Shown here: positions 1 through 64,000 of the stretch, one piece after another
Layout: the number at the start of each line of letters is the position of its first letter
Numbering within the stretch: the first letter of the stretch is position 1
Origin: Desulfatiglandales bacterium
Lineage (GTDB): Bacteria; Desulfobacterota; DSM-4660; Desulfatiglandales; Desulfatiglandaceae
NCBI GenBank assembly: GCA_963662465.1
Contig: OY759599.1
Location: 352,001-416,000, forward strand
Length of the DNA: 64,000 nucleotides
Reading direction: 5' to 3'
Position numbers and translations under genes: made by a program
Notes under the pieces: model-generated
Told to the model about the DNA's origin: nothing
Databases searched by the model: none
Seen by the model: only the letters and a program-made list of their open reading frames with translations

Positions 1-218
1 CATTGCCCCCTTGCGTAGCGCTGCCTCCCGCGCCGCTGGGGTATCAGGTATGAGCTGCCAGGGGCCTTTTTGTTCGGTTGTCCAATAGCGAAATTGGTTG
101 ACATTTGAATTTTCAGGCATTAAAATGCCTCCATACTTCGATTTTCACTTAAGCCGCCTCGCCTGCAAGCATAGCGGCTTTTCTTTTGAGCTGTCGTTTC
201 GACAATTCCAAAACCGCT

Positions 219-416
219 TCATGATTTTTCTCCGAATTCCAACAATTCAGATTTCCGAAACCTTCTATATTTCCCGAACCTCAAAACAGGAATAGTACCC
301 AGCCTGATTTGCCGGTATATCCAATGGGGCCGTACCTGTAAAAATTCCGCTGCCTGTTTGACTGTCCATAACGGTTCCGGTTGTTCGCTATTCTTTGCTG
401 TTTGCGGTTCTGCCAT
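219..416 (-). CDS. Excisionase-like helix-turn-helix protein
   Basis: 65 aa with LWTVKQAAEFLQV..WIY..IP..RFGKYRRF, the xis/HTH_17 pattern; lies near an att site. Confidence 0.8.
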   Translation of the reverse strand: MAEPQTAKNSEQPEPLWTVKQAAEFLQVRPHWIYRQIRLGTIPVLRFGKYRRFRKSELLEFGEKS

Positions 417-428
417 TTTTTTTCTCCT

Positions 429-636
429 TCAATAGATGGTTTCAAAAAGATCGGTGGGCTTACGATCCAGGGCCTTGGCAATACGTCCGGCCTGCTCAAT
501 CGTTGGTAGCCATCCTGCCGCGGAGCATATACGACAACTGGCTTTCATGAACGCCTGAGCGCCGGGCCAGGTCTCGGGCAGAGGGAATGCCTTTTTCAAC
601 CATGGCGATTAAGACTTTTTTGTTGCGTTTTACCAT
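429..636 (-). pseudogene. Frameshifted Cro/XRE-type HTH regulator
   Basis: MVKRNKKVLIAMVEKGIPSARDLARRSGVHESQLSYMLRG continues in a shifted frame as LPTIEQAGRIAKALDRKPTDLF. Confidence 0.55.
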
Positions 637-667
637 TTTGGTTTTCTCCTTTCTCAAATGTTGTTAT

Positions 668-1288
668 ATCGACGTACGACTATAAGGCAAAAAAATATGG
701 AATTATGCCGCCTTTTTTTTCAACAGGTAATCAAACCTGAATTTAACTTCTGAAATATCCAGCGTTCTCTTTATATGTTCCTGGTACGGTGGAACTCCAG
801 CGCCCACAAGGATGGGTTCTTCAATGAATAACATTTGTGAGACTGTAAATCCTTCATGCTCTACCTGCCATTTTCGGATTTTCCCAAAAGCCCAAAAGGC
901 AAAGCCGCCGTCAATAGTGCGGAAGATATCAACCTTATAGCTACCAGGTCCAACAAGATCCCATGCCGTCCCTGTTTGCTTCGCCTGATACCCGGGCCAT
1001 AAACCACTGTCTTTCAGCCATGGTTTTAACTCATTCACAATATCCCTTGATTCTGGAATTGAAAAATTTAACTGGTTGACAAGCCAGCCGCCCAAATAAA
1101 TATGAAATGCCTGCTCTAGCGTGAATTGCCGGGCGATGCCACCACTTTGACCGGCAACAGGATCAAGCCCTAAAAACTCACGCCCCCACCTTTTCCACTT
1201 GGGGAATGAGATTTGCAACGCTTCGCTGATATTTCTTGATTCGTATATTTTTTTCATGTTGGACGTTGTAACATCGACGTACGACTAT
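668..1288. promoter_or_regulatory. Two identical 16-bp operator-like sites ATCGACGTACGACTAT (668-683, 1273-1288)
   Basis: Exact repeat, each copy just upstream of a minus-strand gene start (636 and 1257). Confidence 0.55.
703..1257 (-). CDS. Hypothetical protein with possible N-terminal MerR-like HTH (island regulator)
   Basis: 184-aa ORF; N-terminus ISEALQISFPKWKRW...ARQFTLEQA resembles a MerR-type winged HTH. Confidence 0.55.
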   Translation of the reverse strand: MKKIYESRNISEALQISFPKWKRWGREFLGLDPVAGQSGGIARQFTLEQAFHIYLGGWLVNQLNFSIPESRDIVNELKPWLKDSGLWPGYQAKQTGTAWDLVGPGSYKVDIFRTIDGGFAFWAFGKIRKWQVEHEGFTVSQMLFIEEPILVGAGVPPYQEHIKRTLDISEVKFRFDYLLKKKAA

Positions 1289-1553
1289 GTCAAGCATTAT
1301 TTTCAACTTTTTTTTCACATCGCTGTATTTTTTTTTGAAAACAGGATTTCCACGGGCAGTATTCCGCGCAGCTCGGTTGGTGGGTCAAAAAATCCAAGGT
1401 AACAAAAAGGTAACATTTAGGTAAAAACACCTCCCTGTTTTGCTTTATTGTCCATTGTTGCCTGGTAGTGCCGTAAGTAAAGCAAGCATTTGGTATGATT
1501 AGAGAAAAAGCCTTGCTTAGTTTTGTTTCTTGTTCGCTAATAGTGGCAAGTTT

Positions 1554-1612
1554 CTATCTTGAGGGGGTAGTGGGCTACGCCCGTGCGGGTTCAAGTCCCG
1601 CCTTCGGCACCA
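1554..1612 (+). tRNA. 3' fragment of tRNA-Leu(GAG) serving as att site (not a full tRNA)
   Basis: Anticodon arm CTATC-TTGAGGG-GGTAG, long variable arm, T arm GCGGG-TTCAAGT-CCCGC, acceptor CTTCGGCACCA; D arm and 5' acceptor strand absent. Confidence 0.9.
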
Positions 1613-1635
1613 TTTTTAATAGTAAATTCAACAAC

Positions 1636-2811
1636 TTAAACACTGTTAAGAGCCCTTTCCCGTTGTGCACCTGTTGTGCACCTAGCTTTTCGGAAAAGGG
1701 CTCTTTTCTTTTCGGCATTCACCTGAAAATATCTATCAAAAGCTTTATTGGTTTCATGCCCCGTTCCGTATTTTTTGATTTCTTCCGGTGTGCAATCATC
1801 CCCTAATGCAACAACTGTTGAATGTTTTGTTCCAGGATACAGGGGTACTCCTTCCACTCCCAAATTCTTGCATGCCATTCTCCAATAGGTGTAAATATAA
1901 TCCTTGCCGAATCTTCCCCTTTTTGATTTATGAACCCCTTTTCTTTTCCCATGACGGAAAAAATACATTTCCTTGTCAATGACTGGCGGGAACGATTTTA
2001 TGATTTCAATGTCTTCATCTAAGAGATAAACTTTTTTCGGTTTTTTTTCTTTGTTATGTGTGATTTCCATTATTCCATTGGAAAGATCAATATCTTTTTC
2101 CTTGATATGGATCATCTCAATCGGTCTTACGTTAACGTAAGTGGAAAGCCATAATGCACCAATATAGATTTTAGAATTAAATGTTGTGATACGTTTCAGC
2201 TCTTCTAAAATTATTCCTTGTGTGGGCTTATCAACTATCTTCCGATATTCGCTTTCATAGGAAATATCAGGAAATTCCGGCATTATTATTTTTATTTTTG
2301 CTCTTCTATTTCTCTTAATTACCCAATTGAAAAATGAATGAAGTGTTGCCTTTATGTTGTGTTTTGATTTATCTGAAAGATGGGCAGGTAGTTGGTCAAA
2401 AAAATCCTCTAATTCAGGATAATCTATTTCTTTAATGTTTGTGCTTTTGAAGTAAACACAAGCATAATTCATATGGTTTTTCAGATTGCGTAAACACCTA
2501 ACCTGTTTTTCCTTTTTTTGTAACCACTGCTCGGATAATGTTCTAAACGCCAATGGTTCCCCTTTTTGAAAATCTCTTTCATCAAAGGTCCCTTCATCAT
2601 GTTTGTATCGTAAAGCATTTAAAAATCTTTCAGCTTCATGAAGATCTTCAAAGCGCTTAAAGACTTTCTGAAAACGAACAATATATTTAGATCCCTTTTT
2701 CCCCTTGTTGTTGATGATTTTCCCTTGCATACAAAACCCCCCGTGTCCCTGATTAGTATCAAGGATATTATATGGAGGATTATTTGCTTTTTTGTCAAGG
2801 GAAATATTCAT
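1636..2811 (-). CDS. Tyrosine recombinase / integrase
   Basis: NVRPIE, YPGTKHS and GHETNKAFDRY motifs; abuts att; true start probably MQGKI at about 2730. Confidence 0.9.
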   Translation of the reverse strand: MNISLDKKANNPPYNILDTNQGHGGFCMQGKIINNKGKKGSKYIVRFQKVFKRFEDLHEAERFLNALRYKHDEGTFDERDFQKGEPLAFRTLSEQWLQKKEKQVRCLRNLKNHMNYACVYFKSTNIKEIDYPELEDFFDQLPAHLSDKSKHNIKATLHSFFNWVIKRNRRAKIKIIMPEFPDISYESEYRKIVDKPTQGIILEELKRITTFNSKIYIGALWLSTYVNVRPIEMIHIKEKDIDLSNGIMEITHNKEKKPKKVYLLDEDIEIIKSFPPVIDKEMYFFRHGKRKGVHKSKRGRFGKDYIYTYWRMACKNLGVEGVPLYPGTKHSTVVALGDDCTPEEIKKYGTGHETNKAFDRYFQVNAEKKRALFRKARCTTGAQRERALNSV

Positions 2812-3452
2812 TTATTATTTATTATTGATATTAATTATGTTTTTTATCTGCAATTATAGCATATTTTTTTGATTTTTCTTCGGGTTTTTCAGGCTTTTCA
2901 GAAGTGAGCTTTTCTTTTCCCTTTTTGAAAATGACGGAATTTATCGAGGCTGTTACCCGAATAAAGGAAAGGTATTAATTCAGGAACGACCTTATTGATG
3001 CCTGTAAGCGGGTGTAGCTGGCGGTGAGAGGATGGTGGTTGATAGGTTAGGGTAGCTCCCTAAATCATCTTGAAAAACGAAGTTATTTTTTATTCAAATT
3101 ACATTGTAATATGAAATAGATAGGCGCAAAAAACGAATAAACGGGCCGCATATTCTAATGATTATGCGGAAAAGAATGGAATGGAAGTTGTGAAGATATT
3201 CAAGGATGATATTTCAGGCACCAAAGAAGACCGACCTGCCCTGGCTGATCTTATGTTTGACCTGGAAGAAAACGGGCATGGTGTCAAGACCGTTATCATT
3301 GAAATGGTCAATCGGCTGGCAAGGGATTTGATGGTGCAAGAATTCATCATTAAGGATTTTCAGAAACACGGCTTCCATTTGATTTCCGCCACAGAAGACG
3401 TGGACCTTCTCAGTGAAGATCCAACAAGAAAGTTAGTCCGACAAGTTTTAGG

Positions 3453-5380
3453 GGGCGACCTGCAGCCCCAGTTTTCTAAGTGACAGTGATAGTCTGTCTA
3501 TGCTGTACCGCAAAATGGCATAAGGTCAACATTAGGATTATCTCTCCGGAGGCAAAGTTTCCGTCGTGCCCATCGAACGGGAACGCCGGAGGTAAGTGAC
3601 TCACTACGCCGTAAGGCGGGTGGGAGAAGGGCTTGAGACCGATGCTCAGATCCGATTTCAGATGCCTAAGCGACGGCCGGCATTTGATTAGACCGAGGTG
3701 GCGTGGCCGTGGGACGAGGGTACCTTAAAGCCTGTAGTCCGGCCCGTTGGGGGAAAAGACGGGATCAAAGTCGAGGCATATTGCGGATAGCCTTGCTGGA
3801 AACGGTTATAAGTGATTAGGTTTGGAGAGGAGCAGAATAGAGAACTGGGGTGACCGGGTGAGATCTTGTGGAAGTCTCGCAGAATGCGAGTAGGGAACTG
3901 GGAACCTGATGCGACCATGAGAAGTCAGCGCCGTCATATTAGGCACATGGGGTCAACCTGTGCCGAAGGACGACACCGTGAAAGGTAGGTAAAGGGATAT
4001 TGCGCGGGCAGGGGTACGTTCCAAGCGAAAACGGCCCGGAACTGGCAGACAGTACCGCCGTGGTATACAGACCTATCTGGTGTAGGATGGTATCAATTGG
4101 CTAAGATTTTACACAGTGTCATAGACAAAGTTTACAACTGGGTCAACCTGGAAAAGGCATCGGCCAAGGTAATTGCCAACCGAGGCAGTGCCGGTGTTGA
4201 CGGCATGGATGTGAAGGCATGGAGAGGCAAACTTAAGGAACACCTGAGCACTTTACGGCACAGACTGATGAACGACACCTATCGGAGCAAGGCGGTCAAG
4301 CGGACTTACATTGACAAGCCTGGCAGCCGGAAGAAGCGCCCACTGGGTATTCCGGTGGTAGTGGATCGCGTGTGTCAGCAAGCTGTGCATGCGCAGCTGA
4401 GCCCTGTGTTTGAAGAATACTTCCACCCAAACAGCTATGGTTTCCGTCCGGGGCGCAGTACACATACTGCTGCCGTCCAGGTTCAGGAGTTGAGAGGCAA
4501 AGGATATGGCTATGTGGTAGATCTTGACATCAGAGGTTTCTTTGACCATGTGGATCATGAAATCCTGATGAAGTTGGTCGGCAAGGTGGTGAAGGATCGA
4601 CGGGTCCTGGGCCTGATACGCGGCTGGCTGACGGCTGGAGTAATGGAGGAGGGCAATATACGCTTTCAGGTCTCCGGCACACCGCAGGGTGGGGTAATCA
4701 GTCCTTTACTGAGTAACATTTACCTCACAGTGCTGGATAATGCGTTGGCGGCAAAAGGACATCCATTTGTCCGATATGCCGATGACGTGGTAATTTTCTG
4801 CCACGGGCGCGAGCAAGCAGACCAAATACTTGTCTATGTACGCCAGGTACTCAGCGAGCTCAAGCTGGAGCTTAACGATGAAAAGACCTGCGTGCGGTCA
4901 TTTTCCGAAGGATTTGATTTTCTTGGATTCCATTTCAATACGCGTGGGATGAAGGTCGGGACCAAATCGCTCAAAGGCCTGTACCGTAAGGTGCGGGAGG
5001 TAACCCGACGGCAACAAGGTGATCTACCTGTGGAATTACTGATAGAAAGGCTCAATCCGATTTTGAGAGGGTGGGGCAACTATCACAAAAGAGGCCGCAA
5101 TGTAGGACTGCTCACAAGGCTGGATAGATGGGTAAGAAAGCGCTTGCGTGCTTATATACACAAGCGTTGGCGTACCACTGAAGGGCATCCGTCTAACAAC
5201 GAACTGGCCCAAAAGGGATTGGTGTCAATGCGAAGCATTATCCGGCCAAGGTGGCATGGTCAATTGCTGCTGTTTGAAGCTCCCCGGATGGGGTAATTCA
5301 CGGGACCGCCGGATGCGGGAAAACTGCCTGTCCGGTGGTAACGGGGGCTTGGCTCTGGCGACAGAGTCATTCTACCCACT
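3453..5380 (+). mobile_element. Group II intron
   Basis: 5' GGGCG; domain V ACCGCCGGATGCGGGAAAACTGCCTGTCCGGTGGT (5305-5339); domain VI ending CTACCCACT; removal restores the host frame (GG|T GCC ATT). Confidence 0.9.
4097..5296 (+). CDS. ltrA: Group II intron reverse transcriptase/maturase, no endonuclease domain
   Basis: RPLGIP, SYGFRPGRS, GTPQGGVISPLLSNIYL, YADD, FDFLGF, LRGWGNY (maturase X domain). Confidence 0.95.
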   Translation: MAKILHSVIDKVYNWVNLEKASAKVIANRGSAGVDGMDVKAWRGKLKEHLSTLRHRLMNDTYRSKAVKRTYIDKPGSRKKRPLGIPVVVDRVCQQAVHAQLSPVFEEYFHPNSYGFRPGRSTHTAAVQVQELRGKGYGYVVDLDIRGFFDHVDHEILMKLVGKVVKDRRVLGLIRGWLTAGVMEEGNIRFQVSGTPQGGVISPLLSNIYLTVLDNALAAKGHPFVRYADDVVIFCHGREQADQILVYVRQVLSELKLELNDEKTCVRSFSEGFDFLGFHFNTRGMKVGTKSLKGLYRKVREVTRRQQGDLPVELLIERLNPILRGWGNYHKRGRNVGLLTRLDRWVRKRLRAYIHKRWRTTEGHPSNNELAQKGLVSMRSIIRPRWHGQLLLFEAPRMG

Positions 5381-5888
5381 TGCCATTGCTGAGTATGAAA
5401 AGCAAATGCTTGTGAGGAAACTCAAAGCCGCAAGAGATAGGCAAAGGCGGAAAACAGGAAAATGTGAAGGGCGGAAAAACTGGAAGGAAAAAGCGCCGGA
5501 AGTGTTGGCGGAAGTCAAGGCATTGAGAAGGAAAAGAAAAGGAATTCAAAAGAGGATGTCATTTGCTCAAGTGGCGGAAGTTCTCAATGAAAAAGGATTT
5601 CAAAATTCAACAGGTGGTAAGTTCACTGGTAAAGGCGTTTCGAGTTTGTATTCCCGTAACGCATAGCCTATCAGAACAAGAGTTAATCAATAGCCCTACC
5701 CCTTATTGTAGGGCTTTGTTATTACTGTCGATTGTGGGGCATCTGAGGGCTTCAAGGATGCAAAACAATTTAATGATATTGATTTGAAGGAGTAAATCCT
5801 ATTGGCGTGAATAATATTCACTATATTTTCTTGTTGACATCCATCCCAGAAAGGTTTTTTATATGTATAATAATTAATTTATTGTTAG

Positions 5889-7583
5889 ATGGTTATGAGA
5901 CAAATATGGAGATATGTCATGGCTCTGATATCCAAGCGCGTGAATCCTTACCTTTTTATCTTTCTGCTTATCGCTTTTTTCCTGATTCCCACCATTGGGT
6001 TTGCAGCCACGATCCGTGTTCCAAGCGAGCAAGCGACTATTCAGGCCGGTATTGATGCAGCGGTGGCTGGGGATACGGTTTTGGTGGCTGATGGGACTTA
6101 TACGGGGGAAGGGAATAAGAATATTGATTTCAAGGGGAAGGCTATCACGGTTCAGTCAGAAAATGGGGCCGAGAATTGTATTGTTGATTGTGAAAGTCTT
6201 GGGAGGGGTTTCTATTTTCATAATAAAGAAGGCCCTAGCTCTATTCTCTTTGGATTTACTATAAAGGGTGGTTTTGCTTTTGAAGACAATAATGAAGGTG
6301 GGGGTGGAATATATCTTTTTCGATCATCACCTTCAATTACTTATTGCACTATTACTTTAAATTCAGGTGGGGGTATTTGTTCTAATTATTCTTTTCCTAA
6401 AATTTCTAGCTGCATTATTAGTAAAAATACTGCCGACTATGGTGGGGGAATTCATTTATTTTATTCCTCACCAACCATTATAAATTGCACCATTAAGGAT
6501 AACACTGGTTACAATACCGGTGGTGGGATTCGTTGTTATGAATCCTCTCCGTCAATTATGAACTCTGCAATTACAGAAAATACTGTTCATGGCGATGGGG
6601 GTGGAATTTATTGTGGCTGTTCTTCCTCTCCAGCCATTACAAAATGCAATATTAGTGAGAACGAGGCTTATAATAATGGGGGCGGTATTTATTGCGGTTA
6701 TGGGAACATTAGTAGTTCACCTTCCCCGGACATCCTTGGGAGTATTATCAGAAATAACATAGCAAGAGTTAATGGCGGAGGAATCTATGCATATTACTGC
6801 TATTCAAGAATCATTAACTGTATCATTGCAGAAAACAAGGCTTTTCAAGGCGGTGGTATTTTTGGCTTCTATAGCAATTCGTTAAAAATTATCAATTGTA
6901 CAATTGCTGGCAACAATGCTAATGCTTATGGTGGAGGGATAAAGGCTGATGCCTATGATGTTCTAACCAATTCCATCTTTTGGAAAAACACACCTGATTC
7001 AATATATGGAGATCCCACTACAACCTATTCTGATATTGAAGGTGGATATGCTGGAGAGGGCAATATCCAAAGCAACCCTGAATTTGTTTCGGAAACAGAT
7101 TACCGCTTGTCTGCATCTTCCCCCTGTATTGATACAGGCACATCAAATGGTACACCAAATACAGACATAAATGGCAACCCAAGACCTCAAGGCAACGGCT
7201 ATGACATGGGGGCTTATGAGTCTGATCAGAGCGGTGGTGCAAGACCCACAGTAAATGCAGGTAGTGACCAACAAGTTTTTAACAGCATCAAACTCGATGG
7301 CAGTGCTTCCACGGCCCCTAGTGGTTCCATCACTACTTACTCATGGGCTTTGAAATACCAAGGAAATTCATCGTATGACCGCACAGCAACAGGCGTGAGC
7401 CCAACTGTTTCAACTCTCCAACCTGGTTTCTATGATGTGACTCTAACAGTAACCGATAACCAAGGGTTGACCAATACAGATACCATGCTCTTTTCAGCCA
7501 TGGGCATCAATTGCGACTTCAACGGCGACGGTGACGTAGATGGATCAGACCTTCAAGTATTCTCTACCAATTACGGGAAATAG
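5889..7583 (+). CDS. Secreted right-handed beta-helix protein with PKD-like domain and C-terminal dockerin/EF-hand-like motif
   Basis: Signal peptide; TIQAGIDAAVAGDTVLVADGTY; repeated GGGI...N.A; SPCIDTG...DMGAYE; LDGSAS..YSW..VTLTVTD; CDFNGDGDVDGSDL. Confidence 0.85.
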   Translation: MVMRQIWRYVMALISKRVNPYLFIFLLIAFFLIPTIGFAATIRVPSEQATIQAGIDAAVAGDTVLVADGTYTGEGNKNIDFKGKAITVQSENGAENCIVDCESLGRGFYFHNKEGPSSILFGFTIKGGFAFEDNNEGGGGIYLFRSSPSITYCTITLNSGGGICSNYSFPKISSCIISKNTADYGGGIHLFYSSPTIINCTIKDNTGYNTGGGIRCYESSPSIMNSAITENTVHGDGGGIYCGCSSSPAITKCNISENEAYNNGGGIYCGYGNISSSPSPDILGSIIRNNIARVNGGGIYAYYCYSRIINCIIAENKAFQGGGIFGFYSNSLKIINCTIAGNNANAYGGGIKADAYDVLTNSIFWKNTPDSIYGDPTTTYSDIEGGYAGEGNIQSNPEFVSETDYRLSASSPCIDTGTSNGTPNTDINGNPRPQGNGYDMGAYESDQSGGARPTVNAGSDQQVFNSIKLDGSASTAPSGSITTYSWALKYQGNSSYDRTATGVSPTVSTLQPGFYDVTLTVTDNQGLTNTDTMLFSAMGINCDFNGDGDVDGSDLQVFSTNYGK

Positions 7584-7619
7584 GAATATTTGAAATTGAT
7601 TGAAAAACGGGTAATCAGC

Positions 7620-8360
7620 ATGGCGAAAAAATGGTTTTCACAATTCATCTGGCTCTTTGCTGCTCTTTGGTTTATTTTCCCACTGACCTCCCACGCAGCC
7701 ACAGTAGATGTTATTGGCGAGGCAAATTTATCCGATACCACCCTTTCCGTAAATATCTACACCAATACCGCTGCAAATATTCTGAGCTTTGGCATAAAGC
7801 TGACGTACAGCGCCGCTGATCTGACAGTGACCAGCGTGGAAAGAAACAATGACACCTGGTATTTCGGCAATGCTTCAACAACCTATCCCTACATCTCCCC
7901 TGATTCTTCAACCCAAGGAAAGGTGACTATCATTGGTGGGTTGTTGGATACTGGAAACCCTACTGGTGGCGTTACAGGCCAAAAGATTCTATTGGCAACG
8001 GTTAATTTCAATAGAAAAACCGGATCTGCTCCATCACTTTCGCTCTCATACGCCAAGGCAGCGCCATATAAGAATTTCGTCTCCACTACCGGCATTGTTT
8101 ATGACGATATGAGTCAAGGCATTTCATTCAGCGTTGGCTTTGGTTCGACATGTTCGCAGTGTACGGGTGATCCTGTTGAACTCGAAGGCGTTACTTTTGA
8201 AGCTGGAATTGCCTGTGAATGTAAAGCCATCACTTCGATTACCATCGGTCCAAATGTAATAATTAGAAAAGGAGCCAATATCACATTTAATGCTCCGAAA
8301 ATAATTGTCAAAAGCTGGTTTAAAGCGGAAAATGGTTCTATTGTCAAAATGCAGCAATAG
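7620..8360 (+). CDS. Secreted cohesin-like domain protein
   Basis: Signal peptide; LSVNIY..ILSFGIKLTYS..LTVTSV...GKVTI...LLATVNF beta-sandwich pattern; Cys-containing C-terminal beta domain. Confidence 0.6.
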   Translation: MAKKWFSQFIWLFAALWFIFPLTSHAATVDVIGEANLSDTTLSVNIYTNTAANILSFGIKLTYSAADLTVTSVERNNDTWYFGNASTTYPYISPDSSTQGKVTIIGGLLDTGNPTGGVTGQKILLATVNFNRKTGSAPSLSLSYAKAAPYKNFVSTTGIVYDDMSQGISFSVGFGSTCSQCTGDPVELEGVTFEAGIACECKAITSITIGPNVIIRKGANITFNAPKIIVKSWFKAENGSIVKMQQ

Positions 8361-9253
8361 CTGTGTGATCATTTAGACTTGCCGCCGATACTGGAAAGCC
8401 CTACCCTATGTAGGGCTTTGTTGTTTGTGTCGATTGTGGGGCCTCTGAGGGGTTCTGAGCTGGCATAAAAAAGGGCAGATAGTAGCTGCTACCCCCCTTG
8501 ACCTACCGCAATGGCCTATACCTGCCCCGGCGATGGGCCTTGCTACGCCTGGCTGGCTCCGGTACCAGGTAGCAATCTTGTTATGCTTCTTTTGACCTAA
8601 GACTAACGCTCGATCTGGTTACCCTATTCCACTCTGGAATAATCTAAATTACGCAAATAATGCAGCTTATCATCTACGTCAAGAGTGTTTAATTTGCGTT
8701 TTTGCTCCGGGTCTAACTTACATTTCGCACTAAAAAACCAAGTTTTCAGGGTTTAATGTGTGAAGCGGCCAAAGGGGCAACTTCACAAATAATAGGAGGA
8801 AAAGATTGTCCCGGACAGGGTCAAATTCATGTGCTATGTATATAACACATGAGGCTTGCAAAATTGATGGAAAATAATGTTGTTAAGCGATAAATAAGAT
8901 ATAGTTCCATCCTTTGACTATATTATTACGCCTCATAAAAGTGAACAGGGAGGCGTTATGGAGCAATTTGAAACACGGTTCAAACGAGTCGACTTGGGCG
9001 CTAACCAAAATGGAACCAGTTTTGCTACTCCAAACGGAACCAGATATTGCGCACTGGTCTTTTCCTTTTAGAAGGGTTTTCTTGTAAATTTGTTAGAGGT
9101 TGCATGAAAGAGTATATCAGATGGTATTTTAAAAATGCTGGTGAGACACGTAGCGTTCTGGTTGAAGAATCAGTGATGAGGATACCATCAATATGGTGAT
9201 GGCAGAGAAGAGGGGATTAGATTTTTCGGTTAAGGGCAATGCTTATTGAGGAA

Positions 9254-9451
9254 CTATTTGTCTATGTCATAGTCGTCCGGTAAATTCAGGAGGCCTCCCT
9301 TCGCCAATTGATCCTCAATCAAATATCCAATTTCCCCGTTTTTTTTCAGCTGTAGAATCATCCATTTGGGGAGACGAATGGTGAGCAGTTCACGTCTCAA
9401 ATGTTCCGGTTTCTTTCTTCGGCCGGCGCCTACCCGTTTTCCACCTCTCAT
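9254..9451 (-). CDS. Small putative DNA-binding protein (RGGxRxGAGR motif)
   Basis: MRGGKRVGAGRRKK...LTIRLPKW; present in both transposon copies. Confidence 0.6.
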   Translation of the reverse strand: MRGGKRVGAGRRKKPEHLRRELLTIRLPKWMILQLKKNGEIGYLIEDQLAKGGLLNLPDDYDIDK

Positions 9452-9568
9452 TTCAAGCTCCGAGACAAGGTAATTTCTGATATTCGTGTAACGAGATTCA
9501 AACAGACCGGTGAGATTCAAACAGACCGGTGATATTCAGACCTCAAAACCGGCCCTTTGGCGAACATC

Positions 9569-10288
9569 TCATTTTCTGAGGGAAGGACCATCAATATGAA
9601 TGTTGATGCAGCGATGGTTGAGACGATCCAGCAAGGCATCGACCATGTCCTTTGGTTCAAGCAGCGAATACCATTGTTCAGGTTGAAGATTGGTCGTAAT
9701 AATTGTGGACCGACCGGCTTCATAGCGATCTTTCATGAGTTTAAAAAAGGCGTTCATCTGCTCTTTTTTGAGGGTCAGGTATCCCAGTTCATCGAGCAGA
9801 AGCAGGTCATATCTGCAAAGGGCATTGAGGAGTTTCGGGGTGGACCGATCTGCCAAAGACGCATAGAGCTGATCCAGCAAATCCTGAACATTATAAAAAC
9901 GCCCCCGGTACCCGGCAATAATGGCTTGACGAAGGATCCCCACGGCCAATCCCGTTTTGCCGACGCCGGTTTTTCCATGGAACACGATGTTTTCTCTTCG
10001 GCTGATAAAGTCAAGGCCGGACAACGTCATGATCCGGCTCTTCTGTATTCCCGGCTGAAGATCAAACGGAAAGGAGTTGAGGGTCCATTCCCATGGAAGC
10101 TTTGCAATCTGGACCCGATAGATCATGCTGCGCTCCTGCCGGAAACGTAATTCCTCAGCCAGGAGATTGTAGATGACCTCGTGAATGGAAAAACCGTTCT
10201 TTTCAGCCGAAGCCAACTGTTCTTCGAGAGCCTTCAGCATGCCTTTAAACTTCAAATCAATGAGTAACTGTTCAATTTTCTTTTTCAT
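9569..10288 (-). CDS. istB: IS21 helper ATPase
   Basis: Walker A GKTGVGKT, LLLLDELGY, STIITTN, ALLDRL. Confidence 0.95.
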   Translation of the reverse strand: MKKKIEQLLIDLKFKGMLKALEEQLASAEKNGFSIHEVIYNLLAEELRFRQERSMIYRVQIAKLPWEWTLNSFPFDLQPGIQKSRIMTLSGLDFISRRENIVFHGKTGVGKTGLAVGILRQAIIAGYRGRFYNVQDLLDQLYASLADRSTPKLLNALCRYDLLLLDELGYLTLKKEQMNAFFKLMKDRYEAGRSTIITTNLQPEQWYSLLEPKDMVDALLDRLNHRCINIHIDGPSLRK

Positions 10289-11667
10289 AGATCAAAAAAG
10301 TCTCCCGCGATATAATCGAGAATAATGTTTTCCAGACGCGACAAATCAAAAAGTCCATATTTAAGCGCCTGTGTTATGGCTTTCAAAAAAGGTTCCCCGG
10401 GATAAGTGCGTTTCAGATGAAGCAACCGACGTAACTTGACCACACCGCGACCGTGACTTCTTTTCTTCAGTTCAGCCACATACTCATCCAGGATGGCATC
10501 CTCTCCCGTCAACAGCTGTTCTTCTTTTGAAGGGATTCGGGGATCTTTTTTTCTTCGAATGGGAACATGGTGACCGGGCAGGGTTGTTCGGGTGTTGCGT
10601 TTATCCAGTATGCGGTCATGTTCCGCCACTTTTGTGTTTTTGTCGTAAACGATGACCTTGAGCCAATGTTTCTGTACTTCCAGGGAGTTCCCAATCAGCG
10701 CTTCAGGGACTGAATAGCGGTTGGTGTCCAAGTGCACATATCCCTGAACATCGGCTACCCTGTGTTCTGCCACATAGACTGGCGGCTGGTATGCCGGTAA
10801 ATCAATGAGATATGGCTTTTCAATGACATAGGCCTCATCCGGCGTCATCCCTAAAGCCCGTTTAAACTTTTTATCGCTTGTATTCCGGCACCAGTCGATT
10901 GCCTGCCGGTTCAAATCCTGCCAGCTAACAAATGTTCTACCGGGAAGAAAATTGTTTTCCACAAAATGAAAAGGCCTTTCCACACGGGCACTTCGATTGG
11001 CGTCTCCTACAGCATGGGCCTCAAACCGGGTTCCATACATATCGCCGAAGTATTTCATTTCAGGCGCAATCAATGCATCAGGCCCGGTGCCGCCGGCCAC
11101 AATAACATTGGTGTTGTCAACCATGCACCGGGAACACACCCCGTCCATAAACTCGAATGCTTTTTTTAGGAAAACCTTGCACTCAAACCGGGTAAAACAG
11201 GGGTAATACTGAATAAAAATCCTTCGGCAAAAGGCCAGGGTCAGGGACGCGCACTGGGTCGACATTTTTTTCCCATTAATGACAACCAGATGGGGTGACG
11301 TATCATGCTGCATCTCCTGACCGGGTTTAAAATGGTATTGGCCCGCCCGTCTTTTTTTACGTTCCCGGATCTCGTACTTTCTCATAATCCAGGTCAGACT
11401 CTGATAAGGGATTTTGATCTGTTGGCGGCTTTCCAGTTCCTCGGCTACTCGCACGGCATTTCCTTTACATTCCTTGAAAAGCTCGCGGATCAACGGGACA
11501 TGTTCTTCATACCGGGAGTTCCTTTGGGGTACCGCCTCTTCGTCATGATCATCTAAAACCTTCGTGACGGTATTGCGACCGGCCTTCAGGGTTTTGGCGA
11601 TGTCGCGCAAACTCATGCCGGTTTTTTTCAATTCCACAATGGCATCTTTTTTGGATTGTCGGATCAT
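10285..11667 (-). CDS. istA: IS21-family DDE transposase
   Basis: N-terminal HTH, PGQEMQHD, MVDNT, ARVERPF, NRYSVP. Confidence 0.95.
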   Translation of the reverse strand: MIRQSKKDAIVELKKTGMSLRDIAKTLKAGRNTVTKVLDDHDEEAVPQRNSRYEEHVPLIRELFKECKGNAVRVAEELESRQQIKIPYQSLTWIMRKYEIRERKKRRAGQYHFKPGQEMQHDTSPHLVVINGKKMSTQCASLTLAFCRRIFIQYYPCFTRFECKVFLKKAFEFMDGVCSRCMVDNTNVIVAGGTGPDALIAPEMKYFGDMYGTRFEAHAVGDANRSARVERPFHFVENNFLPGRTFVSWQDLNRQAIDWCRNTSDKKFKRALGMTPDEAYVIEKPYLIDLPAYQPPVYVAEHRVADVQGYVHLDTNRYSVPEALIGNSLEVQKHWLKVIVYDKNTKVAEHDRILDKRNTRTTLPGHHVPIRRKKDPRIPSKEEQLLTGEDAILDEYVAELKKRSHGRGVVKLRRLLHLKRTYPGEPFLKAITQALKYGLFDLSRLENIILDYIAGDFFDL

Positions 11668-12548
11668 AATTGGGTCGCTTTCTTGAGTTCCAGTGCTTGT
11701 TTTTCTATCTTTTTCACCCAGGTTTTGAGCGTTTGTTTCTTCAACTGATCGCTTTTTGGGTAATGGACATGCGAAACGGTTTTCACCAGACGTTTGAGAA
11801 CCGCATATACCATTTCAATATCCTTGAACCATTTGCCTTCCGGTCCATCATGAACTTCTTTGGCTTGTTTAGACTGGGTTCTTTGTTCGAGAACTTTTAT
11901 GAAAAGGGATGGATTTTCCAGCATGTGGTCTCGAACAGACCGGTTGCTTTTCTGGTAATGTGCGTAGAAACGGGCCAGTTCCCTTGTGGATAGAGGTTCT
12001 TTTTCCAGGTGGGCCAACAGTTTTTGTGCGTCTTCACCGTTGGCGCGCGCCAACGGCGCCATGACACGGCTGGCAGCCCAGGTTGAAAGTGAGCCTGCAA
12101 TCACGGTTCTCAAAATATTTTCCGGCAGGGCTTCAACCAGGTCCAGCCGCCGTTTTACAAAACTCTTGTCGCGCCCTATTCGGGTTGCAATATGGGAGAG
12201 GCTGCACCCAAAACGCCGATGTAATTCCTGAAGTAAAACAGACTGCTCAATGACTTCCCATTGCCGTTCATTGGCCTTGGTTAAAAGCGAAAACATGGCA
12301 TTTTGTTCGTTTTCTTTTGAGAATTGGACACATATCCGGTCCTTTCCACAAGCACAAAGCGCTCGAACACGCAGGTAGCCATCAATCAGAATCAGTTTGT
12401 CTTTTTCTTCAATAGCCAGGGCCGGAACGATCTGCCCGTAAGTTTCGATGGAATCCCTCAATCGCTTTAAAGCCTGGTGATTCATTATCCGGCAATGAGC
12501 GTAACGCAACTCCAGCAAATGAATATCAACGGTTCGGATGGATTCCAT
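11664..12548 (-). CDS. ParB/Spo0J-like protein
   Basis: LRDSIETYGQIVP...LIDGYLRVRAL followed by HTH (SLSHIATRIGRDKSFVKRRL). Confidence 0.85.
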   Translation of the reverse strand: MESIRTVDIHLLELRYAHCRIMNHQALKRLRDSIETYGQIVPALAIEEKDKLILIDGYLRVRALCACGKDRICVQFSKENEQNAMFSLLTKANERQWEVIEQSVLLQELHRRFGCSLSHIATRIGRDKSFVKRRLDLVEALPENILRTVIAGSLSTWAASRVMAPLARANGEDAQKLLAHLEKEPLSTRELARFYAHYQKSNRSVRDHMLENPSLFIKVLEQRTQSKQAKEVHDGPEGKWFKDIEMVYAVLKRLVKTVSHVHYPKSDQLKKQTLKTWVKKIEKQALELKKATQL

Positions 12549-12945
12549 ACCCAGTCTCCCGAAAGATTTCCTCTATGGTTTCTCCAAGACTGACCCAATT
12601 TCCTTGCCGGATCTCCTTTACCTGTTTCACAATCACAGGACGTCTGGGAAGCGAAAGAACCTGAAACAGACGGCCATCAAACCCAATCAGATCCTTGTCC
12701 AACAAGCCATCGCGGGCATCGATATATTGATCCAAATGCACCTTTAAAATCCGGCAGATTCTGTCGTAACCATAATAAGAGAGCCCGTTTTTGTCAGATA
12801 CCAACACCAGAAAAATGTAGAGCAGCAGCTCATGATGATTCAGGCTCTCCCAAAAGCCGTTTCTCAAAAAACGATGCTCCAGAAAGCCGAAGCTTCCATT
12901 GATGACACGCACTCTTTCGGGAAAAAGGACTCTTTTTTTGATCAT
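12526..12945 (-). CDS. Putative winged-helix protein of the transposon
   Basis: ELLLYIFLVLVSDKNGLSYYGYDRIC pattern; RBS present; overlaps the ParB-like gene start. Confidence 0.7.
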   Translation of the reverse strand: MIKKRVLFPERVRVINGSFGFLEHRFLRNGFWESLNHHELLLYIFLVLVSDKNGLSYYGYDRICRILKVHLDQYIDARDGLLDKDLIGFDGRLFQVLSLPRRPVIVKQVKEIRQGNWVSLGETIEEIFRETGYGIHPNR

Positions 12946-12957
12946 TTTTTTCTCCTG

Positions 12958-13401
12958 TCATGGATATGGGGTTTTCTCAAAGCCTGTTACATCTGAAAAA
13001 ACCCTCCCTGCATAAGCACGGCGAGGAAAATGGTCCACAACAACCCCGATCGACCCGCAAAAAAGACAGCTGGGTCGGTTCCCCGACCGCTTTTTGGGTT
13101 CAATATCACAGTCTTTTTGAGGTGTTGAACTATCATCACCAGGGTTCAGTCCATTTTTTTTGGATTTTTTTGTTTTTTCGTACAAACGACGGCGCTCTTT
13201 CCCTTTTTTCGAATTGCGGTATTTCCCCTGAGCTTTCCGGTGCAGCTGTCTTTGGCGTATCCTGCGACATCGTTCCCCACAATAGGCCTGGCCACGCCAA
13301 CACGACCGACAGACGTGAAAAAAGCAACCACAACATCGGCATTGAACCACTCTTAAAAGGACATCTCCCATCATTCCGGCCTTGCAATTGGCCGGAAACA
13401 C
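12958..13401 (-). CDS. Cys-rich putative zinc-finger protein
   Basis: CRCC..CRSCWRGQAYCGERC and C-terminal CLFCG. Confidence 0.65.
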   Translation of the reverse strand: MFPANCKAGMMGDVLLRVVQCRCCGCFFHVCRSCWRGQAYCGERCRRIRQRQLHRKAQGKYRNSKKGKERRRLYEKTKKSKKNGLNPGDDSSTPQKDCDIEPKKRSGNRPSCLFCGSIGVVVDHFPRRAYAGRVFSDVTGFEKTPYP

Positions 13402-15800
13402 ACTTATATAAAATTGGCGTGTGTGTGGCTTCCGGCTCTATCCGGTGGTCAAAAAAGAAGGCCCGAAGCGGCTACTTCGGGCCTTCACCATCCATTCTAC
13501 AAAGTAAATCGCATTTCCACTTAACCAAGCCTCTGTCTTGGAAGAAGAAAACCAAATCCAAAGAAAATAGATTTTATAAAAATTTATTGAAAAGTAAATC
13601 TACATCAACGACTCCTTTGCCGCCACTTATGGATCCCTCATCGTCCGCTATACCTGAGGGCCGTACTCACTGGCGGTGACAGTCAATGGTTCAATTTCCA
13701 TTAGCAAACTTGGTTCAGTTTTGATTAGCGTTGAAGGAGTCGATGTATTCCCAATGGTCAAGCATTTTATGGATAAGCTTGATCTGTTCAATCTCTTTAC
13801 AAAGTATGTTCCGGCAGCACCCGATAGTCTCGCGAATCATGCTGAAAGCCTGTGCATATTAACAGCAAATATCATATGCGAGAACAAGCCACTTTACAAG
13901 ATTCAAGAGTGGTTGAGCCAATATTCCGATGGTCTTGTCGAAATGCCACTGGCGGCAAACCTTTTTAATGACGATCGACTTGCCAGGTCCCTTTCGGCGC
14001 TTTTTCGTTCAGACCGCAATTCGTTAATGACCGATGTGTCCGGAAACGCTATTTCTGTTCATAAATTGCTTACAGATGAAATTCATAATGACAGCACAAC
14101 GGTGACATTCATTGATAAATATGATAGCCCCGATTTGGAAGCGGTCAAGCTTAAACATGGGTACAACAAGGATTTCCGGCCTGACTGCAAACAGGTCGTA
14201 TTTGGTCTGAATATCACAGCAGATGGCCATGTTCCGCTGAGCTATAAACTTTTTGACGGCAATACCCCTGATGATGTCACGCATATACCGAACTGGAACG
14301 CTCTTCGTGCATTATTGGAAAAAGAAGATTTTATTTATGTTGCCGATTGCAAGCTGTGCAGCCAAAAGAATTTAAACCATATTGCAGAAAATGGTGGTTT
14401 TTTTATTACAATCGTCCCGAAGGATCGAAAAGAAGTTAAACGTTTCTTAAAGTATCTGAAAAAAAACGATGTAACATGGAAAGACGCTTTTAGCATTGAA
14501 AACTCACGGAAAAAAGGTGAGCTGAACATCTACAAAACATATGAGGCCGAACTAACAAAAAAAGGATACCGAATCATTTTTGTTCACAGCAGCCTAAAAC
14601 AGAAAGAGGATGAAGAAAGAAGACAAAAGAAAATAGAGAATGCAATTGGGAAATTAGAGCAGTTATCACCGAAACTAAATGCGTATCATTTAAAAACCAA
14701 AAAAGAGATCAAAGCAGCCATTGATAATATTTGCAAGGAAATTAAAGGGTTAGTCGATGTTGAGATATTGACTGAGCGCAAACAGGTTAGGGTGAAGGTA
14801 TCTCCCGGTAGGCCTTCCTTCGAAAGCGCCTACAAAAACAAATGGGAATTTACGTACAGCATTCAATGGAAATTAAACGAACAAACCATCGCCGAAACGT
14901 CAAAAACGGATGGGATTTTTCCGTTGATCACCAATACCAAACTTGAAGCCAGCGAAGTATTAGGAAAATATAAAAAGCAATCGTTCCTTGAAAAGCGTAT
15001 GTACACCAAAAAGACTGTTCTGGAAGTAGCCCCTGTTTTCCTAAAGAAGGAAAAGCGCATTGAAGCCATGCTCTTTCTATATTTTGTGGCATTAATGATA
15101 GTATCTTTTATCGAACGAAAAATACGCATGAATATGGCAAACGAAAACATAGAAAAATTGCCGATTTTGCCTCAGGGAATGAATACAAAAAAACCGACAT
15201 GGAACAACATCCGGTACTTCTTTCGGAATGTCCACTACTCGCAGATAGTTCGCGATGGAGTATGCATACAATCAGTAGTGAAAGGACTTAGATTCTTGCA
15301 TGAACAAATTAATCGGCTATTAGAAATCCCAGACACGATATATAAAAACCTCCAGGATGGTTGGTGGCAGTTTCAACATAATTGATCAGAATTTTTTTCG
15401 GAGATATTCAAGAAATATTTTCTGAGCGTGCGAAATGTAAGGTCTAATCTTGGATTATTGATTTTTATATTGTTTTTTTTACGGTTAATCAGTTGGTTGC
15501 GTAAACGCTGCTCCGCCGTTTCCTGGTATGGTGTTTCATATATGGATTTCATGATTTTTCTCCGCGCAAAGTGAAGTGTTGAAATAAATTGTAAAACGCA
15601 ATAGTTGTGCTTTGATAAGATTGCTTAACGCCATCGCCATCTTGGAGCGTGTAAATACAAGATATGGAATCAAGTTGATGGTAATAAATCAATGTAAAGT
15701 TTGGGTTCATTTTCTCAGTGTGAAAACGCAATAATTGTTTTGGAATCTTTAATTATATCAATATGTTTAGATACCTGTTTGAAAAAGAGCCGTATATTCT

Positions 15801-16679
15801 CTACCGGAACCTGGAATAATTTACCAATTTTAACCACTGTAAATCCCACTTACTTTTGGGGCCTTGCTTATGGGATTTGATATAATCCTTTTGAGCTTTG
15901 ATGTATTCAACCAGGTCTGGATAATTAAAAATCCCTTTATAAACTAGGAATTGTTGGGCCATTAATTCCATTGTGATATCATTTCTTGTGGAAAACTTCC
16001 CCCTGGTATTCCAGTTCAACAACCACTTTCCTAATTTTATTTTATTTATTATTTCGCCGGTAAGAAGATATTTCTTGGAATAATCTTCAAACCATTTGTC
16101 GATTTGAAATGCTAATAAATCGCCTATCTCTGTAATACCGGTTTTTTCCGTTACCTGTTTGGGATAGTAGATAAAGAATTCTTGGTGAATTGATGGAAGA
16201 TTAGAAACTTTTGAAACTCTTGCATAACGCCGGAAACCGAAAAACCTGGAAAAGTCCTTCCCGGTGATGGTACCGAATTTTTCTGGATCTGGTTCAAAGA
16301 TTTTATCAAAGTCGTTTTGATCAAAGATGTTTCGGTTTCTGGACCATTTCTTTCTTGTGTTCTTTATAAGTTTTCTTGTTTGTTCATCTGCTTCATTTCT
16401 GGAATTGCAACTCTGATCCTTGGCAATTTCTAAATGAGATATTTTGTAATCTTTGAGTATATGTTCATGGTCGAAAAGGATCTGGAGACAATCAAAAGTT
16501 GGGGCCACTATATCAATCTGTGATCTGTATTTCGTAAATTCCGTGGCTTTGTATTTGCCGTGAATATCAACAGATCTGCAATGTTGCGCCAATAGATCCA
16601 TTGGCAAAGCATCAATGATTGTGTTGGGATATTCCACGCTGTAAATCCAGATCCGATCAAAATAGTATATTGTTTCCAT
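15801..16679 (-). CDS. Hypothetical protein (possible replication protein of the island)
   Basis: 292-aa AT-rich ORF downstream of the HTH gene; no motif I can name. Confidence 0.6.
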   Translation of the reverse strand: METIYYFDRIWIYSVEYPNTIIDALPMDLLAQHCRSVDIHGKYKATEFTKYRSQIDIVAPTFDCLQILFDHEHILKDYKISHLEIAKDQSCNSRNEADEQTRKLIKNTRKKWSRNRNIFDQNDFDKIFEPDPEKFGTITGKDFSRFFGFRRYARVSKVSNLPSIHQEFFIYYPKQVTEKTGITEIGDLLAFQIDKWFEDYSKKYLLTGEIINKIKLGKWLLNWNTRGKFSTRNDITMELMAQQFLVYKGIFNYPDLVEYIKAQKDYIKSHKQGPKSKWDLQWLKLVNYSRFR

Positions 16680-16769
16680 TGCCGCCCCTCAGCGGTATGC
16701 AGGGGCTGGATGATATGAGGGTATCATCCGCCCATTGCCCCATTGGCTGCCCCTGCAAGTGTTAAACTG

Positions 16770-16982
16770 TTAGTCCTCATCCTCTAGCATGATTTCGTGT
16801 AACAAAAATGACACGGCATCCTTGCTTAATTTCCCGGGAAATTGATCCCACGTTGCACCTGGCTCGATTGTAACGGGTAGCACCATTCTTTCCGTCGTTT
16901 CCTTCCCGTTTTCGGTCAACAAAACAATTTCGATTTCACCTGTTTGGCCTTCAATTTTTTTGGTATTTTTAACTTTATACAT
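16770..16982 (-). CDS. Small hypothetical protein
   Basis: MYKVKN start after a purine-rich RBS, overlapping the stop of the upstream HTH gene. Confidence 0.55.
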   Translation of the reverse strand: MYKVKNTKKIEGQTGEIEIVLLTENGKETTERMVLPVTIEPGATWDQFPGKLSKDAVSFLLHEIMLEDED

Positions 16983-17247
16983 TTTTATTTCCCCCCTTTG
17001 GTATCGGTTTAATCTTCCGTTTCTTCTTTGCTGGTTCTGGTTCTGGTTCCTGCAATTTTTCCAATATGATTTTAATTTCATTTTCTACGGTTTCCGGCAT
17101 GGGAGAAATGCCTCTTAACCACTGAGATAGTTGGCTTTGATTAATTCCAATGGCAAGGGCAAGGTCATATTGTGCTATGCCCACATTGCTTAATGCTTGC
17201 CTATGTGGATGCTCCGTGTATTCGTTCAATGTTATTTTATATTTCAT
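16975..17247 (-). CDS. XRE-family HTH regulator
   Basis: IAQYDLALAIGINQSQLSQWLRG. Confidence 0.85.
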   Translation of the reverse strand: MKYKITLNEYTEHPHRQALSNVGIAQYDLALAIGINQSQLSQWLRGISPMPETVENEIKIILEKLQEPEPEPAKKKRKIKPIPKGGNKNV

Positions 17248-17539
17248 CTTCTTTTCCCCTATAATTTATTTTTGTTTCAGTATAATCATCAAATCACCCC
17301 GTCGTCAATCAATATTTATTTTTATGATGGCGTGTTAGGCTACATTAAGTACAATAATCTCTCTGGCGGTATCTTTAAGGCGGTTTTTTGCCTGATATTT
17401 TTTTTTGAATTATTTTTTCAGGTGAAGATTTCAGGGTGTATTTTCAGGGGGGCAGAATAGATCAAAAGTTGTGCACCTGTTGTTCACCACTGAAAATATG
17501 TTCTGAAAAGATAATAAAAACAGGTGTTTAGTTGGTAAA

Positions 17540-17569
17540 TGCGGGTTCAAGTCCCGCCTTCGGCACCAT
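17540..17569 (+). repeat. att direct repeat (tRNA-Leu 3' end)
   Basis: Identical to 1584-1613. Confidence 0.92.
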
Positions 17570-17935
17570 AAAAAAATCAAATACTTACCTGAACAGGCTG
17601 CTTTTTTAAGTGGCCTTTTTTTCGTCCAAGGTAATATTTTGGGTAACATTTTGGAAAAAGACCTCCAGCGTTTTAACGGCCTGCCGGGTATCATCCAAGT
17701 CAACCGTGTTGTATCTATCAAACATTTCCCGTGTTGAATGACCGGTAATCGCCATGATAACGCTCTCCGGTACGCCTGCCTTTCTCATATTTGTGTTAAA
17801 TGTATGCCGTAGGTCGTGAAAAATGAAGCCGTCTTTCTTGAAACGTCCATAAACGATGTCAGATTTTTTGCAGGCTTTGACTAATCCTGTGCGGATATCG
17901 GAAACGGGGGTTCCACGAAAAAGAAAAATATGATT

Positions 17936-19678
17936 GGCTCATCGCGGATTAACGTGAAAAATCGATATTTCGAACCAAAGATGTCAGATGTCAAAAGCTC
18001 CGCGTATTCCTACACTCTGCGTGAGAATGCGCTTTGGACGCTCTGCGTCCACTGGGATAAGGCAATGAAGAGCTAATACAAGATGGCTACCGACGCAAGG
18101 CAGGACAGTTTCTCATTTGTATGAACCTTGATTGACTTGATGACTTGATTTTTTATTCATGCTGCCGGCATCATCAAGGTTCAGGCGCTTACCTTGTTGA
18201 CTTGATTTACTTAGGCGCTTGTTATTATGAGCTCTTTTAAACTGTTGACTTTTTTGACTTATCGCGGAGTAACGCGAAAACCCGCGAATTGTGCGAGCGC
18301 CCGAAGCCTGAAGTTTGCAAAATTCCTGTAACCGTAAGCCGAGCGTATCATCGTCCTCAGTCCATTATTGAGCCCCTCGACAAAACCATTTGTGATTCGT
18401 TCGGTAAAATAATTGAGGATCTCCTTTCTCCAGTTTTTGAATGTAGCAACAAATTTGAGCAGGTATTTGTTGCCTGTTCGTTTTGCTTTTAGAACCCATG
18501 CGTCCAAAAAACGGGCTGCTTTTTCTCTGCAATGGATTTTCTCGAATATGGTGCGGAATTCTTCTTTAAGCAGGTACAAGGCGCGAAGATCAGGGCATGT
18601 TTTCAGTATGTTATCCAGATGTTCCGTCTCCTTTGGTGACAGTTCAGCCCGATTGCGTACAAGTATCCAGCGGCTGCCTTTGAGTAGTTTTTTCATTTCA
18701 TCAGAGCTTTCTTTCTGATATTTTGTGCGCAGCTGGGTCAGGCGCGTATTCAATTGTTTCATGACATGGAATCGGTCAACTACCACCTTCGCATGGGGCA
18801 GCTTGCTGCGGGCTGCTTGATCATAGGGCGCCCACATGTCAATGGAAACAAAACGGATAGATTTTTTCTCCATAGGACTCAAGGCTTCTATCCAATTTTC
18901 CAGGGTTTTTTTCTCCCTGTCAGGCAGGATAGCGAGTATGCATTTCCTATCAATATCAGAGATCACGAGTACGAATTGCTTGTGACGCTTTTTGATGGAA
19001 AGCTCATCAATTCCTAAGCCCCTGACAGGATAGGTGGCCGTAGATATCCGTTTCATTGCCGCCCAAAAGTTGAAGATATCTTTTACTGTAGAGTGGCTTA
19101 GCCCTTCATGAACTGCAACAGCCTTGCGGGTGCTTGTAAGACAGGCCTGATAAATATGCTGTTCGAAGGTTATGGATTGCCTGCGGTGGGAATCTACGAA
19201 GGGCAATTCTTCTACAAAAGTCCGACCACAATCTTCGCATTTGAAACGGCGAGAAAGAAAATGTAGGACAGTCTTTTTGCCCCACACATCCAAATGACGA
19301 ATAGATCGAGTTTCTTCTTGATGAATTTTCGTTGAAAGTGAGCCGCAATGTGGACACAAGGCAACCTCCTCGCGATGGGTACACCAAAGATGCAGAACTT
19401 CGTGTTCTCCTTCGCGACGAAGTGCAAACATCTTTACCCCGATGCTTGCAATGCCCAACAATTCGGTCAGAGTTTCATCCGCAACTTCTTTGAATTCTTG
19501 CAGGGTAATTCGCTTCACGGACTTCGCAGCATCCTTTATATAGGATGTAAAACGGGGTAGCAGTTTCATGGAAAATCCTCCTAATGAGCTTTTTCCATCC
19601 TATTTATACCTATTGGGGGAGAAAGTTCTCAAAAAAATGACAGGCGAAACATTTTTTCACGTTAATCCGCGTTGAGCC
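17936..19678 (-). mobile_element. ISL3-family insertion sequence
   Basis: IRs GGCTCA(T/A)CGCGGATTAACGTGAAAAA; 8-bp TSD ATATGATT (17928-17935, 19679-19686). Confidence 0.95.
18259..19569 (-). CDS. ISL3 transposase
   Basis: CPHCG and CEDC zinc finger, GIDELS, SIDMW, DRFHV, TNGFVEGLNN, AYGYRNF. Confidence 0.95.
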   Translation of the reverse strand: MKLLPRFTSYIKDAAKSVKRITLQEFKEVADETLTELLGIASIGVKMFALRREGEHEVLHLWCTHREEVALCPHCGSLSTKIHQEETRSIRHLDVWGKKTVLHFLSRRFKCEDCGRTFVEELPFVDSHRRQSITFEQHIYQACLTSTRKAVAVHEGLSHSTVKDIFNFWAAMKRISTATYPVRGLGIDELSIKKRHKQFVLVISDIDRKCILAILPDREKKTLENWIEALSPMEKKSIRFVSIDMWAPYDQAARSKLPHAKVVVDRFHVMKQLNTRLTQLRTKYQKESSDEMKKLLKGSRWILVRNRAELSPKETEHLDNILKTCPDLRALYLLKEEFRTIFEKIHCREKAARFLDAWVLKAKRTGNKYLLKFVATFKNWRKEILNYFTERITNGFVEGLNNGLRTMIRSAYGYRNFANFRLRALAQFAGFRVTPR

Positions 19679-20420
19679 ATATGATTGTCGTGAAGATGCC
19701 GTGCTGAATTCCCACAAAGCCGGGTGAATTCGTCATGGGTCATAATCCGGTCCCTGATATCAGCACCTTTTTTGAGAACATTCTTGACGACCTTAAACGT
19801 CCGCATGGTTTCGCCGCTTATCATTCTATTGTCGAATGCCTTTGAAACCATGGTGCGGGTTTTGCCGATCTCATGGTCAATGGTCGCTGGGGCCATGCCT
19901 GCTTTAAGGCGGATAGCCTGATAGTTCTCCAGGTCCGCCGGTGTGATCTTGGCAATAATGGTTCTGCCATAAACTTTGTTGAATTTCACAAGGGATATCC
20001 TGATAGTATCGTATGAAGCCAGAGCCTTAACCTTTTCCAATTTCAGATACCAGTTGGTCAATTCCTGAAACGTCATTTTCGCATCGGCTTTGATATCGAA
20101 AAGACGGCCTTCCTTTTTCTGTGTCTTTTTCTTGCCGTCCGCCGTCCGGGCCTCCTCGATGGACGTGCCCATGGGCTCTTGCTTCTGCTTTCCGCTGGGG
20201 AGCCTGTAACTGATCCAGTATATCAGCTTTTTCCCTGACTTGGCCTTATTCAGATCAGATCCGCACATTTTACAGAGCTTATTTTTAATGGATTGCCGGG
20301 TTTTGCATACCGGGCACTGAGCCAGAATTCCCATAAATACCACCTCCGAAAATATACGATTGTTTCGGGTATTGTTTCATGATATCATGTCTTCATCCGT
20401 TTAGGGAAAGGGAAATTGCC

Positions 20421-20684
20421 ATGGGCGCCACCATCACATTTGACACGTTCGAAAACGTCAAGAGGTTAAAAGCAGTCGGTTTTACTGAGGAGCAGGCTGC
20501 CGAACAGACAAAAATTATCAGCGAATTAATAGAAAACCGCCTTGCCACAAAACAGGATATGGAGTTGATTAGACGTGACATGCGAGAGCTTGAACTCAGG
20601 CTTAAACATGATTTAACAATGCGAATGGGAACAATCTCAGCAGCCTCCATCGCCATTGTTGCCGCCCTGGTTAAGCTTCTGTAG
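20421..20684 (+). CDS. DUF1640/CCDC90-like protein
   Basis: FDT..VKRLKAVGFTEEQA...LATKQD with C-terminal TM helix. Confidence 0.8.
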   Translation: MGATITFDTFENVKRLKAVGFTEEQAAEQTKIISELIENRLATKQDMELIRRDMRELELRLKHDLTMRMGTISAASIAIVAALVKLL

Positions 20685-20725
20685 GCCCCTCCCAGGGAAC
20701 CCCAAATAGTCCGGGCCCCTGTGCA

Positions 20726-23049
20726 CAGACCTCGTTACGAGAGGTGGTTTTACCCCCCGATTTTTGGACACTTGCCTATTTGAGGGGCGAATTTCCGACT
20801 TCAAGCTGGAGTAATTTTCCAGCGGGGGTGATTACCCTCAACTGACTTAGTTTCCGGCAAAACTGTTTTTGGGCGGCAAGACGACTGGGCTGTTGGAGGG
20901 GCTCAAGACGTACTGTCACTTTCTTATTGTCGCTCCTTATCCAGCCATGGCAATTGGTAATGGCATAGAATAGATCAACATACTCATTCTTGTTTTCGTA
21001 AAGCGGCAGAAGCCACTCTACCATTTGCTTGCGAGCATTCCACACGCTTGCGGTCACAAGGTCAAATAAATACTTGCTTTCATCACAAATACGCTGAAAA
21101 CAAGTGTAATCCTCCAGCCATGAAACATCCACTCTTTCAGGGAGTTGTTTTACTTTCCCCTTCAAGATTTCAACCTCAGACTCCTTTTCTTTGATCTGCG
21201 AAAGGACATTTTGGCGGACACTGTTTTTCCGAGTACTGCCATCTTTATTGAGGACTTCGTTGCTTTTTGACAGCTTTTTATACAGTCCTACAAGCTTTGC
21301 CTTAATTCCGGAAGCCTTCGTCTTGATCTCTTTGAGTTCAGGATTGGCGATTTCCTGATTCTGACTTTCAGTAAACGAATATCCCGGTTGGTAGTTAAGG
21401 GGATGTTTGTCTCCTATATGCTTAAAGGTGTTTTCAGAGGCTCCCCAACGGTTGAGGATCGCCATTGCGCATTGCTCTGTGCCCATTCTGTCCGATGGAA
21501 CATTCGACAGAGCGCAGGTCCGGCGGTTACTGGAAACATTCCATAGATAAATGCGCCTAATCGTTAGAGTTTCAGTTTTCTTTTCATCTACGTCGCAGGT
21601 GAATACCTTTTCCCCTTCAAATATCCGATATGACTTGCCATTTAAACTGAATTCTTCTGTGAACAACTCTTCGTCCAACGCCTTGAGCTTATTGATGTCA
21701 ACATTCTTTTCCCAAGTTACAAAACCGACTCCTGCCAGATTCATTTCATAAAAAAAATTGCCCCCTTGCCCTTCCCGGTCAAATACCATCACCGGTCCTG
21801 GAGTGACTTCTGCCTTCCATTTAATCCCTAACTTAATAAGATAATTACGGATATCGCCTTTTCCCTCCTGAATCTCAAAATCAATGACCCTGCCGCTTGA
21901 ATCGCAAGCAACGATGTTGTTGCGACCCGGAACCATCATCCTCCGCTGCGTATTGAAGGCTTTATGTACTTTGTTTTTCCCGGTATAAGGCAACAAATGA
22001 CCGTCTACAAACCACAGCCATGTGCCGACGAGTCCGGAACGAATTTGCTGGAGGGTAAAATGAGACAGCATCTGGCGTGCTGTATCCAACTTGCAGGCAG
22101 CATAAAGCCATACGCGCGCCTTTGTTTTGCTTGGCAAATTCCGGATGCCAAGGATGAGACCTGCTTCGCGTCCGTGAAGATTTTTCAGTTGCTCGATGGA
22201 GCGGGTATTCTTTGCAATCATCAAGACAAAAGTAAACAATAACTTATATTTATTTCCCAAGAAGGAGGATGTCATCCGCGCCCAGTTATTGAGGTGGATC
22301 AAAGTAATCAGGTAAGTAAAAACGCCCGCATAGCGCGTTGCTTCCCAGCCATGTTTCTCGCTGAAGGGTTGATCTTCCGGGTCAAGAGTGCGGTCGCCGA
22401 AAGGGAGTTCAACTTGTGTATCCAGCCGCTCTCTCTCCCCTTTTCGTATCTGCTCCAGTTGCCTGGCCTTGTTCCCTTTAAGAGCTTCATCGGCATGGGC
22501 TTCACGGTTCTGGCGCAAGGTCGCACCTTTTGAAGGCGTATAGTTGCGGATAAGGCCTTCAAGACCGAAATGTTTCTTTATTTCCTGGTAGTTATGGATG
22601 GTCTGGCGGCTGATGTTAAGCGCTTCTGCAAGATGGGTTTTGGTAGCGCCAAGCTCGGCGGCTTCGACGACAAAAAATCTTTTGGCCACCTTGTCAGAAA
22701 GGTCAGCAGTCTTTACCAAGACGTCATTATGGTAAAGGCTGACGTGCGTTTCGATGTCGTCTTTAAATTTCAGATAGAGCCGCTGGCCGATGAATTTAAG
22801 CGCTTTATCTTCGTTCGATACATCATCGAACAATAATCCCTGGGTCATGATTGCCTCGCTTCATTGTTTGCAGAAACGAGAGTATTCCATCCTTCCGGAA
22901 GTGTCAATTAATTTTTACAAATTAAAAAATTTCAAAAATTATATTAATATCTTGCAACTTCGACTGTCCAATTCTCAATTAGAGACACTCTAACTGCTTG
23001 AAAACACGATTGGACCACCGCAAAACCGCCCGGGGCTTAACGAGGTCTG
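20726..23049 (-). mobile_element. Insertion sequence, family unassigned
   Basis: IRs begin CAGACCTCGTTA; 5-bp TSD GTGCA (20721-20725, 23050-23054). Confidence 0.85.
20776..22848 (-). CDS. Putative DDE transposase, 690 aa
   Basis: N-terminal HTH; FVDGH, VFDREG and RWGASENTFK (R-W-x-x-x-E, IS4-superfamily-like). Confidence 0.8.
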   Translation of the reverse strand: MTQGLLFDDVSNEDKALKFIGQRLYLKFKDDIETHVSLYHNDVLVKTADLSDKVAKRFFVVEAAELGATKTHLAEALNISRQTIHNYQEIKKHFGLEGLIRNYTPSKGATLRQNREAHADEALKGNKARQLEQIRKGERERLDTQVELPFGDRTLDPEDQPFSEKHGWEATRYAGVFTYLITLIHLNNWARMTSSFLGNKYKLLFTFVLMIAKNTRSIEQLKNLHGREAGLILGIRNLPSKTKARVWLYAACKLDTARQMLSHFTLQQIRSGLVGTWLWFVDGHLLPYTGKNKVHKAFNTQRRMMVPGRNNIVACDSSGRVIDFEIQEGKGDIRNYLIKLGIKWKAEVTPGPVMVFDREGQGGNFFYEMNLAGVGFVTWEKNVDINKLKALDEELFTEEFSLNGKSYRIFEGEKVFTCDVDEKKTETLTIRRIYLWNVSSNRRTCALSNVPSDRMGTEQCAMAILNRWGASENTFKHIGDKHPLNYQPGYSFTESQNQEIANPELKEIKTKASGIKAKLVGLYKKLSKSNEVLNKDGSTRKNSVRQNVLSQIKEKESEVEILKGKVKQLPERVDVSWLEDYTCFQRICDESKYLFDLVTASVWNARKQMVEWLLPLYENKNEYVDLFYAITNCHGWIRSDNKKVTVRLEPLQQPSRLAAQKQFCRKLSQLRVITPAGKLLQLEVGNSPLK

Positions 23050-23676
23050 GTGCAAGGGTTCGTCAAAGAATTCACTCCAGACATCCGGGTTGTGAGAAAG
23101 GATCTCTTTTTCAGCTTGTTCCCGGTCGATCACTTCGGCACTATCACGTTCGCCTTGCCATTGGGTCCCATGGCAGAGATAAAAACGTCCATTCAAGATC
23201 TTGACGTGTCGTTTTTTACACCTGGCAGGAAGCACTCGGCTCAATTTTCAGCTCAGAGGCCTCCCCAAAAAAGAGGCGGCCTCTATCTTTCCCCCATACC
23301 GGCAAACACCTGCCTTTCTCAAATTCGTGTTGAATGTATGTCTGCAATTTCTTCAAACGGAAGCGCAAGCCTGGAAAACCAGCCATAAGCAACGAACGCT
23401 CCGATATTTCAATTACTGAAAGGTTCTTGACCGTAAGGTCAATTGATTTTTTTGGGCCTTTTTCCAGTTCTCCAAACGGGAAATACATGGTTGGGTGCCA
23501 GGACAGTGACTATGTCGAGAAGACGCGAGGAGGTTTTAGGGAAAACGGAAATGGGAGATGTGTTTTAGGCGAGGTGATTTGCGGGCGGATTTTCACCGGC
23601 CCCACCCTGGGAAAGAAGCCAAGCCCTATCAGGTTCGGGCAGCCCGCGAGTTTTTACGAAAAATGGAGGTGATTCC

Positions 23677-23952
23677 ATGAGAGCGATGAAATACAAGGGG
23701 TATTCGGCGCGGATCGAATACAGCGATGAAGATGAATGTTTTGTTGGGCGTGTTGCCGGTATTCGTGATATCATCACTTTCCACAGTGAGCGTGTTGATG
23801 AAATTCGCGGTGAGTTCAAGGAAGCCATAGACTTTTATCTTGCCACCTGTACTCAAAGAGGAGAGGCCCCCAATAAACCCTATTCCGGGAAAATGTTCTT
23901 AAGAGTTTCGCCTGAAATACATGCCGCTGTTGCTACGGCTGCCGAAAAATAG
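23677..23952 (+). CDS. hicB: HicB-family antitoxin, orphan and probably C-truncated
   Basis: MKYKGYSARIEYS..FVGRV.GI.DIITF...KPYSGK..LRVSPEIH. Confidence 0.8.
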   Translation: MRAMKYKGYSARIEYSDEDECFVGRVAGIRDIITFHSERVDEIRGEFKEAIDFYLATCTQRGEAPNKPYSGKMFLRVSPEIHAAVATAAEK

Positions 23953-24203
23953 GACCCAAATCTCTGAAAGAGTCTTGACCAGCCTGTTTTGACGCCGCTC
24001 TCCAACATTTCTTTAAAAAGGGCTTCAGCTCTTTCGGCTCGTAGGTGCTGGTCGCCAGTCTTTCACGGGCAGACTCATTTCTTTCATCAATCTTATACAT
24101 TTGGCATGTAATCTGCTATAACTCAAAAATATCCTTCCACACTATACTATAAATACCCGGTATAAAACCGGGGGGGCTAGATGCGCTCCTGGGTCAGCGG
24201 CGC

Positions 24204-24972
24204 ATGGGCAAAACCGAGATCTTCAAACGCGTGGTGAACCGGCTTTTTTTTGAGCAGGGGAATGTGGCTGATCCTTATGGTTGTGTTGTGCCGGTTTACT
24301 ACAGTTTTCGTGACAGTGTTTCAAGCAGCGCTGATTTTGCTGTTGAATACATTGAAAACTTTCTGCGCTGGTTCGCAGCCTTTCGGTTGGGGAATCCGGA
24401 TCTGGCAATGCGCGAATCCATCCGGGGCGAAGATTTAATTGCACTTGTCCGGACGAATCTGTCTATGAGCGCGGGTCTTGAAGAGGCCGTGGCCCTGTTA
24501 GTTGTGAGAGCGGGACCGGCAGGAAGTATCGATCGAGTCCATTCGGGACACGCTGATCCGGTTCTCCCGCGGCGATTTTCTGGAATACATGGAGCTTGGC
24601 GGCTGGTTTCGGACAGTGGATGACCCTATTCTGCTGGAATTCCTGAAGGTCTGGGGCCGCATTGCAGTGGAGGGAAAAAGAGCCGTTGATGTTCAAAATG
24701 ACCTTCGGGCGCGATACCGTACGCTGAAACGCAAGGTCCACGATCCTCTGGGGTATTTGGGTGAAGTGTATATGGCCCAGGTCCTCTGGAACGGCCAGAA
24801 TAAAACGCTTCCCGGCGTCTGGTTCCATTCGGTCGGGGATATTCCGGTCAACTGGCATTTCAGCTTCATTCGTCATCGGGTCAGGCTGGGGGCATCCACC
24901 GAATGCGGGAGAAAGGCGTCCTTTGGTCCGACCGGGCCGATCTGGATGGTTTGCTTGGGTATATGGGATTGA
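24204..24972 (+). pseudogene. Fragments of a P-loop ATPase-like gene
   Basis: RRMGKTEIF Walker-like start; short discontinuous ORFs. Confidence 0.4.
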
Positions 24973-25104
24973 AATGCCTGCCGGAGATTGTGGGAGAGGG
25001 GCGAAAAATGGAAACTGACAAGACAACGGCAGGTTCATTGACGCTTCTGAATGTGAAAATTATGCCGCGATGACTTTTTAATTTGAGCAAGGAGGGAGTA
25101 TGCC

Positions 25105-26865
25105 ATGGGAGTTTATGTTTCTTTGAAAATTGTGCCTGCCCGGATCGACCCTGGGGAATGGGCCGATTTCTATGACGAAACCGTTTTGTTTCTTAAAAAC
25201 GGCGACCTGAAGTTTATCGGTCCCAAAGAAGAGAGAATCATTTTGCCGGAGGGTGAATTTAAAAGAATTATTTACAGCCAGGCGTTTGAACAGGTCAAAA
25301 ACGGAAAACGGTCCTGGCATATCAGCGGCGATCTTGAAACCTATGGCATGGGGGAGAGCTTCCTGCTGTACCGCGATTTGTCGCATTATCAAATACAGTA
25401 TTTTCTTAGCAGGGATGACGATAACAAAACCCTTCCGGATACTGACTTCCGGTACGACATCGTGGAAAACCTTGTTTGGGAGTATTTCGAAGGAATCGAT
25501 GCCCCCAAAGACAACAGAGGAACTGGGGCGGATCGAAACAAAGATAAAAATGCCCCTCTTCCCTTCATGTCCACTGTTTTCGATGAAAAAACCCAGGGAC
25601 ACCCCTTTCACTACTATATGCTGGGTGTGGGCATGCTGGCGGAAAACCGGTTTCCCCGTGCGGCTTATGTTTCCGGAAACATTGACCGGTTTCAGGGGGA
25701 AGAGGCACGGGACAAAATCAAATCCATTCTGAACAAGAATGTAAGTCTTCCTTTGTGTACGGACCCGGATGCACTGTTGGAACGGATCATATCGTACCAT
25801 CAAGGCGTGGCTGCCTTGAAGGCCTTCCATGATCTCCTGAGAGATGACGCCGAGCGGGATGCCGCTGTAACGCATCAGGCCGCCATCAAACATTTGGGCC
25901 GGGAAGTGTTTGAAAATTGGTTTTTAGGCCGACTGAAGCACTACGAAAAACCCAGCGTGATGGGCGCCAAGGATCTGATGATGGAATGGCTTAACGCGGG
26001 GCAGCCCCTGGACCGGTTGATCCAGCTCGAATGCCTTCATCCGGATGGCCCCCGGCACGCACCCCTGAAAATTGCTGAAAGCCTGGTGGATCTGTGGTTG
26101 ACCATTGAACCGGAAAAAAGGAATGCATGGCAATCCTTTGACAAGCCCCAGGGGGCCGCGGACACGGTCGCAAGCCAGTTTGGCGGTATTTTTCTCGATA
26201 TGCTGTTAGGGGCCAGAGGGCGGCACATGAAAACCTATATCCCGGCGGATGAGGTTGTTCATGTATTCAGCCGGACTTTCCCTCAAGAGAAGACGGCTAT
26301 TGCTGAAGCAGTTTACCGCACAACCCGTGAACTGGAAGAGACGCATGCGCAGATCAGCAAACCCCTGGCCGACAAGGTTAAGGAAGTTCAGGAAGATCCG
26401 GGTGTGCTGGACGGTGTTCCCATATTGCAACTGGCCGATGAGGCATCCATCACTAAGCAACAACATGACTGGCTGGTTCACTTTGCCTATTTTCTCTCTT
26501 TTCAGTTGGCAGAGGTCAAAAAAGGCAGCGCTGGAACAAAAAGCCTGTTCTTTCATCAGAAAAATCGGGACGACCTATACACCCAGATTGTCCTGGCCAC
26601 CAGCCGTTACGGTCCCAACCTGACTGATCAGGCCTGGCAATGGATCGATCATGAACAGGATATGGACCTGTTGACCACCCTGGTCCTCCTGGCGCTGATG
26701 AATAAATCGGAACAAAAATTCTACAACACCAAAAAGGCTATCATGGAGAAAAAATGGCTTTGTGAAGTCCTCACCCGATTTAGGATGGACACGGAAAAGA
26801 TGCATGAGATCGGAACGTTAATGGATGAAATGCTGAAGGCGAAACAAGAGATTGAAGGAGCGTAA
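25105..26865 (+). CDS. Hypothetical protein, 586 aa
   Basis: Long ORF with strong RBS (AAGGAGG); no recognisable motif. Confidence 0.75.
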   Translation: MGVYVSLKIVPARIDPGEWADFYDETVLFLKNGDLKFIGPKEERIILPEGEFKRIIYSQAFEQVKNGKRSWHISGDLETYGMGESFLLYRDLSHYQIQYFLSRDDDNKTLPDTDFRYDIVENLVWEYFEGIDAPKDNRGTGADRNKDKNAPLPFMSTVFDEKTQGHPFHYYMLGVGMLAENRFPRAAYVSGNIDRFQGEEARDKIKSILNKNVSLPLCTDPDALLERIISYHQGVAALKAFHDLLRDDAERDAAVTHQAAIKHLGREVFENWFLGRLKHYEKPSVMGAKDLMMEWLNAGQPLDRLIQLECLHPDGPRHAPLKIAESLVDLWLTIEPEKRNAWQSFDKPQGAADTVASQFGGIFLDMLLGARGRHMKTYIPADEVVHVFSRTFPQEKTAIAEAVYRTTRELEETHAQISKPLADKVKEVQEDPGVLDGVPILQLADEASITKQQHDWLVHFAYFLSFQLAEVKKGSAGTKSLFFHQKNRDDLYTQIVLATSRYGPNLTDQAWQWIDHEQDMDLLTTLVLLALMNKSEQKFYNTKKAIMEKKWLCEVLTRFRMDTEKMHEIGTLMDEMLKAKQEIEGA

Positions 26866-27349
26866 ACTTGTTTGTTATGAGAGTTGCCTTCTTCATGATC
26901 TATCCGAAACGATCTAAACCCCGTGATCAGTTACGAATTTAACATAACCGAAGTGTGAAATCAGCTCAAGAAGTTATTTGCTGAAATTCCGATATAAGCA
27001 TGAGCCGAGGATTTGTTGACGGGAAAAAAAGCGTGCATCCCAATGTTAGCAACGTTCCCGCCAACGCCCATGCGAAAACGCTGCTACTTTATGGAGGGGT
27101 TTGCGCTGTGCTTAAGTCTCTGGTATCCTGGAGGGATTTGGCAGTGTCAAAAAAACATTACCCCAAAAAAAAGATGGGTGGGCATCCTGAAATCAAGCAC
27201 TTAGCTAGATCGAGTCGGAATTTTCCATTTTTTCACCCCAAGCGAAAGAACTTGTCGGAATACCTTGATTTTAATACAAAATATTGTACAATGCCTTCAT
27301 CAGATAACAGGATAGAGTGTTTCTTTAAATATTTGATGGAGGCCGAAAC

Positions 27350-28831
27350 TTGGCAGCAGTGAGTCCGTTTCTTTTTTCGTGGAATGATGTCGAAGCACGC
27401 TCGGATTTGGACCGTTTCTATCTGGTGCGCGATAATCTGCCTGATGAGAATATTGTAGCGGCACTTGAAAAGCGTCGCGGCAATGGGAGAGATGATTTTC
27501 CGATACGCGCAATGTGGAACGCGCTTATTGCGGGAGTCGTGTTCCAGCATGCATCCATTGAATCTTTGATTCGCGAATTGTCCAGGAATCCGGCGTTATT
27601 AGAGGCATGCGGATTTGATATTCTGCCGAGGCAAAAAAAACCGGTAGCTGAACTGAGACGCAATGAGGAAACGGGCCGAATGGAAATCATACGGTCTGAG
27701 AGCGGAAATGCATATTTTTTGGTTCCAGGTAGTTGGAATTTCTCAAGATTTTTAAGGAGCGTCATAGAACTGGAAGAATATGGTAATATGGTCAGCGGCA
27801 TGGTGCGTGGGCTTCGAGAATCCTTAATGACAGAACTCCCTGATTTTGGTTGTCATTTAGGGTATGACGGCAAGGCTATCAACAGTTATAGTACGGGACA
27901 AGAAAGCCGGAAAACCGGTGAAACCTCCGATACGGATGCAGATTGGGGCAAGCATGAAACGAAAGGGACAGACAGTAAAACCGGAAAGCAGTGGACAAAA
28001 GTAAAAAGCTGGTTTGGATATGGCCTTCATTTGATCGCTGATACCCTATATGAAATTCCGGTGGCAGTTCATGTAACACCTGCCTCGCATTCGGAACACA
28101 AGGAACTGCGAAGCATGATCAAAGAAATTTTTGAGGAAACACCGCAGCTTGGCGAGCGCTGTGATGATTTTGTGGCGGACCGTGGTTTGGATTCCGGCAA
28201 AACTAAGGCTCAGCTGTTGGATGAATATGGGATTCGGCCCGGCATTGATACCCGTGAACTGTGGAGAGATGAAAAGAATGAGCCGGGATACGATCCTGCA
28301 AAACCGATCACACGACCTCTTTATCCTGACCGGGCAGATACCATTGTGTATACTGAGAAAGGGACAGTCCATTGTATTTGTCCGGCTACTGGAGAACAGC
28401 GGGACATGGCTTTTTGTGGCTTTGAAAAAAATCGCAATACCCTGAAATATCGTTGTCCCGCAGCTGCAAACGGCTTTTCCTGTGAAGGATGTGGAGAGTG
28501 TTCATCTGCGGGGCAAGTTAATCCCGGAGATTATGGGCGAATTGTCAGAATAAATATCACTGAGGAAGATCGGCGAATCTTCACACCCATTCCCTATGGT
28601 ACGCAGGGTTGGGACCGAGCGTATAATCGGCGTTCTTCTTTGGAGAGAATCAACAGTCGGATCGATAATGATTTTGGTTTTGAGAAACATTACATACGCG
28701 GCCAAGCCAAAATGCAAACAAGAGTTTGCTTGGCCACCGCCGTAATGATGGCAATGGCCCTTGGTCATGTAAGGGCTGGCCGTATTGAGCAAATGCGCTC
28801 CCTTGTACGGCCAATAGCCAGAGCCGCCTAA
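27350..28831 (+). CDS. DDE transposase (IS1182/IS5-like, DUF772-type)
   Basis: GYDGK, DADWGK, WFGYGLHL, ADRGLD, YNRRSSLERINSR. Confidence 0.85.
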   Translation: MAAVSPFLFSWNDVEARSDLDRFYLVRDNLPDENIVAALEKRRGNGRDDFPIRAMWNALIAGVVFQHASIESLIRELSRNPALLEACGFDILPRQKKPVAELRRNEETGRMEIIRSESGNAYFLVPGSWNFSRFLRSVIELEEYGNMVSGMVRGLRESLMTELPDFGCHLGYDGKAINSYSTGQESRKTGETSDTDADWGKHETKGTDSKTGKQWTKVKSWFGYGLHLIADTLYEIPVAVHVTPASHSEHKELRSMIKEIFEETPQLGERCDDFVADRGLDSGKTKAQLLDEYGIRPGIDTRELWRDEKNEPGYDPAKPITRPLYPDRADTIVYTEKGTVHCICPATGEQRDMAFCGFEKNRNTLKYRCPAAANGFSCEGCGECSSAGQVNPGDYGRIVRINITEEDRRIFTPIPYGTQGWDRAYNRRSSLERINSRIDNDFGFEKHYIRGQAKMQTRVCLATAVMMAMALGHVRAGRIEQMRSLVRPIARAA

Positions 28832-28936
28832 TCCAATTTATTTAAAATAGTTATAAATAAATGATTTAATTTAAAAGCATAGGAATTTCCATTTTTGATT
28901 TGGCATATCAAATAGTTGTTGCAGTGATGGCATTAA

Positions 28937-30271
28937 ATGTGTCAAAAAAAGCACATTATGCATATGCCATCAAACCAAAAAATTGATAAGGAGACTTTCC
29001 GGACGATTTTTATTGATCATTGGGAATCATTCAAAGAGCATCATCCAGGGTATGATAATTCGCAATATGAAGATCCGGTTCAGAAAATGCTTGGTTGCGG
29101 CAAGGAAAGCGCCGGATATAGCGAGCACCGGTGTGTTTATTGCGGTGGTGATGTTCGCCGGATAGGTTTTAGTTGCAAGAGCTGTTTTTGTTTATCCTGC
29201 GCCAAGAAATATGTTGACGATTTTGTCAGTCAAGTGAGTAGGGTGCTTCATGGGGGCATGAATTACCGTCACATTGTTTTGACAATTCCCGAGCAACTGA
29301 GAATCGTTTTTTATAAGGCTCGAAATGATGGACGTTTGTTATCGGCTTTTATGAGATGCGGGTACGAATGTTTGGAGGATGTTGTCGGAACGGTTCTTCG
29401 GCGGAAACTGAAAATAGGAACGATCGTCGTTGTTCAAACGCATGGTCGATCCGGTCATTATAATCCGCATTTGCATATCATCATGACAAGCGGTGGGATA
29501 AATGAAGATCTGTGCGGTTGGTTTGATTTAAGGTTCTTCAAGTATGAGATTATACATAAGAAATGGCAGTATCATCTATTCAGAATGCTCAAGTCCCATT
29601 TTAACAGCAGTGCGGTCGATAAACTTATTGATGAGCTGTGGAAAAAATACCCTAAAGGTTTGGTAGCCAATGTGAGCAAGGGTAATGTTCCTGAGACATG
29701 TGGGGGTCTGGCGCGATATTTGGCGAAATATGTTGCATCTCCTCCGATAGCTCTGAGACGGATAATCAGTTATGATGGCCAATATGTTACCTATTGGTAC
29801 AATGATCACATGACAAAATCCAGGAAGGTTGAAACCGTGGAAGTGGATGTTTTTATCGGTCGAATGGTTCAACACATAATGCCCAAAGGGTTCCAGCGGG
29901 TTCGTTATTATGGGCTACAGGCTACGAAAACTTTTAAGAAATGGTCGGAAGTAATACGGAAAGGGATGAAGGCTTTGGGGCGTGGGATTAAAGGAACGTA
30001 TCAAGTCGTAAAAGCGAAAAGATATCGAGAACGTTATAAGGAGATCAGCTCTCAAGATCCTTTTTTGTGTCGTTATTGTGGCCATGAAATGGTGCTATGG
30101 AAGATATGGCATCCAAAATATGGAGTTTTATATGACGAATATGAAAACATCAAAAACGACAGGTACGGCACGGTTACAGGACAAAATGACAGCGGGGGTG
30201 GAAGGCGAGGACTTCCCGTTCGGCCCTCCTCCGGAGGAATATCCTTACCGTTGTTCCCATTGCCGGCATGA
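28937..30271 (+). CDS. IS91-family (Y2 HUH) transposase
   Basis: Zn-binding SCKSCFCLSC, HIVLTIP, QTHG..YNPHLH, YLAKY, RVRYYG; element ends not firmly defined (about 26940-30435). Confidence 0.9.
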   Translation: MCQKKHIMHMPSNQKIDKETFRTIFIDHWESFKEHHPGYDNSQYEDPVQKMLGCGKESAGYSEHRCVYCGGDVRRIGFSCKSCFCLSCAKKYVDDFVSQVSRVLHGGMNYRHIVLTIPEQLRIVFYKARNDGRLLSAFMRCGYECLEDVVGTVLRRKLKIGTIVVVQTHGRSGHYNPHLHIIMTSGGINEDLCGWFDLRFFKYEIIHKKWQYHLFRMLKSHFNSSAVDKLIDELWKKYPKGLVANVSKGNVPETCGGLARYLAKYVASPPIALRRIISYDGQYVTYWYNDHMTKSRKVETVEVDVFIGRMVQHIMPKGFQRVRYYGLQATKTFKKWSEVIRKGMKALGRGIKGTYQVVKAKRYRERYKEISSQDPFLCRYCGHEMVLWKIWHPKYGVLYDEYENIKNDRYGTVTGQNDSGGGRRGLPVRPSSGGISLPLFPLPA

Positions 30272-30702
30272 AATGAAGGTAAATGAAGCGATAATAGACG
30301 TCGAGATTGCAAAAGCAGAATATGAAGGAAGGAATGTGGAAGGCTTTATGCCCATTCTCGGTTGCCCTCAGTGCAATCGAGAAACAATGAAATATGCGCA
30401 AGGTAGAAAGCCCGCGCGTTAGCGCGCTAAGTTCAATTTAAAGGGATTAGCATGTCCAATTATCGGGTTTTTGGGGTATGTCTTTGGAAACCATAATATT
30501 CTGCTGCCATGTCGCCCTCTCAGACCTCGCGCCCGCGTTTTTTTGGGGCCCAGAACACCCCCGGTACGGCACAAAAACGGTACAGCGCAAACCTCTCTTT
30601 ATGCTTTCCATATCCCCCTGAAAATGATACCCATTTAAACCGGAATGGTGAGAGTATTGACGCTTCTGGTCGAAAACGGGATCAAGAGGGAGGGTAAAAC
30701 GC

Positions 30703-31965
30703 ATGGGACGGGAAAAACTGCATTATGGCTGGATCGTTATTTTCATGGGGTTGCTGACCACCATCGCTGCCCACGGATTCGGCCGTATGGCCTACACCAT
30801 CATCCTGCCCGCCATGAAAGATGGCCTTCAGTTTGACTATACGCAGCTGGGGCTTCTGGGGACCGGCAATTTCATCGGTTATCTGACCATGGCCATTATC
30901 GGCGGGTTTCTGGCGGCTCGCTTCGGCACACGCATTGTCATCACCCTCGCCCTGGTTCTCATGGGAATTACGATGCTGCTGACCGGGCTTGCGGAAACCT
31001 TCGGGTTCGCCTTTGCCATGCGTCTCATGACGGGTCTGGGGAACGGCGCCGCCTTTGTGCCCGCCATGGCTCTGGGGAGCGCCTGGTTTTCGATAGAAAA
31101 ACGGGGGTTTGCCACGGGAATCGTTTCGGCGGGCATCGGGGCGGGGACCCTCGTCAGCGGTCTTGTGGTGCCGCCCATACTGCAGGCATTCGGCACGGAT
31201 GGGTGGCGCATTTCCTGGTATATTCTGGGTGGGGGGGTCCTGGTGATTTCAGGGGTGGTGTTCCTGTTTATCCGCAGTCGTCCGGAAGAAAAGGGACTGT
31301 TGCCGGTGGGGGTTCGGAACGCGGATGGCGGAACGGTTGATGCCGCGCCTAAAAGCAAGGTCTCTTCCCTTGACTGGACAAAGGTTTACCGGATGCCCGC
31401 CGTTTGGTATCTGGGCCTCGTCTATTTTTTTTACGGCCTCTCCTATATCATCTATATGGTGTTTTTTGCCGCCTATCTGGTGAAGGAAATCGGCCTTTCC
31501 CAAGCCTGGGCCGGGTCATTGTGGGCTATGGTCGGGGGGTTGAGCGTGTTTTGCGGCGTTATCTGGGGCAGTATATCGGACCGGCTGGGTCGAAGCCGGG
31601 GCGCCGCCCTGGCCTATTTGGTGCTGGGTGTTTCCTATATCATTTACGCGCTGGTCAGGGTTAAATTTGGGTTTTATCTGTCCGCCATACTGTTCGGCTT
31701 TACCGCCTGGAGCATTCCCACCATCATGGCGGCGGCCGCCGGCGACCTTGTGGGACCGCGGCTTGCGCCGGCGGGTCTGGGATTTGTGACCCTGTTTTTC
31801 GGCATCGGCCAGGCCCTGGGACCGGTACTGGGGGGATATATCGCTGATGTAACCCAGTCCTTCACCATTCCGTTTCTCGTGGCAGGAGGGATTTCACTGG
31901 TGGGCATGGTCTTTTCATTAAAGATCGGCAACTTTGCATCGGCTCAGGGGTCAGCGTCTGTCTGA
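30703..31965 (+). CDS. MFS transporter (YbfB/YjiJ-like)
   Basis: About 12 hydrophobic segments; GFGRMAYTIILPAM; GSISDRLGR. Confidence 0.92.
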   Translation: MGREKLHYGWIVIFMGLLTTIAAHGFGRMAYTIILPAMKDGLQFDYTQLGLLGTGNFIGYLTMAIIGGFLAARFGTRIVITLALVLMGITMLLTGLAETFGFAFAMRLMTGLGNGAAFVPAMALGSAWFSIEKRGFATGIVSAGIGAGTLVSGLVVPPILQAFGTDGWRISWYILGGGVLVISGVVFLFIRSRPEEKGLLPVGVRNADGGTVDAAPKSKVSSLDWTKVYRMPAVWYLGLVYFFYGLSYIIYMVFFAAYLVKEIGLSQAWAGSLWAMVGGLSVFCGVIWGSISDRLGRSRGAALAYLVLGVSYIIYALVRVKFGFYLSAILFGFTAWSIPTIMAAAAGDLVGPRLAPAGLGFVTLFFGIGQALGPVLGGYIADVTQSFTIPFLVAGGISLVGMVFSLKIGNFASAQGSASV

Positions 31966-33524
31966 TGCCATCCCAGGGCCTTCAGCGCTTTGTAGGCATG
32001 CCATTGGCTGTACCAGTGTTCAGAGGTCTTGATTCGTTTCAGTATTTCCGCCAGAGCTTTTTGCTCTCCTCTCCGACCCAACGCGGAAAATGCCCTGGAT
32101 GCCACAAGAGGGGAGGGGTCATCGAGAAGCCTCACCAGATCTGTGCGGGTTTCATCGCCCTGCGCAACGCCCAATGCCTTGGCCAGCCAGTAACGTTCCG
32201 GGATGTAAGGGCTTTTCAGTATGCGTGGGTACGCTTCGAAGCTGGATGCATCCAGGCGTTTTTCTCGAAGCATTTTCAACGTCGCCAACCGTTCCCGTCG
32301 GTTGCCGGACATGAGTGTTTCCCCCAGGTTTTCATGGTCGATGGTTTGCACCTTGCCCTGCCACAGGCAAATGAGCAGGGCAAGACCCGCTGAACAACAG
32401 ATCCCGGCGGATGCCGCCGCAGCAATTTTCGGTGAAATCCATGTGCCGAGCCATAAGAATAAAAGCCAGTAGAGAAAGCTATAGAGGCTCACGGGAAATC
32501 CGATTAGGAGCGACCAAAAGGTGAATTGACGAAAAAAGCGGTGTTTGTCCGTCGCCGACGAAAACGCCTTCAGAAATCGGGTTGGGTGGGTCTGGAATTC
32601 ATTCCTGGGGATTCTCAGGACCACCCCGTTTCCATTGTCCATTAACAGCTCGTCACCTGCATTGATTAAAATCAGGTCCACATCTTTTTTCTCTCCCATG
32701 TCGAGCCAGTCGTGGGCGAGCAGGATTTTATGCAGGCGTTTTTTGAATGGACCGCCCTCAAAAGCTTTAAGGGCGCAGGTCTTCTGAAGTTTCTGATCCA
32801 GCGTTTTGAGGATTTCGGCTGGATAGAGGGTGTATTGGTAATAAAAGTTGACGATCTTTTCGCCCAGGGGGTTGGAAAGTAGAATGTGGTCCCGGATGTT
32901 TAGAAACAGATGACTTTTCGCTTGTGGCGCCCACAGCATCGCTAACAGAATCACCGGTAGGAGGTGGGGCATTCCCCAATGCCGGGGTTGCTTTCCGGTT
33001 TTGGATGGCATCCAGCTGATGGCGGCCCTGAACGTCACCGGGGGGATTACGACAAAATAGAGGGTGGCGAACGGTTCAAATCCTTTCCAGTTGAGTACCG
33101 ATAGAATCCCTCCCCATAAGAAGAGAAGTGTAAGGAGGAAAATGGTGTTTCGGGAAAAAACACGTTCCCAGAGCCATGCCGCGGCCAGGGAGAGGAGGGA
33201 GATGCCCGCGCCTGTGCTCAAGGTGAAAAAAAGTCCTCCATAAACGGCGGTGGAGAAGTCTTGAAGACGGGCCATGATTTTCTGATTGGGAACCGGCAGA
33301 TATCCCCCCCCGTGAATGGCGGTAAGGGCATTGTAAAGCGACTGGTTGGCGTCATAGACCTGAAGGGAGGCGATGATCTGTGCTGCCGCGAGACCCGCAA
33401 GCATCGCAACGGCGGGCCGGCAATGGGCGCGCCATTGGGAAGCGATCGGGGAAGCGTTCTGGTAGCGAATCAATTGTTTCATAGGGAACGTACACAAATA
33501 CAAAGCATTTTTTCTTTTTAGCAT
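31944..33524 (-). CDS. Membrane protein with C-terminal HEAT repeats
   Basis: Multiple TM segments; RYWLAKALG, LLDDPSPLVASRAFSALG. Confidence 0.75.
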   Translation of the reverse strand: MLKRKNALYLCTFPMKQLIRYQNASPIASQWRAHCRPAVAMLAGLAAAQIIASLQVYDANQSLYNALTAIHGGGYLPVPNQKIMARLQDFSTAVYGGLFFTLSTGAGISLLSLAAAWLWERVFSRNTIFLLTLLFLWGGILSVLNWKGFEPFATLYFVVIPPVTFRAAISWMPSKTGKQPRHWGMPHLLPVILLAMLWAPQAKSHLFLNIRDHILLSNPLGEKIVNFYYQYTLYPAEILKTLDQKLQKTCALKAFEGGPFKKRLHKILLAHDWLDMGEKKDVDLILINAGDELLMDNGNGVVLRIPRNEFQTHPTRFLKAFSSATDKHRFFRQFTFWSLLIGFPVSLYSFLYWLLFLWLGTWISPKIAAAASAGICCSAGLALLICLWQGKVQTIDHENLGETLMSGNRRERLATLKMLREKRLDASSFEAYPRILKSPYIPERYWLAKALGVAQGDETRTDLVRLLDDPSPLVASRAFSALGRRGEQKALAEILKRIKTSEHWYSQWHAYKALKALGWHQTDADP

Positions 33525-33555
33525 TTTTTTCAGACCTGTTGGTTAAAATTTTTCC

Positions 33556-36108
33556 ATGCAAAATATCTGTTCTTCAATGAAACCCTTTGGCCTGCCCATT
33601 GATGCGGTCCTGGAGGATTTGAAAAGGGTGCTTGCCGAAAACCCCTGTGGGGTGCTTGAGGCCCTGCCGGGAGCCGGTAAGACCACCTGTGTTCCGCTTG
33701 CACTACGGAATGCGCCATGGCTTAAAGGTAAAAAAATGCTTGTGTTGGCCCCCCGGCGGTTGGCGGCGCGGGCCGCGGCCATGCGTATGAGCCATCTGTT
33801 GAAGGAAGCGGTGGGTCGGACGGTGGGCTACCGGGTTCGAATGGACAGCCGTGTCAGCGCTGAAACCCGCATTGAAGTGGTCACGGAAGGGGTGCTTACG
33901 CGAATGCTGCAAACTGATCCATCCCTGGAAAGGGTGGGATTGGTGATCTTTGATGAGTTTCATGAGCGCAGCCTGGATGCGGACCTGGGGTTGGTCCTGT
34001 GTCTGGACATGCAGGGGGTCCTGAACTGGGATTTAAGGCTCTTGATCATGTCCGCCACCATGGAAAAAGGTCCCGTGGCGGCCCTGTTGAACCATGCGCC
34101 GGTAATCACCTGTCCCGGATGTCTGTTTCCCGTTGAAACCCGGTATGTGGGTGAGCATACGCCAATCTGGTCCGAGGATGCCCTTTTCCGAGCGGTGCTT
34201 TCCGCTGTGCGCGAGGAAGCCGGCAGTATCCTGGTCTTTTTGCCGGGCGCCGGGGAGATTCGAAAGATGGCCCGGCGATTGACCGTAGCCCGGCTGGGAC
34301 CGGAATGGGTCATTTCTCCGCTGTTCGGCAATTTGAGTCGCGGGGATCAGGACCAGGCCATTTTGCCCCCGTCCAAGGGGAGGCGGAAAATCGTGTTGGC
34401 CACATCCATTGCCGAAACCAGTTTGACCATCGAGGGCATTCGGGTGGTGGTGGACAGCGGCCTTCAGCGGTCCCCGCGTTTCGACCCTCGAAGCGGCCTC
34501 ACCCGATTGGCGACACTTCCCGTATCCCGTGCATCGGCTGATCAGCGGCGAGGCCGCGCGGGCCGAACCGGTCCCGGCGTCTGCCTGCGCCTGTGGTCCT
34601 ATGAGATGCACGGGACATTGCCCGCGGCGCACCGGCCGGAAATTCTCGATGCCGATCTGGCGGGTCTGGCCCTGGATTTGGCCACATGGGGCGTAGATGA
34701 CCCCAAGACCCTTCATTGGCTCGATGTGCCTCCCAGAGGGGCATTTCATGGGGCCTGCGATCTGCTTCGGGAATTGGATGCCCTGGATCAGCATGGCAGG
34801 GTGACCGATCATGGCCGACGGATGGCTGATCTGCCGGTGCATCCGAGACTGGCGCATATGTTGATTGCCGCCGAATCCATAGGGCAGGGGAGGCTGGCCT
34901 GCGACGTGGCGGCGCTCCTGGGTGAACGAGATGTGGTGCGGTTTGAACCGGGTCGGCAGGATGCGGATATGGGGCTTCGGGTGGATCTCATGCGTGCCGC
35001 ACGCCAAAAAAAAACCTTTGTTGTTTCGTGGGGGACTGTAGATCAGGGCGCCGTGGGCCGCGCGATTCGCGTTTCGGATCATTTGCGTCGACGCCTCGGC
35101 GTTAAAGGCGGAAAGGGTGGTGCGGATGCCCTGGGGCGGTTATTGGCGTGGGCCTATCCGGATCGAATTGCCCAGCTTCGACCGGGTTTCAGGGGGCGAT
35201 TTTTGCTCGCCGGCGGTCGCGGGGCCTTTCTCGATTCAAATTCCCCCCTTGCCGGCGAGCCATTTTTGGTGGCGGCGGAGCTGGATGGGAAAGGTCGGGA
35301 GGCCGGAATTTATAAAGCCGCGCCCTACCGTCTGGATACCCTTATGAAACAGTTTGAAAACCGGGTTCAGTGGTCGGAATCCGTTTCGTGGAATCCGGAC
35401 CGAGGCTGCGTAAAAGCTCTGCGGAATCTGAAGCTGGGCGCCATCGTCCTGAGCAGTGAGCCCCTGCCCAATCCAGATTCCGAGCAGGTTCTAAAGGTAT
35501 TGCTTTGTGGTATTGCACAGCAGGGAATTCAGTGTCTGCCCTGGAACAAAACCCTCCGCCGATGGCAGGGGCGGGTGTGTTTTTTGCGGCGATTTCTAAC
35601 GGAAGATGAATCCTGGCCCGATGTCTCCGATGAGGGGCTTCTATTGAACCTGAATGACTGGCTGGCGCCCTATCTGGTCAAAATGGACCGAGTGAGCCAC
35701 CTGGTTCGGGTGGACCTCAAGGGGGCTCTTTTCAGCATGCTTACCTACCAACAGCACAAAGCCCTTGATGCACTGGCGCCCACCCATCTGGCGGTTCCCA
35801 GTGGTTCGCGGATTCCCATCGACTATGGAAATCCCGTGCCCGTGCTGGCCGTGCGGTTGCAGGAGATGTTCGGTCTTTCACAGACACCCGCCGTGGTCGG
35901 AGGGCGTCAGCCATTGTTGATTCACCTGCTTTCACCGGCCGGTCGCCCGGTACAGATCACCCAGGATCTGGCGGGTTTCTGGAAGACGGGCTATCTTCAG
36001 GTGAAAAAAGAACTCAAGGGCCGATACCCCAAACACTATTGGCCCGATGACCCGCTTAAGGCGAAAGCCACGGCGCGGGTTAGGCCATCTTTTCCCATTC
36101 AAAGGTGA
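33556..36108 (+). CDS. hrpB: ATP-dependent helicase HrpB
   Basis: PGAGKTT, DEFHER, MSAT, ATSIAETSLTIEG, QRRGRAGR, C-terminal ELKGRYPKHYWPDDP. Confidence 0.97.
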   Translation: MQNICSSMKPFGLPIDAVLEDLKRVLAENPCGVLEALPGAGKTTCVPLALRNAPWLKGKKMLVLAPRRLAARAAAMRMSHLLKEAVGRTVGYRVRMDSRVSAETRIEVVTEGVLTRMLQTDPSLERVGLVIFDEFHERSLDADLGLVLCLDMQGVLNWDLRLLIMSATMEKGPVAALLNHAPVITCPGCLFPVETRYVGEHTPIWSEDALFRAVLSAVREEAGSILVFLPGAGEIRKMARRLTVARLGPEWVISPLFGNLSRGDQDQAILPPSKGRRKIVLATSIAETSLTIEGIRVVVDSGLQRSPRFDPRSGLTRLATLPVSRASADQRRGRAGRTGPGVCLRLWSYEMHGTLPAAHRPEILDADLAGLALDLATWGVDDPKTLHWLDVPPRGAFHGACDLLRELDALDQHGRVTDHGRRMADLPVHPRLAHMLIAAESIGQGRLACDVAALLGERDVVRFEPGRQDADMGLRVDLMRAARQKKTFVVSWGTVDQGAVGRAIRVSDHLRRRLGVKGGKGGADALGRLLAWAYPDRIAQLRPGFRGRFLLAGGRGAFLDSNSPLAGEPFLVAAELDGKGREAGIYKAAPYRLDTLMKQFENRVQWSESVSWNPDRGCVKALRNLKLGAIVLSSEPLPNPDSEQVLKVLLCGIAQQGIQCLPWNKTLRRWQGRVCFLRRFLTEDESWPDVSDEGLLLNLNDWLAPYLVKMDRVSHLVRVDLKGALFSMLTYQQHKALDALAPTHLAVPSGSRIPIDYGNPVPVLAVRLQEMFGLSQTPAVVGGRQPLLIHLLSPAGRPVQITQDLAGFWKTGYLQVKKELKGRYPKHYWPDDPLKAKATARVRPSFPIQR

Positions 36109-36265
36109 CTATGTTTCGTTCCCGGCTGCTGAATTCGATCCCGATTTCAGGGTACTCAGAAAGAGGTTTTTGCCAAAGCGGCGCGGGCGTGAGAGGAAAT
36201 AATACTTGCCTTTTGCTGTGAGGTGATGGACAAAGGGGGTCTTATCCATGTATAGAGATTCTGTT

Positions 36266-37324
36266 CTACGCAGCGCACGCTTTTCTTGAGTGGTCCGGGA
36301 GGGGAGGGCTCCGGTTGAGAATCTTGACCCCGCTTCCCGGTCCTTCCGTCACCTCGATGTGGAACAATCCTGGATTTTCATCCGACCCTCCGGGAGACAG
36401 CGCCCATATTTGCCCGGCGGGAAGCGGGTCCGTGCCGATGCTGTTCTTACTGTGAAGTTCAGGGGTGAAAATAAATTGTTCTATACCATCCGGGATCATG
36501 GTAAAGCTGAAATGGGTGTTTCGGAATTCAGCAGCGCCGATGCGTTTTTGCTGCTCTTTTACCCGCCATGCGAGTTTTGCACCCTGTTCATGGCCATAAG
36601 TATCGAGAGAACCGAGCTCCGTCCAGGCACAACCCACTTGAGATCCCGTCTCTTCCGATTCCAGGACGGAAATCCCCAGCGCAACCAACAGCTGCTTAAA
36701 TCGGTTATGGTTAAGGGCCTTTCCACCGGCTTTTTCTCTGGATTCAAATTCGGCCCCTTTCAGTGGACCCCCCAGTTTTTCAGCCAGCGGCATAAAGGCT
36801 GGTTTGGCCGTCGCCGTGATGGTGGGCAGCGCCGACCATCCATGTCCGAACGTTACCGCCAGATTGGACAAAAGGAGCCTTTCTTCCAGCATCCGGGCCA
36901 CATCCAAACCCAGCCCGTCCGTTGGACTGGATAAAAATGCAAATGGCGTCCAACTCTTTCCATTTTTCTAGGTCCAGAACTGCCCCTGGAATTGCAGCGC
37001 AAACAAATGCCTGGCCCCATTCGGGCACTGTTCCGCATTGCGGAAAGTAGACCGCCTGATACCCGGCAGGTAGATTACCGGCACATGGTCTCCGCTTTGA
37101 GTCTCTAACTGGTATCTCAACCACGCCGCCGGACCCGTCGCTTTGTCGGGATCATAGTCTCCCAGCGACCACAAGACGGGATGGTTCGCCCGCAGCAGAT
37201 CCAGGCATTCGATCCACAGGCGTTCCTCGTCAGGCCACAGAATGACCCGTGGAGACGCCAGTTCATGCCGGCTATACGAAGCCGCTTTCCGAATCGATTG
37301 GAGCATGGATGCAATGATGGTCAT
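36266..37324 (-). pseudogene. Deleted BREX remnant: pglZ (type B) fragments joined to a brxL fragment
   Basis: PRVILWPDEER..GPAAWLR..YLPG; GWSALPTITATAKP; DPLPAGQIWAL..EVTEGPGSG. Confidence 0.7.
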
Positions 37325-37360
37325 AACAAGCTGTCCTTCAGTTTATTGTTTCTGGAAAAG

Positions 37361-37926
37361 GTTAAAACCCCCGCCTTTCAGGCGGGTAGCATTTTGCTAG
37401 CGGTTGGCTTATAATACTTGGCATGGAATACCGTCAAGGAAGCCACACTCGCTACAAGATTGAATATCATTTTGTTTGGGTAACCAAATACCGCTATCAC
37501 GTTTTGCAGGGTGATGTTGCCCTTAGAGTTCGGGAACTCGTGCGACAGACCTGCGAACGTTTCGAAATCCAGATAGTGCGTGGTGTGGTCAGCAAGGATC
37601 ACGTGCATATTCTCGTTTCGGCGCCACCAAATATTTCCCCTTCGGACATAATGCGAAGGGTGAAGGGAAGGGCGTCGCGAAAGATCTTTGAGGAATTCCC
37701 ACACCTGAAGAAACGATACTGGGGTAAGCATTTCTGGGCGCGGGGGTATTTCTGTGTCACATCTGGCGAGCTTACCAAGGACATGATTCAAGAGTATCTT
37801 GAGCACCATTTTGAAAAAGACCCAAACGATCGTTTCGATATCGAATAATTTACCGGCTAAAGCCGGTCTTGCTGGACTTTCAGTCCGCGCTTTTAAACCC
37901 ACCGTCTTCAAGACGGTGGTTGTTTA
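37361..37926 (+). mobile_element. IS200-type element
   Basis: Subterminal hairpins CCCGCCTTTCAGGCGGG and CCACCGTCTTCAAGACGGTGG flank tnpA; ends approximate. Confidence 0.85.
37423..37848 (+). CDS. tnpA: IS200/IS605 Y1 transposase
   Basis: YHFVWVTKYR, DHVH, FWARGYF. Confidence 0.95.
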   Translation: MEYRQGSHTRYKIEYHFVWVTKYRYHVLQGDVALRVRELVRQTCERFEIQIVRGVVSKDHVHILVSAPPNISPSDIMRRVKGRASRKIFEEFPHLKKRYWGKHFWARGYFCVTSGELTKDMIQEYLEHHFEKDPNDRFDIE

Positions 37927-38339
37927 GTCTCTCTTCCCAGAAGGGTTTCCATCCGTGCGATAAAACCGGTGCACTGTTCGAGGTAGGAATTGACCTCCTC
38001 TGGCTGAAATACCCGGAGAGGCTGATAATCACCTTCATGTCGGCTGTCGAAGATCCTGTTGTAAAATTTGCCCCACTCAGGTTCCACTATCCCTTCTCTG
38101 ATAAGATCCTTATGCAAAGCGGCCTTTACCCCGGTATGCTTCTTGAAAGATCGGCCGTCTTTCAATAACAAGGCCGTAAGCGCGTAGAAAGAGGCATAGT
38201 AGAGATTTCTAACGGCGGTCGTAAGTCTCCCTGATTCATATTCACTTCGCCCGGCCGCCAGCGATTCATGGGCCTTTTCCATCCAGTAAGACACAAGGAT
38301 GGATTTGTGATCCGGCTGACCGGAGTCCTTCGCTGTCAT
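37908..38339 (-). CDS. HEPN-domain protein
   Basis: LYYASFY...KKHTGV...RHEGDY. Confidence 0.88.
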   Translation of the reverse strand: MTAKDSGQPDHKSILVSYWMEKAHESLAAGRSEYESGRLTTAVRNLYYASFYALTALLLKDGRSFKKHTGVKAALHKDLIREGIVEPEWGKFYNRIFDSRHEGDYQPLRVFQPEEVNSYLEQCTGFIARMETLLGRETKQPPS

Positions 38340-38848
38340 CGCATCGCCACCCCCTCCCTGGTGATTTCATCATGGATCGGGAGGGCGGTACAGATCCCCT
38401 CATTCCAGTCCTGAAGCGTATTGACGATGATGCTGATCACCACATCATGTTTCATCTCCACCTCAAAAAGAGCATCGACGATTGTATGTCGCTCCTTCCA
38501 ATGAAGCGGTTTTTCGGTCAACAGGAGCAAATCAATATCCGATTCCCGGTCGCTGTCGCCTCTCGCCTTTGAACCGAAAAGGATAACTTCTTTGACGGGA
38601 AAACGTGTTTTAAGAATTCGCGTCGCTTCTCTGATGGCCGCCGCTTCGTTCTCCTTTAGCTGCAATTCCTCAGAAGCTCTCAAGCCAATCACCTCCTCAC
38701 AGTCGTTGTTAAACATGGATATACAGGATAAGCGGGATAAAAACAAATTCTGTCCATTCCTTGCATCCATGTTAATGTCATCCTTCCGTGATTTCACGGC
38801 GTTTTTCCTGAAGGAAACTTTCCAGTTCCTGCTTGCTGGGCAATTCAA
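38336..38848 (-). CDS. Minimal nucleotidyltransferase (MNT), partner of HEPN; real start probably near 38690
   Basis: LFGSKARGD..ESDIDLL. Confidence 0.85.
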   Translation of the reverse strand: MNCPASRNWKVSFRKNAVKSRKDDINMDARNGQNLFLSRLSCISMFNNDCEEVIGLRASEELQLKENEAAAIREATRILKTRFPVKEVILFGSKARGDSDRESDIDLLLLTEKPLHWKERHTIVDALFEVEMKHDVVISIIVNTLQDWNEGICTALPIHDEITREGVAMR

Positions 38849-39485
38849 GCTGGTATTTTGAAACGAAAAGACGATTGTCCACGTTCGTGGATAGGCCGGA
38901 TCGTTCGTAATAGAGCGTGGCGATCTGTCTTTTCAACGCCCGGACGGACCAGTTGCCTCGAATGCATTCGATCTCGTAAAAGGCCCGCTTGAGGGGGTCC
39001 TCAATGGCAAGGAGTTCAACAAGGTGCGTGAAGGAAAGCCGCTGGACCAACGTCGACGAATCTGCTCCAAATTTGGAAATCATTGATTTCCGAGTTTTCA
39101 GTACTTCACCGGATGGTTTTAAAATTCCTGGCAGAAGGCCAATGCTCGATTTGGAAATCACTGATTTCCGAATTGACGGATAGACATCAAAAAGCTGACG
39201 GCATAATCCAAGGTAGCGTCCGGTATAACATCGGTCCAAACATGCTTGCAGAGATTCCGAAAGCCTTTGAAGCAGCCGTGCTCCGTATTGCGCGCGGTCG
39301 GACCCAGCTTGTTCGTATTCTCGGATATACCCGCCGATGAGCCAGTTGCGAATCGTGAGCGTGGTGTTGACCGTGCGGTTGACCGCAGCGGCGCACTCGC
39401 TGTGCACTCGTCGCACGGCCTCCACCAGGTCGGTGAAGTCTTTTGCTGGTTTGTCGGTCATGACGAAGGCTCCTTTAATGAACAT
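38778..39485 (-). pseudogene. YhcG/DUF1016-family gene with internal deletion
   Basis: NWLIG.YI.EYEQ.G.DRAQYG, LSFTH, FYEIEC..NWSVR jump directly to the C-terminal FVSKYQLELP; nuclease domain missing. Confidence 0.75.
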
Positions 39486-39606
39486 GGATATACAGGATGA
39501 ACAGGATAAAATCTAGCCAAAGATATTTGAAATTTTCACTGTGCCCGAAACCTTTTTTATTATCAAATAGTTCCCAACATTCTGAGAGATATTCTCTCAC
39601 ATAAAA

Positions 39607-39947
39607 TGCGTAAGAATCTACAATACTCCCGGCTTGTTTTAGTGAAAGCAGTCTTTTTGCACAAGCCAGTGATAGCGAAACCTGTAATTGGGACCGCTTG
39701 GCGGCAACGAGAGCCGCGAATGCTAAGTCGAGCAACCGCTCTCCACGAAGCCCGGCAAGGAAACCGACAAACATGGCATAGGCAGCAGAAACAGGACGAG
39801 GCTCAGGAAATTGCCGGGTCTTCTTCCTTTTGCCCGGAAAATGTCCAGGTGGTGTCCACATTTTGAGCCATGGATTTCTTCATGGCCCTGATTCCATAGA
39901 ACGCGGAACAAGGCTTTGGTGGGGTCCATGCTATAAAGTTCCACCAA
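39607..39947 (-). pseudogene. Probable brxA remnant
   Basis: AYAMFVGFLAGLRG..L...LLSLKQAGSIVD resembles the BrxA C-terminus; upstream of pglZ debris on the same strand. Confidence 0.45.
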
Positions 39948-40080
39948 ATGGTGAAGGCTCTTCTTGCGACTGCTAACGGATGCGCCCTGCTTTAAATTCA
40001 GCGTACAGTTTTTCTCTTTGCTCGTGTTTGGTTTTCCCCGTAATCAACGGATAGCCCAATGTTTTTGAAATCTCTTCCAA

Positions 40081-41040
40081 TTATGAAATATATTGTTCGA
40101 TGATCAAGATGTTGTCATCGGGATGATTGGCGATCAAATCCCCGGCAAGTTCGATTTTCAAAGGGTTTTCGACCGCGATGCGGTATCGCTGTCGTTTGGG
40201 GGCGCCGGCATAGCGGATTTCTTCCTTTCGAGGGAGCGGTATCCGGTATTCGGTGCAAATGGCTTCGGCGATGAATCCACGGTTTTCGAGGGTTTTCCAT
40301 GGCACATCGTAGCGTTTGGGACCGATCAGCGCAAATACGTCATCTTCCTTGCCGTCCTCTCGGACCAGGGTTGCGGTCAGACCCAACCGCCGTTTGGCTT
40401 GAATCGTCGTCGTGGCGCGGAACACCGGCGCCGGCAGCATGTGTACCTCGTCGTAAATGATCAACCCCCAGTTGTTGTGGGTAAAGATTTCCAGGTTTTT
40501 CATGGGCTCCAATTTATTCCGGCGATGGGTCAGCATTTGATAGGTGGTAATGGTGACCGGCTTGATCATTTTTAACTGACCGGTATATTCTCCAATGGAT
40601 TCGGGCGTCAGGGTTGTTTTGGATAACAACTCGTCTCGCCATTGATGCACGGAGACGTTGTTGGTGGCGATGATGAGGGTATGGCCTGAAATCCCGGCGG
40701 TGGTCCCGATGCCGATAATGGTTTTTCCGGACCCGCAGGGGAGTAAAATGATACCGCTGCCCCCCGTGGAACGGCCCCTTTGATAGAATGTATCGACGGC
40801 ATCCCTCTGGTAGTCCCGCAACGCAAATGCGTTGCCGTCCGTGTCAACATTTCGCAGGGCAATATCCAGATGGGCGCCCTCGACATAACCGCAAACATCC
40901 TTTACCGGATAGCCTGCCTTGATCAGCGCTTGTTTCACATTGCCCCGGTCGCCGGCATCGATCAGCCATCCGTCTTCGGCGGGTGTCGCCCAGAAGTGTT
41001 CTAATTCGGTGTTTTGCCCGATTCGATTGCTCAGATTCAA
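40081..41040 (-). pseudogene. XPB/Rad25-like helicase, truncated at both ends
   Basis: LRDYQ, LPCGSGKT, DEVH, LGLTATLVREDG; stops before the later helicase motifs. Confidence 0.85.
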
Positions 41041-41233
41041 ATAGTGTAACGTTTGACCCCCAAATAACTGGCAAAATAGTGTAACGCTCATCCTCCGATA
41101 ACCCCGCCGCATTACCCCGCCGCATTATCCCGCCCAAAAAAAAGTAAAAGTTACCCCGCTTACCCCGCCGCTTTTAAAACAAAACCCGATTCAGTCTATA
41201 GTCTCTGGGTAAACCTGAACTCTGGAGACTGAA

Positions 41234-41596
41234 ATGGCTAAACATTCACTTGGCAAAAGGCCCTGTTCTATCTGCCGACAGTGGTTCCAGCCAGATGTAC
41301 ATCAGAAGGGCCGGCAGAAAACCTGCGGCAACCCCGACTGCAAGAGAGAACAGCATCGCAGGCAATGTGAAAAATGGAATAGAAGTAGAAAGAACAGGGA
41401 CTATTTCAAAACCAACTATCTTGACAAGAAAATTGAAGCTGTTCAAGAAGCGTTGCCGGATAAGCCACCCATTGCAAATAACCGGCATCCCCCCATTTTG
41501 CCCCATGAAATCATCATCAATGAATATGGTGCAAAACATTTGGTCATACTCAGATATTTGATTTTTCTTGTCATTCAGGAATGCCGAGTCCTGTGA
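41234..41596 (+). CDS. Zinc-finger hypothetical protein
   Basis: CSICRQWF...QKTCGNPDC. Confidence 0.7.
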   Translation: MAKHSLGKRPCSICRQWFQPDVHQKGRQKTCGNPDCKREQHRRQCEKWNRSRKNRDYFKTNYLDKKIEAVQEALPDKPPIANNRHPPILPHEIIINEYGAKHLVILRYLIFLVIQECRVL

Positions 41597-41641
41597 CCGG
41601 AGGTTCCCTGAAATCTGCGCATATCCACTCCAGCCAACCGC

Positions 41642-41810
41642 GACTAATCCCCAGACATGTTTAAGACGCATTGTTGAGTTAAGCAACTGAAATATATGTG
41701 AATACTCACCGACTAATCAAGTATTGAGTTTAAGACGCATTACAGCCATAACCCAATGAAAATAATGGAAATATCCACGGACTAATCGGATTTAGTGTTT
41801 AAGAGGCAAT
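41642..41810 (+). repeat. Three repeats GACTAATC-N9-GTTTAAGA(C/G)GCA(T/A)T with exact 69-bp period
   Basis: Starts at 41642, 41711 and 41780. Confidence 0.85.
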
Positions 41811-44167
41811 ATGACGGTATCCTCCCCTAAGGTATAGTGGATGGCGACAGCAGTTGTTGTCACCCACTGCCACAGAAAAAGCACTGTGGTTAACCCCACA
41901 CACGGAGAGATTGTCCATGAAAAAACGATTTTCATCCCATGAATTGTTTGAATTGAGAAACGCGATTCCTGTCAGGCGGCTGATCAGAGACGAGTTGCAA
42001 ATCCCTTCAAAAATCAGTGAAGGCGTTTTTCGTTTTCTTTGCCCCGTCTGCAATGAGTTCCAGACGGCGACGCATCCAGTCACAAACCTGGCCCGGTGCT
42101 TCAACGCTAATCAAAACTGAACCAAGTTTGCTAATGGAAATTGAACCATTGGCTGTCACCGCCGGTGAGTACGGCCCTCAGGTATAGCGGACGATGAGGG
42201 ATCCATAAGTGGCGGCAAAGGAGTCGTTGATGTAGATTTACTTTTCAATAAATTTTTATAAAATCTATTTTCTTTGGATTTGGTTTTCTTCTTCCAAGAC
42301 AGAGGCTTGGTTAAGTGGAAATGCGATTTACTTTGTAGAATGGATGGTGAAGGCCCGAAGTAGCCGCTTCGGGCCTTCTTTTTTGACCACCGGATAGAGC
42401 CGGAAGCCACACACACGCCAATTTTATATAAGTGTGTTTCCGGCCAATTGCAAGGCCGGAATGATGGGAGATGTCCTTTTAAGAGTGGTTCAATGCCGAT
42501 GTTGTGGTTGCTTTTTTCACGTCTGTCGGTCGTGTTGGCGTGGCCAGGCCTATTGTGGGGAACGATGTCGCAGGATACGCCAAAGACAGCTGCACCGGAA
42601 AGCTCAGGGGAAATACCGCAATTCGAAAAAAGGGAAAGAGCGCCGTCGTTTGTACGAAAAAACAAAAAAATCCAAAAAAAATGGACTGAACCCTGGTGAT
42701 GATAGTTCAACACCTCAAAAAGACTGTGATATTGAACCCAAAAAGCGGTCGGGGAACCGACCCAGCTGTCTTTTTTGCGGGTCGATCGGGGTTGTTGTGG
42801 ACCATTTTCCTCGCCGTGCTTATGCAGGGAGGGTTTTTTCAGATGTAACAGGCTTTGAGAAAACCCCATATCCATGACAGGAGAAAAAAATGATCAAAAA
42901 AAGAGTCCTTTTTCCCGAAAGAGTGCGTGTCATCAATGGAAGCTTCGGCTTTCTGGAGCATCGTTTTTTGAGAAACGGCTTTTGGGAGAGCCTGAATCAT
43001 CATGAGCTGCTGCTCTACATTTTTCTGGTGTTGGTATCTGACAAAAACGGGCTCTCTTATTATGGTTACGACAGAATCTGCCGGATTTTAAAGGTGCATT
43101 TGGATCAATATATCGATGCCCGCGATGGCTTGTTGGACAAGGATCTGATTGGGTTTGATGGCCGTCTGTTTCAGGTTCTTTCGCTTCCCAGACGTCCTGT
43201 GATTGTGAAACAGGTAAAGGAGATCCGGCAAGGAAATTGGGTCAGTCTTGGAGAAACCATAGAGGAAATCTTTCGGGAGACTGGGTATGGAATCCATCCG
43301 AACCGTTGATATTCATTTGCTGGAGTTGCGTTACGCTCATTGCCGGATAATGAATCACCAGGCTTTAAAGCGATTGAGGGATTCCATCGAAACTTACGGG
43401 CAGATCGTTCCGGCCCTGGCTATTGAAGAAAAAGACAAACTGATTCTGATTGATGGCTACCTGCGTGTTCGAGCGCTTTGTGCTTGTGGAAAGGACCGGA
43501 TATGTGTCCAATTCTCAAAAGAAAACGAACAAAATGCCATGTTTTCGCTTTTAACCAAGGCCAATGAACGGCAATGGGAAGTCATTGAGCAGTCTGTTTT
43601 ACTTCAGGAATTACATCGGCGTTTTGGGTGCAGCCTCTCCCATATTGCAACCCGAATAGGGCGCGACAAGAGTTTTGTAAAACGGCGGCTGGACCTGGTT
43701 GAAGCCCTGCCGGAAAATATTTTGAGAACCGTGATTGCAGGCTCACTTTCAACCTGGGCTGCCAGCCGTGTCATGGCGCCGTTGGCGCGCGCCAACGGTG
43801 AAGACGCACAAAAACTGTTGGCCCACCTGGAAAAAGAACCTCTATCCACAAGGGAACTGGCCCGTTTCTACGCACATTACCAGAAAAGCAACCGGTCTGT
43901 TCGAGACCACATGCTGGAAAATCCATCCCTTTTCATAAAAGTTCTCGAACAAAGAACCCAGTCTAAACAAGCCAAAGAAGTTCATGATGGACCGGAAGGC
44001 AAATGGTTCAAGGATATTGAAATGGCATATGCGGTTCTCAAACGTCTGGTGAAAACCGTTTCGCATGTCCATTACCCAAAAAGCGATCAGTTGAAGAAAC
44101 AAACGCTCAAAACCTGGGTGAAAAAGATAGAAAAACAAGCACTGGAACTCAAGAAAGCGACCCAATT

Positions 44168-45550
44168 ATGATCCGACAATCCAAAAAAGATGCCATTGTG
44201 GAATTGAAAAAAACCGGCATGAGTTTGCGCGACATCGCCAAAACCCTGAAGGCCGGTCGCAATACCGTCACGAAGGTTTTAGATGATCATGACGAAGAGG
44301 CGGTACCCCAAAGGAACTCCCGGTATGAAGAACATGTCCCGTTGATCCGCGAGCTTTTCAAGGAATGTAAAGGAAATGCCGTGCGAGTAGCCGAGGAACT
44401 GGAAAGCCGCCAACAGATCAAAATCCCTTATCAGAGTCTGACCTGGATTATGAGAAAGTACGAGATCCGGGAACGTAAAAAAAGACGGGCGGGCCAATAC
44501 CATTTTAAACCCGGTCAGGAGATGCAGCATGATACGTCACCCCATCTGGTTGTCATTAATGGGAAAAAAATGTCGACCCAGTGCGCGTCCCTGACCCTGG
44601 CCTTTTGCCGAAGGATTTTTATTCAGTATTACCCCTGTTTTACCCGGTTTGAGTGCAAGGTTTTCCTAAAAAAAGCATTCGAGTTTATGGACGGGGTGTG
44701 TTCCCGGTGCATGGTTGACAACACCAATGTTATTGTGGCCGGCGGCACCGGGCCTGATGCATTGATTGCGCCTGAAATGAAATACTTCGGCGATATGTAT
44801 GGAACCCGGTTTGAGGCCCATGCTGTAGGAGACGCCAATCGAAGTGCCCGTGTGGAAAGGCCTTTTCATTTTGTGGAAAACAATTTTCTTCCCGGTAGAA
44901 CATTTGTTAGCTGGCAGGATTTGAACCGGCAGGCAATCGACTGGTGCCGGAATACAAGCGATAAAAAGTTTAAACGGGCTTTAGGGATGACGCCGGATGA
45001 GGCCTATGTCATTGAAAAGCCATATCTCATTGATTTACCGGCATACCAGCCGCCAGTCTATGTGGCAGAACACAGGGTAGCCGATGTTCAGGGATATGTG
45101 CACTTGGACACCAACCGCTATTCAGTCCCTGAAGCGCTGATTGGGAACTCCCTGGAAGTACAGAAACATTGGCTCAAGGTCATCGTTTACGACAAAAACA
45201 CAAAAGTGGCGGAACATGACCGCATACTGGATAAACGCAACACCCGAACAACCCTGCCCGGTCACCATGTTCCCATTCGAAGAAAAAAAGATCCCCGAAT
45301 CCCTTCAAAAGAAGAACAGCTGTTGACGGGAGAGGATGCCATCCTGGATGAGTATGTGGCTGAACTGAAGAAAAGAAGTCACGGTCGCGGTGTGGTCAAG
45401 TTACGTCGGTTGCTTCATCTGAAACGCACTTATCCCGGGGAACCTTTTTTGAAAGCCATAACACAGGCGCTTAAATATGGACTTTTTGATTTGTCGCGTC
45501 TGGAAAACATTATTCTCGATTATATCGCGGGAGACTTTTTTGATCTATGA
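44168..45550 (+). CDS. istA: IS21-family transposase
   Basis: Same protein as 10285-11667. Confidence 0.95.
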   Translation: MIRQSKKDAIVELKKTGMSLRDIAKTLKAGRNTVTKVLDDHDEEAVPQRNSRYEEHVPLIRELFKECKGNAVRVAEELESRQQIKIPYQSLTWIMRKYEIRERKKRRAGQYHFKPGQEMQHDTSPHLVVINGKKMSTQCASLTLAFCRRIFIQYYPCFTRFECKVFLKKAFEFMDGVCSRCMVDNTNVIVAGGTGPDALIAPEMKYFGDMYGTRFEAHAVGDANRSARVERPFHFVENNFLPGRTFVSWQDLNRQAIDWCRNTSDKKFKRALGMTPDEAYVIEKPYLIDLPAYQPPVYVAEHRVADVQGYVHLDTNRYSVPEALIGNSLEVQKHWLKVIVYDKNTKVAEHDRILDKRNTRTTLPGHHVPIRRKKDPRIPSKEEQLLTGEDAILDEYVAELKKRSHGRGVVKLRRLLHLKRTYPGEPFLKAITQALKYGLFDLSRLENIILDYIAGDFFDL

Positions 45551-46266
45551 AAAAGAAAATTGAACAGTTACTCATTGATTTGAAGTTTAAAGGCATGCTG
45601 AAGGCTCTCGAAGAACAGTTGGCTTCGGCTGAAAAGAACGGTTTTTCCATTCACGAGGTCATCTACAATCTCCTGGCTGAGGAATTACGTTTCCGGCAGG
45701 AGCGCAGCATGATCTATCGGGTCCAGATTGCAAAGCTTCCATGGGAATGGACCCTCAACTCCTTTCCGTTTGATCTTCAGCCGGGAATACAGAAGAGCCG
45801 GATCATGACGTTGTCCGGCCTTGACTTTATCAGCCGAAGAGAAAACATCGTGTTCCATGGAAAAACCGGCGTCGGCAAAACGGGATTGGCCGTGGGGATC
45901 CTTCGTCAAGCCATTATTGCCGGGTACCGGGGGCGTTTTTATAATGTTCAGGATTTGCTGGATCAGCTCTATGCGTCTTTGGCAGATCGGTCCACCCCGA
46001 AACTCCTCAATGCCCTTTGCAGATATGACCTGCTTCTGCTCGATGAACTGGGATACCTGACCCTCAAAAAAGAGCAGATGAACGCCTTTTTTAAACTCAT
46101 GAAAGATCGCTATGAAGCCGGTCGGTCCACAATTATTACGACCAATCTTCAACCTGAACAATGGTATTCGCTGCTTGAACCAAAGGACATGGTCGATGCC
46201 TTGCTGGATCGTCTCAACCATCGCTGCATCAACATTCATATTGATGGTCCTTCCCTCAGAAAATGA
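45547..46266 (+). CDS. istB: IS21 helper ATPase
   Basis: Same protein as 9569-10288. Confidence 0.95.
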   Translation: MKKKIEQLLIDLKFKGMLKALEEQLASAEKNGFSIHEVIYNLLAEELRFRQERSMIYRVQIAKLPWEWTLNSFPFDLQPGIQKSRIMTLSGLDFISRRENIVFHGKTGVGKTGLAVGILRQAIIAGYRGRFYNVQDLLDQLYASLADRSTPKLLNALCRYDLLLLDELGYLTLKKEQMNAFFKLMKDRYEAGRSTIITTNLQPEQWYSLLEPKDMVDALLDRLNHRCINIHIDGPSLRK

Positions 46267-47019
46267 GATGTTCGCCAAAGGGCCGGTTTTGAGGTCTGAA
46301 TATCACCGGTCTGTTTGAATCTCGTTACACGAATATCAGAAATTACCTTGTCTTGGAGCTTGAAATGAGAGGTGGAAAACGGGTAGGCGCCGGCCGAAGA
46401 AAGAAACCGGAACATTTGAGACGTGAACTGCTCACCATTCGTCTCCCCAAATGGATGATTCTACAGCTGAAAAAAAACGGGGAAATTGGATATTTGATTG
46501 AGGACCAATTGGCGAAGGGAGGCCTCCTGAATTTACCGGACGACTATGACATAGACAAATAGTTCCTCAATAAGCATTGCCCTTAACCGAAAAATCTAAT
46601 CCCCTCTTCTCTGCCATCACCATATTGATGGTATCCTCATCACTGATTCTTCAACCAGAACGCTACGTGTCTCACCAGCATTTTTAAAATACCATCTGAT
46701 ATACTCTTTCATGCAGCCTCTAACAAATTTACAAGAAAACCCTTCTAAAAGGAAAAGACCAGTGCGCAATATCTGGTTCCGTTTGGAGTAGCAAAACTGG
46801 TTCCATTTTGGTTAGCGCCCAAGCCCGGTGTTTCAGATGTGAAAAAAACTTCAATGCCATCGACCTTGTTATGGCTGTCAAGGGATTGGGTTTTAAAGAA
46901 AGTGTTGTGTTTTTGAAACAAATACTGGCGATGGACTCAAACCGCAACGGAGATGCCGGTCAGGCGGTGCGCACCCTTGCAGCAGGCATTGGCTTTTCAA
47001 TGCCGGGATTGAGGTAGTT

Positions 47020-47694
47020 ATGCATCAGGAACGATTAAACTACCTTGAAACGATTATTGCGGGCAAGCAACGGAATTTTTATGAACTGGGAAAGGCCCTC
47101 AATGAGATAAAACAGACTCGTTTATATCGGCTGGCCCTGTATGACAATTTTGGCGCCTACGTCAAAGCCCGCTGGGATATGGGCAGATCCCAGGCCTATC
47201 GGGTTATCAATGCCTATCAGGTCGTTAACAATCTGTCCCCAATTGGGGGCAGACTTCCTGTTAATGAGTCACAGGTTCGCCCCCTGGCCAAGTTAACTCC
47301 CCTTGAACAGCGGGCTGCCTGGAAACGCTTCCTGGCAACGGGCGAGGAACTGACGGCATTGAATATCAAAACCTTTGTCTGTTCAGACGACCGTTCTCAT
47401 AAAAACAATTTTGTCAATTTGACGGATCTTATCTCCGATGCGTACATGGATGCGGTGTCAACCATGATAGAGCAGATTCGCATTGCTCAGCATGACCGCT
47501 GGCAGAAGACCTCTCGCCAGGCAGCTCTCCTGTGGAATCAGGTCATAAGTACCCGAGCAAATGTTTTTCAACATCTTTTTGATGTAATCCGCAATATACA
47601 AAGGGTAAACACCATCTTAAAATACCCTAAAATATATGCTTGGGTACTTACAGGAGAAAATTTTGGCAAAGGAGCCGGACAATGGATAACCTAA
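47020..47694 (+). CDS. Hypothetical transposon accessory protein
   Basis: FYELGKALNEIK..RLYR..F..Y...W...AYR..PVNESQVRPL pattern; operonic with neighbours. Confidence 0.65.
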   Translation: MHQERLNYLETIIAGKQRNFYELGKALNEIKQTRLYRLALYDNFGAYVKARWDMGRSQAYRVINAYQVVNNLSPIGGRLPVNESQVRPLAKLTPLEQRAAWKRFLATGEELTALNIKTFVCSDDRSHKNNFVNLTDLISDAYMDAVSTMIEQIRIAQHDRWQKTSRQAALLWNQVISTRANVFQHLFDVIRNIQRVNTILKYPKIYAWVLTGENFGKGAGQWIT

Positions 47695-49205
47695 CATTGG
47701 ATGACCGTTTCCATTTGCTGCTCTACAAAAAACTCATGAACAAGCAGGGAGCTGCCCTGCGGCGGGCAAAAAAGTATTACAAAGATCAGTATCGGAAAAC
47801 CGGCATCATCCCGGGGCCGCTATTGCTTGCAGAGAAAGGCATTATGGAGGGCAGGCGATGCAGTGGCAGGCCTCGGTCGCTGGACGATGAGACCCGCAAG
47901 CGTTTTATTGCCATGGTCAAGGCATCCTGCGACCCATCAAACCCGGCGTTTATTTTTATCACCAGAAAGGCCAGAATCATAAAGAATTACCATCATTGGC
48001 TTCAAGCTGAGTTGAACCGACCCGTCTCTATTGCCGCCCTCCGGCGCTCAGTGAAGCGAGACAATCTAAAACCGTATCTTACTAGACCGGATTTTGATGA
48101 TGATGTGCCCACCAACCATTGTTTTGACCCGGCGCCGGTGTTTGATCTGATCCAGATGGATGGTTGCAAGTTCCATTATTTGAAAATCAGAGATGACAAT
48201 GGATACTGGCAACAACCCCAGGTGATTGAATTGTTTGATACGGGGTCCCGCTATATGTTTGTCCTCGATGTGTTCTTCTCTGAAAGCAGTTTAAATGCGG
48301 TGGAGCTGTTCACGCAGTTTTTGTTGAGTACGCCATTCCCCCAGAAAACCTTTCGTATCCGACCGGATAACGCCAAAGGATTTTTGAACCTCAAGCGGGC
48401 CTTTAACGCCGTGAACCTTGCCCATTCAGTTCCCAAAGGGTTTTATATGGACGCCGATTTCGCTCGAATCCATGCCCCTAAAGATAAAGCACACCTGGAA
48501 TCATCTCATCGAAGCCTGCATCATTTTGAGATCCGGATTATCAAGGCATTCGAAGACCGGATTGTCAAAACTGTCCCTGGTTATATTTTCACATGTGGGA
48601 AAAGGGAACAGATCACAGTAACCCTCCTTGATATCAGCCGCTATGAATTAAAGGCCAGTTCACTGATACAGGACTATTGTCATGAACACAACGCAACAAA
48701 ACATTATTTCAGCGAAAATGGAAAAATCTCAACCTGGGTTCCGGAACAGAAATTAGCGCATGTTTTCCAGACAGAGGAAAATACCCTGACTTTTGCACCC
48801 CAACAGGTAAAACAGTATATGAAGTATGGTCTGCGCAAAACCCCGGCAACGGTATCGACAAAAAAAACAATCCGATGTGATAACCGGATTTACCATGTAA
48901 CCGTTGGTGCGGACGCATTCAGTAATCACAAAAGCACCCCTGTAAAGATATCCCGCTATCATGACAAGCTGTTCATTTTCGAGCCCAAGGATAACGGAAT
49001 TCTTCTGGGGGAGGCCATGCCCATGACCCCACCGGAACACCCTGTAAAATCGCCTGTTATAGACATTGAAAAAGGGGAACTCGAACAGATCATTTCCTTT
49101 TTGGAACATTATGATATGACCGTTGATCGCCCTGCATTGATCGAGACATATAATAAGGGACTGTCATTGGAGAGAAAGGCTATCCAATTGGTTCTGGGGA
49201 AATAG
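47682..49205 (+). CDS. DDE integrase-core (Mu/IS21-like) transposase, C-terminus truncated
   Basis: IQMDG, DTGSR, RPDNAKGF, PKDKAHLE; the end runs into unrelated IS debris. Confidence 0.7.
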   Translation: MDNLTLDDRFHLLLYKKLMNKQGAALRRAKKYYKDQYRKTGIIPGPLLLAEKGIMEGRRCSGRPRSLDDETRKRFIAMVKASCDPSNPAFIFITRKARIIKNYHHWLQAELNRPVSIAALRRSVKRDNLKPYLTRPDFDDDVPTNHCFDPAPVFDLIQMDGCKFHYLKIRDDNGYWQQPQVIELFDTGSRYMFVLDVFFSESSLNAVELFTQFLLSTPFPQKTFRIRPDNAKGFLNLKRAFNAVNLAHSVPKGFYMDADFARIHAPKDKAHLESSHRSLHHFEIRIIKAFEDRIVKTVPGYIFTCGKREQITVTLLDISRYELKASSLIQDYCHEHNATKHYFSENGKISTWVPEQKLAHVFQTEENTLTFAPQQVKQYMKYGLRKTPATVSTKKTIRCDNRIYHVTVGADAFSNHKSTPVKISRYHDKLFIFEPKDNGILLGEAMPMTPPEHPVKSPVIDIEKGELEQIISFLEHYDMTVDRPALIETYNKGLSLERKAIQLVLGK

Positions 49206-49391
49206 AAAGCGCTCATAAATCAATACCGCAAAAACGATTGAAAATCCCCGGTGCGACTTGGCGCCCTTCTTCAATTGATCCTATGCTTGCATTGCGAGTG
49301 TTGAGAGCAGATGACTGGTGGGATGATTCCGGACTCAAAGGAATCAGAAGTTGTTGGCAGCCTAACTCTCCAACAGCCGTGATTTACACCC
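49172..49391 (+). pseudogene. 3' remnant of an ISKra4/ISLre2-type transposase
   Basis: GYPIGSGEIESAHK..QKRLKIPGATW. Confidence 0.7.
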
Positions 49392-49574
49392 AATCCGTTT
49401 ATTCCCGCCTTATTCTCACTCTCGCCCCTTCTGCAGCTTTAAACCCATTCTTTCAGAGGTTCACGATCTCAAGAATGCAATTGATATCATATGGGAAGTT
49501 TTCAAAACGGACAAGAGAGTCCGACGTTTGATTGTATGAAGAATGCTGTAACCAAAACAGGGGGGTGATTTATC

Positions 49575-49869
49575 ATGGATGGGCTGAATGTGAAGCGAAT
49601 TAATAAACAGGGATAAATTTCCATTGACAAGAAATACGCAGGCAAGAAGGTTTAAATCGACCAATATCCCGATGGTACCGTTGTTTTGACGCCCATTGAG
49701 TTTATCAGTGAATTTGAAATCAATCTTCTCAAGTTCCGATCATTTCAGGACCGCCTGAAGGCTTTCGACCGATGGGAAGCAGTTCATGATGCCTCAGAAG
49801 CCAAGCTTGCTGATCTGGAGAGACATTTTGAGGATTGACCTAATCTTTCCCGGTTTTCAAAAAGATTTC
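49575..49869 (+). pseudogene. Decayed two-gene toxin-antitoxin-like module cut at the IR
   Basis: AbrB-like VKRINKQG*ISIDKKYAGKKV*..DGTVVLTP with stops; the next ORF start is truncated at 49869. Confidence 0.4.
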
Positions 49870-50402
49870 GGTTCATCGCGGATTAACGTGAAATTTGGTT
49901 TGACTGGATTTTGGCCCGTGCTGTAGGTGCGAATTCAGTCGTACAGAGCAGATGCCCTTTGTGCGACTAAAGTTGCACCTACAATCGTTCCAAAAGTTAG
50001 GGCTTCACGGCAATCCGCGAAGAGGCAAGATGACCCATAGCGGTTTAACGTGAACCGTGGATTGAAACCCTTCGATGAATTTCACCATATTTTCATCAAA
50101 ATAAATGCTCCTACAAAAAAACCTATTGACTTTTTCATTTTTTCGGAATAGCGAATGATTGAATTGAGTCAGCGCTATGATTTTGCGATTAACGTGAAAC
50201 TTGTTTCTGATGATGGTTTCACGGGGCCTGTAGGTGCGGCTTCAGCCGCACAGCATTGCTTTTTTAGGTTGTTCTTTTTGCGAAGTGTTCCGATTGTGTT
50301 GTACTCCGATTGTAGGTGCGACTTTAGTCGCACATTTCATTACGTTTTGCAATGCTTTCAAAAGGTTTTGGGGTCGGGTGATTTAATGAGGAGGGAAGGG
50401 CG

Positions 50403-51479
50403 GTGAAAAAAGAGATGAATCGGTTTTTAACGATTTGGGCGATTGGTTTGGCCGTGGTTTGCCTGTCTTTTGGAGCCCATGGGCGTGCGGCGGAAAAAGA
50501 CTGTAATGTGTTCATCAGTTGCGGGAATCCCTACGACTGCTGCAACAATGGAACCCAGGAACAGGACGGCAACTGCACCTGGTGGGCGTGGAAGATGATG
50601 TATGACCGGTGGGGGTATCGGGCGCCCACCTGGCACAATGCCGGTCAAGTATGGTTGGATGGCGCGCAACAGGCTGGGTTGCCCACGGGTGATGGAAATT
50701 CTCCCAGAGTCGGGTCCGTTTTTGTCCAATCCGGGCATGTGGGGTGGGTTTTCAAGGTGGACGGGAATACCATCTACACCACTCAAATGAACTGCGGATA
50801 TCCGGACCAGTACACTAGCGAACAGAACGATTACAAAACCTATGACATTACTACGCAAACGTTCCTGGGTTTCATCTATCCGCCGGACGGCTCCGGGCCG
50901 GTGCCGGATACGGGTGTGACAAAATGTTATGACACGGCCGGAAACGTCATCATCTGTCCGGATTCCGGTGAGGACTATTACGGCCAGGACGGCAATTACA
51001 CCATCAACCCGCCGTCCTATACCAAGCTGGATTCGCAGGGTTATGTTCTATCGGTTGCCGCCACATCCTGGGCCATGGTTCTAGACAATGTCACCGGGCT
51101 GTACTGGGAGGCGAAACAGAACAAGGACGGTGCCTCACATTACGATAATCCCCATGATGCCGACAATACCTATAACTGGTACGACGCGCAGAATATCTTC
51201 ATCAAGGCCCTAAACGACGCCAATTTCGGCGGCCATTGCGACTGGCGTTTGCCCACCAACAAGGAGCTGGCTTTTCTGGTGGATTACAGCATCGCGTATC
51301 CGGGGCCGACCATCAACATGACCTATTTTGCGAATACGGTGTCGTCCTATTACTGGTCGTCTACTACCTATGCCAATACTCCGGACGACGCCTGGCTCGT
51401 CGATTTCTACGATGGCTACCGCCTCTGGTACTGTAAGTCCTACAGCGATTACGTTCGGGCGGTTCGCGGCGGACAGTGA
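50403..51479 (+). CDS. DGR target 1: signal peptide, CHAP domain and Lcl/DUF1566 C-type-lectin-fold domain
   Basis: GNCTWWA...GHVGWV (CHAP Cys/His); DNVTGLYWE, DWRLPTNKEL, YWSSTT, VRAVRGGQ. Confidence 0.9.
   Translation: MKKEMNRFLTIWAIGLAVVCLSFGAHGRAAEKDCNVFISCGNPYDCCNNGTQEQDGNCTWWAWKMMYDRWGYRAPTWHNAGQVWLDGAQQAGLPTGDGNSPRVGSVFVQSGHVGWVFKVDGNTIYTTQMNCGYPDQYTSEQNDYKTYDITTQTFLGFIYPPDGSGPVPDTGVTKCYDTAGNVIICPDSGEDYYGQDGNYTINPPSYTKLDSQGYVLSVAATSWAMVLDNVTGLYWEAKQNKDGASHYDNPHDADNTYNWYDAQNIFIKALNDANFGGHCDWRLPTNKELAFLVDYSIAYPGPTINMTYFANTVSSYYWSSTTYANTPDDAWLVDFYDGYRLWYCKSYSDYVRAVRGGQ
51338..51478 (+). repeat. DGR variable repeat VR1
   Basis: 141-nt ungapped match to TR; 22 mismatches, 21 opposite TR adenines. 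Confidence 0.97.
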
Positions 51480-51526
51480 TCGATTATTCGGTAATTTGAT
51501 GCTTTGTTCATTTGGAGCTGAAAATC

Positions 51527-51925
51527 TTGGCAAGGTATGAACATCTACCCCTATACAAAGCGGCCATGGACATGGGAGTCTATCTCGAAGGTATGGTCCA
51601 TAACTTCAGCCGGTATCACAAATATACCACCGGTCAGGAACTGCGTAGCCTGGCCCGCGAAATCATCAAGCTTATCATCTGGGCCAATTCGGTCCGGGAT
51701 AGGAGCGACATCCTGTCGGAACTGGTGATCCAGTGCGAAATGCTCAAGACCATGCTCTTTTTTGCCAAGGAAACCAAGGCGATTCAGAGCTTCAAGGCAT
51801 TTTAGCACGCCTCCGGTCTGGCGGTGTTGCTTTGCAGACAGAGCGAGGGCTGGCTTAAAAGCAGTCGAAAGGGCCCGAATCGCCCACCCCCGGATGGGAA
51901 AGGGGGGCCGGCGAGTGCGCCATGA
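51527..51925 (+). pseudogene. avd: Avd-like four-helix-bundle accessory gene with in-frame TAG at 51803-51805
   Basis: MARYEHLPLYK...FSRYHKYTTGQELR; past the stop the frame continues HASGLAVLLCRQSEGWLK to TGA at 51925. Confidence 0.85.
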
Positions 51926-52243
51926 ACACTGTGCGCCTCCCCCGCCTGGCGGTTCATGCAGGCATATTCATGCAGGGCGTGGAGGGATCCGCGCCCGGTG
52001 GAAGGAAATTCATTGCGGCCTGCACAGCTGTGGGTGCGACTGTAGGTGCGACTTCAGTCGCACAGCAACGTCGTGCGCCAATACCGGGTATGGCTTGTGC
52101 GAATAAATTCGCACCTACAGTGCAACCGTCCCGACGGCGGATGTTTTGACCCCGGGATGGGTTGTGCGGCTGAAGCCGCACCTACAGCACAGTGCCACAG
52201 CACAGCGCTATTGTGGGTTTCCTTCATCAAGTGGGGAGGTGAT

Positions 52244-52384
52244 GGTGTCGTCCAATTACTGGTCGTCTACTACCAATGCCAATAATCCGAACAACGCCTG
52301 GAACGTCAATTTCAACAATGGCAACGACAACTGGAACAATAAGTCCAACAACAATTACGTTCGGGCGGTTCGCGGCGGAAAGTG
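52244..52384 (+). ncRNA. DGR template repeat (TR)
   Basis: 17 AAY codons in the target frame; lies between avd and the RT core; matches VR1 and VR2. Confidence 0.97.
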
Positions 52385-54009
52385 TTCCCCTGCTGTCCTT
52401 CCGGTCAATTTATGATGCGTATCTGGATTGCCGAAGGAGAAAGCGCAATACCATCAACGCGCTCAGGTTTGAGGCCGATTTGTTGACCAACCTCTTTGAC
52501 CTGGCGCTGGACCTGCAAAAGGGACGGTATCAGCCCTCCCGCTCTGTCTGCTTTGTCACACGGTCCCCGAAGCTCCGCGAGGTATTCGCCGCGGACTTCA
52601 GGGACCGGATCGTTCATCATCTGGTGGTGCGGGAACTGGAGAAGATATGGGAACCGCGCTTTATTTATGATTCTTATGCGTCCAGAAAAGGGAAAGGCAT
52701 CCACTCGGCCGTGGACCGGCTTCAGGGATTCATGCGGAAGGTGACCCGCAACGGCAAGCGGGCCGGCTTTTTTCTGCAACTGGACATTCGGTCTTTCTTC
52801 ATGAGTATAGACAAACGCATTTTGTTTTCCCTGTTTGACCGGGACCGGAAAACATCGGATGTGCTGCGGTGGGTTTTGTCGGTACTCATTTTTCATGATC
52901 CCACGACGAATTATTGTTTCAAGGGAAACGGGAGATTGCTGGACGCCATTCCGCCCCATAAAACTCTTTTCAAGACCGGCCTGTACAAAGGGCTCCCTAT
53001 CGGAAATCTGACGAGCCAGTTTTTCGCCAACGTCTATCTCAATGAACTGGATCAGTTTGTCAAACATGAGCTGAAGTGCCGGTTCTATTTGAGGTATGTG
53101 GATGATTTTATCCTATTGGCGGAGAGTGAAGATCAACTGTTGAAATGGCGTCAGGCGCTGAGCGGGTTTCTGGAAGACCACCTGGCGCTACGTCTGAGAG
53201 GCGGTGACCGGGTGCGCCGGGTTTCTGACGGTGCGGATTTTCTGGGGTATGTGACCCGCCCCGGGTACCGTCTGGTGCGAAAACGCGTGGTGAACAATTT
53301 TAAATATGTGCTGGCGCGAACGCGGGACAAAATGGTGGTGGAGATGGCGGGTGACGCAGCGGCCGTCGGTGCGGCAGGACGTGCGGTTGCCGGTGCGACT
53401 GTAGGTGCGACTTCAGTCGCACAACCGGAAAAGAAAATCACCCGCGTCACCGGCGCCCCCGCAGGTGCGAATTCATTCGCACAGCCCACCAGGGTTGCGG
53501 TCCCGGGCATCCGCACACTCACGATCCGTCCCCGAATGGTCCTGCATTTGCGGCAGGTCCTGGCCTCTTACCTGGGCCATTTTCAGCATGCGGACAGCCG
53601 GTATCTGGTTGAGAGTATTTTCACAAAACACACCTGGCTCAGGCAGTTGTTTGTGTTTGACCGGGGTAAACTGAAGATGAAAGCCCTTCCCGTTCAAACC
53701 TTTCCATGCATGCGGGAGCAGGTGTGGTTTTTTAGAAGGCATTATCCCGGATTCATACTTTTGTTCCGGGTGGGCCGCTATGTGGAGCTTTACGGAAAAG
53801 ATGCTCGGATTTTGCGGGAATATGCCCATTTGAAGCTAGTGAAACAGCATCGGGGCCTGCGGGATTCGGTGGGGTTTCCGGTGAGCATGACCCGGGGCAT
53901 ACGCCGAAAGCTTTTAATGAGGGGTCACCGAACGGCGCTGGTGGCCCAGGGCGTCACCGGCGGGCGGGTGAGACGCCGGTATGTGGCAGAGCTGGCGTTT
54001 GCGACCTGA
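52276..54009 (+). CDS. DGR reverse transcriptase with in-frame REP insertion and C-terminal MutS-N-like extension (start uncertain, possibly near 52390)
   Basis: PKLREVFAADFRDRIVHH, GLPIGNLTSQFFANVYL, RYVDDF, GADFLGY; tail ILLFRVGRYVELYGKDA. Confidence 0.95.
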   Translation: MPIIRTTPGTSISTMATTTGTISPTTITFGRFAAESVPLLSFRSIYDAYLDCRRRKRNTINALRFEADLLTNLFDLALDLQKGRYQPSRSVCFVTRSPKLREVFAADFRDRIVHHLVVRELEKIWEPRFIYDSYASRKGKGIHSAVDRLQGFMRKVTRNGKRAGFFLQLDIRSFFMSIDKRILFSLFDRDRKTSDVLRWVLSVLIFHDPTTNYCFKGNGRLLDAIPPHKTLFKTGLYKGLPIGNLTSQFFANVYLNELDQFVKHELKCRFYLRYVDDFILLAESEDQLLKWRQALSGFLEDHLALRLRGGDRVRRVSDGADFLGYVTRPGYRLVRKRVVNNFKYVLARTRDKMVVEMAGDAAAVGAAGRAVAGATVGATSVAQPEKKITRVTGAPAGANSFAQPTRVAVPGIRTLTIRPRMVLHLRQVLASYLGHFQHADSRYLVESIFTKHTWLRQLFVFDRGKLKMKALPVQTFPCMREQVWFFRRHYPGFILLFRVGRYVELYGKDARILREYAHLKLVKQHRGLRDSVGFPVSMTRGIRRKLLMRGHRTALVAQGVTGGRVRRRYVAELAFAT

Positions 54010-54316
54010 TCGAGTATAGGTGCGGCTTGTAGGTGCGACTTCAGTCGCACAACAAATCCCTCGTTGTGCGACTAAAGTCGCACCTACAGTGGTGGTCTAG
54101 ATGGAGGTGATGGGAAAAATTGAAATGGGATTTACGGGTTGGGTTTTGATGACCAGTGGTCTCAAGAGATTGTGTTGTTGCGGGGTGGTATGGCGGATTG
54201 CTGTGCGACTGAAGTCGCACCTACAGCAGGACAAGGCTGGAGGGAATGAGGATGGAGTGTTGTGCGACTAAAGTCGCACCTACAGTTAGGAGCGTCCAAA
54301 TGCGGGGGATGCATCG

Positions 54317-54796
54317 ATGAAGGGAAGGGGTGCTCCATTATATCCGCCAGGCTATGGGGCGTTGCGGGCAGGCCGGTGGAGCGAATCGGGGCGGTGTTAC
54401 ATGATTACCACGGTTACCGCCGACCGTGCGCCGGTTTTTCGCGATCTGTTTGCCGGTCGTTGCGTTGTTCGGGAGATGATGCGGTTGCACGGTGATGGAG
54501 TGGTGGCATCTCTGGCCTGGGTGATCATGCCTGATCACTTTCACTGGCTGGCGGTGCCGGCGAGTCCATGGAGCCTTTCAAAAGTCATTCAATTGCTGAA
54601 GGGGAGATCCGCGAGACGTGTGAATGAATATCTGGGTCGTACGGGCAGCCTCTGGCAGCCGGCGTTTTATGATTACGCGGTTCGGAAGGACGAAGATCTT
54701 CGCAAAATGGCCCGATATATCGTGGGTAATCCGATCAGAGCGGGTTTTGTGAAGCGGGTTGAGGAATACCCCCTGTGGGATGCGGTGTGGTTGTGA
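54317..54796 (+). CDS. rayT: REP-associated tyrosine transposase (RAYT)
   Basis: YMITTVT, WVIMPDHFHWL (HUH), WQPAFYD, RYIVGNPIRAG; flanked on both sides by REPs. Confidence 0.92.
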   Translation: MKGRGAPLYPPGYGALRAGRWSESGRCYMITTVTADRAPVFRDLFAGRCVVREMMRLHGDGVVASLAWVIMPDHFHWLAVPASPWSLSKVIQLLKGRSARRVNEYLGRTGSLWQPAFYDYAVRKDEDLRKMARYIVGNPIRAGFVKRVEEYPLWDAVWL

Positions 54797-55513
54797 TCGG
54801 TGTGTATGGCTCGATCCGATGTGTGGCCGGTTCACGATTGTAGGTGCGGCTTGTAGGTGCGACTTCAGTCGCACAACAAATCCTCACTGTGGGACTGAAG
54901 TCGCACTTACAGGAGGACAAGGCCGGAGGGAATGAGGATGGGGTGTTGTGCGACTAAATTTTCACCTACAGTCGTATTCCAAATGAAGGTGACGGGAAAG
55001 ATTGAAATGGGATTTACGGGTTGGGTTCTGATGGTCGGTGGTCTCAAGAGATCGTGTCGTTGCGGGGTGGTAAGGACGATTGTAGGTGCGGCTTCAGCCG
55101 CACATTTGGGCTGCGGATGATGGATGTACGGCGGGTGTTGTGCAACTAAATTTGCACCTACAGTGTTGTGCGACTAAAGTCGCACCTACAGTCGTATTCC
55201 AAATGAAGGTGACGGCAATGGGGGGTTGTGGGCAGGCGGATTATTGTGCGACTAAAGTCGCACCTACAGCACGGAAGCATCTCTTTTGTTGCGAAAAGCA
55301 TGGGCAAAGGATGTGACTATCAGAAGCACCGGTCCATGGCAAAGAGGGGTCGGAAGAGCGTCATTTCATTTTAGCGACGGGCATAAATATTTGGCGGCCG
55401 CATTGAAGGGCGCGGGGAAAATGGATCAGGAAGAGGCAGGCGTGATACGGATGCCTCTTTTGTCGGTACGGTTCCATTTACCCGTGTCTGTGCTGCCGTA
55501 GAAGGAGGAAGGC

Positions 55514-58500
55514 ATGAAAGCAATGCGATGGGCAACAGCCGTCATGGCCCTGTGGGTCGTAATCACGATCACGCAAACGGCGTACGCGGCCTTTGTGGAC
55601 AATGGCAACGGCACGGTGTCCGATACGCGAAGCGGCCTCATGTGGCAGCAGGATACGGCCAGGGATGCTGGGGGAAACTATGATACCATGACCTGGAAGG
55701 AGGCCTTGGCCCACTGTGCCAATCTGGAGCTGCCGCCAGGCGGCTATACCGACTGGCGCCTGCCCACCATCAAGGAGATTCGATCCCTGGTGGATTGCAG
55801 TCAGTATAGTCCCGCCATTAATCGCAATGCCTTTCCCGATACGGTGTCGTCCAATTACTGGTCGTCTACTACCTATGCCAGTAGTCCGAACTACGCCTGG
55901 AGCGTCTATTTCTACAGTGGCGGCGACTACTGGGGCAATAAGTCCTACTACGGTTGCGTTCGGGCGGTTCGCGGCGGACAGTCTGGGGCATTCGGTTCTT
56001 TGGATCATTTGGTCATTTCGGTGCCGGCGGGCGCCCAGTCGGTTGGGGATGATTTTACCATCACCGTCACCGCCGAGGATGCGGCAGGGCTGCAGGTGCT
56101 GGATTTTGCGGGTAGCGTGAACCTTTCGGCCGAGGGGAATACCGTTGACCCCACCGCAGTGACCCTCTCCGGCGGGCATGGGAGCGCGTCCATTCGCATC
56201 TTGAACGTCGGCAAAACCCGGCTCAACTGCGACGGTTATGGGGCCTACGGCAACAGCCGGTATTTTGACGTGGCCGGGGAGAATCCCTGCATCGGGTCCA
56301 TCGAGGGGAGCGTGGTGGACTGCCGGGGCACCCGCGTGAGCCAGGCCACGGTGCGGGCCCGTGACGTGGAAGGGGACGTGATGGCGAGCACCACCACGGA
56401 CGGTAACGGAAGGTTTACGCTGGCAGACTTGACCTGCGGGCCGTATGATATCGAGGTTGAAAAATCCGGCAAAACCGCCACCGGCATCTGGAAGACGGTG
56501 GGCGGACATTACTGCACCACGGCCTTCGGGATCGAGCTGCCTTTGAACTGCGGAACTGAACAAGCGGTGGTGGTATTGGTCCCCGGCATCATGGGGTCCA
56601 GCGAATCGTCATGGGGGGGGGTTCCCAGCTTGCCGGCCGGTGCACCGGCACGCGCTTCGGATTTGCACATTCATGCCGAGGGGACAACCGGTTTTAAAAA
56701 ACTCAAAGAAGAACTGGAAGCGGCAAATTTTACCGTGGTGGAGTGTCCCTGGGACTGGCGGCTCAATTGTGAGCGGGCCTACCGGGAATACCTGAAGGAC
56801 AAAATAGACGAAGCCCTGGCGGATTCAGGCGCCGACAAGGTGTATGTGGTGGCCCACAGCATGGGGGGGCTTATGGTACGGGCCTACATTCAGAACAAGG
56901 AGAATTATCGGAACGACATCGCCAAAGTGGCCTTTGTGGGCACCCCGCATCAGGGGTCCTGCAATCCCTATTACATCTGGGAGGGGGGCGATCCCCTGGC
57001 GGTCGACGATATGGTCGGTCCGGCACTGGACTTTTATACGCGGACCACCGAGAAATTGTGGGGGAATTACAAGAGAGGCTGGAACACTGAAAACCACGAT
57101 GAGATCCGTTCGTTTATCAGAAGCGACGTGCAGTCCCTGCTGCAACTGATGTATGCGGAAAAATTCCTGACGGATATGCGTTCTTACTGGGCCGTGGAAA
57201 CCCCCGGCAATACCAACGACTGGCTGGACGACTTAAACGAAGGCGATGGGAATTACAACAAGCCGTACGATGTCATGAGCAAGGACGGTTCAAGCGGCAA
57301 CAAGGTGGAGGCCCGGTGCTTTGTGGGAGATTCGGCTGCTTCCACCATTCGGTGGGTCAAGATGGCCCGCACGAGAGGCAGTTCCGGGGCTACCGATGAC
57401 CGGTATGAGGACGGTATTCCACGAAATGAACGGCCTCAGAAAGATAACGTTTTATGGGGAAGCGGCGACAATACGGTTCCCTATGACAGCGCCGTTTATC
57501 CTTACACGAAGGGCTGGGCCCAATTGTGCGCGAAAAAATCCCAAAAAAAACACAGTGAACTGGTGAAGGATTTTGCGACGGACATCGTGCTTTTTTTGGA
57601 CCCCGATGCAGTGGTTTCCTCAAATGCCGCCACAAGGGATGACCCGACTCCGCCCGAACTGTCGGTTTCCATCACCGGCGGGATGCGCGTCCAGATCATA
57701 GATCCCGAGAACCGCAAAACCGGCGCCGACCCGGCCACGGGCCTGCCGGTGCAAAATATCCCCGATTCTATGTGCGCCTTTGATGTGGGAGGCGGCGGCG
57801 CGGCGGTGCAAAGCCCCGCGGCCGGGGCCTACCGGATCACTTATTTTGGCCAGGCGGACCGGGATTTCCAGATCTCGCTAGACTACCAGGATGACACCCT
57901 GACGGAGACCTACAGCTTTCAGGGGTTTCGGCCGGCAGACGCACAGACCTTTACCGTGAGTCTCAACCCCGCAGCCTCTCCCCGTCTCACCATCACCCCG
58001 TCCTGCAAGGCTCCCACCAATCTGGAGGCCAACCCCTACACGTCCGGCGAAACCCCGAAAACCCGCCTTTCCTGGTCCGCAACGGACGAAGCCGGCCTTT
58101 CCGGCTACAATGTCTATGGGGTGGCCCAACTGTCTCCCTATTTCTCCAAAGTGGCCACCGTGGCATCGAATGTCACCACTTATGATACATCAGACACCTG
58201 GAGTTCCGATGCCGCCACCACTGTCATGACCTATGCGGTGACGGCGGTGAAAACCGACGGCACGGAAAGCTTTTTTTCCAATACGGCCCAGAACGATGAC
58301 CGGGACCATGACGGCGTGACCGACGCACGGGAAGCAACAGACGGCACCAACCCGGACAACCCGGATTCGGACGCGGATGGCCTGAATGACGGGAAAGAAT
58401 CGGCATACGGTACCAACCCCCTGGTGAAGGACACGGACGGGGATACCTGGAATGACGGCGATGAAGTATCCGCCGGCACCGATCTCCTGGATCCTTATTC

Positions 58501-58789
58501 CATACCCCGAAGCGTGGGGTATGTGGACCCGGCCGGTGGCTGCAACGGCAACACCCCGTGCTACACAACCATACAGGCGGCCGTGGAAGGCGCCAAAAAC
58601 GGGGGCGTTGTTGAGATTAAGCAGGGAACCTATAGCGAAGAAGTGACGCTCGGGGCTGACAAGCAGGTGATGCTTCAGGGGAATTGGAACGATTCATTTA
58701 ACACCCAGAGCGGCATAACGACGCTGACGCACGCACCCAAAGCGCCCCTGGGGCGATTGACGCTGCGGGATCTGCTGGTGAAACCGTGA
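55514..58789 (+). CDS. DGR target 2: signal peptide, N-terminal Lcl/DUF1566 domain, Ig-like domains, alpha/beta hydrolase (lipase/LCAT-like), FN3-like domain and Asp-rich Ca-binding repeats
   Basis: FVDNGNGTVSD..GLMWQQ, DWRLPTIKE, YWSSTT; VPGIMGS, AHSMGG, GTPHQGS, GDNTVP; DxDxDG repeats. Confidence 0.9.
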   Translation: MKAMRWATAVMALWVVITITQTAYAAFVDNGNGTVSDTRSGLMWQQDTARDAGGNYDTMTWKEALAHCANLELPPGGYTDWRLPTIKEIRSLVDCSQYSPAINRNAFPDTVSSNYWSSTTYASSPNYAWSVYFYSGGDYWGNKSYYGCVRAVRGGQSGAFGSLDHLVISVPAGAQSVGDDFTITVTAEDAAGLQVLDFAGSVNLSAEGNTVDPTAVTLSGGHGSASIRILNVGKTRLNCDGYGAYGNSRYFDVAGENPCIGSIEGSVVDCRGTRVSQATVRARDVEGDVMASTTTDGNGRFTLADLTCGPYDIEVEKSGKTATGIWKTVGGHYCTTAFGIELPLNCGTEQAVVVLVPGIMGSSESSWGGVPSLPAGAPARASDLHIHAEGTTGFKKLKEELEAANFTVVECPWDWRLNCERAYREYLKDKIDEALADSGADKVYVVAHSMGGLMVRAYIQNKENYRNDIAKVAFVGTPHQGSCNPYYIWEGGDPLAVDDMVGPALDFYTRTTEKLWGNYKRGWNTENHDEIRSFIRSDVQSLLQLMYAEKFLTDMRSYWAVETPGNTNDWLDDLNEGDGNYNKPYDVMSKDGSSGNKVEARCFVGDSAASTIRWVKMARTRGSSGATDDRYEDGIPRNERPQKDNVLWGSGDNTVPYDSAVYPYTKGWAQLCAKKSQKKHSELVKDFATDIVLFLDPDAVVSSNAATRDDPTPPELSVSITGGMRVQIIDPENRKTGADPATGLPVQNIPDSMCAFDVGGGGAAVQSPAAGAYRITYFGQADRDFQISLDYQDDTLTETYSFQGFRPADAQTFTVSLNPAASPRLTITPSCKAPTNLEANPYTSGETPKTRLSWSATDEAGLSGYNVYGVAQLSPYFSKVATVASNVTTYDTSDTWSSDAATTVMTYAVTAVKTDGTESFFSNTAQNDDRDHDGVTDAREATDGTNPDNPDSDADGLNDGKESAYGTNPLVKDTDGDTWNDGDEVSAGTDLLDPYSIPRSVGYVDPAGGCNGNTPCYTTIQAAVEGAKNGGVVEIKQGTYSEEVTLGADKQVMLQGNWNDSFNTQSGITTLTHAPKAPLGRLTLRDLLVKP
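55843..55982 (+). repeat. DGR variable repeat VR2 (codons 111-156 of 1091)
   Basis: 140-nt ungapped match to TR; 19 mismatches, all opposite TR adenines. Confidence 0.97.
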
Positions 58790-59111
58790 GGGGCACATGG
58801 AGACGGGAGCTGGTTGCGGATGTAGGTGCGTCTTCAGCCGCACAGCTTGTGCGACTAAAGTCGCACCTACAGCCCGGGCTGAAACATATTCAAAGCGCGG
58901 TTTCACGTTAATCCGCGATGAACCGTTTCATGGAGCGGGCGTATCGGGCAGCCTGACCCGGAGAAGCTTCAAAGGTTAATTGATCCACATACTCCTTTTT
59001 CACCTCCCCCATGAGCCAGGTCTTGTCGGTCTGCCTGGGGCTCAGATGGTGAAATGGTCTTGACTCCTCATGCGAACAGGACTCTGTTTATCCGCATGTT
59101 TCGGGTCCTGC

Positions 59112-59741
59112 TCAGAGGATGCTGCCAAGAGATTTCACCCATTTCTCGAAGTCCTTTTTGACATGGTTCCAGTCCACCGGCCTGATCATTTTCACTTCAG
59201 GTTCCCCGTCCGCATCCGCAAAATACACCAGGCTCCTGATCACATGCCCTATGTCCCGATTTTGATATTTCTCCATGTACAGCCGCAGACAATCATCAAG
59301 GGAACAACCATGGGTCATGAGATGGTGCAGATCAAAAAAATCCTTGCGGGAGCCGCGGGAGGCTATGGCTGACAATTTCATGCAGGCAATGTCCTCCATG
59401 GAGGCCATTCGAATTGCCGTATCAGGTATGGGTACCGTGTTTCGAAGCATGGGATAGTCATAGCCGATGAAGCTGTTTTGAACTCCTTCAATGGTCAGAT
59501 AAACCGTCTCAATACTGACGGATTCCACCACATAGTCCATTTGCAATGCCTTCATCAGGCGGAATAGACCCTCCGGTTCACCAAGCTTCCGGATAAACCA
59601 GTCAAAATCAATAGAGCGCCGGTGACCCAGTTGAAGTGCCAGGGCGGTACCGCCGGCAAGGTAATACGCTGTGCCGGCGAGAACCTGCGCCAGAGAAGCG
59701 AGGACCCGCTTTTGTGCATCGCTCAATATTTCAATGTGCAT
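59112..59741 (-). CDS. AbiEii/AbiGii-family nucleotidyltransferase toxin
   Basis: YLAGGTALALQLGHRRSIDFDW; MKLSAIASRG..KDFFDL. Confidence 0.9.
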   Translation of the reverse strand: MHIEILSDAQKRVLASLAQVLAGTAYYLAGGTALALQLGHRRSIDFDWFIRKLGEPEGLFRLMKALQMDYVVESVSIETVYLTIEGVQNSFIGYDYPMLRNTVPIPDTAIRMASMEDIACMKLSAIASRGSRKDFFDLHHLMTHGCSLDDCLRLYMEKYQNRDIGHVIRSLVYFADADGEPEVKMIRPVDWNHVKKDFEKWVKSLGSIL

Positions 59742-60093
59742 ACCTGCCGCTCCAGACAGAATATTTTCCCCTTGATTCCCGTACCCAGTCAGTTCTTTTT
59801 TCCTTAGCTATCCCAGTGACAAGGGACCAGTAATTGAGTTCGCGGGGAGGGAGTATAAGCCTTCCCCTCTTTTTCAGAAAGGAGGCCAGTTGCTTTTTGG
59901 AGTAGGTTTTTAGAAGCCAGCGCATGGCCTCCCAGTTTCCCCTTTCCATGATTCTGCTCATGACAAAATCACCATGTCTCACAATGTGGATGGTTTCCGG
60001 TTCGAGTTCCCAGAAAAGCTCAAAAAGAGATTCCGGGATACGCGTACTGTCCGCTAAATTCTCTTCGGTTTTTCCCATAACTACCCGTTCCAT
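59731..60093 (-). CDS. Putative cognate antitoxin (DUF6922-like)
   Basis: LFWE......H..FVMSRIMERGNWE...WL...Y; overlaps the toxin start. Confidence 0.75.
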   Translation of the reverse strand: MERVVMGKTEENLADSTRIPESLFELFWELEPETIHIVRHGDFVMSRIMERGNWEAMRWLLKTYSKKQLASFLKKRGRLILPPRELNYWSLVTGIAKEKRTDWVRESRGKYSVWSGRYAH

Positions 60094-60340
60094 ACTCCCG
60101 CCTCTCTACTCCCTGCTCCAGACTACACGCCTCGATCATCGAATCCACTCAATACTGCCGGGGAAACGGCGGCGCGTTAAGGGTGAGAGAGGTTGTGGCG
60201 CTGCATTCACAATTGGTGTTCGGGCCGAATATCTTGACATTTCCGGCTATTTCCCGGGTCTCCCACGTGATGGTTTCCGTCTCTCCACATAGCGAAACCC
60301 AATTTTCCACAGAGAAGAAAACCAACGAAAAAAGTGGGAC

Positions 60341-61369
60341 TCAAATCAATCCATTTGTACCGGAAGGCACGCACGTTCCCCGAACGCGGCGCAGCATCGC
60401 TTCAAAGGCCTGCATATCATTACACCTGCATGCCTGCCGGAAAAGGGACTTCAGAGCGAACAGAGAATCCATCCGCTCAATCTCCTCCGCAACCCCACCC
60501 GGCACAAAGCCGAATTTCTCAAGCACCAGATCCAAAAGCATCTCCCGTGCATTTTCCACACTTCCCAAACTCTTGCCTTCCTGGATGCCCAGACTCTTGC
60601 CTCTATCCAAGCCTTCCTGGATGCCCAGACTTTTACCTTCCTGGATGCCCAGACTCTTGCCTTCCTCAATCCCTTTTTCTCTTGCAATTTGTACAATATC
60701 CAGCATTTTTAGCTCCTCCCACAGCGCAAGCAGACGTTTCTTGTCAATCATCTTGTTGGATAGAACCAGTGTGGCTGCCGTCAGTTGGGGGGATATCCTG
60801 CCGCCCCGGACCAGTTCCACCTCAAAGCGGATCACCTCTTCCACAAAACGGGCACGGTCATCCCCCTTTGCCTTGCCGTACAATGGCAACACCACCAGTT
60901 CCAGCCACTGCCTGAATGTCCCAGCGGCCACCTCCGCACGGATTTCCTCAAGCCGTTTTTTACCGTCCTTTCGGCTGAAATCAAGTACCACTGGGCGATA
61001 CGTCCCGCTGGTTGTTTCGAGACTGCGGGCATTTGGGTCCACTTTTCCGGAGGCCAGGATCACATCCGTCATCCCAGGTCCCCATTTCTTCGCCCCCAAA
61101 AAATAATAGGCCGCAAACCGGTATAGGTCAGAGCGATTCAAATCCCGTTGTTCCTCCATATGAAACAGCGCGCCCGTCGTATCTCGTACCATCACATCCA
61201 CCCGACCTGCTTGCACGCGAATGTCCACCGGCTTAAATCCAAACACGTCTTCCACCGGGGCTGTTTTAAGCCCGATGGCGTCCAGGGTTTCCCCTTTCAG
61301 TGCCTCGGCCATCCACTTCACGGTGAAATCGTAATTGTGCAGATAATCGGTTCCATTCTTGCCTTCCAA
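60341..61369 (-). CDS. Rpn-like PD-(D/E)xK protein with GIQEGKSL repeats
   Basis: RVDVMV...FHMEEQ..RF; tandem EG repeats; C-terminal LLDLVLEKFG.VP. Confidence 0.75.
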   Translation of the reverse strand: MEGKNGTDYLHNYDFTVKWMAEALKGETLDAIGLKTAPVEDVFGFKPVDIRVQAGRVDVMVRDTTGALFHMEEQRDLNRSDLYRFAAYYFLGAKKWGPGMTDVILASGKVDPNARSLETTSGTYRPVVLDFSRKDGKKRLEEIRAEVAAGTFRQWLELVVLPLYGKAKGDDRARFVEEVIRFEVELVRGGRISPQLTAATLVLSNKMIDKKRLLALWEELKMLDIVQIAREKGIEEGKSLGIQEGKSLGIQEGLDRGKSLGIQEGKSLGSVENAREMLLDLVLEKFGFVPGGVAEEIERMDSLFALKSLFRQACRCNDMQAFEAMLRRVRGTCVPSGTNGLI

Positions 61370-61701
61370 TGGATATCCACCTCCGGAATTCAGTTTCTTT
61401 TTACACCCCCAACGGTCAGGCTCCTACGGGCTTCAATGTCAACATTCTCCATTCGCTACTCAGGCAGTTTTAAGCGTTATCAGGCACTGTGGGCATCCTC
61501 ATTTTCTTGAACACGATGAACAGGATTTCTTAGATGGACAGGATTAAGAGACGGCGTTCGGACAAATTCCTTCCCCACCTTACACCATTTTGTCCGCATT
61601 TTATAGGCCAATGGCAATCCTGTCCATCATTATAATTTTTAACAGCATGATCGTTTCAAAGAAAGGGCTTCCATTCGAAATAAAAATCCCTAATGATGTG
61701 A

Positions 61702-63707
61702 CGCATAAGTCTAAATGTTGTGGGGTTTACTCTAACATATTGAAATTATTTCATCTGTTAAACGGTTCCGAATCAATATCCTAATCAAAGCGCATTTCGT
61801 GAGGCCAAACATTTTTTCCTGAATTCGCCTTAGCGGAAAAAAGTTAGGGACTTTTTTTGATAAGTGTGCATAATCATAGTGCAACAGTCTATGTTAAATT
61901 AGAGAGGTTGCACATGATTAATAATATTAAGAGAGCTTTGACAATGTTGGACAAAGCTCAAAACAGACTTGCAAGACAATGTTATTACGATCCAAAACAG
62001 TATCCTGAGATTTTCTTTGAAATTGAGAAATGCATTAATGCCATCAGATCATGGATCAATGAAAGGGAGATGTTTCAATCATTGCAATATTTTTATGTAA
62101 CATTGTCTGCTCTTATTGATGAACTTGGTAGGTTAATAAGTCAATTATGGGATATTTGTAAGCCAATAAAAGGGAAAAAAAGCATTCCAAAAACACAACG
62201 GGATCGACAGAAAATTAGAATCTTTTATTCAATTCGTTCAATGATAAGTAATATTACTAAAAAATTGAATAATGTAAAAAGTCGTGATAGTACAATAAGT
62301 ATTGCATTTGAGATAGGGATGTTAAAATCTTTTGATAAATCCATAATCGAAAATGTAAAAAAGAAAATGGAAGACCTTGTTTCTAAACGAGGAAATCAAA
62401 CATATATCTTTCCTTATAATAACACCGAAAGCTATCATGCTCTCGTAAAAGATAGTAAGAAGTTTCGCATTGAAGTATTAGATAAACTCGATAAATATGA
62501 TCACCACACAGGCCATAATTCAACATGTTCTGGACCTAAAGAATATATTTTATCTGGTTTCCGCGGGAATCCTCGAAAAACAATAATGAATGGAGGAGAA
62601 CAACAGACATTCCCAATCCGCATGATACAATGCCGGAAGTGCAAACAAAAGTTCTCTCTTGTTCCCAGCTTTCTCCCAAGGGAAAAGAATTTTGGTATAG
62701 AGATTATTGGGCACGTATTTCGGAATATGTACCGTTTTAATGCGAGCATTCAAGGAGCCATCGAAAGCCTTAAAATTATTGGCAAAAAAAGTGTCAAAAG
62801 CAAACAAACCATCTTGAACTGGAATCGATGGGCAGGAACACTTCATCCTGCAACAATACTAACAAGAGCAGGAGTGAAAGGCTCAGGATATCTACAGGAA
62901 GATGAGGGCTTTGAAAAAGAACCAAATTTAAGAACTTATTCTGTAGTTATGGTCGATCCTGAAAATTTATTAGTATGGCACTCCGATTATGTTGATCATG
63001 TTGATGAAGAAAACCTGTGCGGTTCATTTGAGGATTTTTTGCAAAAAATCGACTTCAAAATCCTTGGTGTAACAAAAGATAAGTGGAAAGCCTCAACCAA
63101 TGCTATCAAGACCGTATTCCATAACATTTGGGTCGGATATTGCCATCGTCATTGTTTGAAAAACTTCTACGATGCACTATCAAAATATCAAAAAGAATCA
63201 AAATGTACCGACCAAGAAGTGGACAAGTTTTATAAAAAATTTAAGAAAGTTTTGAAAACATCCACATCTAAAGTTAACTTGGAAGTAAAGATTAAGGCAT
63301 TAGATGACGATGCATTTTCTCATCCATTACTAAAAAAGAGGGTAGTAGAATTAAAAGAAAATGCCACTCATTATACCTCTCATAAAAATAGAAATGGGAT
63401 AAAACAAACAACCTCCATTGTTGACAATTATTTAAAAGGAATCAAACGTAAACTAAAACAAATTGAGAGTTTTCGAGATAAGAAATGGGCAAGTCTTTTC
63501 TTTCGAGCACATGCGACTATCAGGAATTTTGTCCCATTTTTACCTGGCGCAAAAAATGCTCATAAAAGTCCCTTTGAATTAGCCAACGGCCAAACATTTG
63601 ACTTACCTTGGATTCAAGTTATGAATGTTCATAATGCATTCTTGTTTACCGAAAACGCCTTTTAATTTTGATGGGTTATACAACCCCACAACATTTAGAC
63701 TTATGCG
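61702..63707 (+). mobile_element. Insertion sequence, family unassigned
   Basis: Perfect 26-bp IR CGCATAAGTCTAAATGTTGTGGGGTT; 8-bp TSD TGATGTGA. Confidence 0.92.
61857..63665 (+). CDS. Putative DDE-type transposase
   Basis: Sole ORF between the IRs; CRKC, QEDEG, VTKDK, CHRH, TTSIVDNY. Confidence 0.8.
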   Translation: MISVHNHSATVYVKLERLHMINNIKRALTMLDKAQNRLARQCYYDPKQYPEIFFEIEKCINAIRSWINEREMFQSLQYFYVTLSALIDELGRLISQLWDICKPIKGKKSIPKTQRDRQKIRIFYSIRSMISNITKKLNNVKSRDSTISIAFEIGMLKSFDKSIIENVKKKMEDLVSKRGNQTYIFPYNNTESYHALVKDSKKFRIEVLDKLDKYDHHTGHNSTCSGPKEYILSGFRGNPRKTIMNGGEQQTFPIRMIQCRKCKQKFSLVPSFLPREKNFGIEIIGHVFRNMYRFNASIQGAIESLKIIGKKSVKSKQTILNWNRWAGTLHPATILTRAGVKGSGYLQEDEGFEKEPNLRTYSVVMVDPENLLVWHSDYVDHVDEENLCGSFEDFLQKIDFKILGVTKDKWKASTNAIKTVFHNIWVGYCHRHCLKNFYDALSKYQKESKCTDQEVDKFYKKFKKVLKTSTSKVNLEVKIKALDDDAFSHPLLKKRVVELKENATHYTSHKNRNGIKQTTSIVDNYLKGIKRKLKQIESFRDKKWASLFFRAHATIRNFVPFLPGAKNAHKSPFELANGQTFDLPWIQVMNVHNAFLFTENAF

Positions 63708-64000
63708 TGATGTGACGCTACAGGCAATGAGAGAGGCGAAGGAATTGGACGGCCATTTTGTCACTGTGGATGATTTCAGCAAATAGCCTGGCTATGAAGT
63801 TATTCAGAACCAAACCTCAATACCCGTGGATGAATGACGTTCATCCTTATGGCTGATCTGTATTTCACCATGAAGGGCATGAAGACCATGAAGAAGTTCA
63901 CTTTTGGAACTTAATAAGGAAAAGATAAAATCTGATTAAATGATGTTAATTTGAATATATTTATGAGTTTTGAAAATCCGGTTCACTTTTTTCACCCAGC

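Follow-up and report, generated by a model that had tools for sequence, protein, structure and literature searches.

Why does a RAYT gene, together with an array of REP hairpins, sit inside a DGR cassette? We addressed this question in a 64,000-nt stretch of a Desulfatiglandales genome (the whole stretch is hereafter the window, and its genome G000). With a probability of roughly 0.65, we favor the reading that the RAYT and 22 REPs arrived in the ancestor of the genus and have since been tolerated there as passengers that form no part of the mutagenesis machinery, because REPs occur genome-wide and relatives of the cassette exist without them.

Layout and function of the cassette

Profile and repeat analysis of the window placed the parts in the order target 1, avd, template repeat (TR), reverse transcriptase (RT), RAYT and target 2, all on the + strand. 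Target 1 (50403–51479) joins CHAP to a C-terminal Lcl_C domain (VR1, 51338–51477). It is followed by avd (51512–51925), whose frame runs on to about 51925 past a premature amber stop at 51803–51805, by a conserved avd-TR leader (51924–52245) and by the TR (52243–52382). The RT, which has a C-terminal MutS_I-like domain, spans 52385–54009; its start is approximate, since the open reading frame called from 52276 reads through the TR. It showed an RVT_1 match and an intact catalytic motif (YVDD), and grouped with avd/TR-flanked RTs. Target 2 (55514–58789) carries an N-terminal Lcl_C domain (VR2, 55843–55982), an alpha/beta hydrolase and TSP3 repeats. The RAYT (54317–54796) thus lies between the RT, which ends at 54009, and target 2, as the sequence-only reading had stated.

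Compared with the TR, VR1 was changed at 21 out of 44 A and 1 out of 96 non-A positions, VR2 at 19 out of 44 and 0 out of 96, and a remote VR at 23 out of 44 and 2 out of 96, respectively. Near-zero non-A drift in the VRs suggests recent mutagenic retrohoming. All three G000 VRs agreed with their own TR at four diagnostic non-A sites (4/4), whereas VR2 of the same-genus genome G130 agreed with its own TR at only two (2/4). The amber stop occupies avd codon 98, where Gln stands in all relatives (5/5), and likely impairs the cassette today. Pyrrolysine read-through of this stop was rejected: no PylS scored over the cut-off and no amber tRNA was found. A second DGR in the genome has an avd with an open frame, 45% identical to that of the window. 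Lesions were present in all four RAYT-linked cassettes (4/4); sister cassettes had open frames for RT (5/5) and for every avd seen (4/4).

The RAYT (TnpA-REP) encodes 159 aa, with the HUH and catalytic Tyr motifs seen in alignment, and matched NF047646 (138.2 bits, cut-off 80) and PDB 4ER8 (E 1.6e-9). Its nearest named relatives are mostly from Pseudomonas (45–55% identity), and on this basis it is a candidate member of group 3. The closest paralogues in the genome are 74% identical in amino acids and there is no near-identical copy, so no recent self-duplication is apparent, a domesticated pattern. The ratio dN/dS was 0.10–0.28 in 5 out of 6 pairs, with one pair saturated, so purifying selection acts on the RAYT. 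A search of 72,556 plasmid records gave one distant match. The viral contigs searched held no RAYT relative and a single REP match, with no DGR part beside it.

REP copies within and beyond the cassette

The REPs are short, near-perfect, GTAG-tagged palindromes that occur in doublets on both sides of the RAYT, and the doublets fold much better than shuffled sequence (z −5.7 to −10.5). A 24-mer scan allowing up to five mismatches found 22 copies in the window, all from 49922 to 58871 and none outside, which bears out the earlier statement that the rest of the window lacks this REP. The further claim that REPs are confined to the DGR cassette failed: the 24-mer scan counted 133 copies genome-wide, of which 77 lie in a 155-bp MITE that is present 39 times, and 56 are free. 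The free copies split into the 22 of the window cassette, 11 belonging to two further RAYT/DGR loci, and 23 at other places.

The idea that REP clusters delimit the modules was correct for the junctions on either side of the RAYT. Four copies lie upstream of the gene (54011–54290), beginning a few bases past the RT stop, and seven lie downstream, before target 2 (54835–55271); the two clusters have 86–138-nt REP-plus-linker blocks in common, in a different order. It did not hold for the avd-TR cluster, which sits inside the leader. The sequence-only reading also missed a doublet inside the RT (53396–53486), the premature avd stop and the fact that the outer doublets belong to ISL3-type ends. 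On the left, an old, diverged copy of an ISL3-derived MITE (49870–50026, + strand) has a 24-bp terminal repeat, a REP doublet and a degenerate far end, with flanks agreeing at 6 out of 8 bases; next to it, 50180–50334 (+ strand) contains a degenerate ISL3/MITE end with two REPs after it (50229 and 50311). On the right, at 58821–58924 (− strand), a REP doublet adjoins a single MITE/ISL3 end, whose perfect 24-bp terminal repeat points inward.

The leader is predicted to fold into a long-range helix closing three hairpins, and the REP triple (52041, 52096 and 52163) extends the tip of the third. Across 25 distinct leaders, all 175 cells of the closing helix pair (175/175), against a mean of 138 and a maximum of 150 after permutation; the prediction keeps this helix intact when the insert is present. 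In all three sister cassettes compared (G107, G259 and G242), the avd-TR spacer corresponds to the empty site of the insert common to the window and G130. In L133 and L108, other palindromes lengthen another hairpin tip of the leader. The RT doublet is in frame in the RT-MutS_I linker, and both this spot and the leader hairpin tip are likely harmless. An Rfam scan of window positions 45000–64000 gave no match at gathering score, and Rfam searches of three loci gave one weak miRNA-family match, far under the cut-off. Even if the REPs are passengers, the strongly covarying leader upstream of the TR thus has room for some 200 nt at one hairpin tip, and the RT linker accepts an in-frame REP doublet, an insertion map that helps both understanding and engineering of DGR RNA.

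Outside the cassette, most copies belong to the MITE. Its 24-bp terminal repeats are common to the intact ISL3 elements, of which the genome has three (NF033550, 358 bits), all with perfect 8-bp duplications. Such duplications flank 29 out of 39 MITE copies, and a median identity of 99.4% marks the expansion as recent. Because the MITE carries a REP doublet, it amounts to a REPIN-like unit spread by a DDE transposase; the genome-wide spread of the doublet is likely owed to the ISL3 transposase moving the MITE, not to the RAYT. Movement by an unrelated transposase blurs the REPIN/MITE distinction drawn in the accessible text of 10.1101/2021.07.10.451892. A literature search by listings found nothing on point for ISL3 MITEs carrying REPs.

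Passengers or working parts

Same-clade RAYTs were found at three loci in G000 (3/3) and one in G130, each a short way upstream of a DGR-type target gene with an Lcl_C domain. All four known genus copies are co-oriented with the target and within 0.75 kb of it, and only 1.2% of G000 lies within 1.5 kb of an Lcl domain; these linkages may represent just one or two independent events. They speak against the passenger reading, as do the purifying selection on the RAYT and the case of G151, in which all four matches of its own REP pattern are on the DGR contig. Sister RTs (G107, G259, G242, G379/L105 and L110), which include the closest out-of-genus homologues, had neither a RAYT nor this REP in the DNA available around the five cassettes, whose layout is compact. 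Comparison contigs were often short, with at least 3 kb and 2.5 kb of flanking DNA at only 15 out of 80 metagenome RT loci. In a phylum sample, a Y1/RAYT-family match fell within 5 kb of 1 out of 18 DGR RTs (expected 0.31, P = 0.26), and no enrichment was seen. In G086, the nearest RAYT outside the genus (67%) is accompanied by REPs, but the 19.9 kb around it contain no DGR part, and none was present at 80 RAYT-relative loci. A general RAYT-DGR coupling is therefore unsupported, and the link is lineage-specific. In line with the sequence-only reading, no description of such a coupling turned up in the literature searched, which included few subscription papers; one paper names RAYT solely in a list of domains that now and then neighbor RTs of whatever class (10.1101/2021.01.26.428298).

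Nicking and copying of REPs by TnpA-REP are known in vitro. Under the passenger reading, a Pseudomonas-like RAYT with its REP hairpins likely entered a DGR cassette in the ancestor of the genus, where it would have nicked and copied REPs locally, and selection for DGR function would have purged damaging inserts for as long as the DGR was working. Duplication of the RAYT-target neighborhood and its recombination with further DGR cores are likely, and the ISL3 transposase likely carried the REP doublet through the genome in the MITE. REPs lie today in gene junctions, at the predicted leader hairpin tip and in frame in the RT linker, and the VRs follow their own TR.

A more active role, possible but doubtful, is that a domesticated RAYT shuffles DGR cassettes: traveling with a hypervariable Lcl_C target, it would nick at REPs and join RAYT-target units to different avd-TR-RT cores or positions, renewing the target repertoire, with REP/RAYT drawn to DGR loci across lineages. 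In G130 and at two G000 loci the RAYT precedes target 1, whereas in the window it stands between RT and target 2. It accompanies two RT lineages split by a maximum-likelihood tree (56% identity), although a single clade of all three RTs is not rejected by an AU test (P = 0.092). The G130 RAYT is nearer to the G000 copy at 2.78 Mb (83%) than to that of the window (70%), whereas the start of the G130 avd-TR-RT is nearer to that of the window. Fourfold-site divergence between window and G130 rises from 44/134 upstream to 90/162 downstream (P = 1e-4) across an interval that includes the in-frame REP doublet; however, this interval is about 170 codons wide because the G130 RT has a deletion, whose junction is not at a REP. 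Target 1, a fusion of CHAP and Lcl_C, is chimeric too and shows no REP where the two meet, and ordinary recombination among Lcl/VR paralogues (40 domains at 20 loci) would also yield mosaics. In contigs of three sequencing runs, no RAYT-skipping joint appeared among the 15 joints listed out of 17, but such contigs drop rare variants, so this result carries no weight. Module mosaicism is seen, without a tie to REP breakpoints. The suggestion that REP/RAYT activity assembles or swaps modules survives in part: the link recurs in the genus and the cassettes look mosaic, but the REP is genome-wide and the closest out-of-genus RT homologues lack both in the DNA available, which is largely what the sequence-only reading had named as refuting it. 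Shuffling, if true, would supply the host function long sought for RAYTs and open a way for DGRs to acquire new targets.

It is unlikely that the REP clusters were co-opted as RNA elements, terminators or stabilizers tuning the avd-TR-RT and target transcripts, with the RAYT retained for their upkeep. The leader, the 3' end of the RT and the stretch after target 2 do contain strong hairpins, and cassettes unrelated to this one (L113, L232, L245, L190, L193 and L166) have REP-like clusters at their RT 3' ends or target ends. Unrelated REP-like hairpins marked 5 out of 282 DGR-part gene ends against 1 out of 376 others in other lineages (P = 0.089, post hoc), but this excess falls short of significance and changes with the interval used (2/285 against 1/381 at 250 nt). 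Sister cassettes also manage with no REPs at all, and the junction of RT and target 2 in G130 is free of them.

Mobilization of the whole 9-kb cassette as an ISL3 composite element bounded by terminal inverted repeats is improbable. Two perfect (24/24 bp) ISL3/MITE ends do point toward each other from 49870 and 58924, a distance of 9055 bp, in a genome with three intact ISL3 copies. However, the pair has no 8-bp target duplication (7/8 mismatches), on which ground we rejected such a transposon; its left end belongs to the self-contained old MITE, G000 has no second cassette copy, and the G130 contig has no such ISL3 end.

That RAYT nicks or REP hairpins aid cDNA priming or integration at the VRs, as the sequence-only reading had also proposed, is hardly credible: the nearest REPs are 564 bp from VR1 and 575 or 2839 bp from VR2, none is within 560 bp of any VR, sister DGRs lack a RAYT, and reverse transcription in a model DGR is cis-primed by its own RNA (accessible text of 10.1101/2023.10.23.563531). 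A model DGR requires a DNA hairpin just downstream of the VR (PMC3240598, in its accessible text); no such Bordetella-type hairpin was predicted at VR1, VR2 or the remote VR (z 0.19, 0.37 and 0.74), so another signal could stand in. The remote VR is equally diversified although its nearest free REP is 181 kb away and its nearest MITE 152 kb away, which makes it unlikely that REPs are needed for retrohoming.

Comparison with known systems

The cassette resembles the CLec-type chromosomal DGRs with avd and a MutS_I-tailed RT (Wu et al., PMC5758913) in its adenine-specific TR/VR, two cassette targets, an internal or N-terminal VR and a remote target. Unlike the DGRs in the accessible text of that paper, it has REP inserts in leader and RT, a RAYT and a premature avd stop. 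The RAYT with its REPs resembles a REPtron, that is, TnpA-REP/RAYT plus GTAG-tagged REPs/REPINs of the group 3 Pseudomonas type (PMC8266576 and PMC5581495), in its NF047646 match, HUH and Tyr motifs, REP doublets on both flanks and several old paralogues with no near-identical copy. It departs from a typical REPtron in lying inside a DGR, in having most genomic REPs in an ISL3 MITE and in its in-frame REPs in a neighboring gene. The MITE matches ISL3-family MITEs in terminal repeats, 8-bp target duplications and recent expansion, and differs in the REP doublet inside. In cyanobacteria, IS200/IS605-family transposases near DGR variable proteins were proposed to disperse DGR parts (PMC7517822); a Y1/HUH-family enzyme beside DGR targets is common to both cases, but unlike the enzymes described in that paper's accessible text, ours is a REP-associated RAYT with cognate REPs. 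The picocyanobacterial tnpA-REP/procA system (10.1101/2020.03.09.984088) is likewise a lineage-specific, position-conserved link between a RAYT and a diversifying gene family.

DGR cassette and REP distribution

The window (G000:C1:352001-416000), part of an 8.16-Mb single-contig genome, contains a genuine DGR. On the plus strand, its cassette opens with target 1 (CHAP and Lcl_C), a bAvd-like gene and TR; the RT, which carries a MutS_I-like tail, comes next, then a Y1 transposase and finally target 2 (Lcl_C, hydrolase and TSP3). This order agrees with the sequence-only reading in placing the RAYT between RT and target 2. Compared with TR, VR1 differed at 21/44 adenines and 1/96 other bases, and VR2 at 19/44 and 0/96, respectively. 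The Y1 gene is a RAYT by the NF047646 profile (138.2 bits; cut-off 80); it matches structure 4ER8 (E 1.6e-9), and alignment revealed the HUH and Tyr motifs. The avd gene has a premature amber stop at codon 98 (window 51803-51805), where 5 out of 5 relatives have Gln, and has thereby lost the conserved GWLK helix; we searched for a pyrrolysine system as an explanation and found none. The avd frame of a second DGR in the genome is open, and this avd might act in trans. The surroundings are rich in mobile DNA, with an IS21-type element, an AbiEii/DUF6922 pair, an Rpn-like gene (labelled by eye) and other likely transposases (window 43287-49205, 59112-60093 and 60341-63665).

All 22 REPs in the window lie within 49922-58871, as had been noticed from the sequence, and the further claim that REPs are confined to the DGR failed genome-wide: we counted 133 copies in G000 at five or fewer mismatches. 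Seventy-seven occur as doublets in a 155-bp MITE that has 39 copies (median identity 99.4%; perfect 8-bp duplication in 29 out of 39), and 56 are free. The 24-bp ends of the MITE are common to a 1743-bp element, present in three copies, that encodes an ISL3 transposase. Since 77 of the 133 REPs ride in a MITE sharing these ends, a DDE transposase likely spread most genomic REPs. The MITE (for example L247, G000:C1:756536-756690) has expanded recently, and MITEs of about 245 and 443 bp have the same ends. The three RAYT/DGR loci of G000 hold 33 of the 56 free REPs; clustering round the RAYT gene has been described as the ordinary REPtron pattern (PMC8266576). Inward-facing ISL3 ends occur at window 49870 and 58924; we found no target duplication around this pair, and the left one is part of a distinct, old copy of the MITE. 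At another locus (L004, G000:C1:5089571-5092583), four same-strand REPs are spaced about 1 kb apart, each closing a similar upstream repeat (about 70 bp or more) and standing ahead of a different gene. This locus adjoins two long RAYT-like genes, and its arrangement resembles a cassette array.

RAYT-DGR linkage within and beyond the genus

The RAYT-DGR linkage is real but specific to one lineage. A survey of 209 genomes from the class found RT in 9, RAYT in 5 and the exact REP pattern in 14; only G000 and the same-genus G130 had both RT and RAYT. In G130 these two genes are neighbours in a cassette that runs RAYT, target 1, avd, TR, RT, target 2, and the stretch from RT to target 2 lacks REPs. 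The window's RAYT clade has three members in G000: that in the window; an intact copy at 2.784 Mb (74% identity), with a truncated Lcl target after it; and, at 3.606 Mb, a broken copy upstream of the second DGR, in which a DDE element has disrupted TR and RT. In the genus, 4 out of 4 copies have an Lcl_C target a short way downstream in the same orientation; by comparison, 1.2% of G000 lies within 1.5 kb of an Lcl domain. G130 and the 2.78-Mb locus share a homologous RAYT-target 1 junction (87% over 211 nt), and the one at 3.6 Mb looks similar by eye, so these adjacencies may represent only one or two events. The second DGR (L001, G000:C1:3597233-3606900), with two A-specific VRs, the DDE element at its TR/RT junction and the broken RAYT, lies between Rpn-like genes that carry REP doublets.

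Beyond the genus, the linkage disappears. An RT tree of 37 rows, selected out of 108, places the RTs of the window and G130 as a sister pair nested within a set formed by G107, L110, G379, G259 and G242. The 2.9-19.9 kb of sequence from each of these five contain neither a RAYT nor this REP (L105, identical to the G379 locus, was counted once). Nor was RAYT co-occurrence within 5 kb enriched in an even sample of the phylum (401 genomes; 18 RT matches from 15 other genomes): 1 out of 18 RTs had an NF047646 match, below the cut-off, versus 0.31 expected (P = 0.26). Among metagenome RT loci, a weak Y1-like gene stood at a distance of about 5 kb in 1 out of 80, with long flanks in only 15 out of 80. 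Loci of RAYT relatives (80 kept of 119; 45-55% identity, mostly Pseudomonas) yielded no RT, Avd or Lcl match (0/80), and G086, which has the nearest outside RAYT, shares the window's REPs, its 19.9 kb of sequence containing no DGR part. Other REP-like families occur at DGR junctions in distant loci; across 94 dereplicated loci they stood at 5/282 gene ends of DGR parts versus 1/376 other gene ends, a non-significant, post hoc difference (P = 0.089). A different DGR, L190 (G151:C92), whose targets are presumably NACHT-like/FGE-type, has its own REP pattern, with all four matches in G151 on contig C92 and one doublet between target and avd. In G408 (L234, L238 and L239), three of four DGR RT copies match only from about query residue 81-84, which suggests repeated 5' truncation.

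Probable passenger status, possible module shuffling, and retrohoming

A REPtron has settled in a DGR in one genus, most likely as a tolerated passenger (probability about 0.65). REP positions suggest that selection has filtered the inserts. Structure is conserved in the avd-TR spacer, where a long-range helix pairs in 175/175 cells from 25 distinct leaders; the permuted mean is 138, and shifted registers give 33-66%. The anchors were picked after inspection of the sequences, and the leaders are related to one another. The window leader (51924-52245) and 25 related leaders are predicted to form a conserved three-hairpin RNA that lies upstream of TR and has a strongly covarying closing helix; an Rfam search over the window leader returned no match. 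The spacer is empty in G107, G259 and G242, and the window and G130 have a three-REP insert at one common site, predicted to lengthen the third hairpin and keep the closing helix intact. Unrelated palindromes lengthen another hairpin tip in the L133 and L108 leaders. The RT linker, counted from translations, has 81 residues in the window, 34 in G259 and 56 in G107, the extra part in the window holding a REP doublet and keeping the frame.

The main alternative, that the RAYT shuffles DGR modules, is unlikely. The RAYT is found at two positions in the cassette and with two RT lineages (56% identity) split by an ML tree; an AU test did not reject monophyly of RAYT-linked RTs (P = 0.092). In identity, the G130 RAYT is nearer the 2.78-Mb copy (83%) than the window's (70%). 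Between the window and G130, divergence at fourfold sites climbs from 44/134 (target 1 end, avd, RT start) to 90/162 (RT end, target 2 without VR; P = 1e-4), and the step lies within an interval of about 170 codons containing the in-frame REP doublet. The mosaic genome could be either G000 or G130, whose assembly is 80% complete, and the CHAP-Lcl join of target 1 has no REP. Purifying selection acts on the RAYT (dN/dS 0.10-0.28), which any REPtron would be expected to show.

We saw no sign of the RAYT/REP role in cDNA integration envisaged by the sequence-only reading: REPs come no nearer than 564 bp to VR1, and for VR2 the closest are 575 or 2839 bp away. In Bordetella, the target hairpin is reported at no more than 24 bp from the VR (PMC3240598), and priming is described as occurring in cis from DGR RNA (10.1101/2023.10.23.563531). 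Folding predicted no hairpin just after VR1, VR2 or a third VR at 592 kb. This third VR has changed at 23/44 A and 2/96 non-A. The closest free REP is 181 kb distant, although the VR could have been diversified before moving there; it lies in a remote DGR target (L003, G000:C1:591520-592131) followed by avd-like sequence, and further Lcl and avd remnants occur at 487 kb and 1171 kb. A T-rich motif with a period of about 9 nt follows 5 out of 5 VRs compared (window 51478-51515 and 55983-56020; G000:C1:592130-592170; L185), even within target 2 coding sequence, and is absent after TR; it may be this clade's target-recognition signal. The three G000 VRs match the window TR at 4/4 non-A sites distinguishing it from the G130 TR; at these sites, G130 VR2 is window-like at two and G130-like at two. 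The data fit, weakly, with retrohoming having gone on after the shared leader insert. Lesions were present in 4 out of 4 RAYT-linked cassettes, including deletions in RT and target 1 of G130, and sister RT frames were open in 5 out of 5.

Comparison with known systems

In the literature searched, we found no description of RAYT-DGR coupling. RT-MutS_I tails and N-terminal VRs have already been described (PMC5758913), and several old copies are reported to be common among group 3 RAYTs (PMC5581495). A tnpA-REP/procA link has a conserved position, with causation not shown (10.1101/2020.03.09.984088). IS200/IS605-family transposases have been reported near nine cyanobacterial DGR variable proteins, where they were proposed to disperse DGR parts (PMC7517822).

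Follow-up and report, generated by a model that had tools for sequence, protein, structure and literature searches.

Organization of the locus

The window, the whole 64,000-nucleotide stretch of DNA analysed here, holds a cassette in the order target gene 1, avd, template repeat (TR), reverse transcriptase (RT) with a MutS domain I tail, and target gene 2. The features of the cassette are as follows.

50403-51479, plus strand: target gene 1, 358 aa; signal peptide, CHAP domain (aa 55-130) and Lcl_C/DUF1566 domain (aa 225-355) ending in VR1
51338-51478, plus strand: VR1, variable repeat at the 3′ end of target 1; GGQ, then at once the TGA stop
51479-51516, plus strand: non-coding 8-nt-periodic repeat after VR1; pentamers ATTCG at 51486, ATTTG at 51494, CTTTG at 51502 and ATTTG at 51510
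51527-51925, plus strand: avd accessory gene, broken in frame by TAG at 51803-51805; the product would be 92 aa long up to the stop and about 132 aa on read-through
52042-52185, no single strand: three REPs between avd and TR, by pattern, at 52042-52063 (plus), 52097-52118 (minus) and 52164-52185 (minus)
52229-52240, plus strand: conserved TR 5′-flank motif AAG-N-G-N4-GGT
52244-52384, plus strand: TR, with 17 AAY codons and 44 A in 141 nt
52276-54009, plus strand: RT ORF, 577 aa from ATG 52276 (ATG 52318 is an alternative); RVT_1 at aa 100-301, MutS domain I at aa 479-560
52387-52390, plus strand: C4 run at the TR/RT junction, in alignment one base longer than in the related loci L001, L008, L022 and L004
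53390-53486, plus strand: two REP-derived stretches that form a translated, in-frame part of the RT linker (repeat search; REP pattern hits at 53401-53422 and 53461-53482)
54018-55269, no single strand: REP cluster (nine matches) with a RAYT gene (54317-54796, plus strand), between RT and target 2
55514-58789, plus strand: target gene 2, 1091 aa; signal peptide, Lcl_C (aa 33-153, holding VR2), CarboxypepD_reg (262-321), LCAT/PGAP1-like alpha/beta hydrolase (352-572) and TSP3 (about 951-970)
55843-55983, plus strand: VR2, variable repeat in target 2, preceded by 110 codons and followed by 935
55984-56020, plus strand: coding 8-nt-periodic repeat after VR2, translated SGAFGSLDHLVIS; pentamers at 55990, 55998 and 56007
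58822-58870, no single strand: REP pair (pattern match) just past target 2, marking the outer limit of the REP cluster

The translation of target 1 has an N-terminal hydrophobic leader, a Cys in GNCTWW and a His in GHVGW, and matches Pfam CHAP (E 4.6e-9) and Lcl_C (E 1.9e-31). In target 2, Lcl_C/DUF1566 is matched at E 4.2e-36 and the hydrolase carries the nucleophile motif AHSMGG. Full-length orthologues of target 2 adjoin the RT in L018 (35% over 1048 aa) and L004 (39% over 862 aa), which represent two other phyla-level groups, and keep AHS[MT]GG. Both targets are secreted enzymes, one a CHAP peptidoglycan hydrolase with a C-terminal variable lectin-like domain and the other a lipase-like hydrolase with an N-terminal one. 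The element would therefore vary the binding, and not the catalysis, of both enzymes. Lcl_C/DUF1566 is grouped with CLec2 in the available text of PMC5758913. The VR-bearing Lcl_C/DUF1566 domains had no sequence matches in the PDB, and an AlphaFold2 model of the variable domain (pLDDT 56.8, below 50 over residues 112-150) was too poor to judge its fold.

Adenine-restricted differences between the repeats

A repeat search of the window returned three in-register copies, at 51327-51477, 52233-52383 and 55832-55982. Over 52244-52384, VR1 differs from TR at 22 positions, 21 of them TR adenines and one G 52326, exactly as a sequence-only reading of this DNA had counted. That reading gave VR2 19 differences, all at adenines; the 19 adenine sites stand, and the interval contains a twentieth mismatch, G 52384, where the homology ends. 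On realignment the enrichment at TR adenines persists, with hypergeometric p values (44 A in 141 nt) of 6.5e-12 for VR1 and 1.4e-10 for VR2. Within 52244-52383, only one of 96 non-A positions is changed in VR1 and none of 96 in VR2.

One adenine site is of a different nature. The A-to-C change at 52380, which turns GGK in TR into GGQ, is common to both VRs and to all 61 "Q-ending" VRs of relatives, where the GGK/GGQ difference between TR and VR is conserved. The comparison identifies it as a fixed IMH/IMH* difference and not a mutagenesis event; without it, the adenine events number 20 in VR1 and 18 in VR2. The IMH itself is a 21-nt GC-rich segment, identical in TR and both VRs; the single base after it is fixed as C in the VRs and as A in TR, so that the VRs end in IMH and TR in a near-identical IMH*. 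A longer, 28-nt version of this segment occurs three times in the window with zero or one mismatch. Neither tblastn (three matches) nor the IMH pattern (three matches, none expected) found a fourth TR/VR copy in the 64 kb.

Changed positions in the two VRs number 30 in union, 12 of which are common, with the same base at five of the 12. This overlap is about what chance would give, which argues that the two VRs were diversified independently, as had been proposed. In addition, near-perfect identity between VRs and TR at non-A sites argues that retrohoming was recent and that any inactivation is very young. We conclude from these patterns that both VRs were rewritten independently and recently. 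The 17 AAY codons of TR were recounted and give 15^17 = 9.9e19 protein variants, in line with the earlier estimate of about 10^20.

Sequence elements flanking the repeats

Two conserved elements distinguish the flanks of TR from those of the VRs. The motif AAG-N-G-N4-GGT precedes 28 of 30 TRs, and one of 46 VRs, at a distance of no more than 30 nt (background 0.8%). Downstream, a TTTGG-type periodic element is present after 49 of the lineage's 61 VRs, compared with one of 33 TRs and 2.2% of random 40-mers. Its spacing is 8 nt in 72 of 86 cases, and autocorrelation at lag 8 reaches 0.57 for VRs, against 0.25 for TRs. The element is kept past stop codons (35 of 43 terminal VRs) and within ORFs (14 of 18 internal VRs, with at least two copies), which argues that the constraint acts on the DNA. 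No hairpin or inverted repeat was found after either VR, where the DNA folds no better than shuffled sequence (z +0.71 for the VR1 flank, +0.34 for VR2). According to the available text of PMC5758913, a GC-rich inverted repeat after the VR is not universal, being present in 34% of DGRs.

RT, Avd and their lineage

The RT ORF matches Pfam RVT_1 (E 4.5e-16) and MutS_I (E 1.5e-11). Its best solved relative is the RT chain 8ub7_A (E 3.6e-35), which we take to be bRT, with group II intron and retron RTs far behind at about 1e-10. The protein carries YVDD and IGNLTSQ, the SQ motif being a mark of DGR RTs, and every invariant RT column is kept. Its tail is matched by residues 13-97 of MutS 1ewq (E 4e-4). 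The mismatch-binding motif of MutS is Phe-x-Glu; in the tail, which has the corresponding G-x-aromatic-x-E, all 18 sequences keep G500 and E504 and have F or Y at the aromatic position.

At the TR/RT junction, the extra C shifts the RT away from the reading frame in which its closest relatives start, and the TR-frame ORF ends at 52413-52415; in 19 of the related loci the TR frame continues into the RT. Even so, the RT frame has no stop as far back as ATG 52318 and ATG 52276, and the same in-TR ATG, in the RT's frame, appears to serve as the start in relatives further removed (P0051/P0066 type). Given such a start, the frame change may be harmless.

The avd gene is also altered. Its TAG is codon 93 counted from TTG 51527, a column at which 15 of 18 relatives have Q. 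The bAvd profile (length 107) is matched over 13-82 at 33.3 bits as found and over 14-106 at 42.8 bits with TAG read as X, so that an Avd homologue is present but not intact, the stop removing the last quarter of the profile. The 39 codons beyond it are still conserved and nearly identical to those of the sister locus L023. TAG terminates five of the 34 long ORFs of the window, and a tRNA search of the window found no suppressor tRNA. Assembly errors in this one sequence could account for both TAG and C4, homopolymer length being especially error-prone.

MutS_I was found in 98 of the best 120 RT relatives. The RT-MutS_I fusion is thus a large lineage, compared with the three RTs for which it was recorded in the available 2017 text. 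Of 80 related loci, 20 have a Q-ending VR on each side of the TR-RT. In the 2017 reference set, 13% of cassettes had two targets, according to the available text of PMC5758913. In this lineage, which includes 18 internal VRs, the downstream target as a rule has its VR some 100-120 codons into the gene, and orthologues of the VR2-type target, secreted lipases, occur in L004, L018 and L023. Other targets are an M23 peptidoglycan hydrolase in L031 and an RHS-repeat protein in L002. The sister locus L023 is more decayed, having lost VR1 and an internal part of the RT.

REP elements and the RAYT gene

The RAYT gene scores 138.2 bits against NCBIfam REP_Tyr_transpos (cut-off 80) and has 22-nt palindromic REPs of both orientations on either side. 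The REP pattern has 20 matches in the window, none expected, and all lie at 49923-58870. REPs also occupy the equivalent avd-TR position in L023, and the RT linker varies in length among relatives. The gap between RT and target 2 is 1505 nt here, compared with a median of 63 nt in 26 relatives. We conclude that the RAYT/REP elements are passengers inserted in the DGR cassette and no part of its mechanism. This invasion had escaped the sequence-only reading, as had the avd TAG, the offset of the RT frame from the closest relatives and the periodic repeat after the VRs.

Discussion

Our analysis indicates that the locus is a chromosomal DGR of the DUF1566/Lcl_C (CLec2-type) class with two secreted-enzyme targets, active in the past and of doubtful present activity (probability about 0.85). 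The earlier claim that the repeats bear the signature of DGR mutagenic retrohoming is upheld, as RT, an Avd homologue, TR, two adenine-restricted VRs and IMH are all present. The signature is a textbook one and the element is an ordinary member of a known system, to which its context (MutS_I lineage, periodic repeat and enzyme targets) adds some value.

By analogy with the family, the avd-TR-RT unit would be transcribed, RT and Avd would copy the TR RNA into cDNA with misincorporation opposite template adenines, and the cDNA would replace the homologous VR in the two genes, with the IMH directing its homing to the VRs. Conservation and analogy suggest that the TTTGG-type 8-nt repeat, present after the VRs but not after TR, may stand in place of the Bordetella phage hairpin. 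On similar grounds, the MutS_I tail of the RT may keep hold of the heavily mismatched cDNA:VR heteroduplex or protect it against mismatch repair by the host. In Bacteroides, loss of host MutS raises DGR mutagenesis 5- to 10-fold, according to the available text of bioRxiv 10.1101/2024.11.15.621889; that host MutS limits mutagenesis there provides a rationale for such a MutS_I decoy.

An explanation without a retroelement is that the three repeats are plain paralogous DUF1566 segments which point mutation or gene conversion drove apart. Duplication of DUF1566 domains is common, and the same-genome paralogue P0247 has three static copies; however, the adenines of one copy make up 31% of the positions here yet account for 40 of the 42 differences. 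That A-bearing copy is non-coding as a domain and lies directly before the RT, and the same layout recurs in 20 other loci. The adenine bias rules this explanation out, and we give it practically no weight. It is also very improbable that VR1 is the sole true target and VR2 a relic, no longer addressed, in an unrelated large gene. VR2 does lie 3.6 kb from TR, past the RAYT/REP insertion, and VRs were usually C-terminal in the available text of the 2017 survey (PMC5758913), yet its 19 adenine-only changes with no non-A change, its shared IMH and periodic 3′ element, and a position that is the lineage rule all argue for a genuine target.

Whether the DGR works today is more evenly contested. The avd nonsense codon, the one-base frame change between TR and RT and the REP/RAYT insertions lead us to lean towards an element that is inactive or close to it, unless the lesions are sequencing errors; with these lesions, the adenine signature documents past and not present activity. 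A fully functional DGR is a credible but less probable reading, in which the TAG and extra C are either artefacts of sequencing or assembly or tolerated lesions, with Avd sufficient even when truncated and the RT starting at ATG 52318. It is favoured by the near-identity of TR and VRs at non-A sites, the conserved avd codons past the TAG, the complete set of invariant RT columns in a frame open to an in-TR ATG, as in P0051 and P0066, and the intactness of both cis elements (TR 5′ motif and periodic repeat). Against it, TAG is a normal stop in this window, which has no suppressor tRNA, the truncation costs Avd the end of its profile, the extra C is absent from four in-frame relatives, and the sister locus is decaying further. 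E. coli DGR reconstitution required avd (available text of PMC12875486). The broken avd bears on present function and not on DGR membership. A clean adenine signature can thus coexist with a broken accessory gene, and alone is silent on present activity.

Comparison with known systems, drawn from the available text of each source, places the element among characterized DGRs. It resembles the Legionella pneumophila DGR (LdtA; PMC5758913) in its DUF1566-type VR domain of the CLec2 class, its Avd and MutS domain I-like function (Msl there), its chromosomal location and its exported target. It differs in that the MutS-like domain is fused to the RT C-terminus and not encoded by a separate gene, there are two targets, with one VR in the N-terminal domain of a 1091-aa enzyme, and no GC-rich inverted repeat follows the VRs. 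Like the prototype from Bordetella phage BPP-1 (mtd-avd-TR-brt; PMC3240598, PMC12875486), the locus combines adenine-specific changes between TR and VR with Avd, and its GC-rich IMH has an IMH* counterpart in TR; its RT is a homologue of 8ub7_A. BPP-1, however, has one phage tail-fibre target where this locus has two cellular enzymes, and requires a hairpin/cruciform within 24 bp after the VR, the position of the 8-nt-periodic direct repeat here. The present RT is also about 250 aa longer, with a MutS_I tail and with TR inside its ORF. Bacteroides DGRs with Avd and Msl (bioRxiv 10.1101/2024.11.15.621889) are likewise chromosomal with a MutS-like accessory function, but have pilus tip adhesin targets and a separate Msl in place of hydrolase targets and an RT-fused MutS_I.

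The targets here are enzymes and not adhesins or sensors. The words lipase, hydrolase and DUF1566 are absent from the main text of the DGR surveys PMC8144416 and PMC10907252; "peptidase" is absent from the main text of the former and occurs 13 times in the latter. Lipase, peptidase, hydrolase, CHAP and Rhs are absent from the available text of PMC5758913. It is tempting to speculate, though we consider it doubtful, that the lineage is an aiming system for cell-envelope-degrading enzymes. In such a system, a lectin-like module on a secreted peptidoglycan hydrolase, on a secreted lipase and, in L002, on an RHS-repeat protein would be re-randomised, possibly re-aiming lytic enzymes at changing neighbour or prey surfaces. 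The target would be recognized by an undescribed 8-nt-periodic TTTGG-type repeat and not by a hairpin, and because this repeat can be read as protein, the VR could sit at the front of a long enzyme gene. If the periodic repeat is truly a recognition element, it would matter for re-aiming such DGRs in protein engineering.

The passenger element also has known counterparts. As in REP/RAYT systems, a RAYT gene (REP_Tyr_transpos) is flanked by REP palindromes; unlike in typical ones, two REPs here are translated as part of the RT linker.

A two-target cassette with adenine-specific repeats

The cassette is a genuine two-target diversity-generating retroelement (DGR), in which an accessory gene (avd), a template repeat (TR) and a reverse transcriptase (RT) gene lie between two target genes, each carrying a variable repeat (VR1, VR2). 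Its main features, all on the + strand, are:

50403-51479, + strand: target 1, 358 aa, with a leader peptide, CHAP at aa 55-130 and Lcl_C/DUF1566 at aa 225-355
51338-51478: VR1, in target 1
51527 (TTG start), + strand: avd, with an in-frame TAG at 51803-51805
52244-52384: TR
52276-54009, + strand: RT ORF, with RVT_1 at aa 100-301 and a C-terminal MutS domain I (MutS_I) at aa 479-560 (E 1.5e-11)
55514-58789, + strand: target 2, 1091 aa, with a leader peptide, then Lcl_C at aa 33-153 containing VR2
55843-55983: VR2, in target 2

A repeat search of the window placed the three copies in register (51327-51477, 52233-52383 and 55832-55982), and their core is gap-free in a MAFFT alignment. VR1 differs from the TR at 22 sites, 21 at TR adenines and one at G 52326, exactly the counts given by the sequence-only reading. 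The 19 adenine-site differences that it had claimed for VR2 were likewise recovered, and a twentieth mismatch, at base 52384, is where homology ends. Since adenine accounts for 44 of the 141 nt of the TR, the enrichment of mismatches at A sites upon formal realignment is far above chance (hypergeometric p 6.5e-12 for VR1 and 1.4e-10 for VR2), with changes at 1/96 non-A positions in VR1 and 0/96 in VR2. The changed positions of the two VRs number 30 in union and 12 in common, and the same base is found at five of these 12, close to the one-in-three chance expectation, in agreement with the earlier view that each VR was diversified independently. The 17 AAY codons of the TR do allow about 10^20 variants (15^17 = 9.9e19), and the reading of the cassette as a two-target DGR is supported. 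No additional TR or VR copy was found within the 64-kb window by tblastn or by a pattern search for the IMH, the conserved GC-rich segment that ends a VR (IMH* in the TR).

The A-to-C difference at 52380, which turns the GGK of the TR into GGQ, is present in both VRs and in all 61 Q-ending VRs of related loci, and the TRs of these relatives hold K or E at this position. This site thus marks a fixed distinction of IMH from IMH* rather than a mutagenesis event.

Directly upstream of the TR is a further conserved element:

52229-52240: AAG-N-G-N4-GGT motif

This motif precedes 28 of 30 TRs, compared to 1 of 46 VRs, and probably belongs to the DGR RNA. A role as Shine-Dalgarno sequence for RT translation starting at the TR was rejected as the sole reading because relatives with a TR ORF that ends immediately conserve the motif equally well, in a non-Shine-Dalgarno form. 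In many relatives a small hairpin stands before the motif, with a stem that seems to covary (GGCC/GGCC, GGTC/GACC, GGCA/TGCC); it is not evident in the window.

A periodic repeat 3' of the variable repeats

A lineage-wide repeat 3' of the VRs is one of the main additions of our analysis to the earlier account. The TR, VR1 and VR2 share the 21-nt GC-rich segment GTTCGGGCGGTTCGCGGCGGA without any difference; beyond it, VR1 and VR2 remain similar for about 35 nt in the MAFFT alignment, whereas the TR is dissimilar. Across the lineage, a TTTGG-type pentamer recurs in this VR flank with a period of 8 nt, forming a repeat that in the window takes the following form:

51479-51516: periodic repeat after VR1, pentamers at 51486, 51494, 51502 and 51510
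55984-56020: periodic repeat after VR2, pentamers at 55990, 55998 and 56007

No pentamers were found downstream of the window TR. At least two pentamer copies within 40 nt follow 49/61 VRs, as opposed to 1/33 TRs and 2.2% of random 40-mers; the spacing is exactly 8 nt in 72 of 86 cases, and VR flanks have a lag-8 autocorrelation of 0.57, versus 0.25 in TR flanks. The repeat was seen in related loci L002-L034, L052, L063 and L072-L074. More distant DGRs include both loci with the periodic repeat (L063, L073, L074) and loci with a classical GC hairpin (L044, L057, L059). The repeat lies after the stop codon in 35 of 43 terminal VRs and within coding sequence, translated as SGSFGNLVIS or similar, at 14 of the 18 VRs that are internal. 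Its occurrence in both settings shows that the constraint acts at the DNA level, with the protein accommodating it.

The prototype phage element carries a 24-bp inverted repeat at the equivalent position, described as required for efficient homing (PMC3240598), and inverted repeats after the VR are reported for just 34% of DGRs (PMC5758913). In the window, neither VR is followed by a hairpin or cruciform (fold versus shuffles, z +0.71 for VR1 and +0.34 for VR2), and our literature term searches turned up no account of direct or tandem repeats following DGR VRs. Given the position of the prototype repeat, the limited share of DGRs that have one and this literature result, we propose that the periodic repeat may serve as the target-recognition element of this lineage.

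A reverse transcriptase with a MutS domain I tail

The RT ORF starts inside the TR, in a frame that differs from the TR frame. Among solved structures, the RT chain 8ub7_A is the best match to the RT (E 3.6e-35). The tail of the RT aligns with Thermus MutS residues 13-97, and all 18 aligned sequences retain the G and E of the G-x-aromatic-x-E motif, with F or Y at the aromatic position in each. Of 8000 candidates scored in a protein search, 7704 were RTs at E <= 1e-3, and MutS_I is carried by 98 of the 120 best RT relatives. In its section on RT genes, a 2017 survey notes a MutS domain for three RTs only (PMC5758913). The phage collection yielded 122 records that match nothing beyond the RT core, none of them covering 80% or more of the query, and thus contains no counterpart of the MutS_I-fused RT. 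In the simplest reading, the tail would be a module that binds mismatches in the cDNA:VR heteroduplex, the cDNA pathway assumed here being that described from prototype work (PMC12875486). Deletion of the host mutS in Bacteroides is reported to raise VR mutagenesis 5- to 10-fold (bioRxiv 10.1101/2024.11.15.621889), and a decoy or shield would therefore be useful.

A scan of GTDB genomes yielded 80 related loci, mostly in metagenome-assembled genomes (MAGs) of Desulfobacterota and Nitrospirota. The order target 1, avd, TR, RT, target 2, with a Q-ending VR on either side of TR-RT, is found in 20 of the 80. The upstream VR in relatives is the end of its gene; the downstream VR lies ~100-120 codons into its gene, and either a stop or a long extension, of up to 2122 codons, comes after it.

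Targets predicted to act on cell envelopes

The enzyme nature of the targets is a second main addition to the earlier account. Judged by domain content, both are exported enzymes in which the catalytic part is constant and a lectin-like module is variable; one is predicted to cut peptidoglycan and the other to be lipase-like. In target 1, VR1 forms the final 47 codons of Lcl_C/DUF1566, with the stop codon straight after GGQ, and the CHAP domain retains its Cys (GNCTWW) and His (GHVGW). The Lcl_C domain of target 2 is followed by an Ig-like stretch, CarboxypepD_reg, an LCAT/PGAP1-like alpha/beta hydrolase with the nucleophile motif AHSMGG, and TSP3 repeats. Full-length orthologues of target 2 occupy the same position in L018 (Nitrospiraceae; 35% identity over 1048 aa) and L004 (39% over 862 aa), both retaining the nucleophile motif, and a partial orthologue is present in L023. 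The pairing of peptidoglycan-cutting and lipase-like targets, along with a related protein (P0260) that unites M23, Lcl_C and lipase domains, points to action on cell envelopes, either the cell's own or, in the bolder reading, those of neighbours.

A hydrolase or toxin-type domain is present in 8 of the 46 target proteins of relatives scanned: LCAT-like in L004, L018 and L023, Lipase_2 or Lipase_3 in L015, L041 and L071, Peptidase_M23 in L031 and RHS repeats in L002. The downstream target of L002 (9815-14440; 1541 aa) has an N-terminal variable Lcl_C, then DUF6531 and the RHS repeats. The CHAP-Lcl_C fusion is rare, with the CHAP region covered by two of 147 matches to the N-terminal part, one of them the window's own protein. 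Lcl_C is present in 14 of 34 homologues of the target 2 hydrolase part, and some homologues have a different N-terminal module, such as the PF13385/PF02210 domains of P0249. PDB sequence searches with both targets gave no matches, and an AlphaFold2 model of target 2 residues 1-260, built from a 19-row alignment, was too poor for fold search (pLDDT 56.8).

A 1455-aa paralogue of target 2 (P0247; 54% identity over the hydrolase part) is encoded outside the window on the same 8.16-Mb contig, and has three static Lcl_C copies instead of one variable domain. As a candidate remote target it was rejected by eye: its Lcl_C copies lack the GGQ end, finishing with GGP or EGD instead, and have Gln at TR AAY sites, which is impossible from NNY codons.

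Lesions and present activity

Two lesions cast doubt on present activity of the DGR, the third main addition to the earlier account. As it stands, avd matches the bAvd profile only to position 82/107 (33.3 bits), and reading the TAG as X extends the match to 106/107 (42.8 bits). The corresponding column in 18 relatives holds Q in 15, R in two and K in one, and the residues past the TAG are still conserved, being almost identical to those of L023. Recoding of TAG was rejected, as this codon terminates 5 of 34 long ORFs in the window, where it is an ordinary stop, and no tRNA was found in the window. The second lesion is at the TR/RT junction, where the CCCC run of the window (52387-52390) is one base longer than its counterpart in L001, L008, L022 and L004. 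In 19 related loci, including the closest relatives, the TR shares the reading frame of the RT ORF and encodes its N-terminal end; in the window, the TR frame stops at 52413-52415, separated from the RT frame. The extra C is not certainly disabling, because the RT frame is open back to ATG 52318 and ATG 52276, like those of the more distant P0051 and P0066. The near-perfect VR/TR identity at non-A sites argues that the last retrohoming was recent, and the lesions would thus be either very young or assembly errors. On balance, we lean slightly towards a DGR that is inactive at present.

The cassette has also been invaded by palindromic repeats (REPs) and a REP-associated transposase (RAYT) gene, with all 20 REP matches of the 64-kb window falling within 49923-58870, on the cassette around the RAYT gene:

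between avd and TR: three REP elements
53401-53482: two REP elements, translated in frame in the RT linker
54317-54796, + strand: RAYT gene (REP_Tyr_transpos, 138 bits against a cut-off of 80), within a 1.5-kb REP block after the RT

The RT linker is variable in length among relatives. Widened by the RAYT block, the gap from RT to target 2 measures 1505 nt, whereas the median across 26 relatives is 63 nt. The sister locus L023 (79% identity over the RT segment) has the same REP family, with the RAYT elsewhere in the cassette. It looks decayed over 1-4896, where VR1 has been lost, the RT lacks ~570 nt internally and is broken in frame, and the TR contains one inserted nucleotide, although assembly artefacts are possible in this MAG contig; its avd is intact.

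Genomic context

The region is dense in mobile elements, including a group II intron RT, IS21-like units, ISL3, IS91-type and further transposases, and the G+C content of the cassette is 56% versus 48% for the whole window. Pfam searches of adjoining ORFs (47020-49205 and others) and an Rfam gathering scan of the window gave no matches. Within 49200-59100, neither predicted promoters (8 versus 6.2 +/- 2.6) nor terminators (13 versus 11.7 +/- 3.8) exceeded shuffled sequences. Side observations in the window are:

4097-5296: group II intron reverse transcriptase/maturase (RVT_1 and GIIM), overlapped in another frame by an ORF at 5148-5666
9569-12548 (- strand) and 43287-46266 (+ strand): inverted copies of a three-gene IS21-like unit (ParB-HTH protein, Mu-type transposase, IstB ATPase), bracketing ~31 kb
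18259-30271: unrelated transposase genes in series (ISL3, Transposase_29, DDE_Tnp_1, IS91-type Y2), a highly plastic region
59112-59741, - strand: AbiEii-type nucleotidyltransferase toxin gene, directly downstream of the cassette

Upstream of target 1, a ~30-nt repeat with the core GCGGwTTAACGTGAA occurs in two or three copies (49874-49903, 50036-50065 and about 50170-50200) and may be a regulatory site.

Follow-up and report, generated by a model that had tools for sequence, protein, structure and literature searches.

A diversity-generating retroelement of a Desulfatiglandales bacterium with a variable repeat near the N-terminus of a lipase-like target, and a candidate TTTG repeat element in its flank

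Organization of the locus

The window analysed here is a stretch of 64,000 nucleotides (contig OY759599.1, positions 352,001 to 416,000, assembly GCA_963662465.1) from a Desulfatiglandales bacterium whose genome is one 8.16-Mb contig. The window carries a diversity-generating retroelement (DGR) with the order TG1 (carrying the variable repeat VR1), Avd-like gene, TR, RT-MutS_I and TG2 (carrying VR2). A repeat family accounts for three in-register copies, at 51327-51477, 52233-52383 and 55832-55982, and a third variable repeat of this TR, VR3, lies 187 kb distant from the cassette. The features are as follows.

50403..51479, + strand: TG1, 358 aa, CHAP and C-terminal Lcl_C domains, ending in VRAVRGGQ and the stop codon (Pfam CHAP 4.6e-09, Lcl_C 1.9e-31)
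51338..51477, + strand: VR1, 3' end of TG1 (22 differences from TR)
51495..51513, + strand: TTTG 8-nt periodic repeats 3' of VR1, non-coding
51512..51805, + strand: Avd-like accessory gene, 97 aa (Pfam bAvd 7.6e-08)
52244..52383, + strand: TR, with 44 adenines, 17 AAY codons in the VR frame and IMH* (GGAAAGT) at its 3' end
52426..54009, + strand: DGR RT with C-terminal MutS domain I (Pfam RVT_1 3.7e-16, MutS_I 1.4e-11)
55514..58789, + strand: TG2, 1091 aa, one continuous ORF
55514..55588, + strand: predicted Sec signal peptide of TG2 (..TQTAYA/AF; by eye, same position in orthologues)
55610..55972, + strand: Lcl_C (DUF1566) C-type-lectin-like domain of TG2, aa 33-153 (Pfam 4.2e-36)
55843..55982, + strand: VR2, whole codons 111-156 of TG2 (19/19 differences at TR adenines)
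55957..55982, + strand: IMH, GC-rich, closing VR2 at its 3' end; encodes VRAVRGGQ and departs from TR at 55979 alone (C for the TR A)
55982..56020, + strand: TG2 codons 157-169, SGAFGSLDHLVIS, linker 157-164 and beta-strand 165-169 (structure models)
55999..56018, + strand: TTTG periodic repeats (TTTGGATCATTTGGTCATTT) within the TG2 coding sequence
56297..56476, + strand: CarboxypepD_reg-like beta-sandwich of TG2, aa 262-321 (Pfam 1e-11)
56567..57229, + strand: LCAT/PGAP1-like alpha/beta hydrolase (lipase-like) with AHSMGG nucleophile elbow, aa 352-572 (Pfam LCAT 6.8e-14, Abhydrolase_1 2.3e-08)
58364..58423, + strand: bacterial TSP3 calcium-binding repeat of TG2, aa 951-970 (Pfam 5.4e-08)

The RT translation contains the motifs YVDD and IGNLTSQ, the latter of which we take to be a DGR hallmark. 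The open frame of the RT begins at 52276, within TR. The Avd-like gene is placed as expected between TG1 and TR, and its bAvd score of 33.3 bits lies below the Pfam curated cut-off of 40.

Template and variable repeats

Alignment of TR with VR2 over the 140-nt core revealed 19 differences, all of them among the 44 TR adenines (hypergeometric P = 1.0e-11), and none at the 96 non-adenine positions, while the adjacent paralogue Lcl_C coding sequence is only 77% identical. VR2 was overwritten from TR recently enough for no non-adenine difference to have accumulated. VR1 differs from TR at 21 adenines and one G, and 23 of the 25 differences of VR3 fall at TR adenines.

The sequence GGACAG is found in the IMH of all three VRs and GGAAAG in the IMH* of TR, and the same A/C contrast occurs in four relatives. 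Codon 156, AAG in TR and CAG in every VR, is therefore a fixed IMH/IMH* difference and not a mutagenised site. The initial annotation had argued that AAY codons cannot yield a stop codon, that only AAG can, and that the domains downstream are thereby protected. The codon logic holds, as TR has 17 AAY codons and AAG, from which a stop could arise, at codons 143 and 156 only; such protection is general to DGRs and nothing in it is specific to TG2.

A hairpin was not predicted by DNA folding of the 86-nt flanks of VR2 and VR1, which fold no better than shuffled sequences (z = +0.45 and +0.62), and the hairpin was rejected as the downstream mark of the VRs.

A TTTG repeat flank downstream of the IMH

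Instead of a hairpin, the VR flank carries 8-nt periodic TTTGRTNA repeats, in 2-3 copies within ~45 nt 3' of the IMH. Of 77 VRs, 44 have two or more TTTG within the 60 nt that follow, compared with 7/56 TRs, 76/1540 random windows and 26/677 other post-stop flanks, counts which treat related loci and paralogous VRs as independent; 44/78 of the spacings between TTTG are exactly 8 nt. In this genome the repeats stand at all five VR-bearing Lcl_C ends, and they are missing at TR and at 12 of the 17 other Lcl_C ends.

The repeats are kept as non-coding DNA after C-terminal VRs in genomes whose RTs are only 36-60% identical. This argues against the alternative that VR2 is a genuine DGR target recognised by its IMH alone, the TTTG flank being irrelevant to retrohoming and representing an inherited Lcl_C gene end, a peptide linker or an mRNA/terminator-type element. 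The rarity of the repeats after TRs and after other genes, and their absence from most non-target Lcl_C junctions of the same genome, also speak against that alternative, although two TTTG 7-9 nt apart are missing from 42 of 77 VR flanks, including those of all PEP-CTERM-like tailed targets. In genes with N-terminal VRs the repeats translate as G-F-G-x-L-(x-x-L-)V-I-S, and the linker SGxFGxLDHxVIS is common to the five full-length TG2 orthologues. Selection on the linker protein thus exists, as expected of a peptide linker, but the leucine codons point to the DNA as well: within the 14 codons after the VR of seven genes with N-terminal or internal VRs, TTG makes up 10/12 leucine codons versus 79/465 elsewhere in the same genes (P = 9.5e-07), a bias that could partly be inherited because the targets of this genome and of loci G052 and L057 are orthologues. 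On balance we regard an irrelevant flank as unlikely.

The IMH and the downstream flank are coding in TG2, as the initial annotation had noticed, and the flank is a conserved element which elsewhere is non-coding, after C-terminal VRs. The further idea that the signal doubles as a protein linker agrees with the comparison of TTTG repeats and TTG usage, with the correction that the signal includes no hairpin. No TTTG or AT-rich repeat flank was found described for DGRs in the open-access literature searched. We tentatively suggest that the TTTGRTNA repeats and their translatable linker could be an undescribed VR-side recognition element of a large group of DGRs with Lcl_C targets, one with which the VR would no longer be tied to the 3' end of its gene and a diversified lectin head could front enzymes (a lipase in TG2) or various adhesin-type tails, with secreted envelope-degrading enzymes of re-aimable targeting as the outcome; the case is built on sequence comparison. 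Many DGRs of this group come from uncultivated phyla and, as the candidate element is read here, most are without a Bordetella-type hairpin.

N-terminal variable repeats among related RTs

Searches with the RT yielded 596 relatives confirmed by tblastn, of which 79 loci were kept. TR/VR pairs were identified in 56 of the 79, with 12 VRs left without an assigned frame, and none was called at L034, L035, L037 and L038 under the thresholds used. An N-terminal VR occurs in 6 of the 24 loci with a long (MutS_I-type) RT, MutS_I being confirmed by Pfam in the two RTs of this genome (G000) and inferred elsewhere from the length of the tblastn match; VRs in spurious frames at GC-rich loci (L098, L100 and probably L042) were left out of this count. 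The six loci are G000 DGR1, G000 DGR2, G052, G035, L057 and L046, and in every case the VR-bearing gene lies 3' of the RT. Among the six is a second, decayed DGR of this same genome. Coding sequence runs on beyond the VR for 429-1355 codons in five of the loci, whereas in L046 the contig stops 84 codons after the VR.

The arrangement, which the initial annotation had treated as exceptional, is accordingly a minority one that recurs in the RT clade, so that N-terminal VRs are to some extent routine there, and one case has been published (Ca. Magnetobacterium bavaricum). The Lcl_C-VR-linker module precedes at least four distinct C-terminal architectures, which supports the proposal of a head that can be placed in front of other domains. 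The coding constraint on the cis elements is not a new idea (Wu 2018; Paul 2015; Roux 2021). Section 11 of Wu 2018 (PMC5758913) already lists N-terminal and internal VRs, whose IMH must be coding, and the same constraint on the cis elements of such VRs appears in Roux 2021. With 935 codons following VR2 in frame, TG2 fits the target class of that section.

Signs of activity

In the assembled contigs of three DNA runs, where rare variants are invisible, the alternative letters over VR2 all match the paralogue VR3. Those over TR are absent from VR1, VR2 and VR3 and were ascribed to the second DGR, by eye and not position by position. Since the former equal VR3 and the latter were ascribed to the second DGR, both sets represent cross-mapping and not variation. 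From the RNA run X4 a small share matched, at low likeness.

A REP-like insertion, in frame, separates the RT domain of the enzyme from MutS_I and might impair its function, and a 1.5-kb REP/RAYT spacer separates the RT from TG2, whereas in relatives the target directly follows the RT. Together with the visible decay of the second DGR and the absence of VR2 heterogeneity from the contigs, these features would suit a DGR that is now inactive, for example through the insertion or the REP/RAYT block, with VR2 left as a fossil and the head of TG2 as a fixed binding domain. We consider such a state improbable, given that VR2 equals TR at 96/96 non-adenine positions beside paralogue Lcl_C sequence of much lower identity and that the RT, the Avd-like gene and all three target frames are open; the lack of heterogeneity has little weight against this, minority variants being invisible in contigs.

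TG2 as a single gene

The TG2 frame (1091 codons) contains zero internal stops and is preceded by AGGAGG 7 nt upstream of its ATG. As had been claimed, VR2 lies near the N-terminus of one long gene, covering codons 111-156, and the frame continues uninterrupted thereafter; the peptide quoted across the junction, VRAVRGGQ-SGAFGSLDHL, is correct in translation. Contigs of runs X1/X2 match the window without difference over 55958-58879 or beyond, and over 55186-55872, and pass from the IMH into the linker and beyond the stop at 58789 with no stop or frameshift, in agreement with the predicted continuity; runs X1 and X2 (one sample) share a study with X3, and the genome may have been assembled from these very data. 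Full-length orthologues exist (P0050, P0092, P0107, P0059 and P0047), so TG2 is not a fusion artefact, and syntenic lipase-type orthologues lie 3' of the RT in L039 (the same as G052) and L057. That the frame is artefactual, through repeat misassembly of two genes or as a small Lcl_C gene plus a separate lipase gene, might be entertained because VR1, VR2, VR3 and TR are ~85% identical over 140 nt and short-read contig graphs break at the VR, but it is already contradicted by the open frame, the crossing contigs, the same architecture in five database proteins and two syntenic loci of other organisms and the single-contig genome, and is extremely improbable.

The domain order of TG2 is signal peptide, Lcl_C head, linker, Ig-like domain, CarboxypepD_reg, LCAT-like lipase and TSP3 repeats, and the product is probably secreted. 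VR2 makes up the last 46 codons of the head. The head scored 124 bits with PF07603 (cut-off 34.9). Its model, built for the head alone from an alignment of 37 VR-bearing domains, reached a pLDDT of 89.8 and matched best the PDB entry 8q4e, the C-terminal domain of Legionella Lcl (E = 3.1e-05), followed by C-type lectin-like chains, so that the anticipated C-type-lectin-like fold is borne out. A second model (320 aa, 13-row alignment), usable for the downstream domains only as its Lcl_C part has a pLDDT <50, shows a confidently predicted beta domain whose first strand is residues 165-169, with residues 157-164 at low confidence. The hydrolase scored 52.3 bits with PF02450 (cut-off 21). Solved lipases matched it weakly in the region of the elbow, and in the putative lipase 2zyr the elbow aligns with AHSMG. 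Lipase activity is predicted from the family match and the GxSxG nucleophile elbow.

Proposed mechanism and its meaning

Taken as a whole, the likely explanation is a DGR in which VR2 forms part of an N-terminal head on the lipase-like TG2 and is marked by the IMH and a translatable TTTG flank. Mutagenic retrohoming would replace codons 111-156 and so alter as many as 17 residues, templated by AAY codons, at the binding face of the Lcl_C head, and the 935 downstream codons, with the Ig-like, CarboxypepD_reg, LCAT-like lipase and TSP3 parts, would be kept constant. TG2 would then be an enzyme whose targeting head can be re-aimed, and TG1 may represent the same scheme for a CHAP cell-wall hydrolase. 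Comparison among loci suggests that two features, neither of them a hairpin, mark the target site on its VR side: the GC-rich IMH, with a fixed C in place of the TR A, and the TTTGRTNA repeats. The repeat appears to tolerate translation, its product serving as the linker and as the opening beta-strand of the domain that follows, and because of this the clade could accommodate VRs near the start of long genes.

In DGR surveys the near-universal C-terminal position of the VR is explained by the need for non-coding cis elements. The known hairpin is present in only about a third of DGRs, the GC-rich inverted repeat after the IMH being found in 127 of 372 and thus not universal (Wu 2018, PMC5758913). 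For DGRs without a hairpin the TTTG repeats offer a concrete and testable candidate for the VR mark, and since the same element is both non-coding and coding, this locus and its relatives provide a natural experiment. Proteins bearing lipase and CHAP domains are added to the list of DGR targets, and they suggest that variable targeting extends beyond adhesion to enzymes that degrade the envelope. In engineered DGR systems, a VR could be placed at any point of a protein if its target-site flank were translatable.

Comparison with known systems

The terms 'lipase', 'LCAT' and 'CHAP' were not found in the supplementary tables of Wu 2018 (PMC5758913), nor were these and 'DUF1566' in 11 of the 13 supplement files of Roux 2021 (files 9 and 12 left out). 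Rows of Table S1 of Wu 2018 give three CLec2/DUF1566 DGRs with a MutS_I-tailed RT, from Ca. Magnetobacterium bavaricum (FP929063), an uncultured Desulfobacterium (FR695874) and a bioreactor metagenome. These share with the present locus the order TG-Avd-TR-RT-TG or TR-RT-TG, DUF1566 targets and MutS_I at the RT C-terminus; two of the three likewise miss the GC-rich stem-loop. The M. bavaricum target 3' of the RT has an 'internal' VR ~400 nt into a gene of 1434 nt (same source). The present locus differs in its 935-codon post-VR tail with an enzyme, its CHAP-bearing second target and its remote third VR.

The DGR of Bordetella phage BPP-1 resembles this locus in that its IMH is GC-rich and not quite identical to IMH*, and in additional VR-specific sequence downstream (Wu 2018, Paul 2015). 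Its VR lies at the 3' end of the gene with a hairpin/cruciform downstream, whereas here 8-nt TTTG repeats occupy the equivalent place and are coding. The DGRs of Nanoarchaeota (Paul 2015, PMC4372165) have, like TG2, a cis element 3' of the VR inside the target gene, which is therefore selected both as DNA and as protein; unlike the element of TG2, theirs form hairpins with GRA loops, and the archaeal targets that hold them are of a different type. The C-terminal domain of Legionella pneumophila Lcl (PDB 8q4e) has the same fold and belongs to the same Pfam family as the head of TG2, and LdtA is a DGR target of the DUF1566 class (Wu 2018, PMC5758913). In Lcl and LdtA the domain is C-terminal, whereas in TG2 it is the first mature domain and the enzyme comes after it.

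The DGR cassette and its repeats

A repeat search of the window, which is a stretch of a single 8.16-Mb contig, revealed three in-register copies at 51327-51477, 52233-52383 and 55832-55982, of which the middle one is adenine-rich and represents the TR while the outer two are VRs. Pfam annotation gave the cassette order TG1, bAvd-like gene, TR, RT and TG2 (TG1 and TG2, target genes), and the DGR of the window is genuine.

Features of the DGR in the window
50403-51479, TG1, CHAP and Lcl_C (Pfam)
51338-51477, VR1, 22 differences from the TR over the 140-nt core, 21 at adenines
51512-51805, bAvd-like small gene (Pfam 33.3 bits, below the cut-off of 40)
52244-52383, TR core, 140 nt, 44 adenines
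52426-54009, RT, RVT_1 with C-terminal MutS domain I (Pfam)
54317-54796, REP-associated tyrosine transposase (NF047646, 138 bits)
55514-58789, + strand, TG2, 1091 codons, no internal stop
55843-55982, VR2, 19 differences from the TR over the 140-nt core, 19/19 at TR adenines

The differences between VR2 and TR were confined to the 44 TR adenines (hypergeometric P = 1.0e-11). Because 0/96 non-adenine positions were changed while the paralogues' Lcl_C coding sequence adjoining the VR shows merely 77% identity, VR2 is probably being rewritten now or was so recently. Genome BLAST with the TR recovered a third VR (VR3, L002:2991-3130 = G000:C1:591990-592129, G000 being the genome of the window) 187 kb off at the 3' end of a small Lcl_C gene, with 25 differences from the TR, 23 at adenines.

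Read in the VR frame, the TR contains 17 AAY codons and two AAG codons (143 and 156). VR1 and VR2 both have AAG at codon 143, while codon 156 is AAG in the TR and CAG in VR1, VR2 and VR3. Since this TR-A/VR-C contrast is common to all VRs and recurs in four related elements, it represents a fixed difference between IMH (VR 3' end) and IMH* (TR counterpart) and not a mutagenised site. At window position 51432, a TR-adenine site in VR1, both T and G were present in contigs of X1 and X2 (DNA runs of one sample); the G matched no paralogue checked and could reflect either a minority form of VR1 or cross-mapping from a paralogue outside those checked.

Copies of a REP-like hairpin repeat (GTAGGTGCGACTTCAGTCGCAC and its complement) are dispersed across the cassette (window 49905-58852). 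Some of them lie, with the transposase, in the 1.5 kb that separate RT from TG2, whereas in relatives the target follows directly after the RT. An in-frame REP-like stretch (AGATVGATSVAQP..) lies near 53383-53431, between the RT and MutS_I parts of the RT protein.

TG2 is a single gene

As the initial annotation had claimed, VR2 lies near the N-terminus of a 1091-aa protein; it corresponds to whole codons 111-156 and is followed by 935 codons in one open frame, whose ATG is preceded 7 nt upstream by an AGGAGG box.

Domains of TG2
N-terminus, putative Sec signal peptide (..TQTAYA/AF, read by eye)
Residues 33-153, Lcl_C (Pfam)
Residues 262-321, CarboxypepD_reg (Pfam)
Residues 352-572, LCAT/PGAP1-like alpha/beta hydrolase with AHSMGG elbow (Pfam)
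After the hydrolase, TSP3 repeats (Pfam)

Residues 27-260 of TG2, used as query, matched 853 proteins (600-1910 aa in length); among the 120 listed, near-full query coverage was found for P0050, P0092, P0107, P0059 and P0047. All five share the linker SGxFGxLDHxVIS and, in the Pfam list, the order Lcl_C, linker, CarboxypepD_reg and LCAT (P0092 without PF13620), and TSP3 after LCAT was seen in the alignment for four of them, P0050 stopping earlier. Contigs X1 and X2 were identical to the window at 55186-55872 and from 55958 past the TG2 stop codon, but since they are perhaps the assembly's own data they lend no independent support to continuity. On the open frame and the five homologues, TG2 is one target gene, and its VR falls within the first domain of the mature protein.

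The head (residues 26-172) was modelled from 37 Lcl_C domains that bear a VR; the model had a mean pLDDT of 89.8, and its top PDB match was 8q4e (Legionella Lcl C-terminal domain), followed by many C-type lectin-like chains. In a longer model (residues 26-345) the head was poor and a confident beta domain was obtained from residue 165 on, with SGAFGSLD (157-164) as a low-confidence linker and HLVIS (165-169) as the first strand of the beta domain. Weak matches to solved lipases were found near the AHSMGG elbow.

TTTG repeats follow the VRs

The IMH and flank of VR2 lie inside coding sequence. There is no hairpin there: the z-scores of the predicted folds were +0.45 behind VR2 and +0.62 behind VR1. 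Within 45 nt 3' of the IMH, all three VRs carry TTTG every 8 nt.

TTTGATGCTTTGTTCATTT, VR1 flank, non-coding
TTTGATCCTTTGGTTATTT, VR3 flank, non-coding
TTTGGATCATTTGGTCATTT, VR2 flank, repeats forming TG2 codons 162-168

The repeats of VR1 and VR3 are non-coding because these genes stop after GGQ, upstream of them. TTTG repeats likewise lie behind the VRs of related elements from other genomes, whether translated or not, and are missing downstream of the TRs.

Windows of 60 nt with at least two TTTG
VR flanks, 44/77
TR flanks, 7/56
Random windows of the same loci, 76/1540
Flanks behind the stop codons of other long frames, 26/677

Successive TTTG were spaced by exactly 8 nt in 44/78, a pair 7-9 nt apart was present at 35/77 VRs (30/56 loci), and the unit consensus is TTTG-R-T-N-A (n = 44 units). 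In G000 the repeats occur at 5/5 VR-bearing Lcl_C ends and not at the TR; of the other complete Lcl_C ends (n = 17), 12 lack TTTG, three have one and two, both small genes stopping right after the domain, have two. TTG makes up 10/12 Leu codons within the first 14 codons downstream of the VR in seven coding-flank genes, versus 79/465 elsewhere in those genes (P = 9.5e-07); as related loci were counted as independent, the significance of this and the other flank statistics is overstated, while the direction of the effect is clear.

Two minus-strand Lcl_C genes (G000:C1:5920414-5920779 and 6760367-6760726) end after the domain with TTTG repeats, one with a GC-rich palindrome in addition; no adenine-biased TR match was found for either, and both are possible orphan or former DGR targets. 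Three related DGRs (L033/L050 at 7995-8133 and 3933-4071, L054 and L063) carry a tail of 30-35 aa after the VR that by eye is PEP-CTERM-like (VPEP, hydrophobic stretch, basic end), and since their flanks are free of TTTG repeats the VR would be marked some other way. At L048, L060, L064, L085 and L093 the repeats lie between IMH and a GC-rich hairpin, so the two can coexist.

N-terminal VRs recur in the RT clade

RT relatives were present in 18/401 genomes of the phylum searched, and a scan of genome contigs gave 596 confirmed relatives, 79 loci being kept. TR/VR pairs were obtained by script for 6/10 loci of one fetched set and for 56/79 of the other, which consists of the kept loci and yielded 77 VRs. 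The initial annotation would be refuted if N-terminal VRs were routine in this clade, which is partly so: a VR with a long coding tail was found at 6/24 loci with a long, MutS_I-type RT, MutS_I being Pfam-confirmed for the two G000 RTs only and deduced from match extent for the others. The architecture is thus recurrent. These loci are the window DGR (G000 DGR1), a second DGR of the same genome (G000 DGR2), G052 (=L039), G035, L046 and L057. The VR is followed by 84 codons up to the contig end in L046 and by 429-1355 codons in the other five; the long-tail gene is directly downstream of the RT in 6/6, the upstream target there having a C-terminal VR. A further internal VR was found at L110, which has a short RT.

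Tails after the VR
Lipase: G000, G052, L057
CARDB/fn3: G000 DGR2
PKD: G035
InlB-type repeats: L046, L110

These differing tails indicate a head-plus-linker module joined to several partners. G000 DGR2 (L001, G000:C1:3595000-3607500, minus strand) has the layout of the window's DGR, its downstream target of 1504 aa carrying Lcl_C at 35-147 and the VR at 106-149, continuing ..VRAGP-SGSFDYLIGQ. It looks decayed: the TR is without its 3' end, small frames fill the ~1.8 kb behind it, and the RT is truncated at its N-terminus.

Proposed function and comparison with known DGRs

The TTTG repeats are a candidate for that part of the target site which is specific to the VR. As they are translatable into linker plus first strand, even the first part of a long gene could accommodate a VR. 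The variable lectin-like head of TG2 may aim its predicted lipase-like enzyme at changing ligands, and the TG1 product, a CHAP (cell-wall amidase/peptidase) domain with a diversified Lcl_C tail, may have its predicted hydrolase aimed likewise.

According to Wu et al. 2018 (PMC5758913), the great majority of VRs are C-terminal, N-terminal VRs being listed for three of 372 DGRs and a single internal VR for the CLec2 class, and coding must constrain the IMH of N-terminal and internal VRs; Roux et al. 2021 and Paul et al. 2015 (PMC4372165) make the same cis-element argument. The observation of the initial annotation is confirmed and its interpretation supported in part, and its novelty as written is reduced, since N-terminal VRs are partly customary in the clade and the concept of cis-elements under coding sequence is already in print. 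The target motifs that Wu et al. 2018 tabulate in their supplement include neither CHAP nor lipase, and no description of a TTTG-type flank was found in the searchable DGR papers, which is not proof of absence; what seems new is the repeat flank, together with targets that bear an enzyme. An N-terminal VR is unusual in general and less so in this RT clade. Only three MutS_I-tailed RTs are known from Wu et al. 2018, while our scans suggest a sizeable clade, and the single CLec2 internal-VR case there, Ca. Magnetobacterium bavaricum, belongs to one of those three DGRs.
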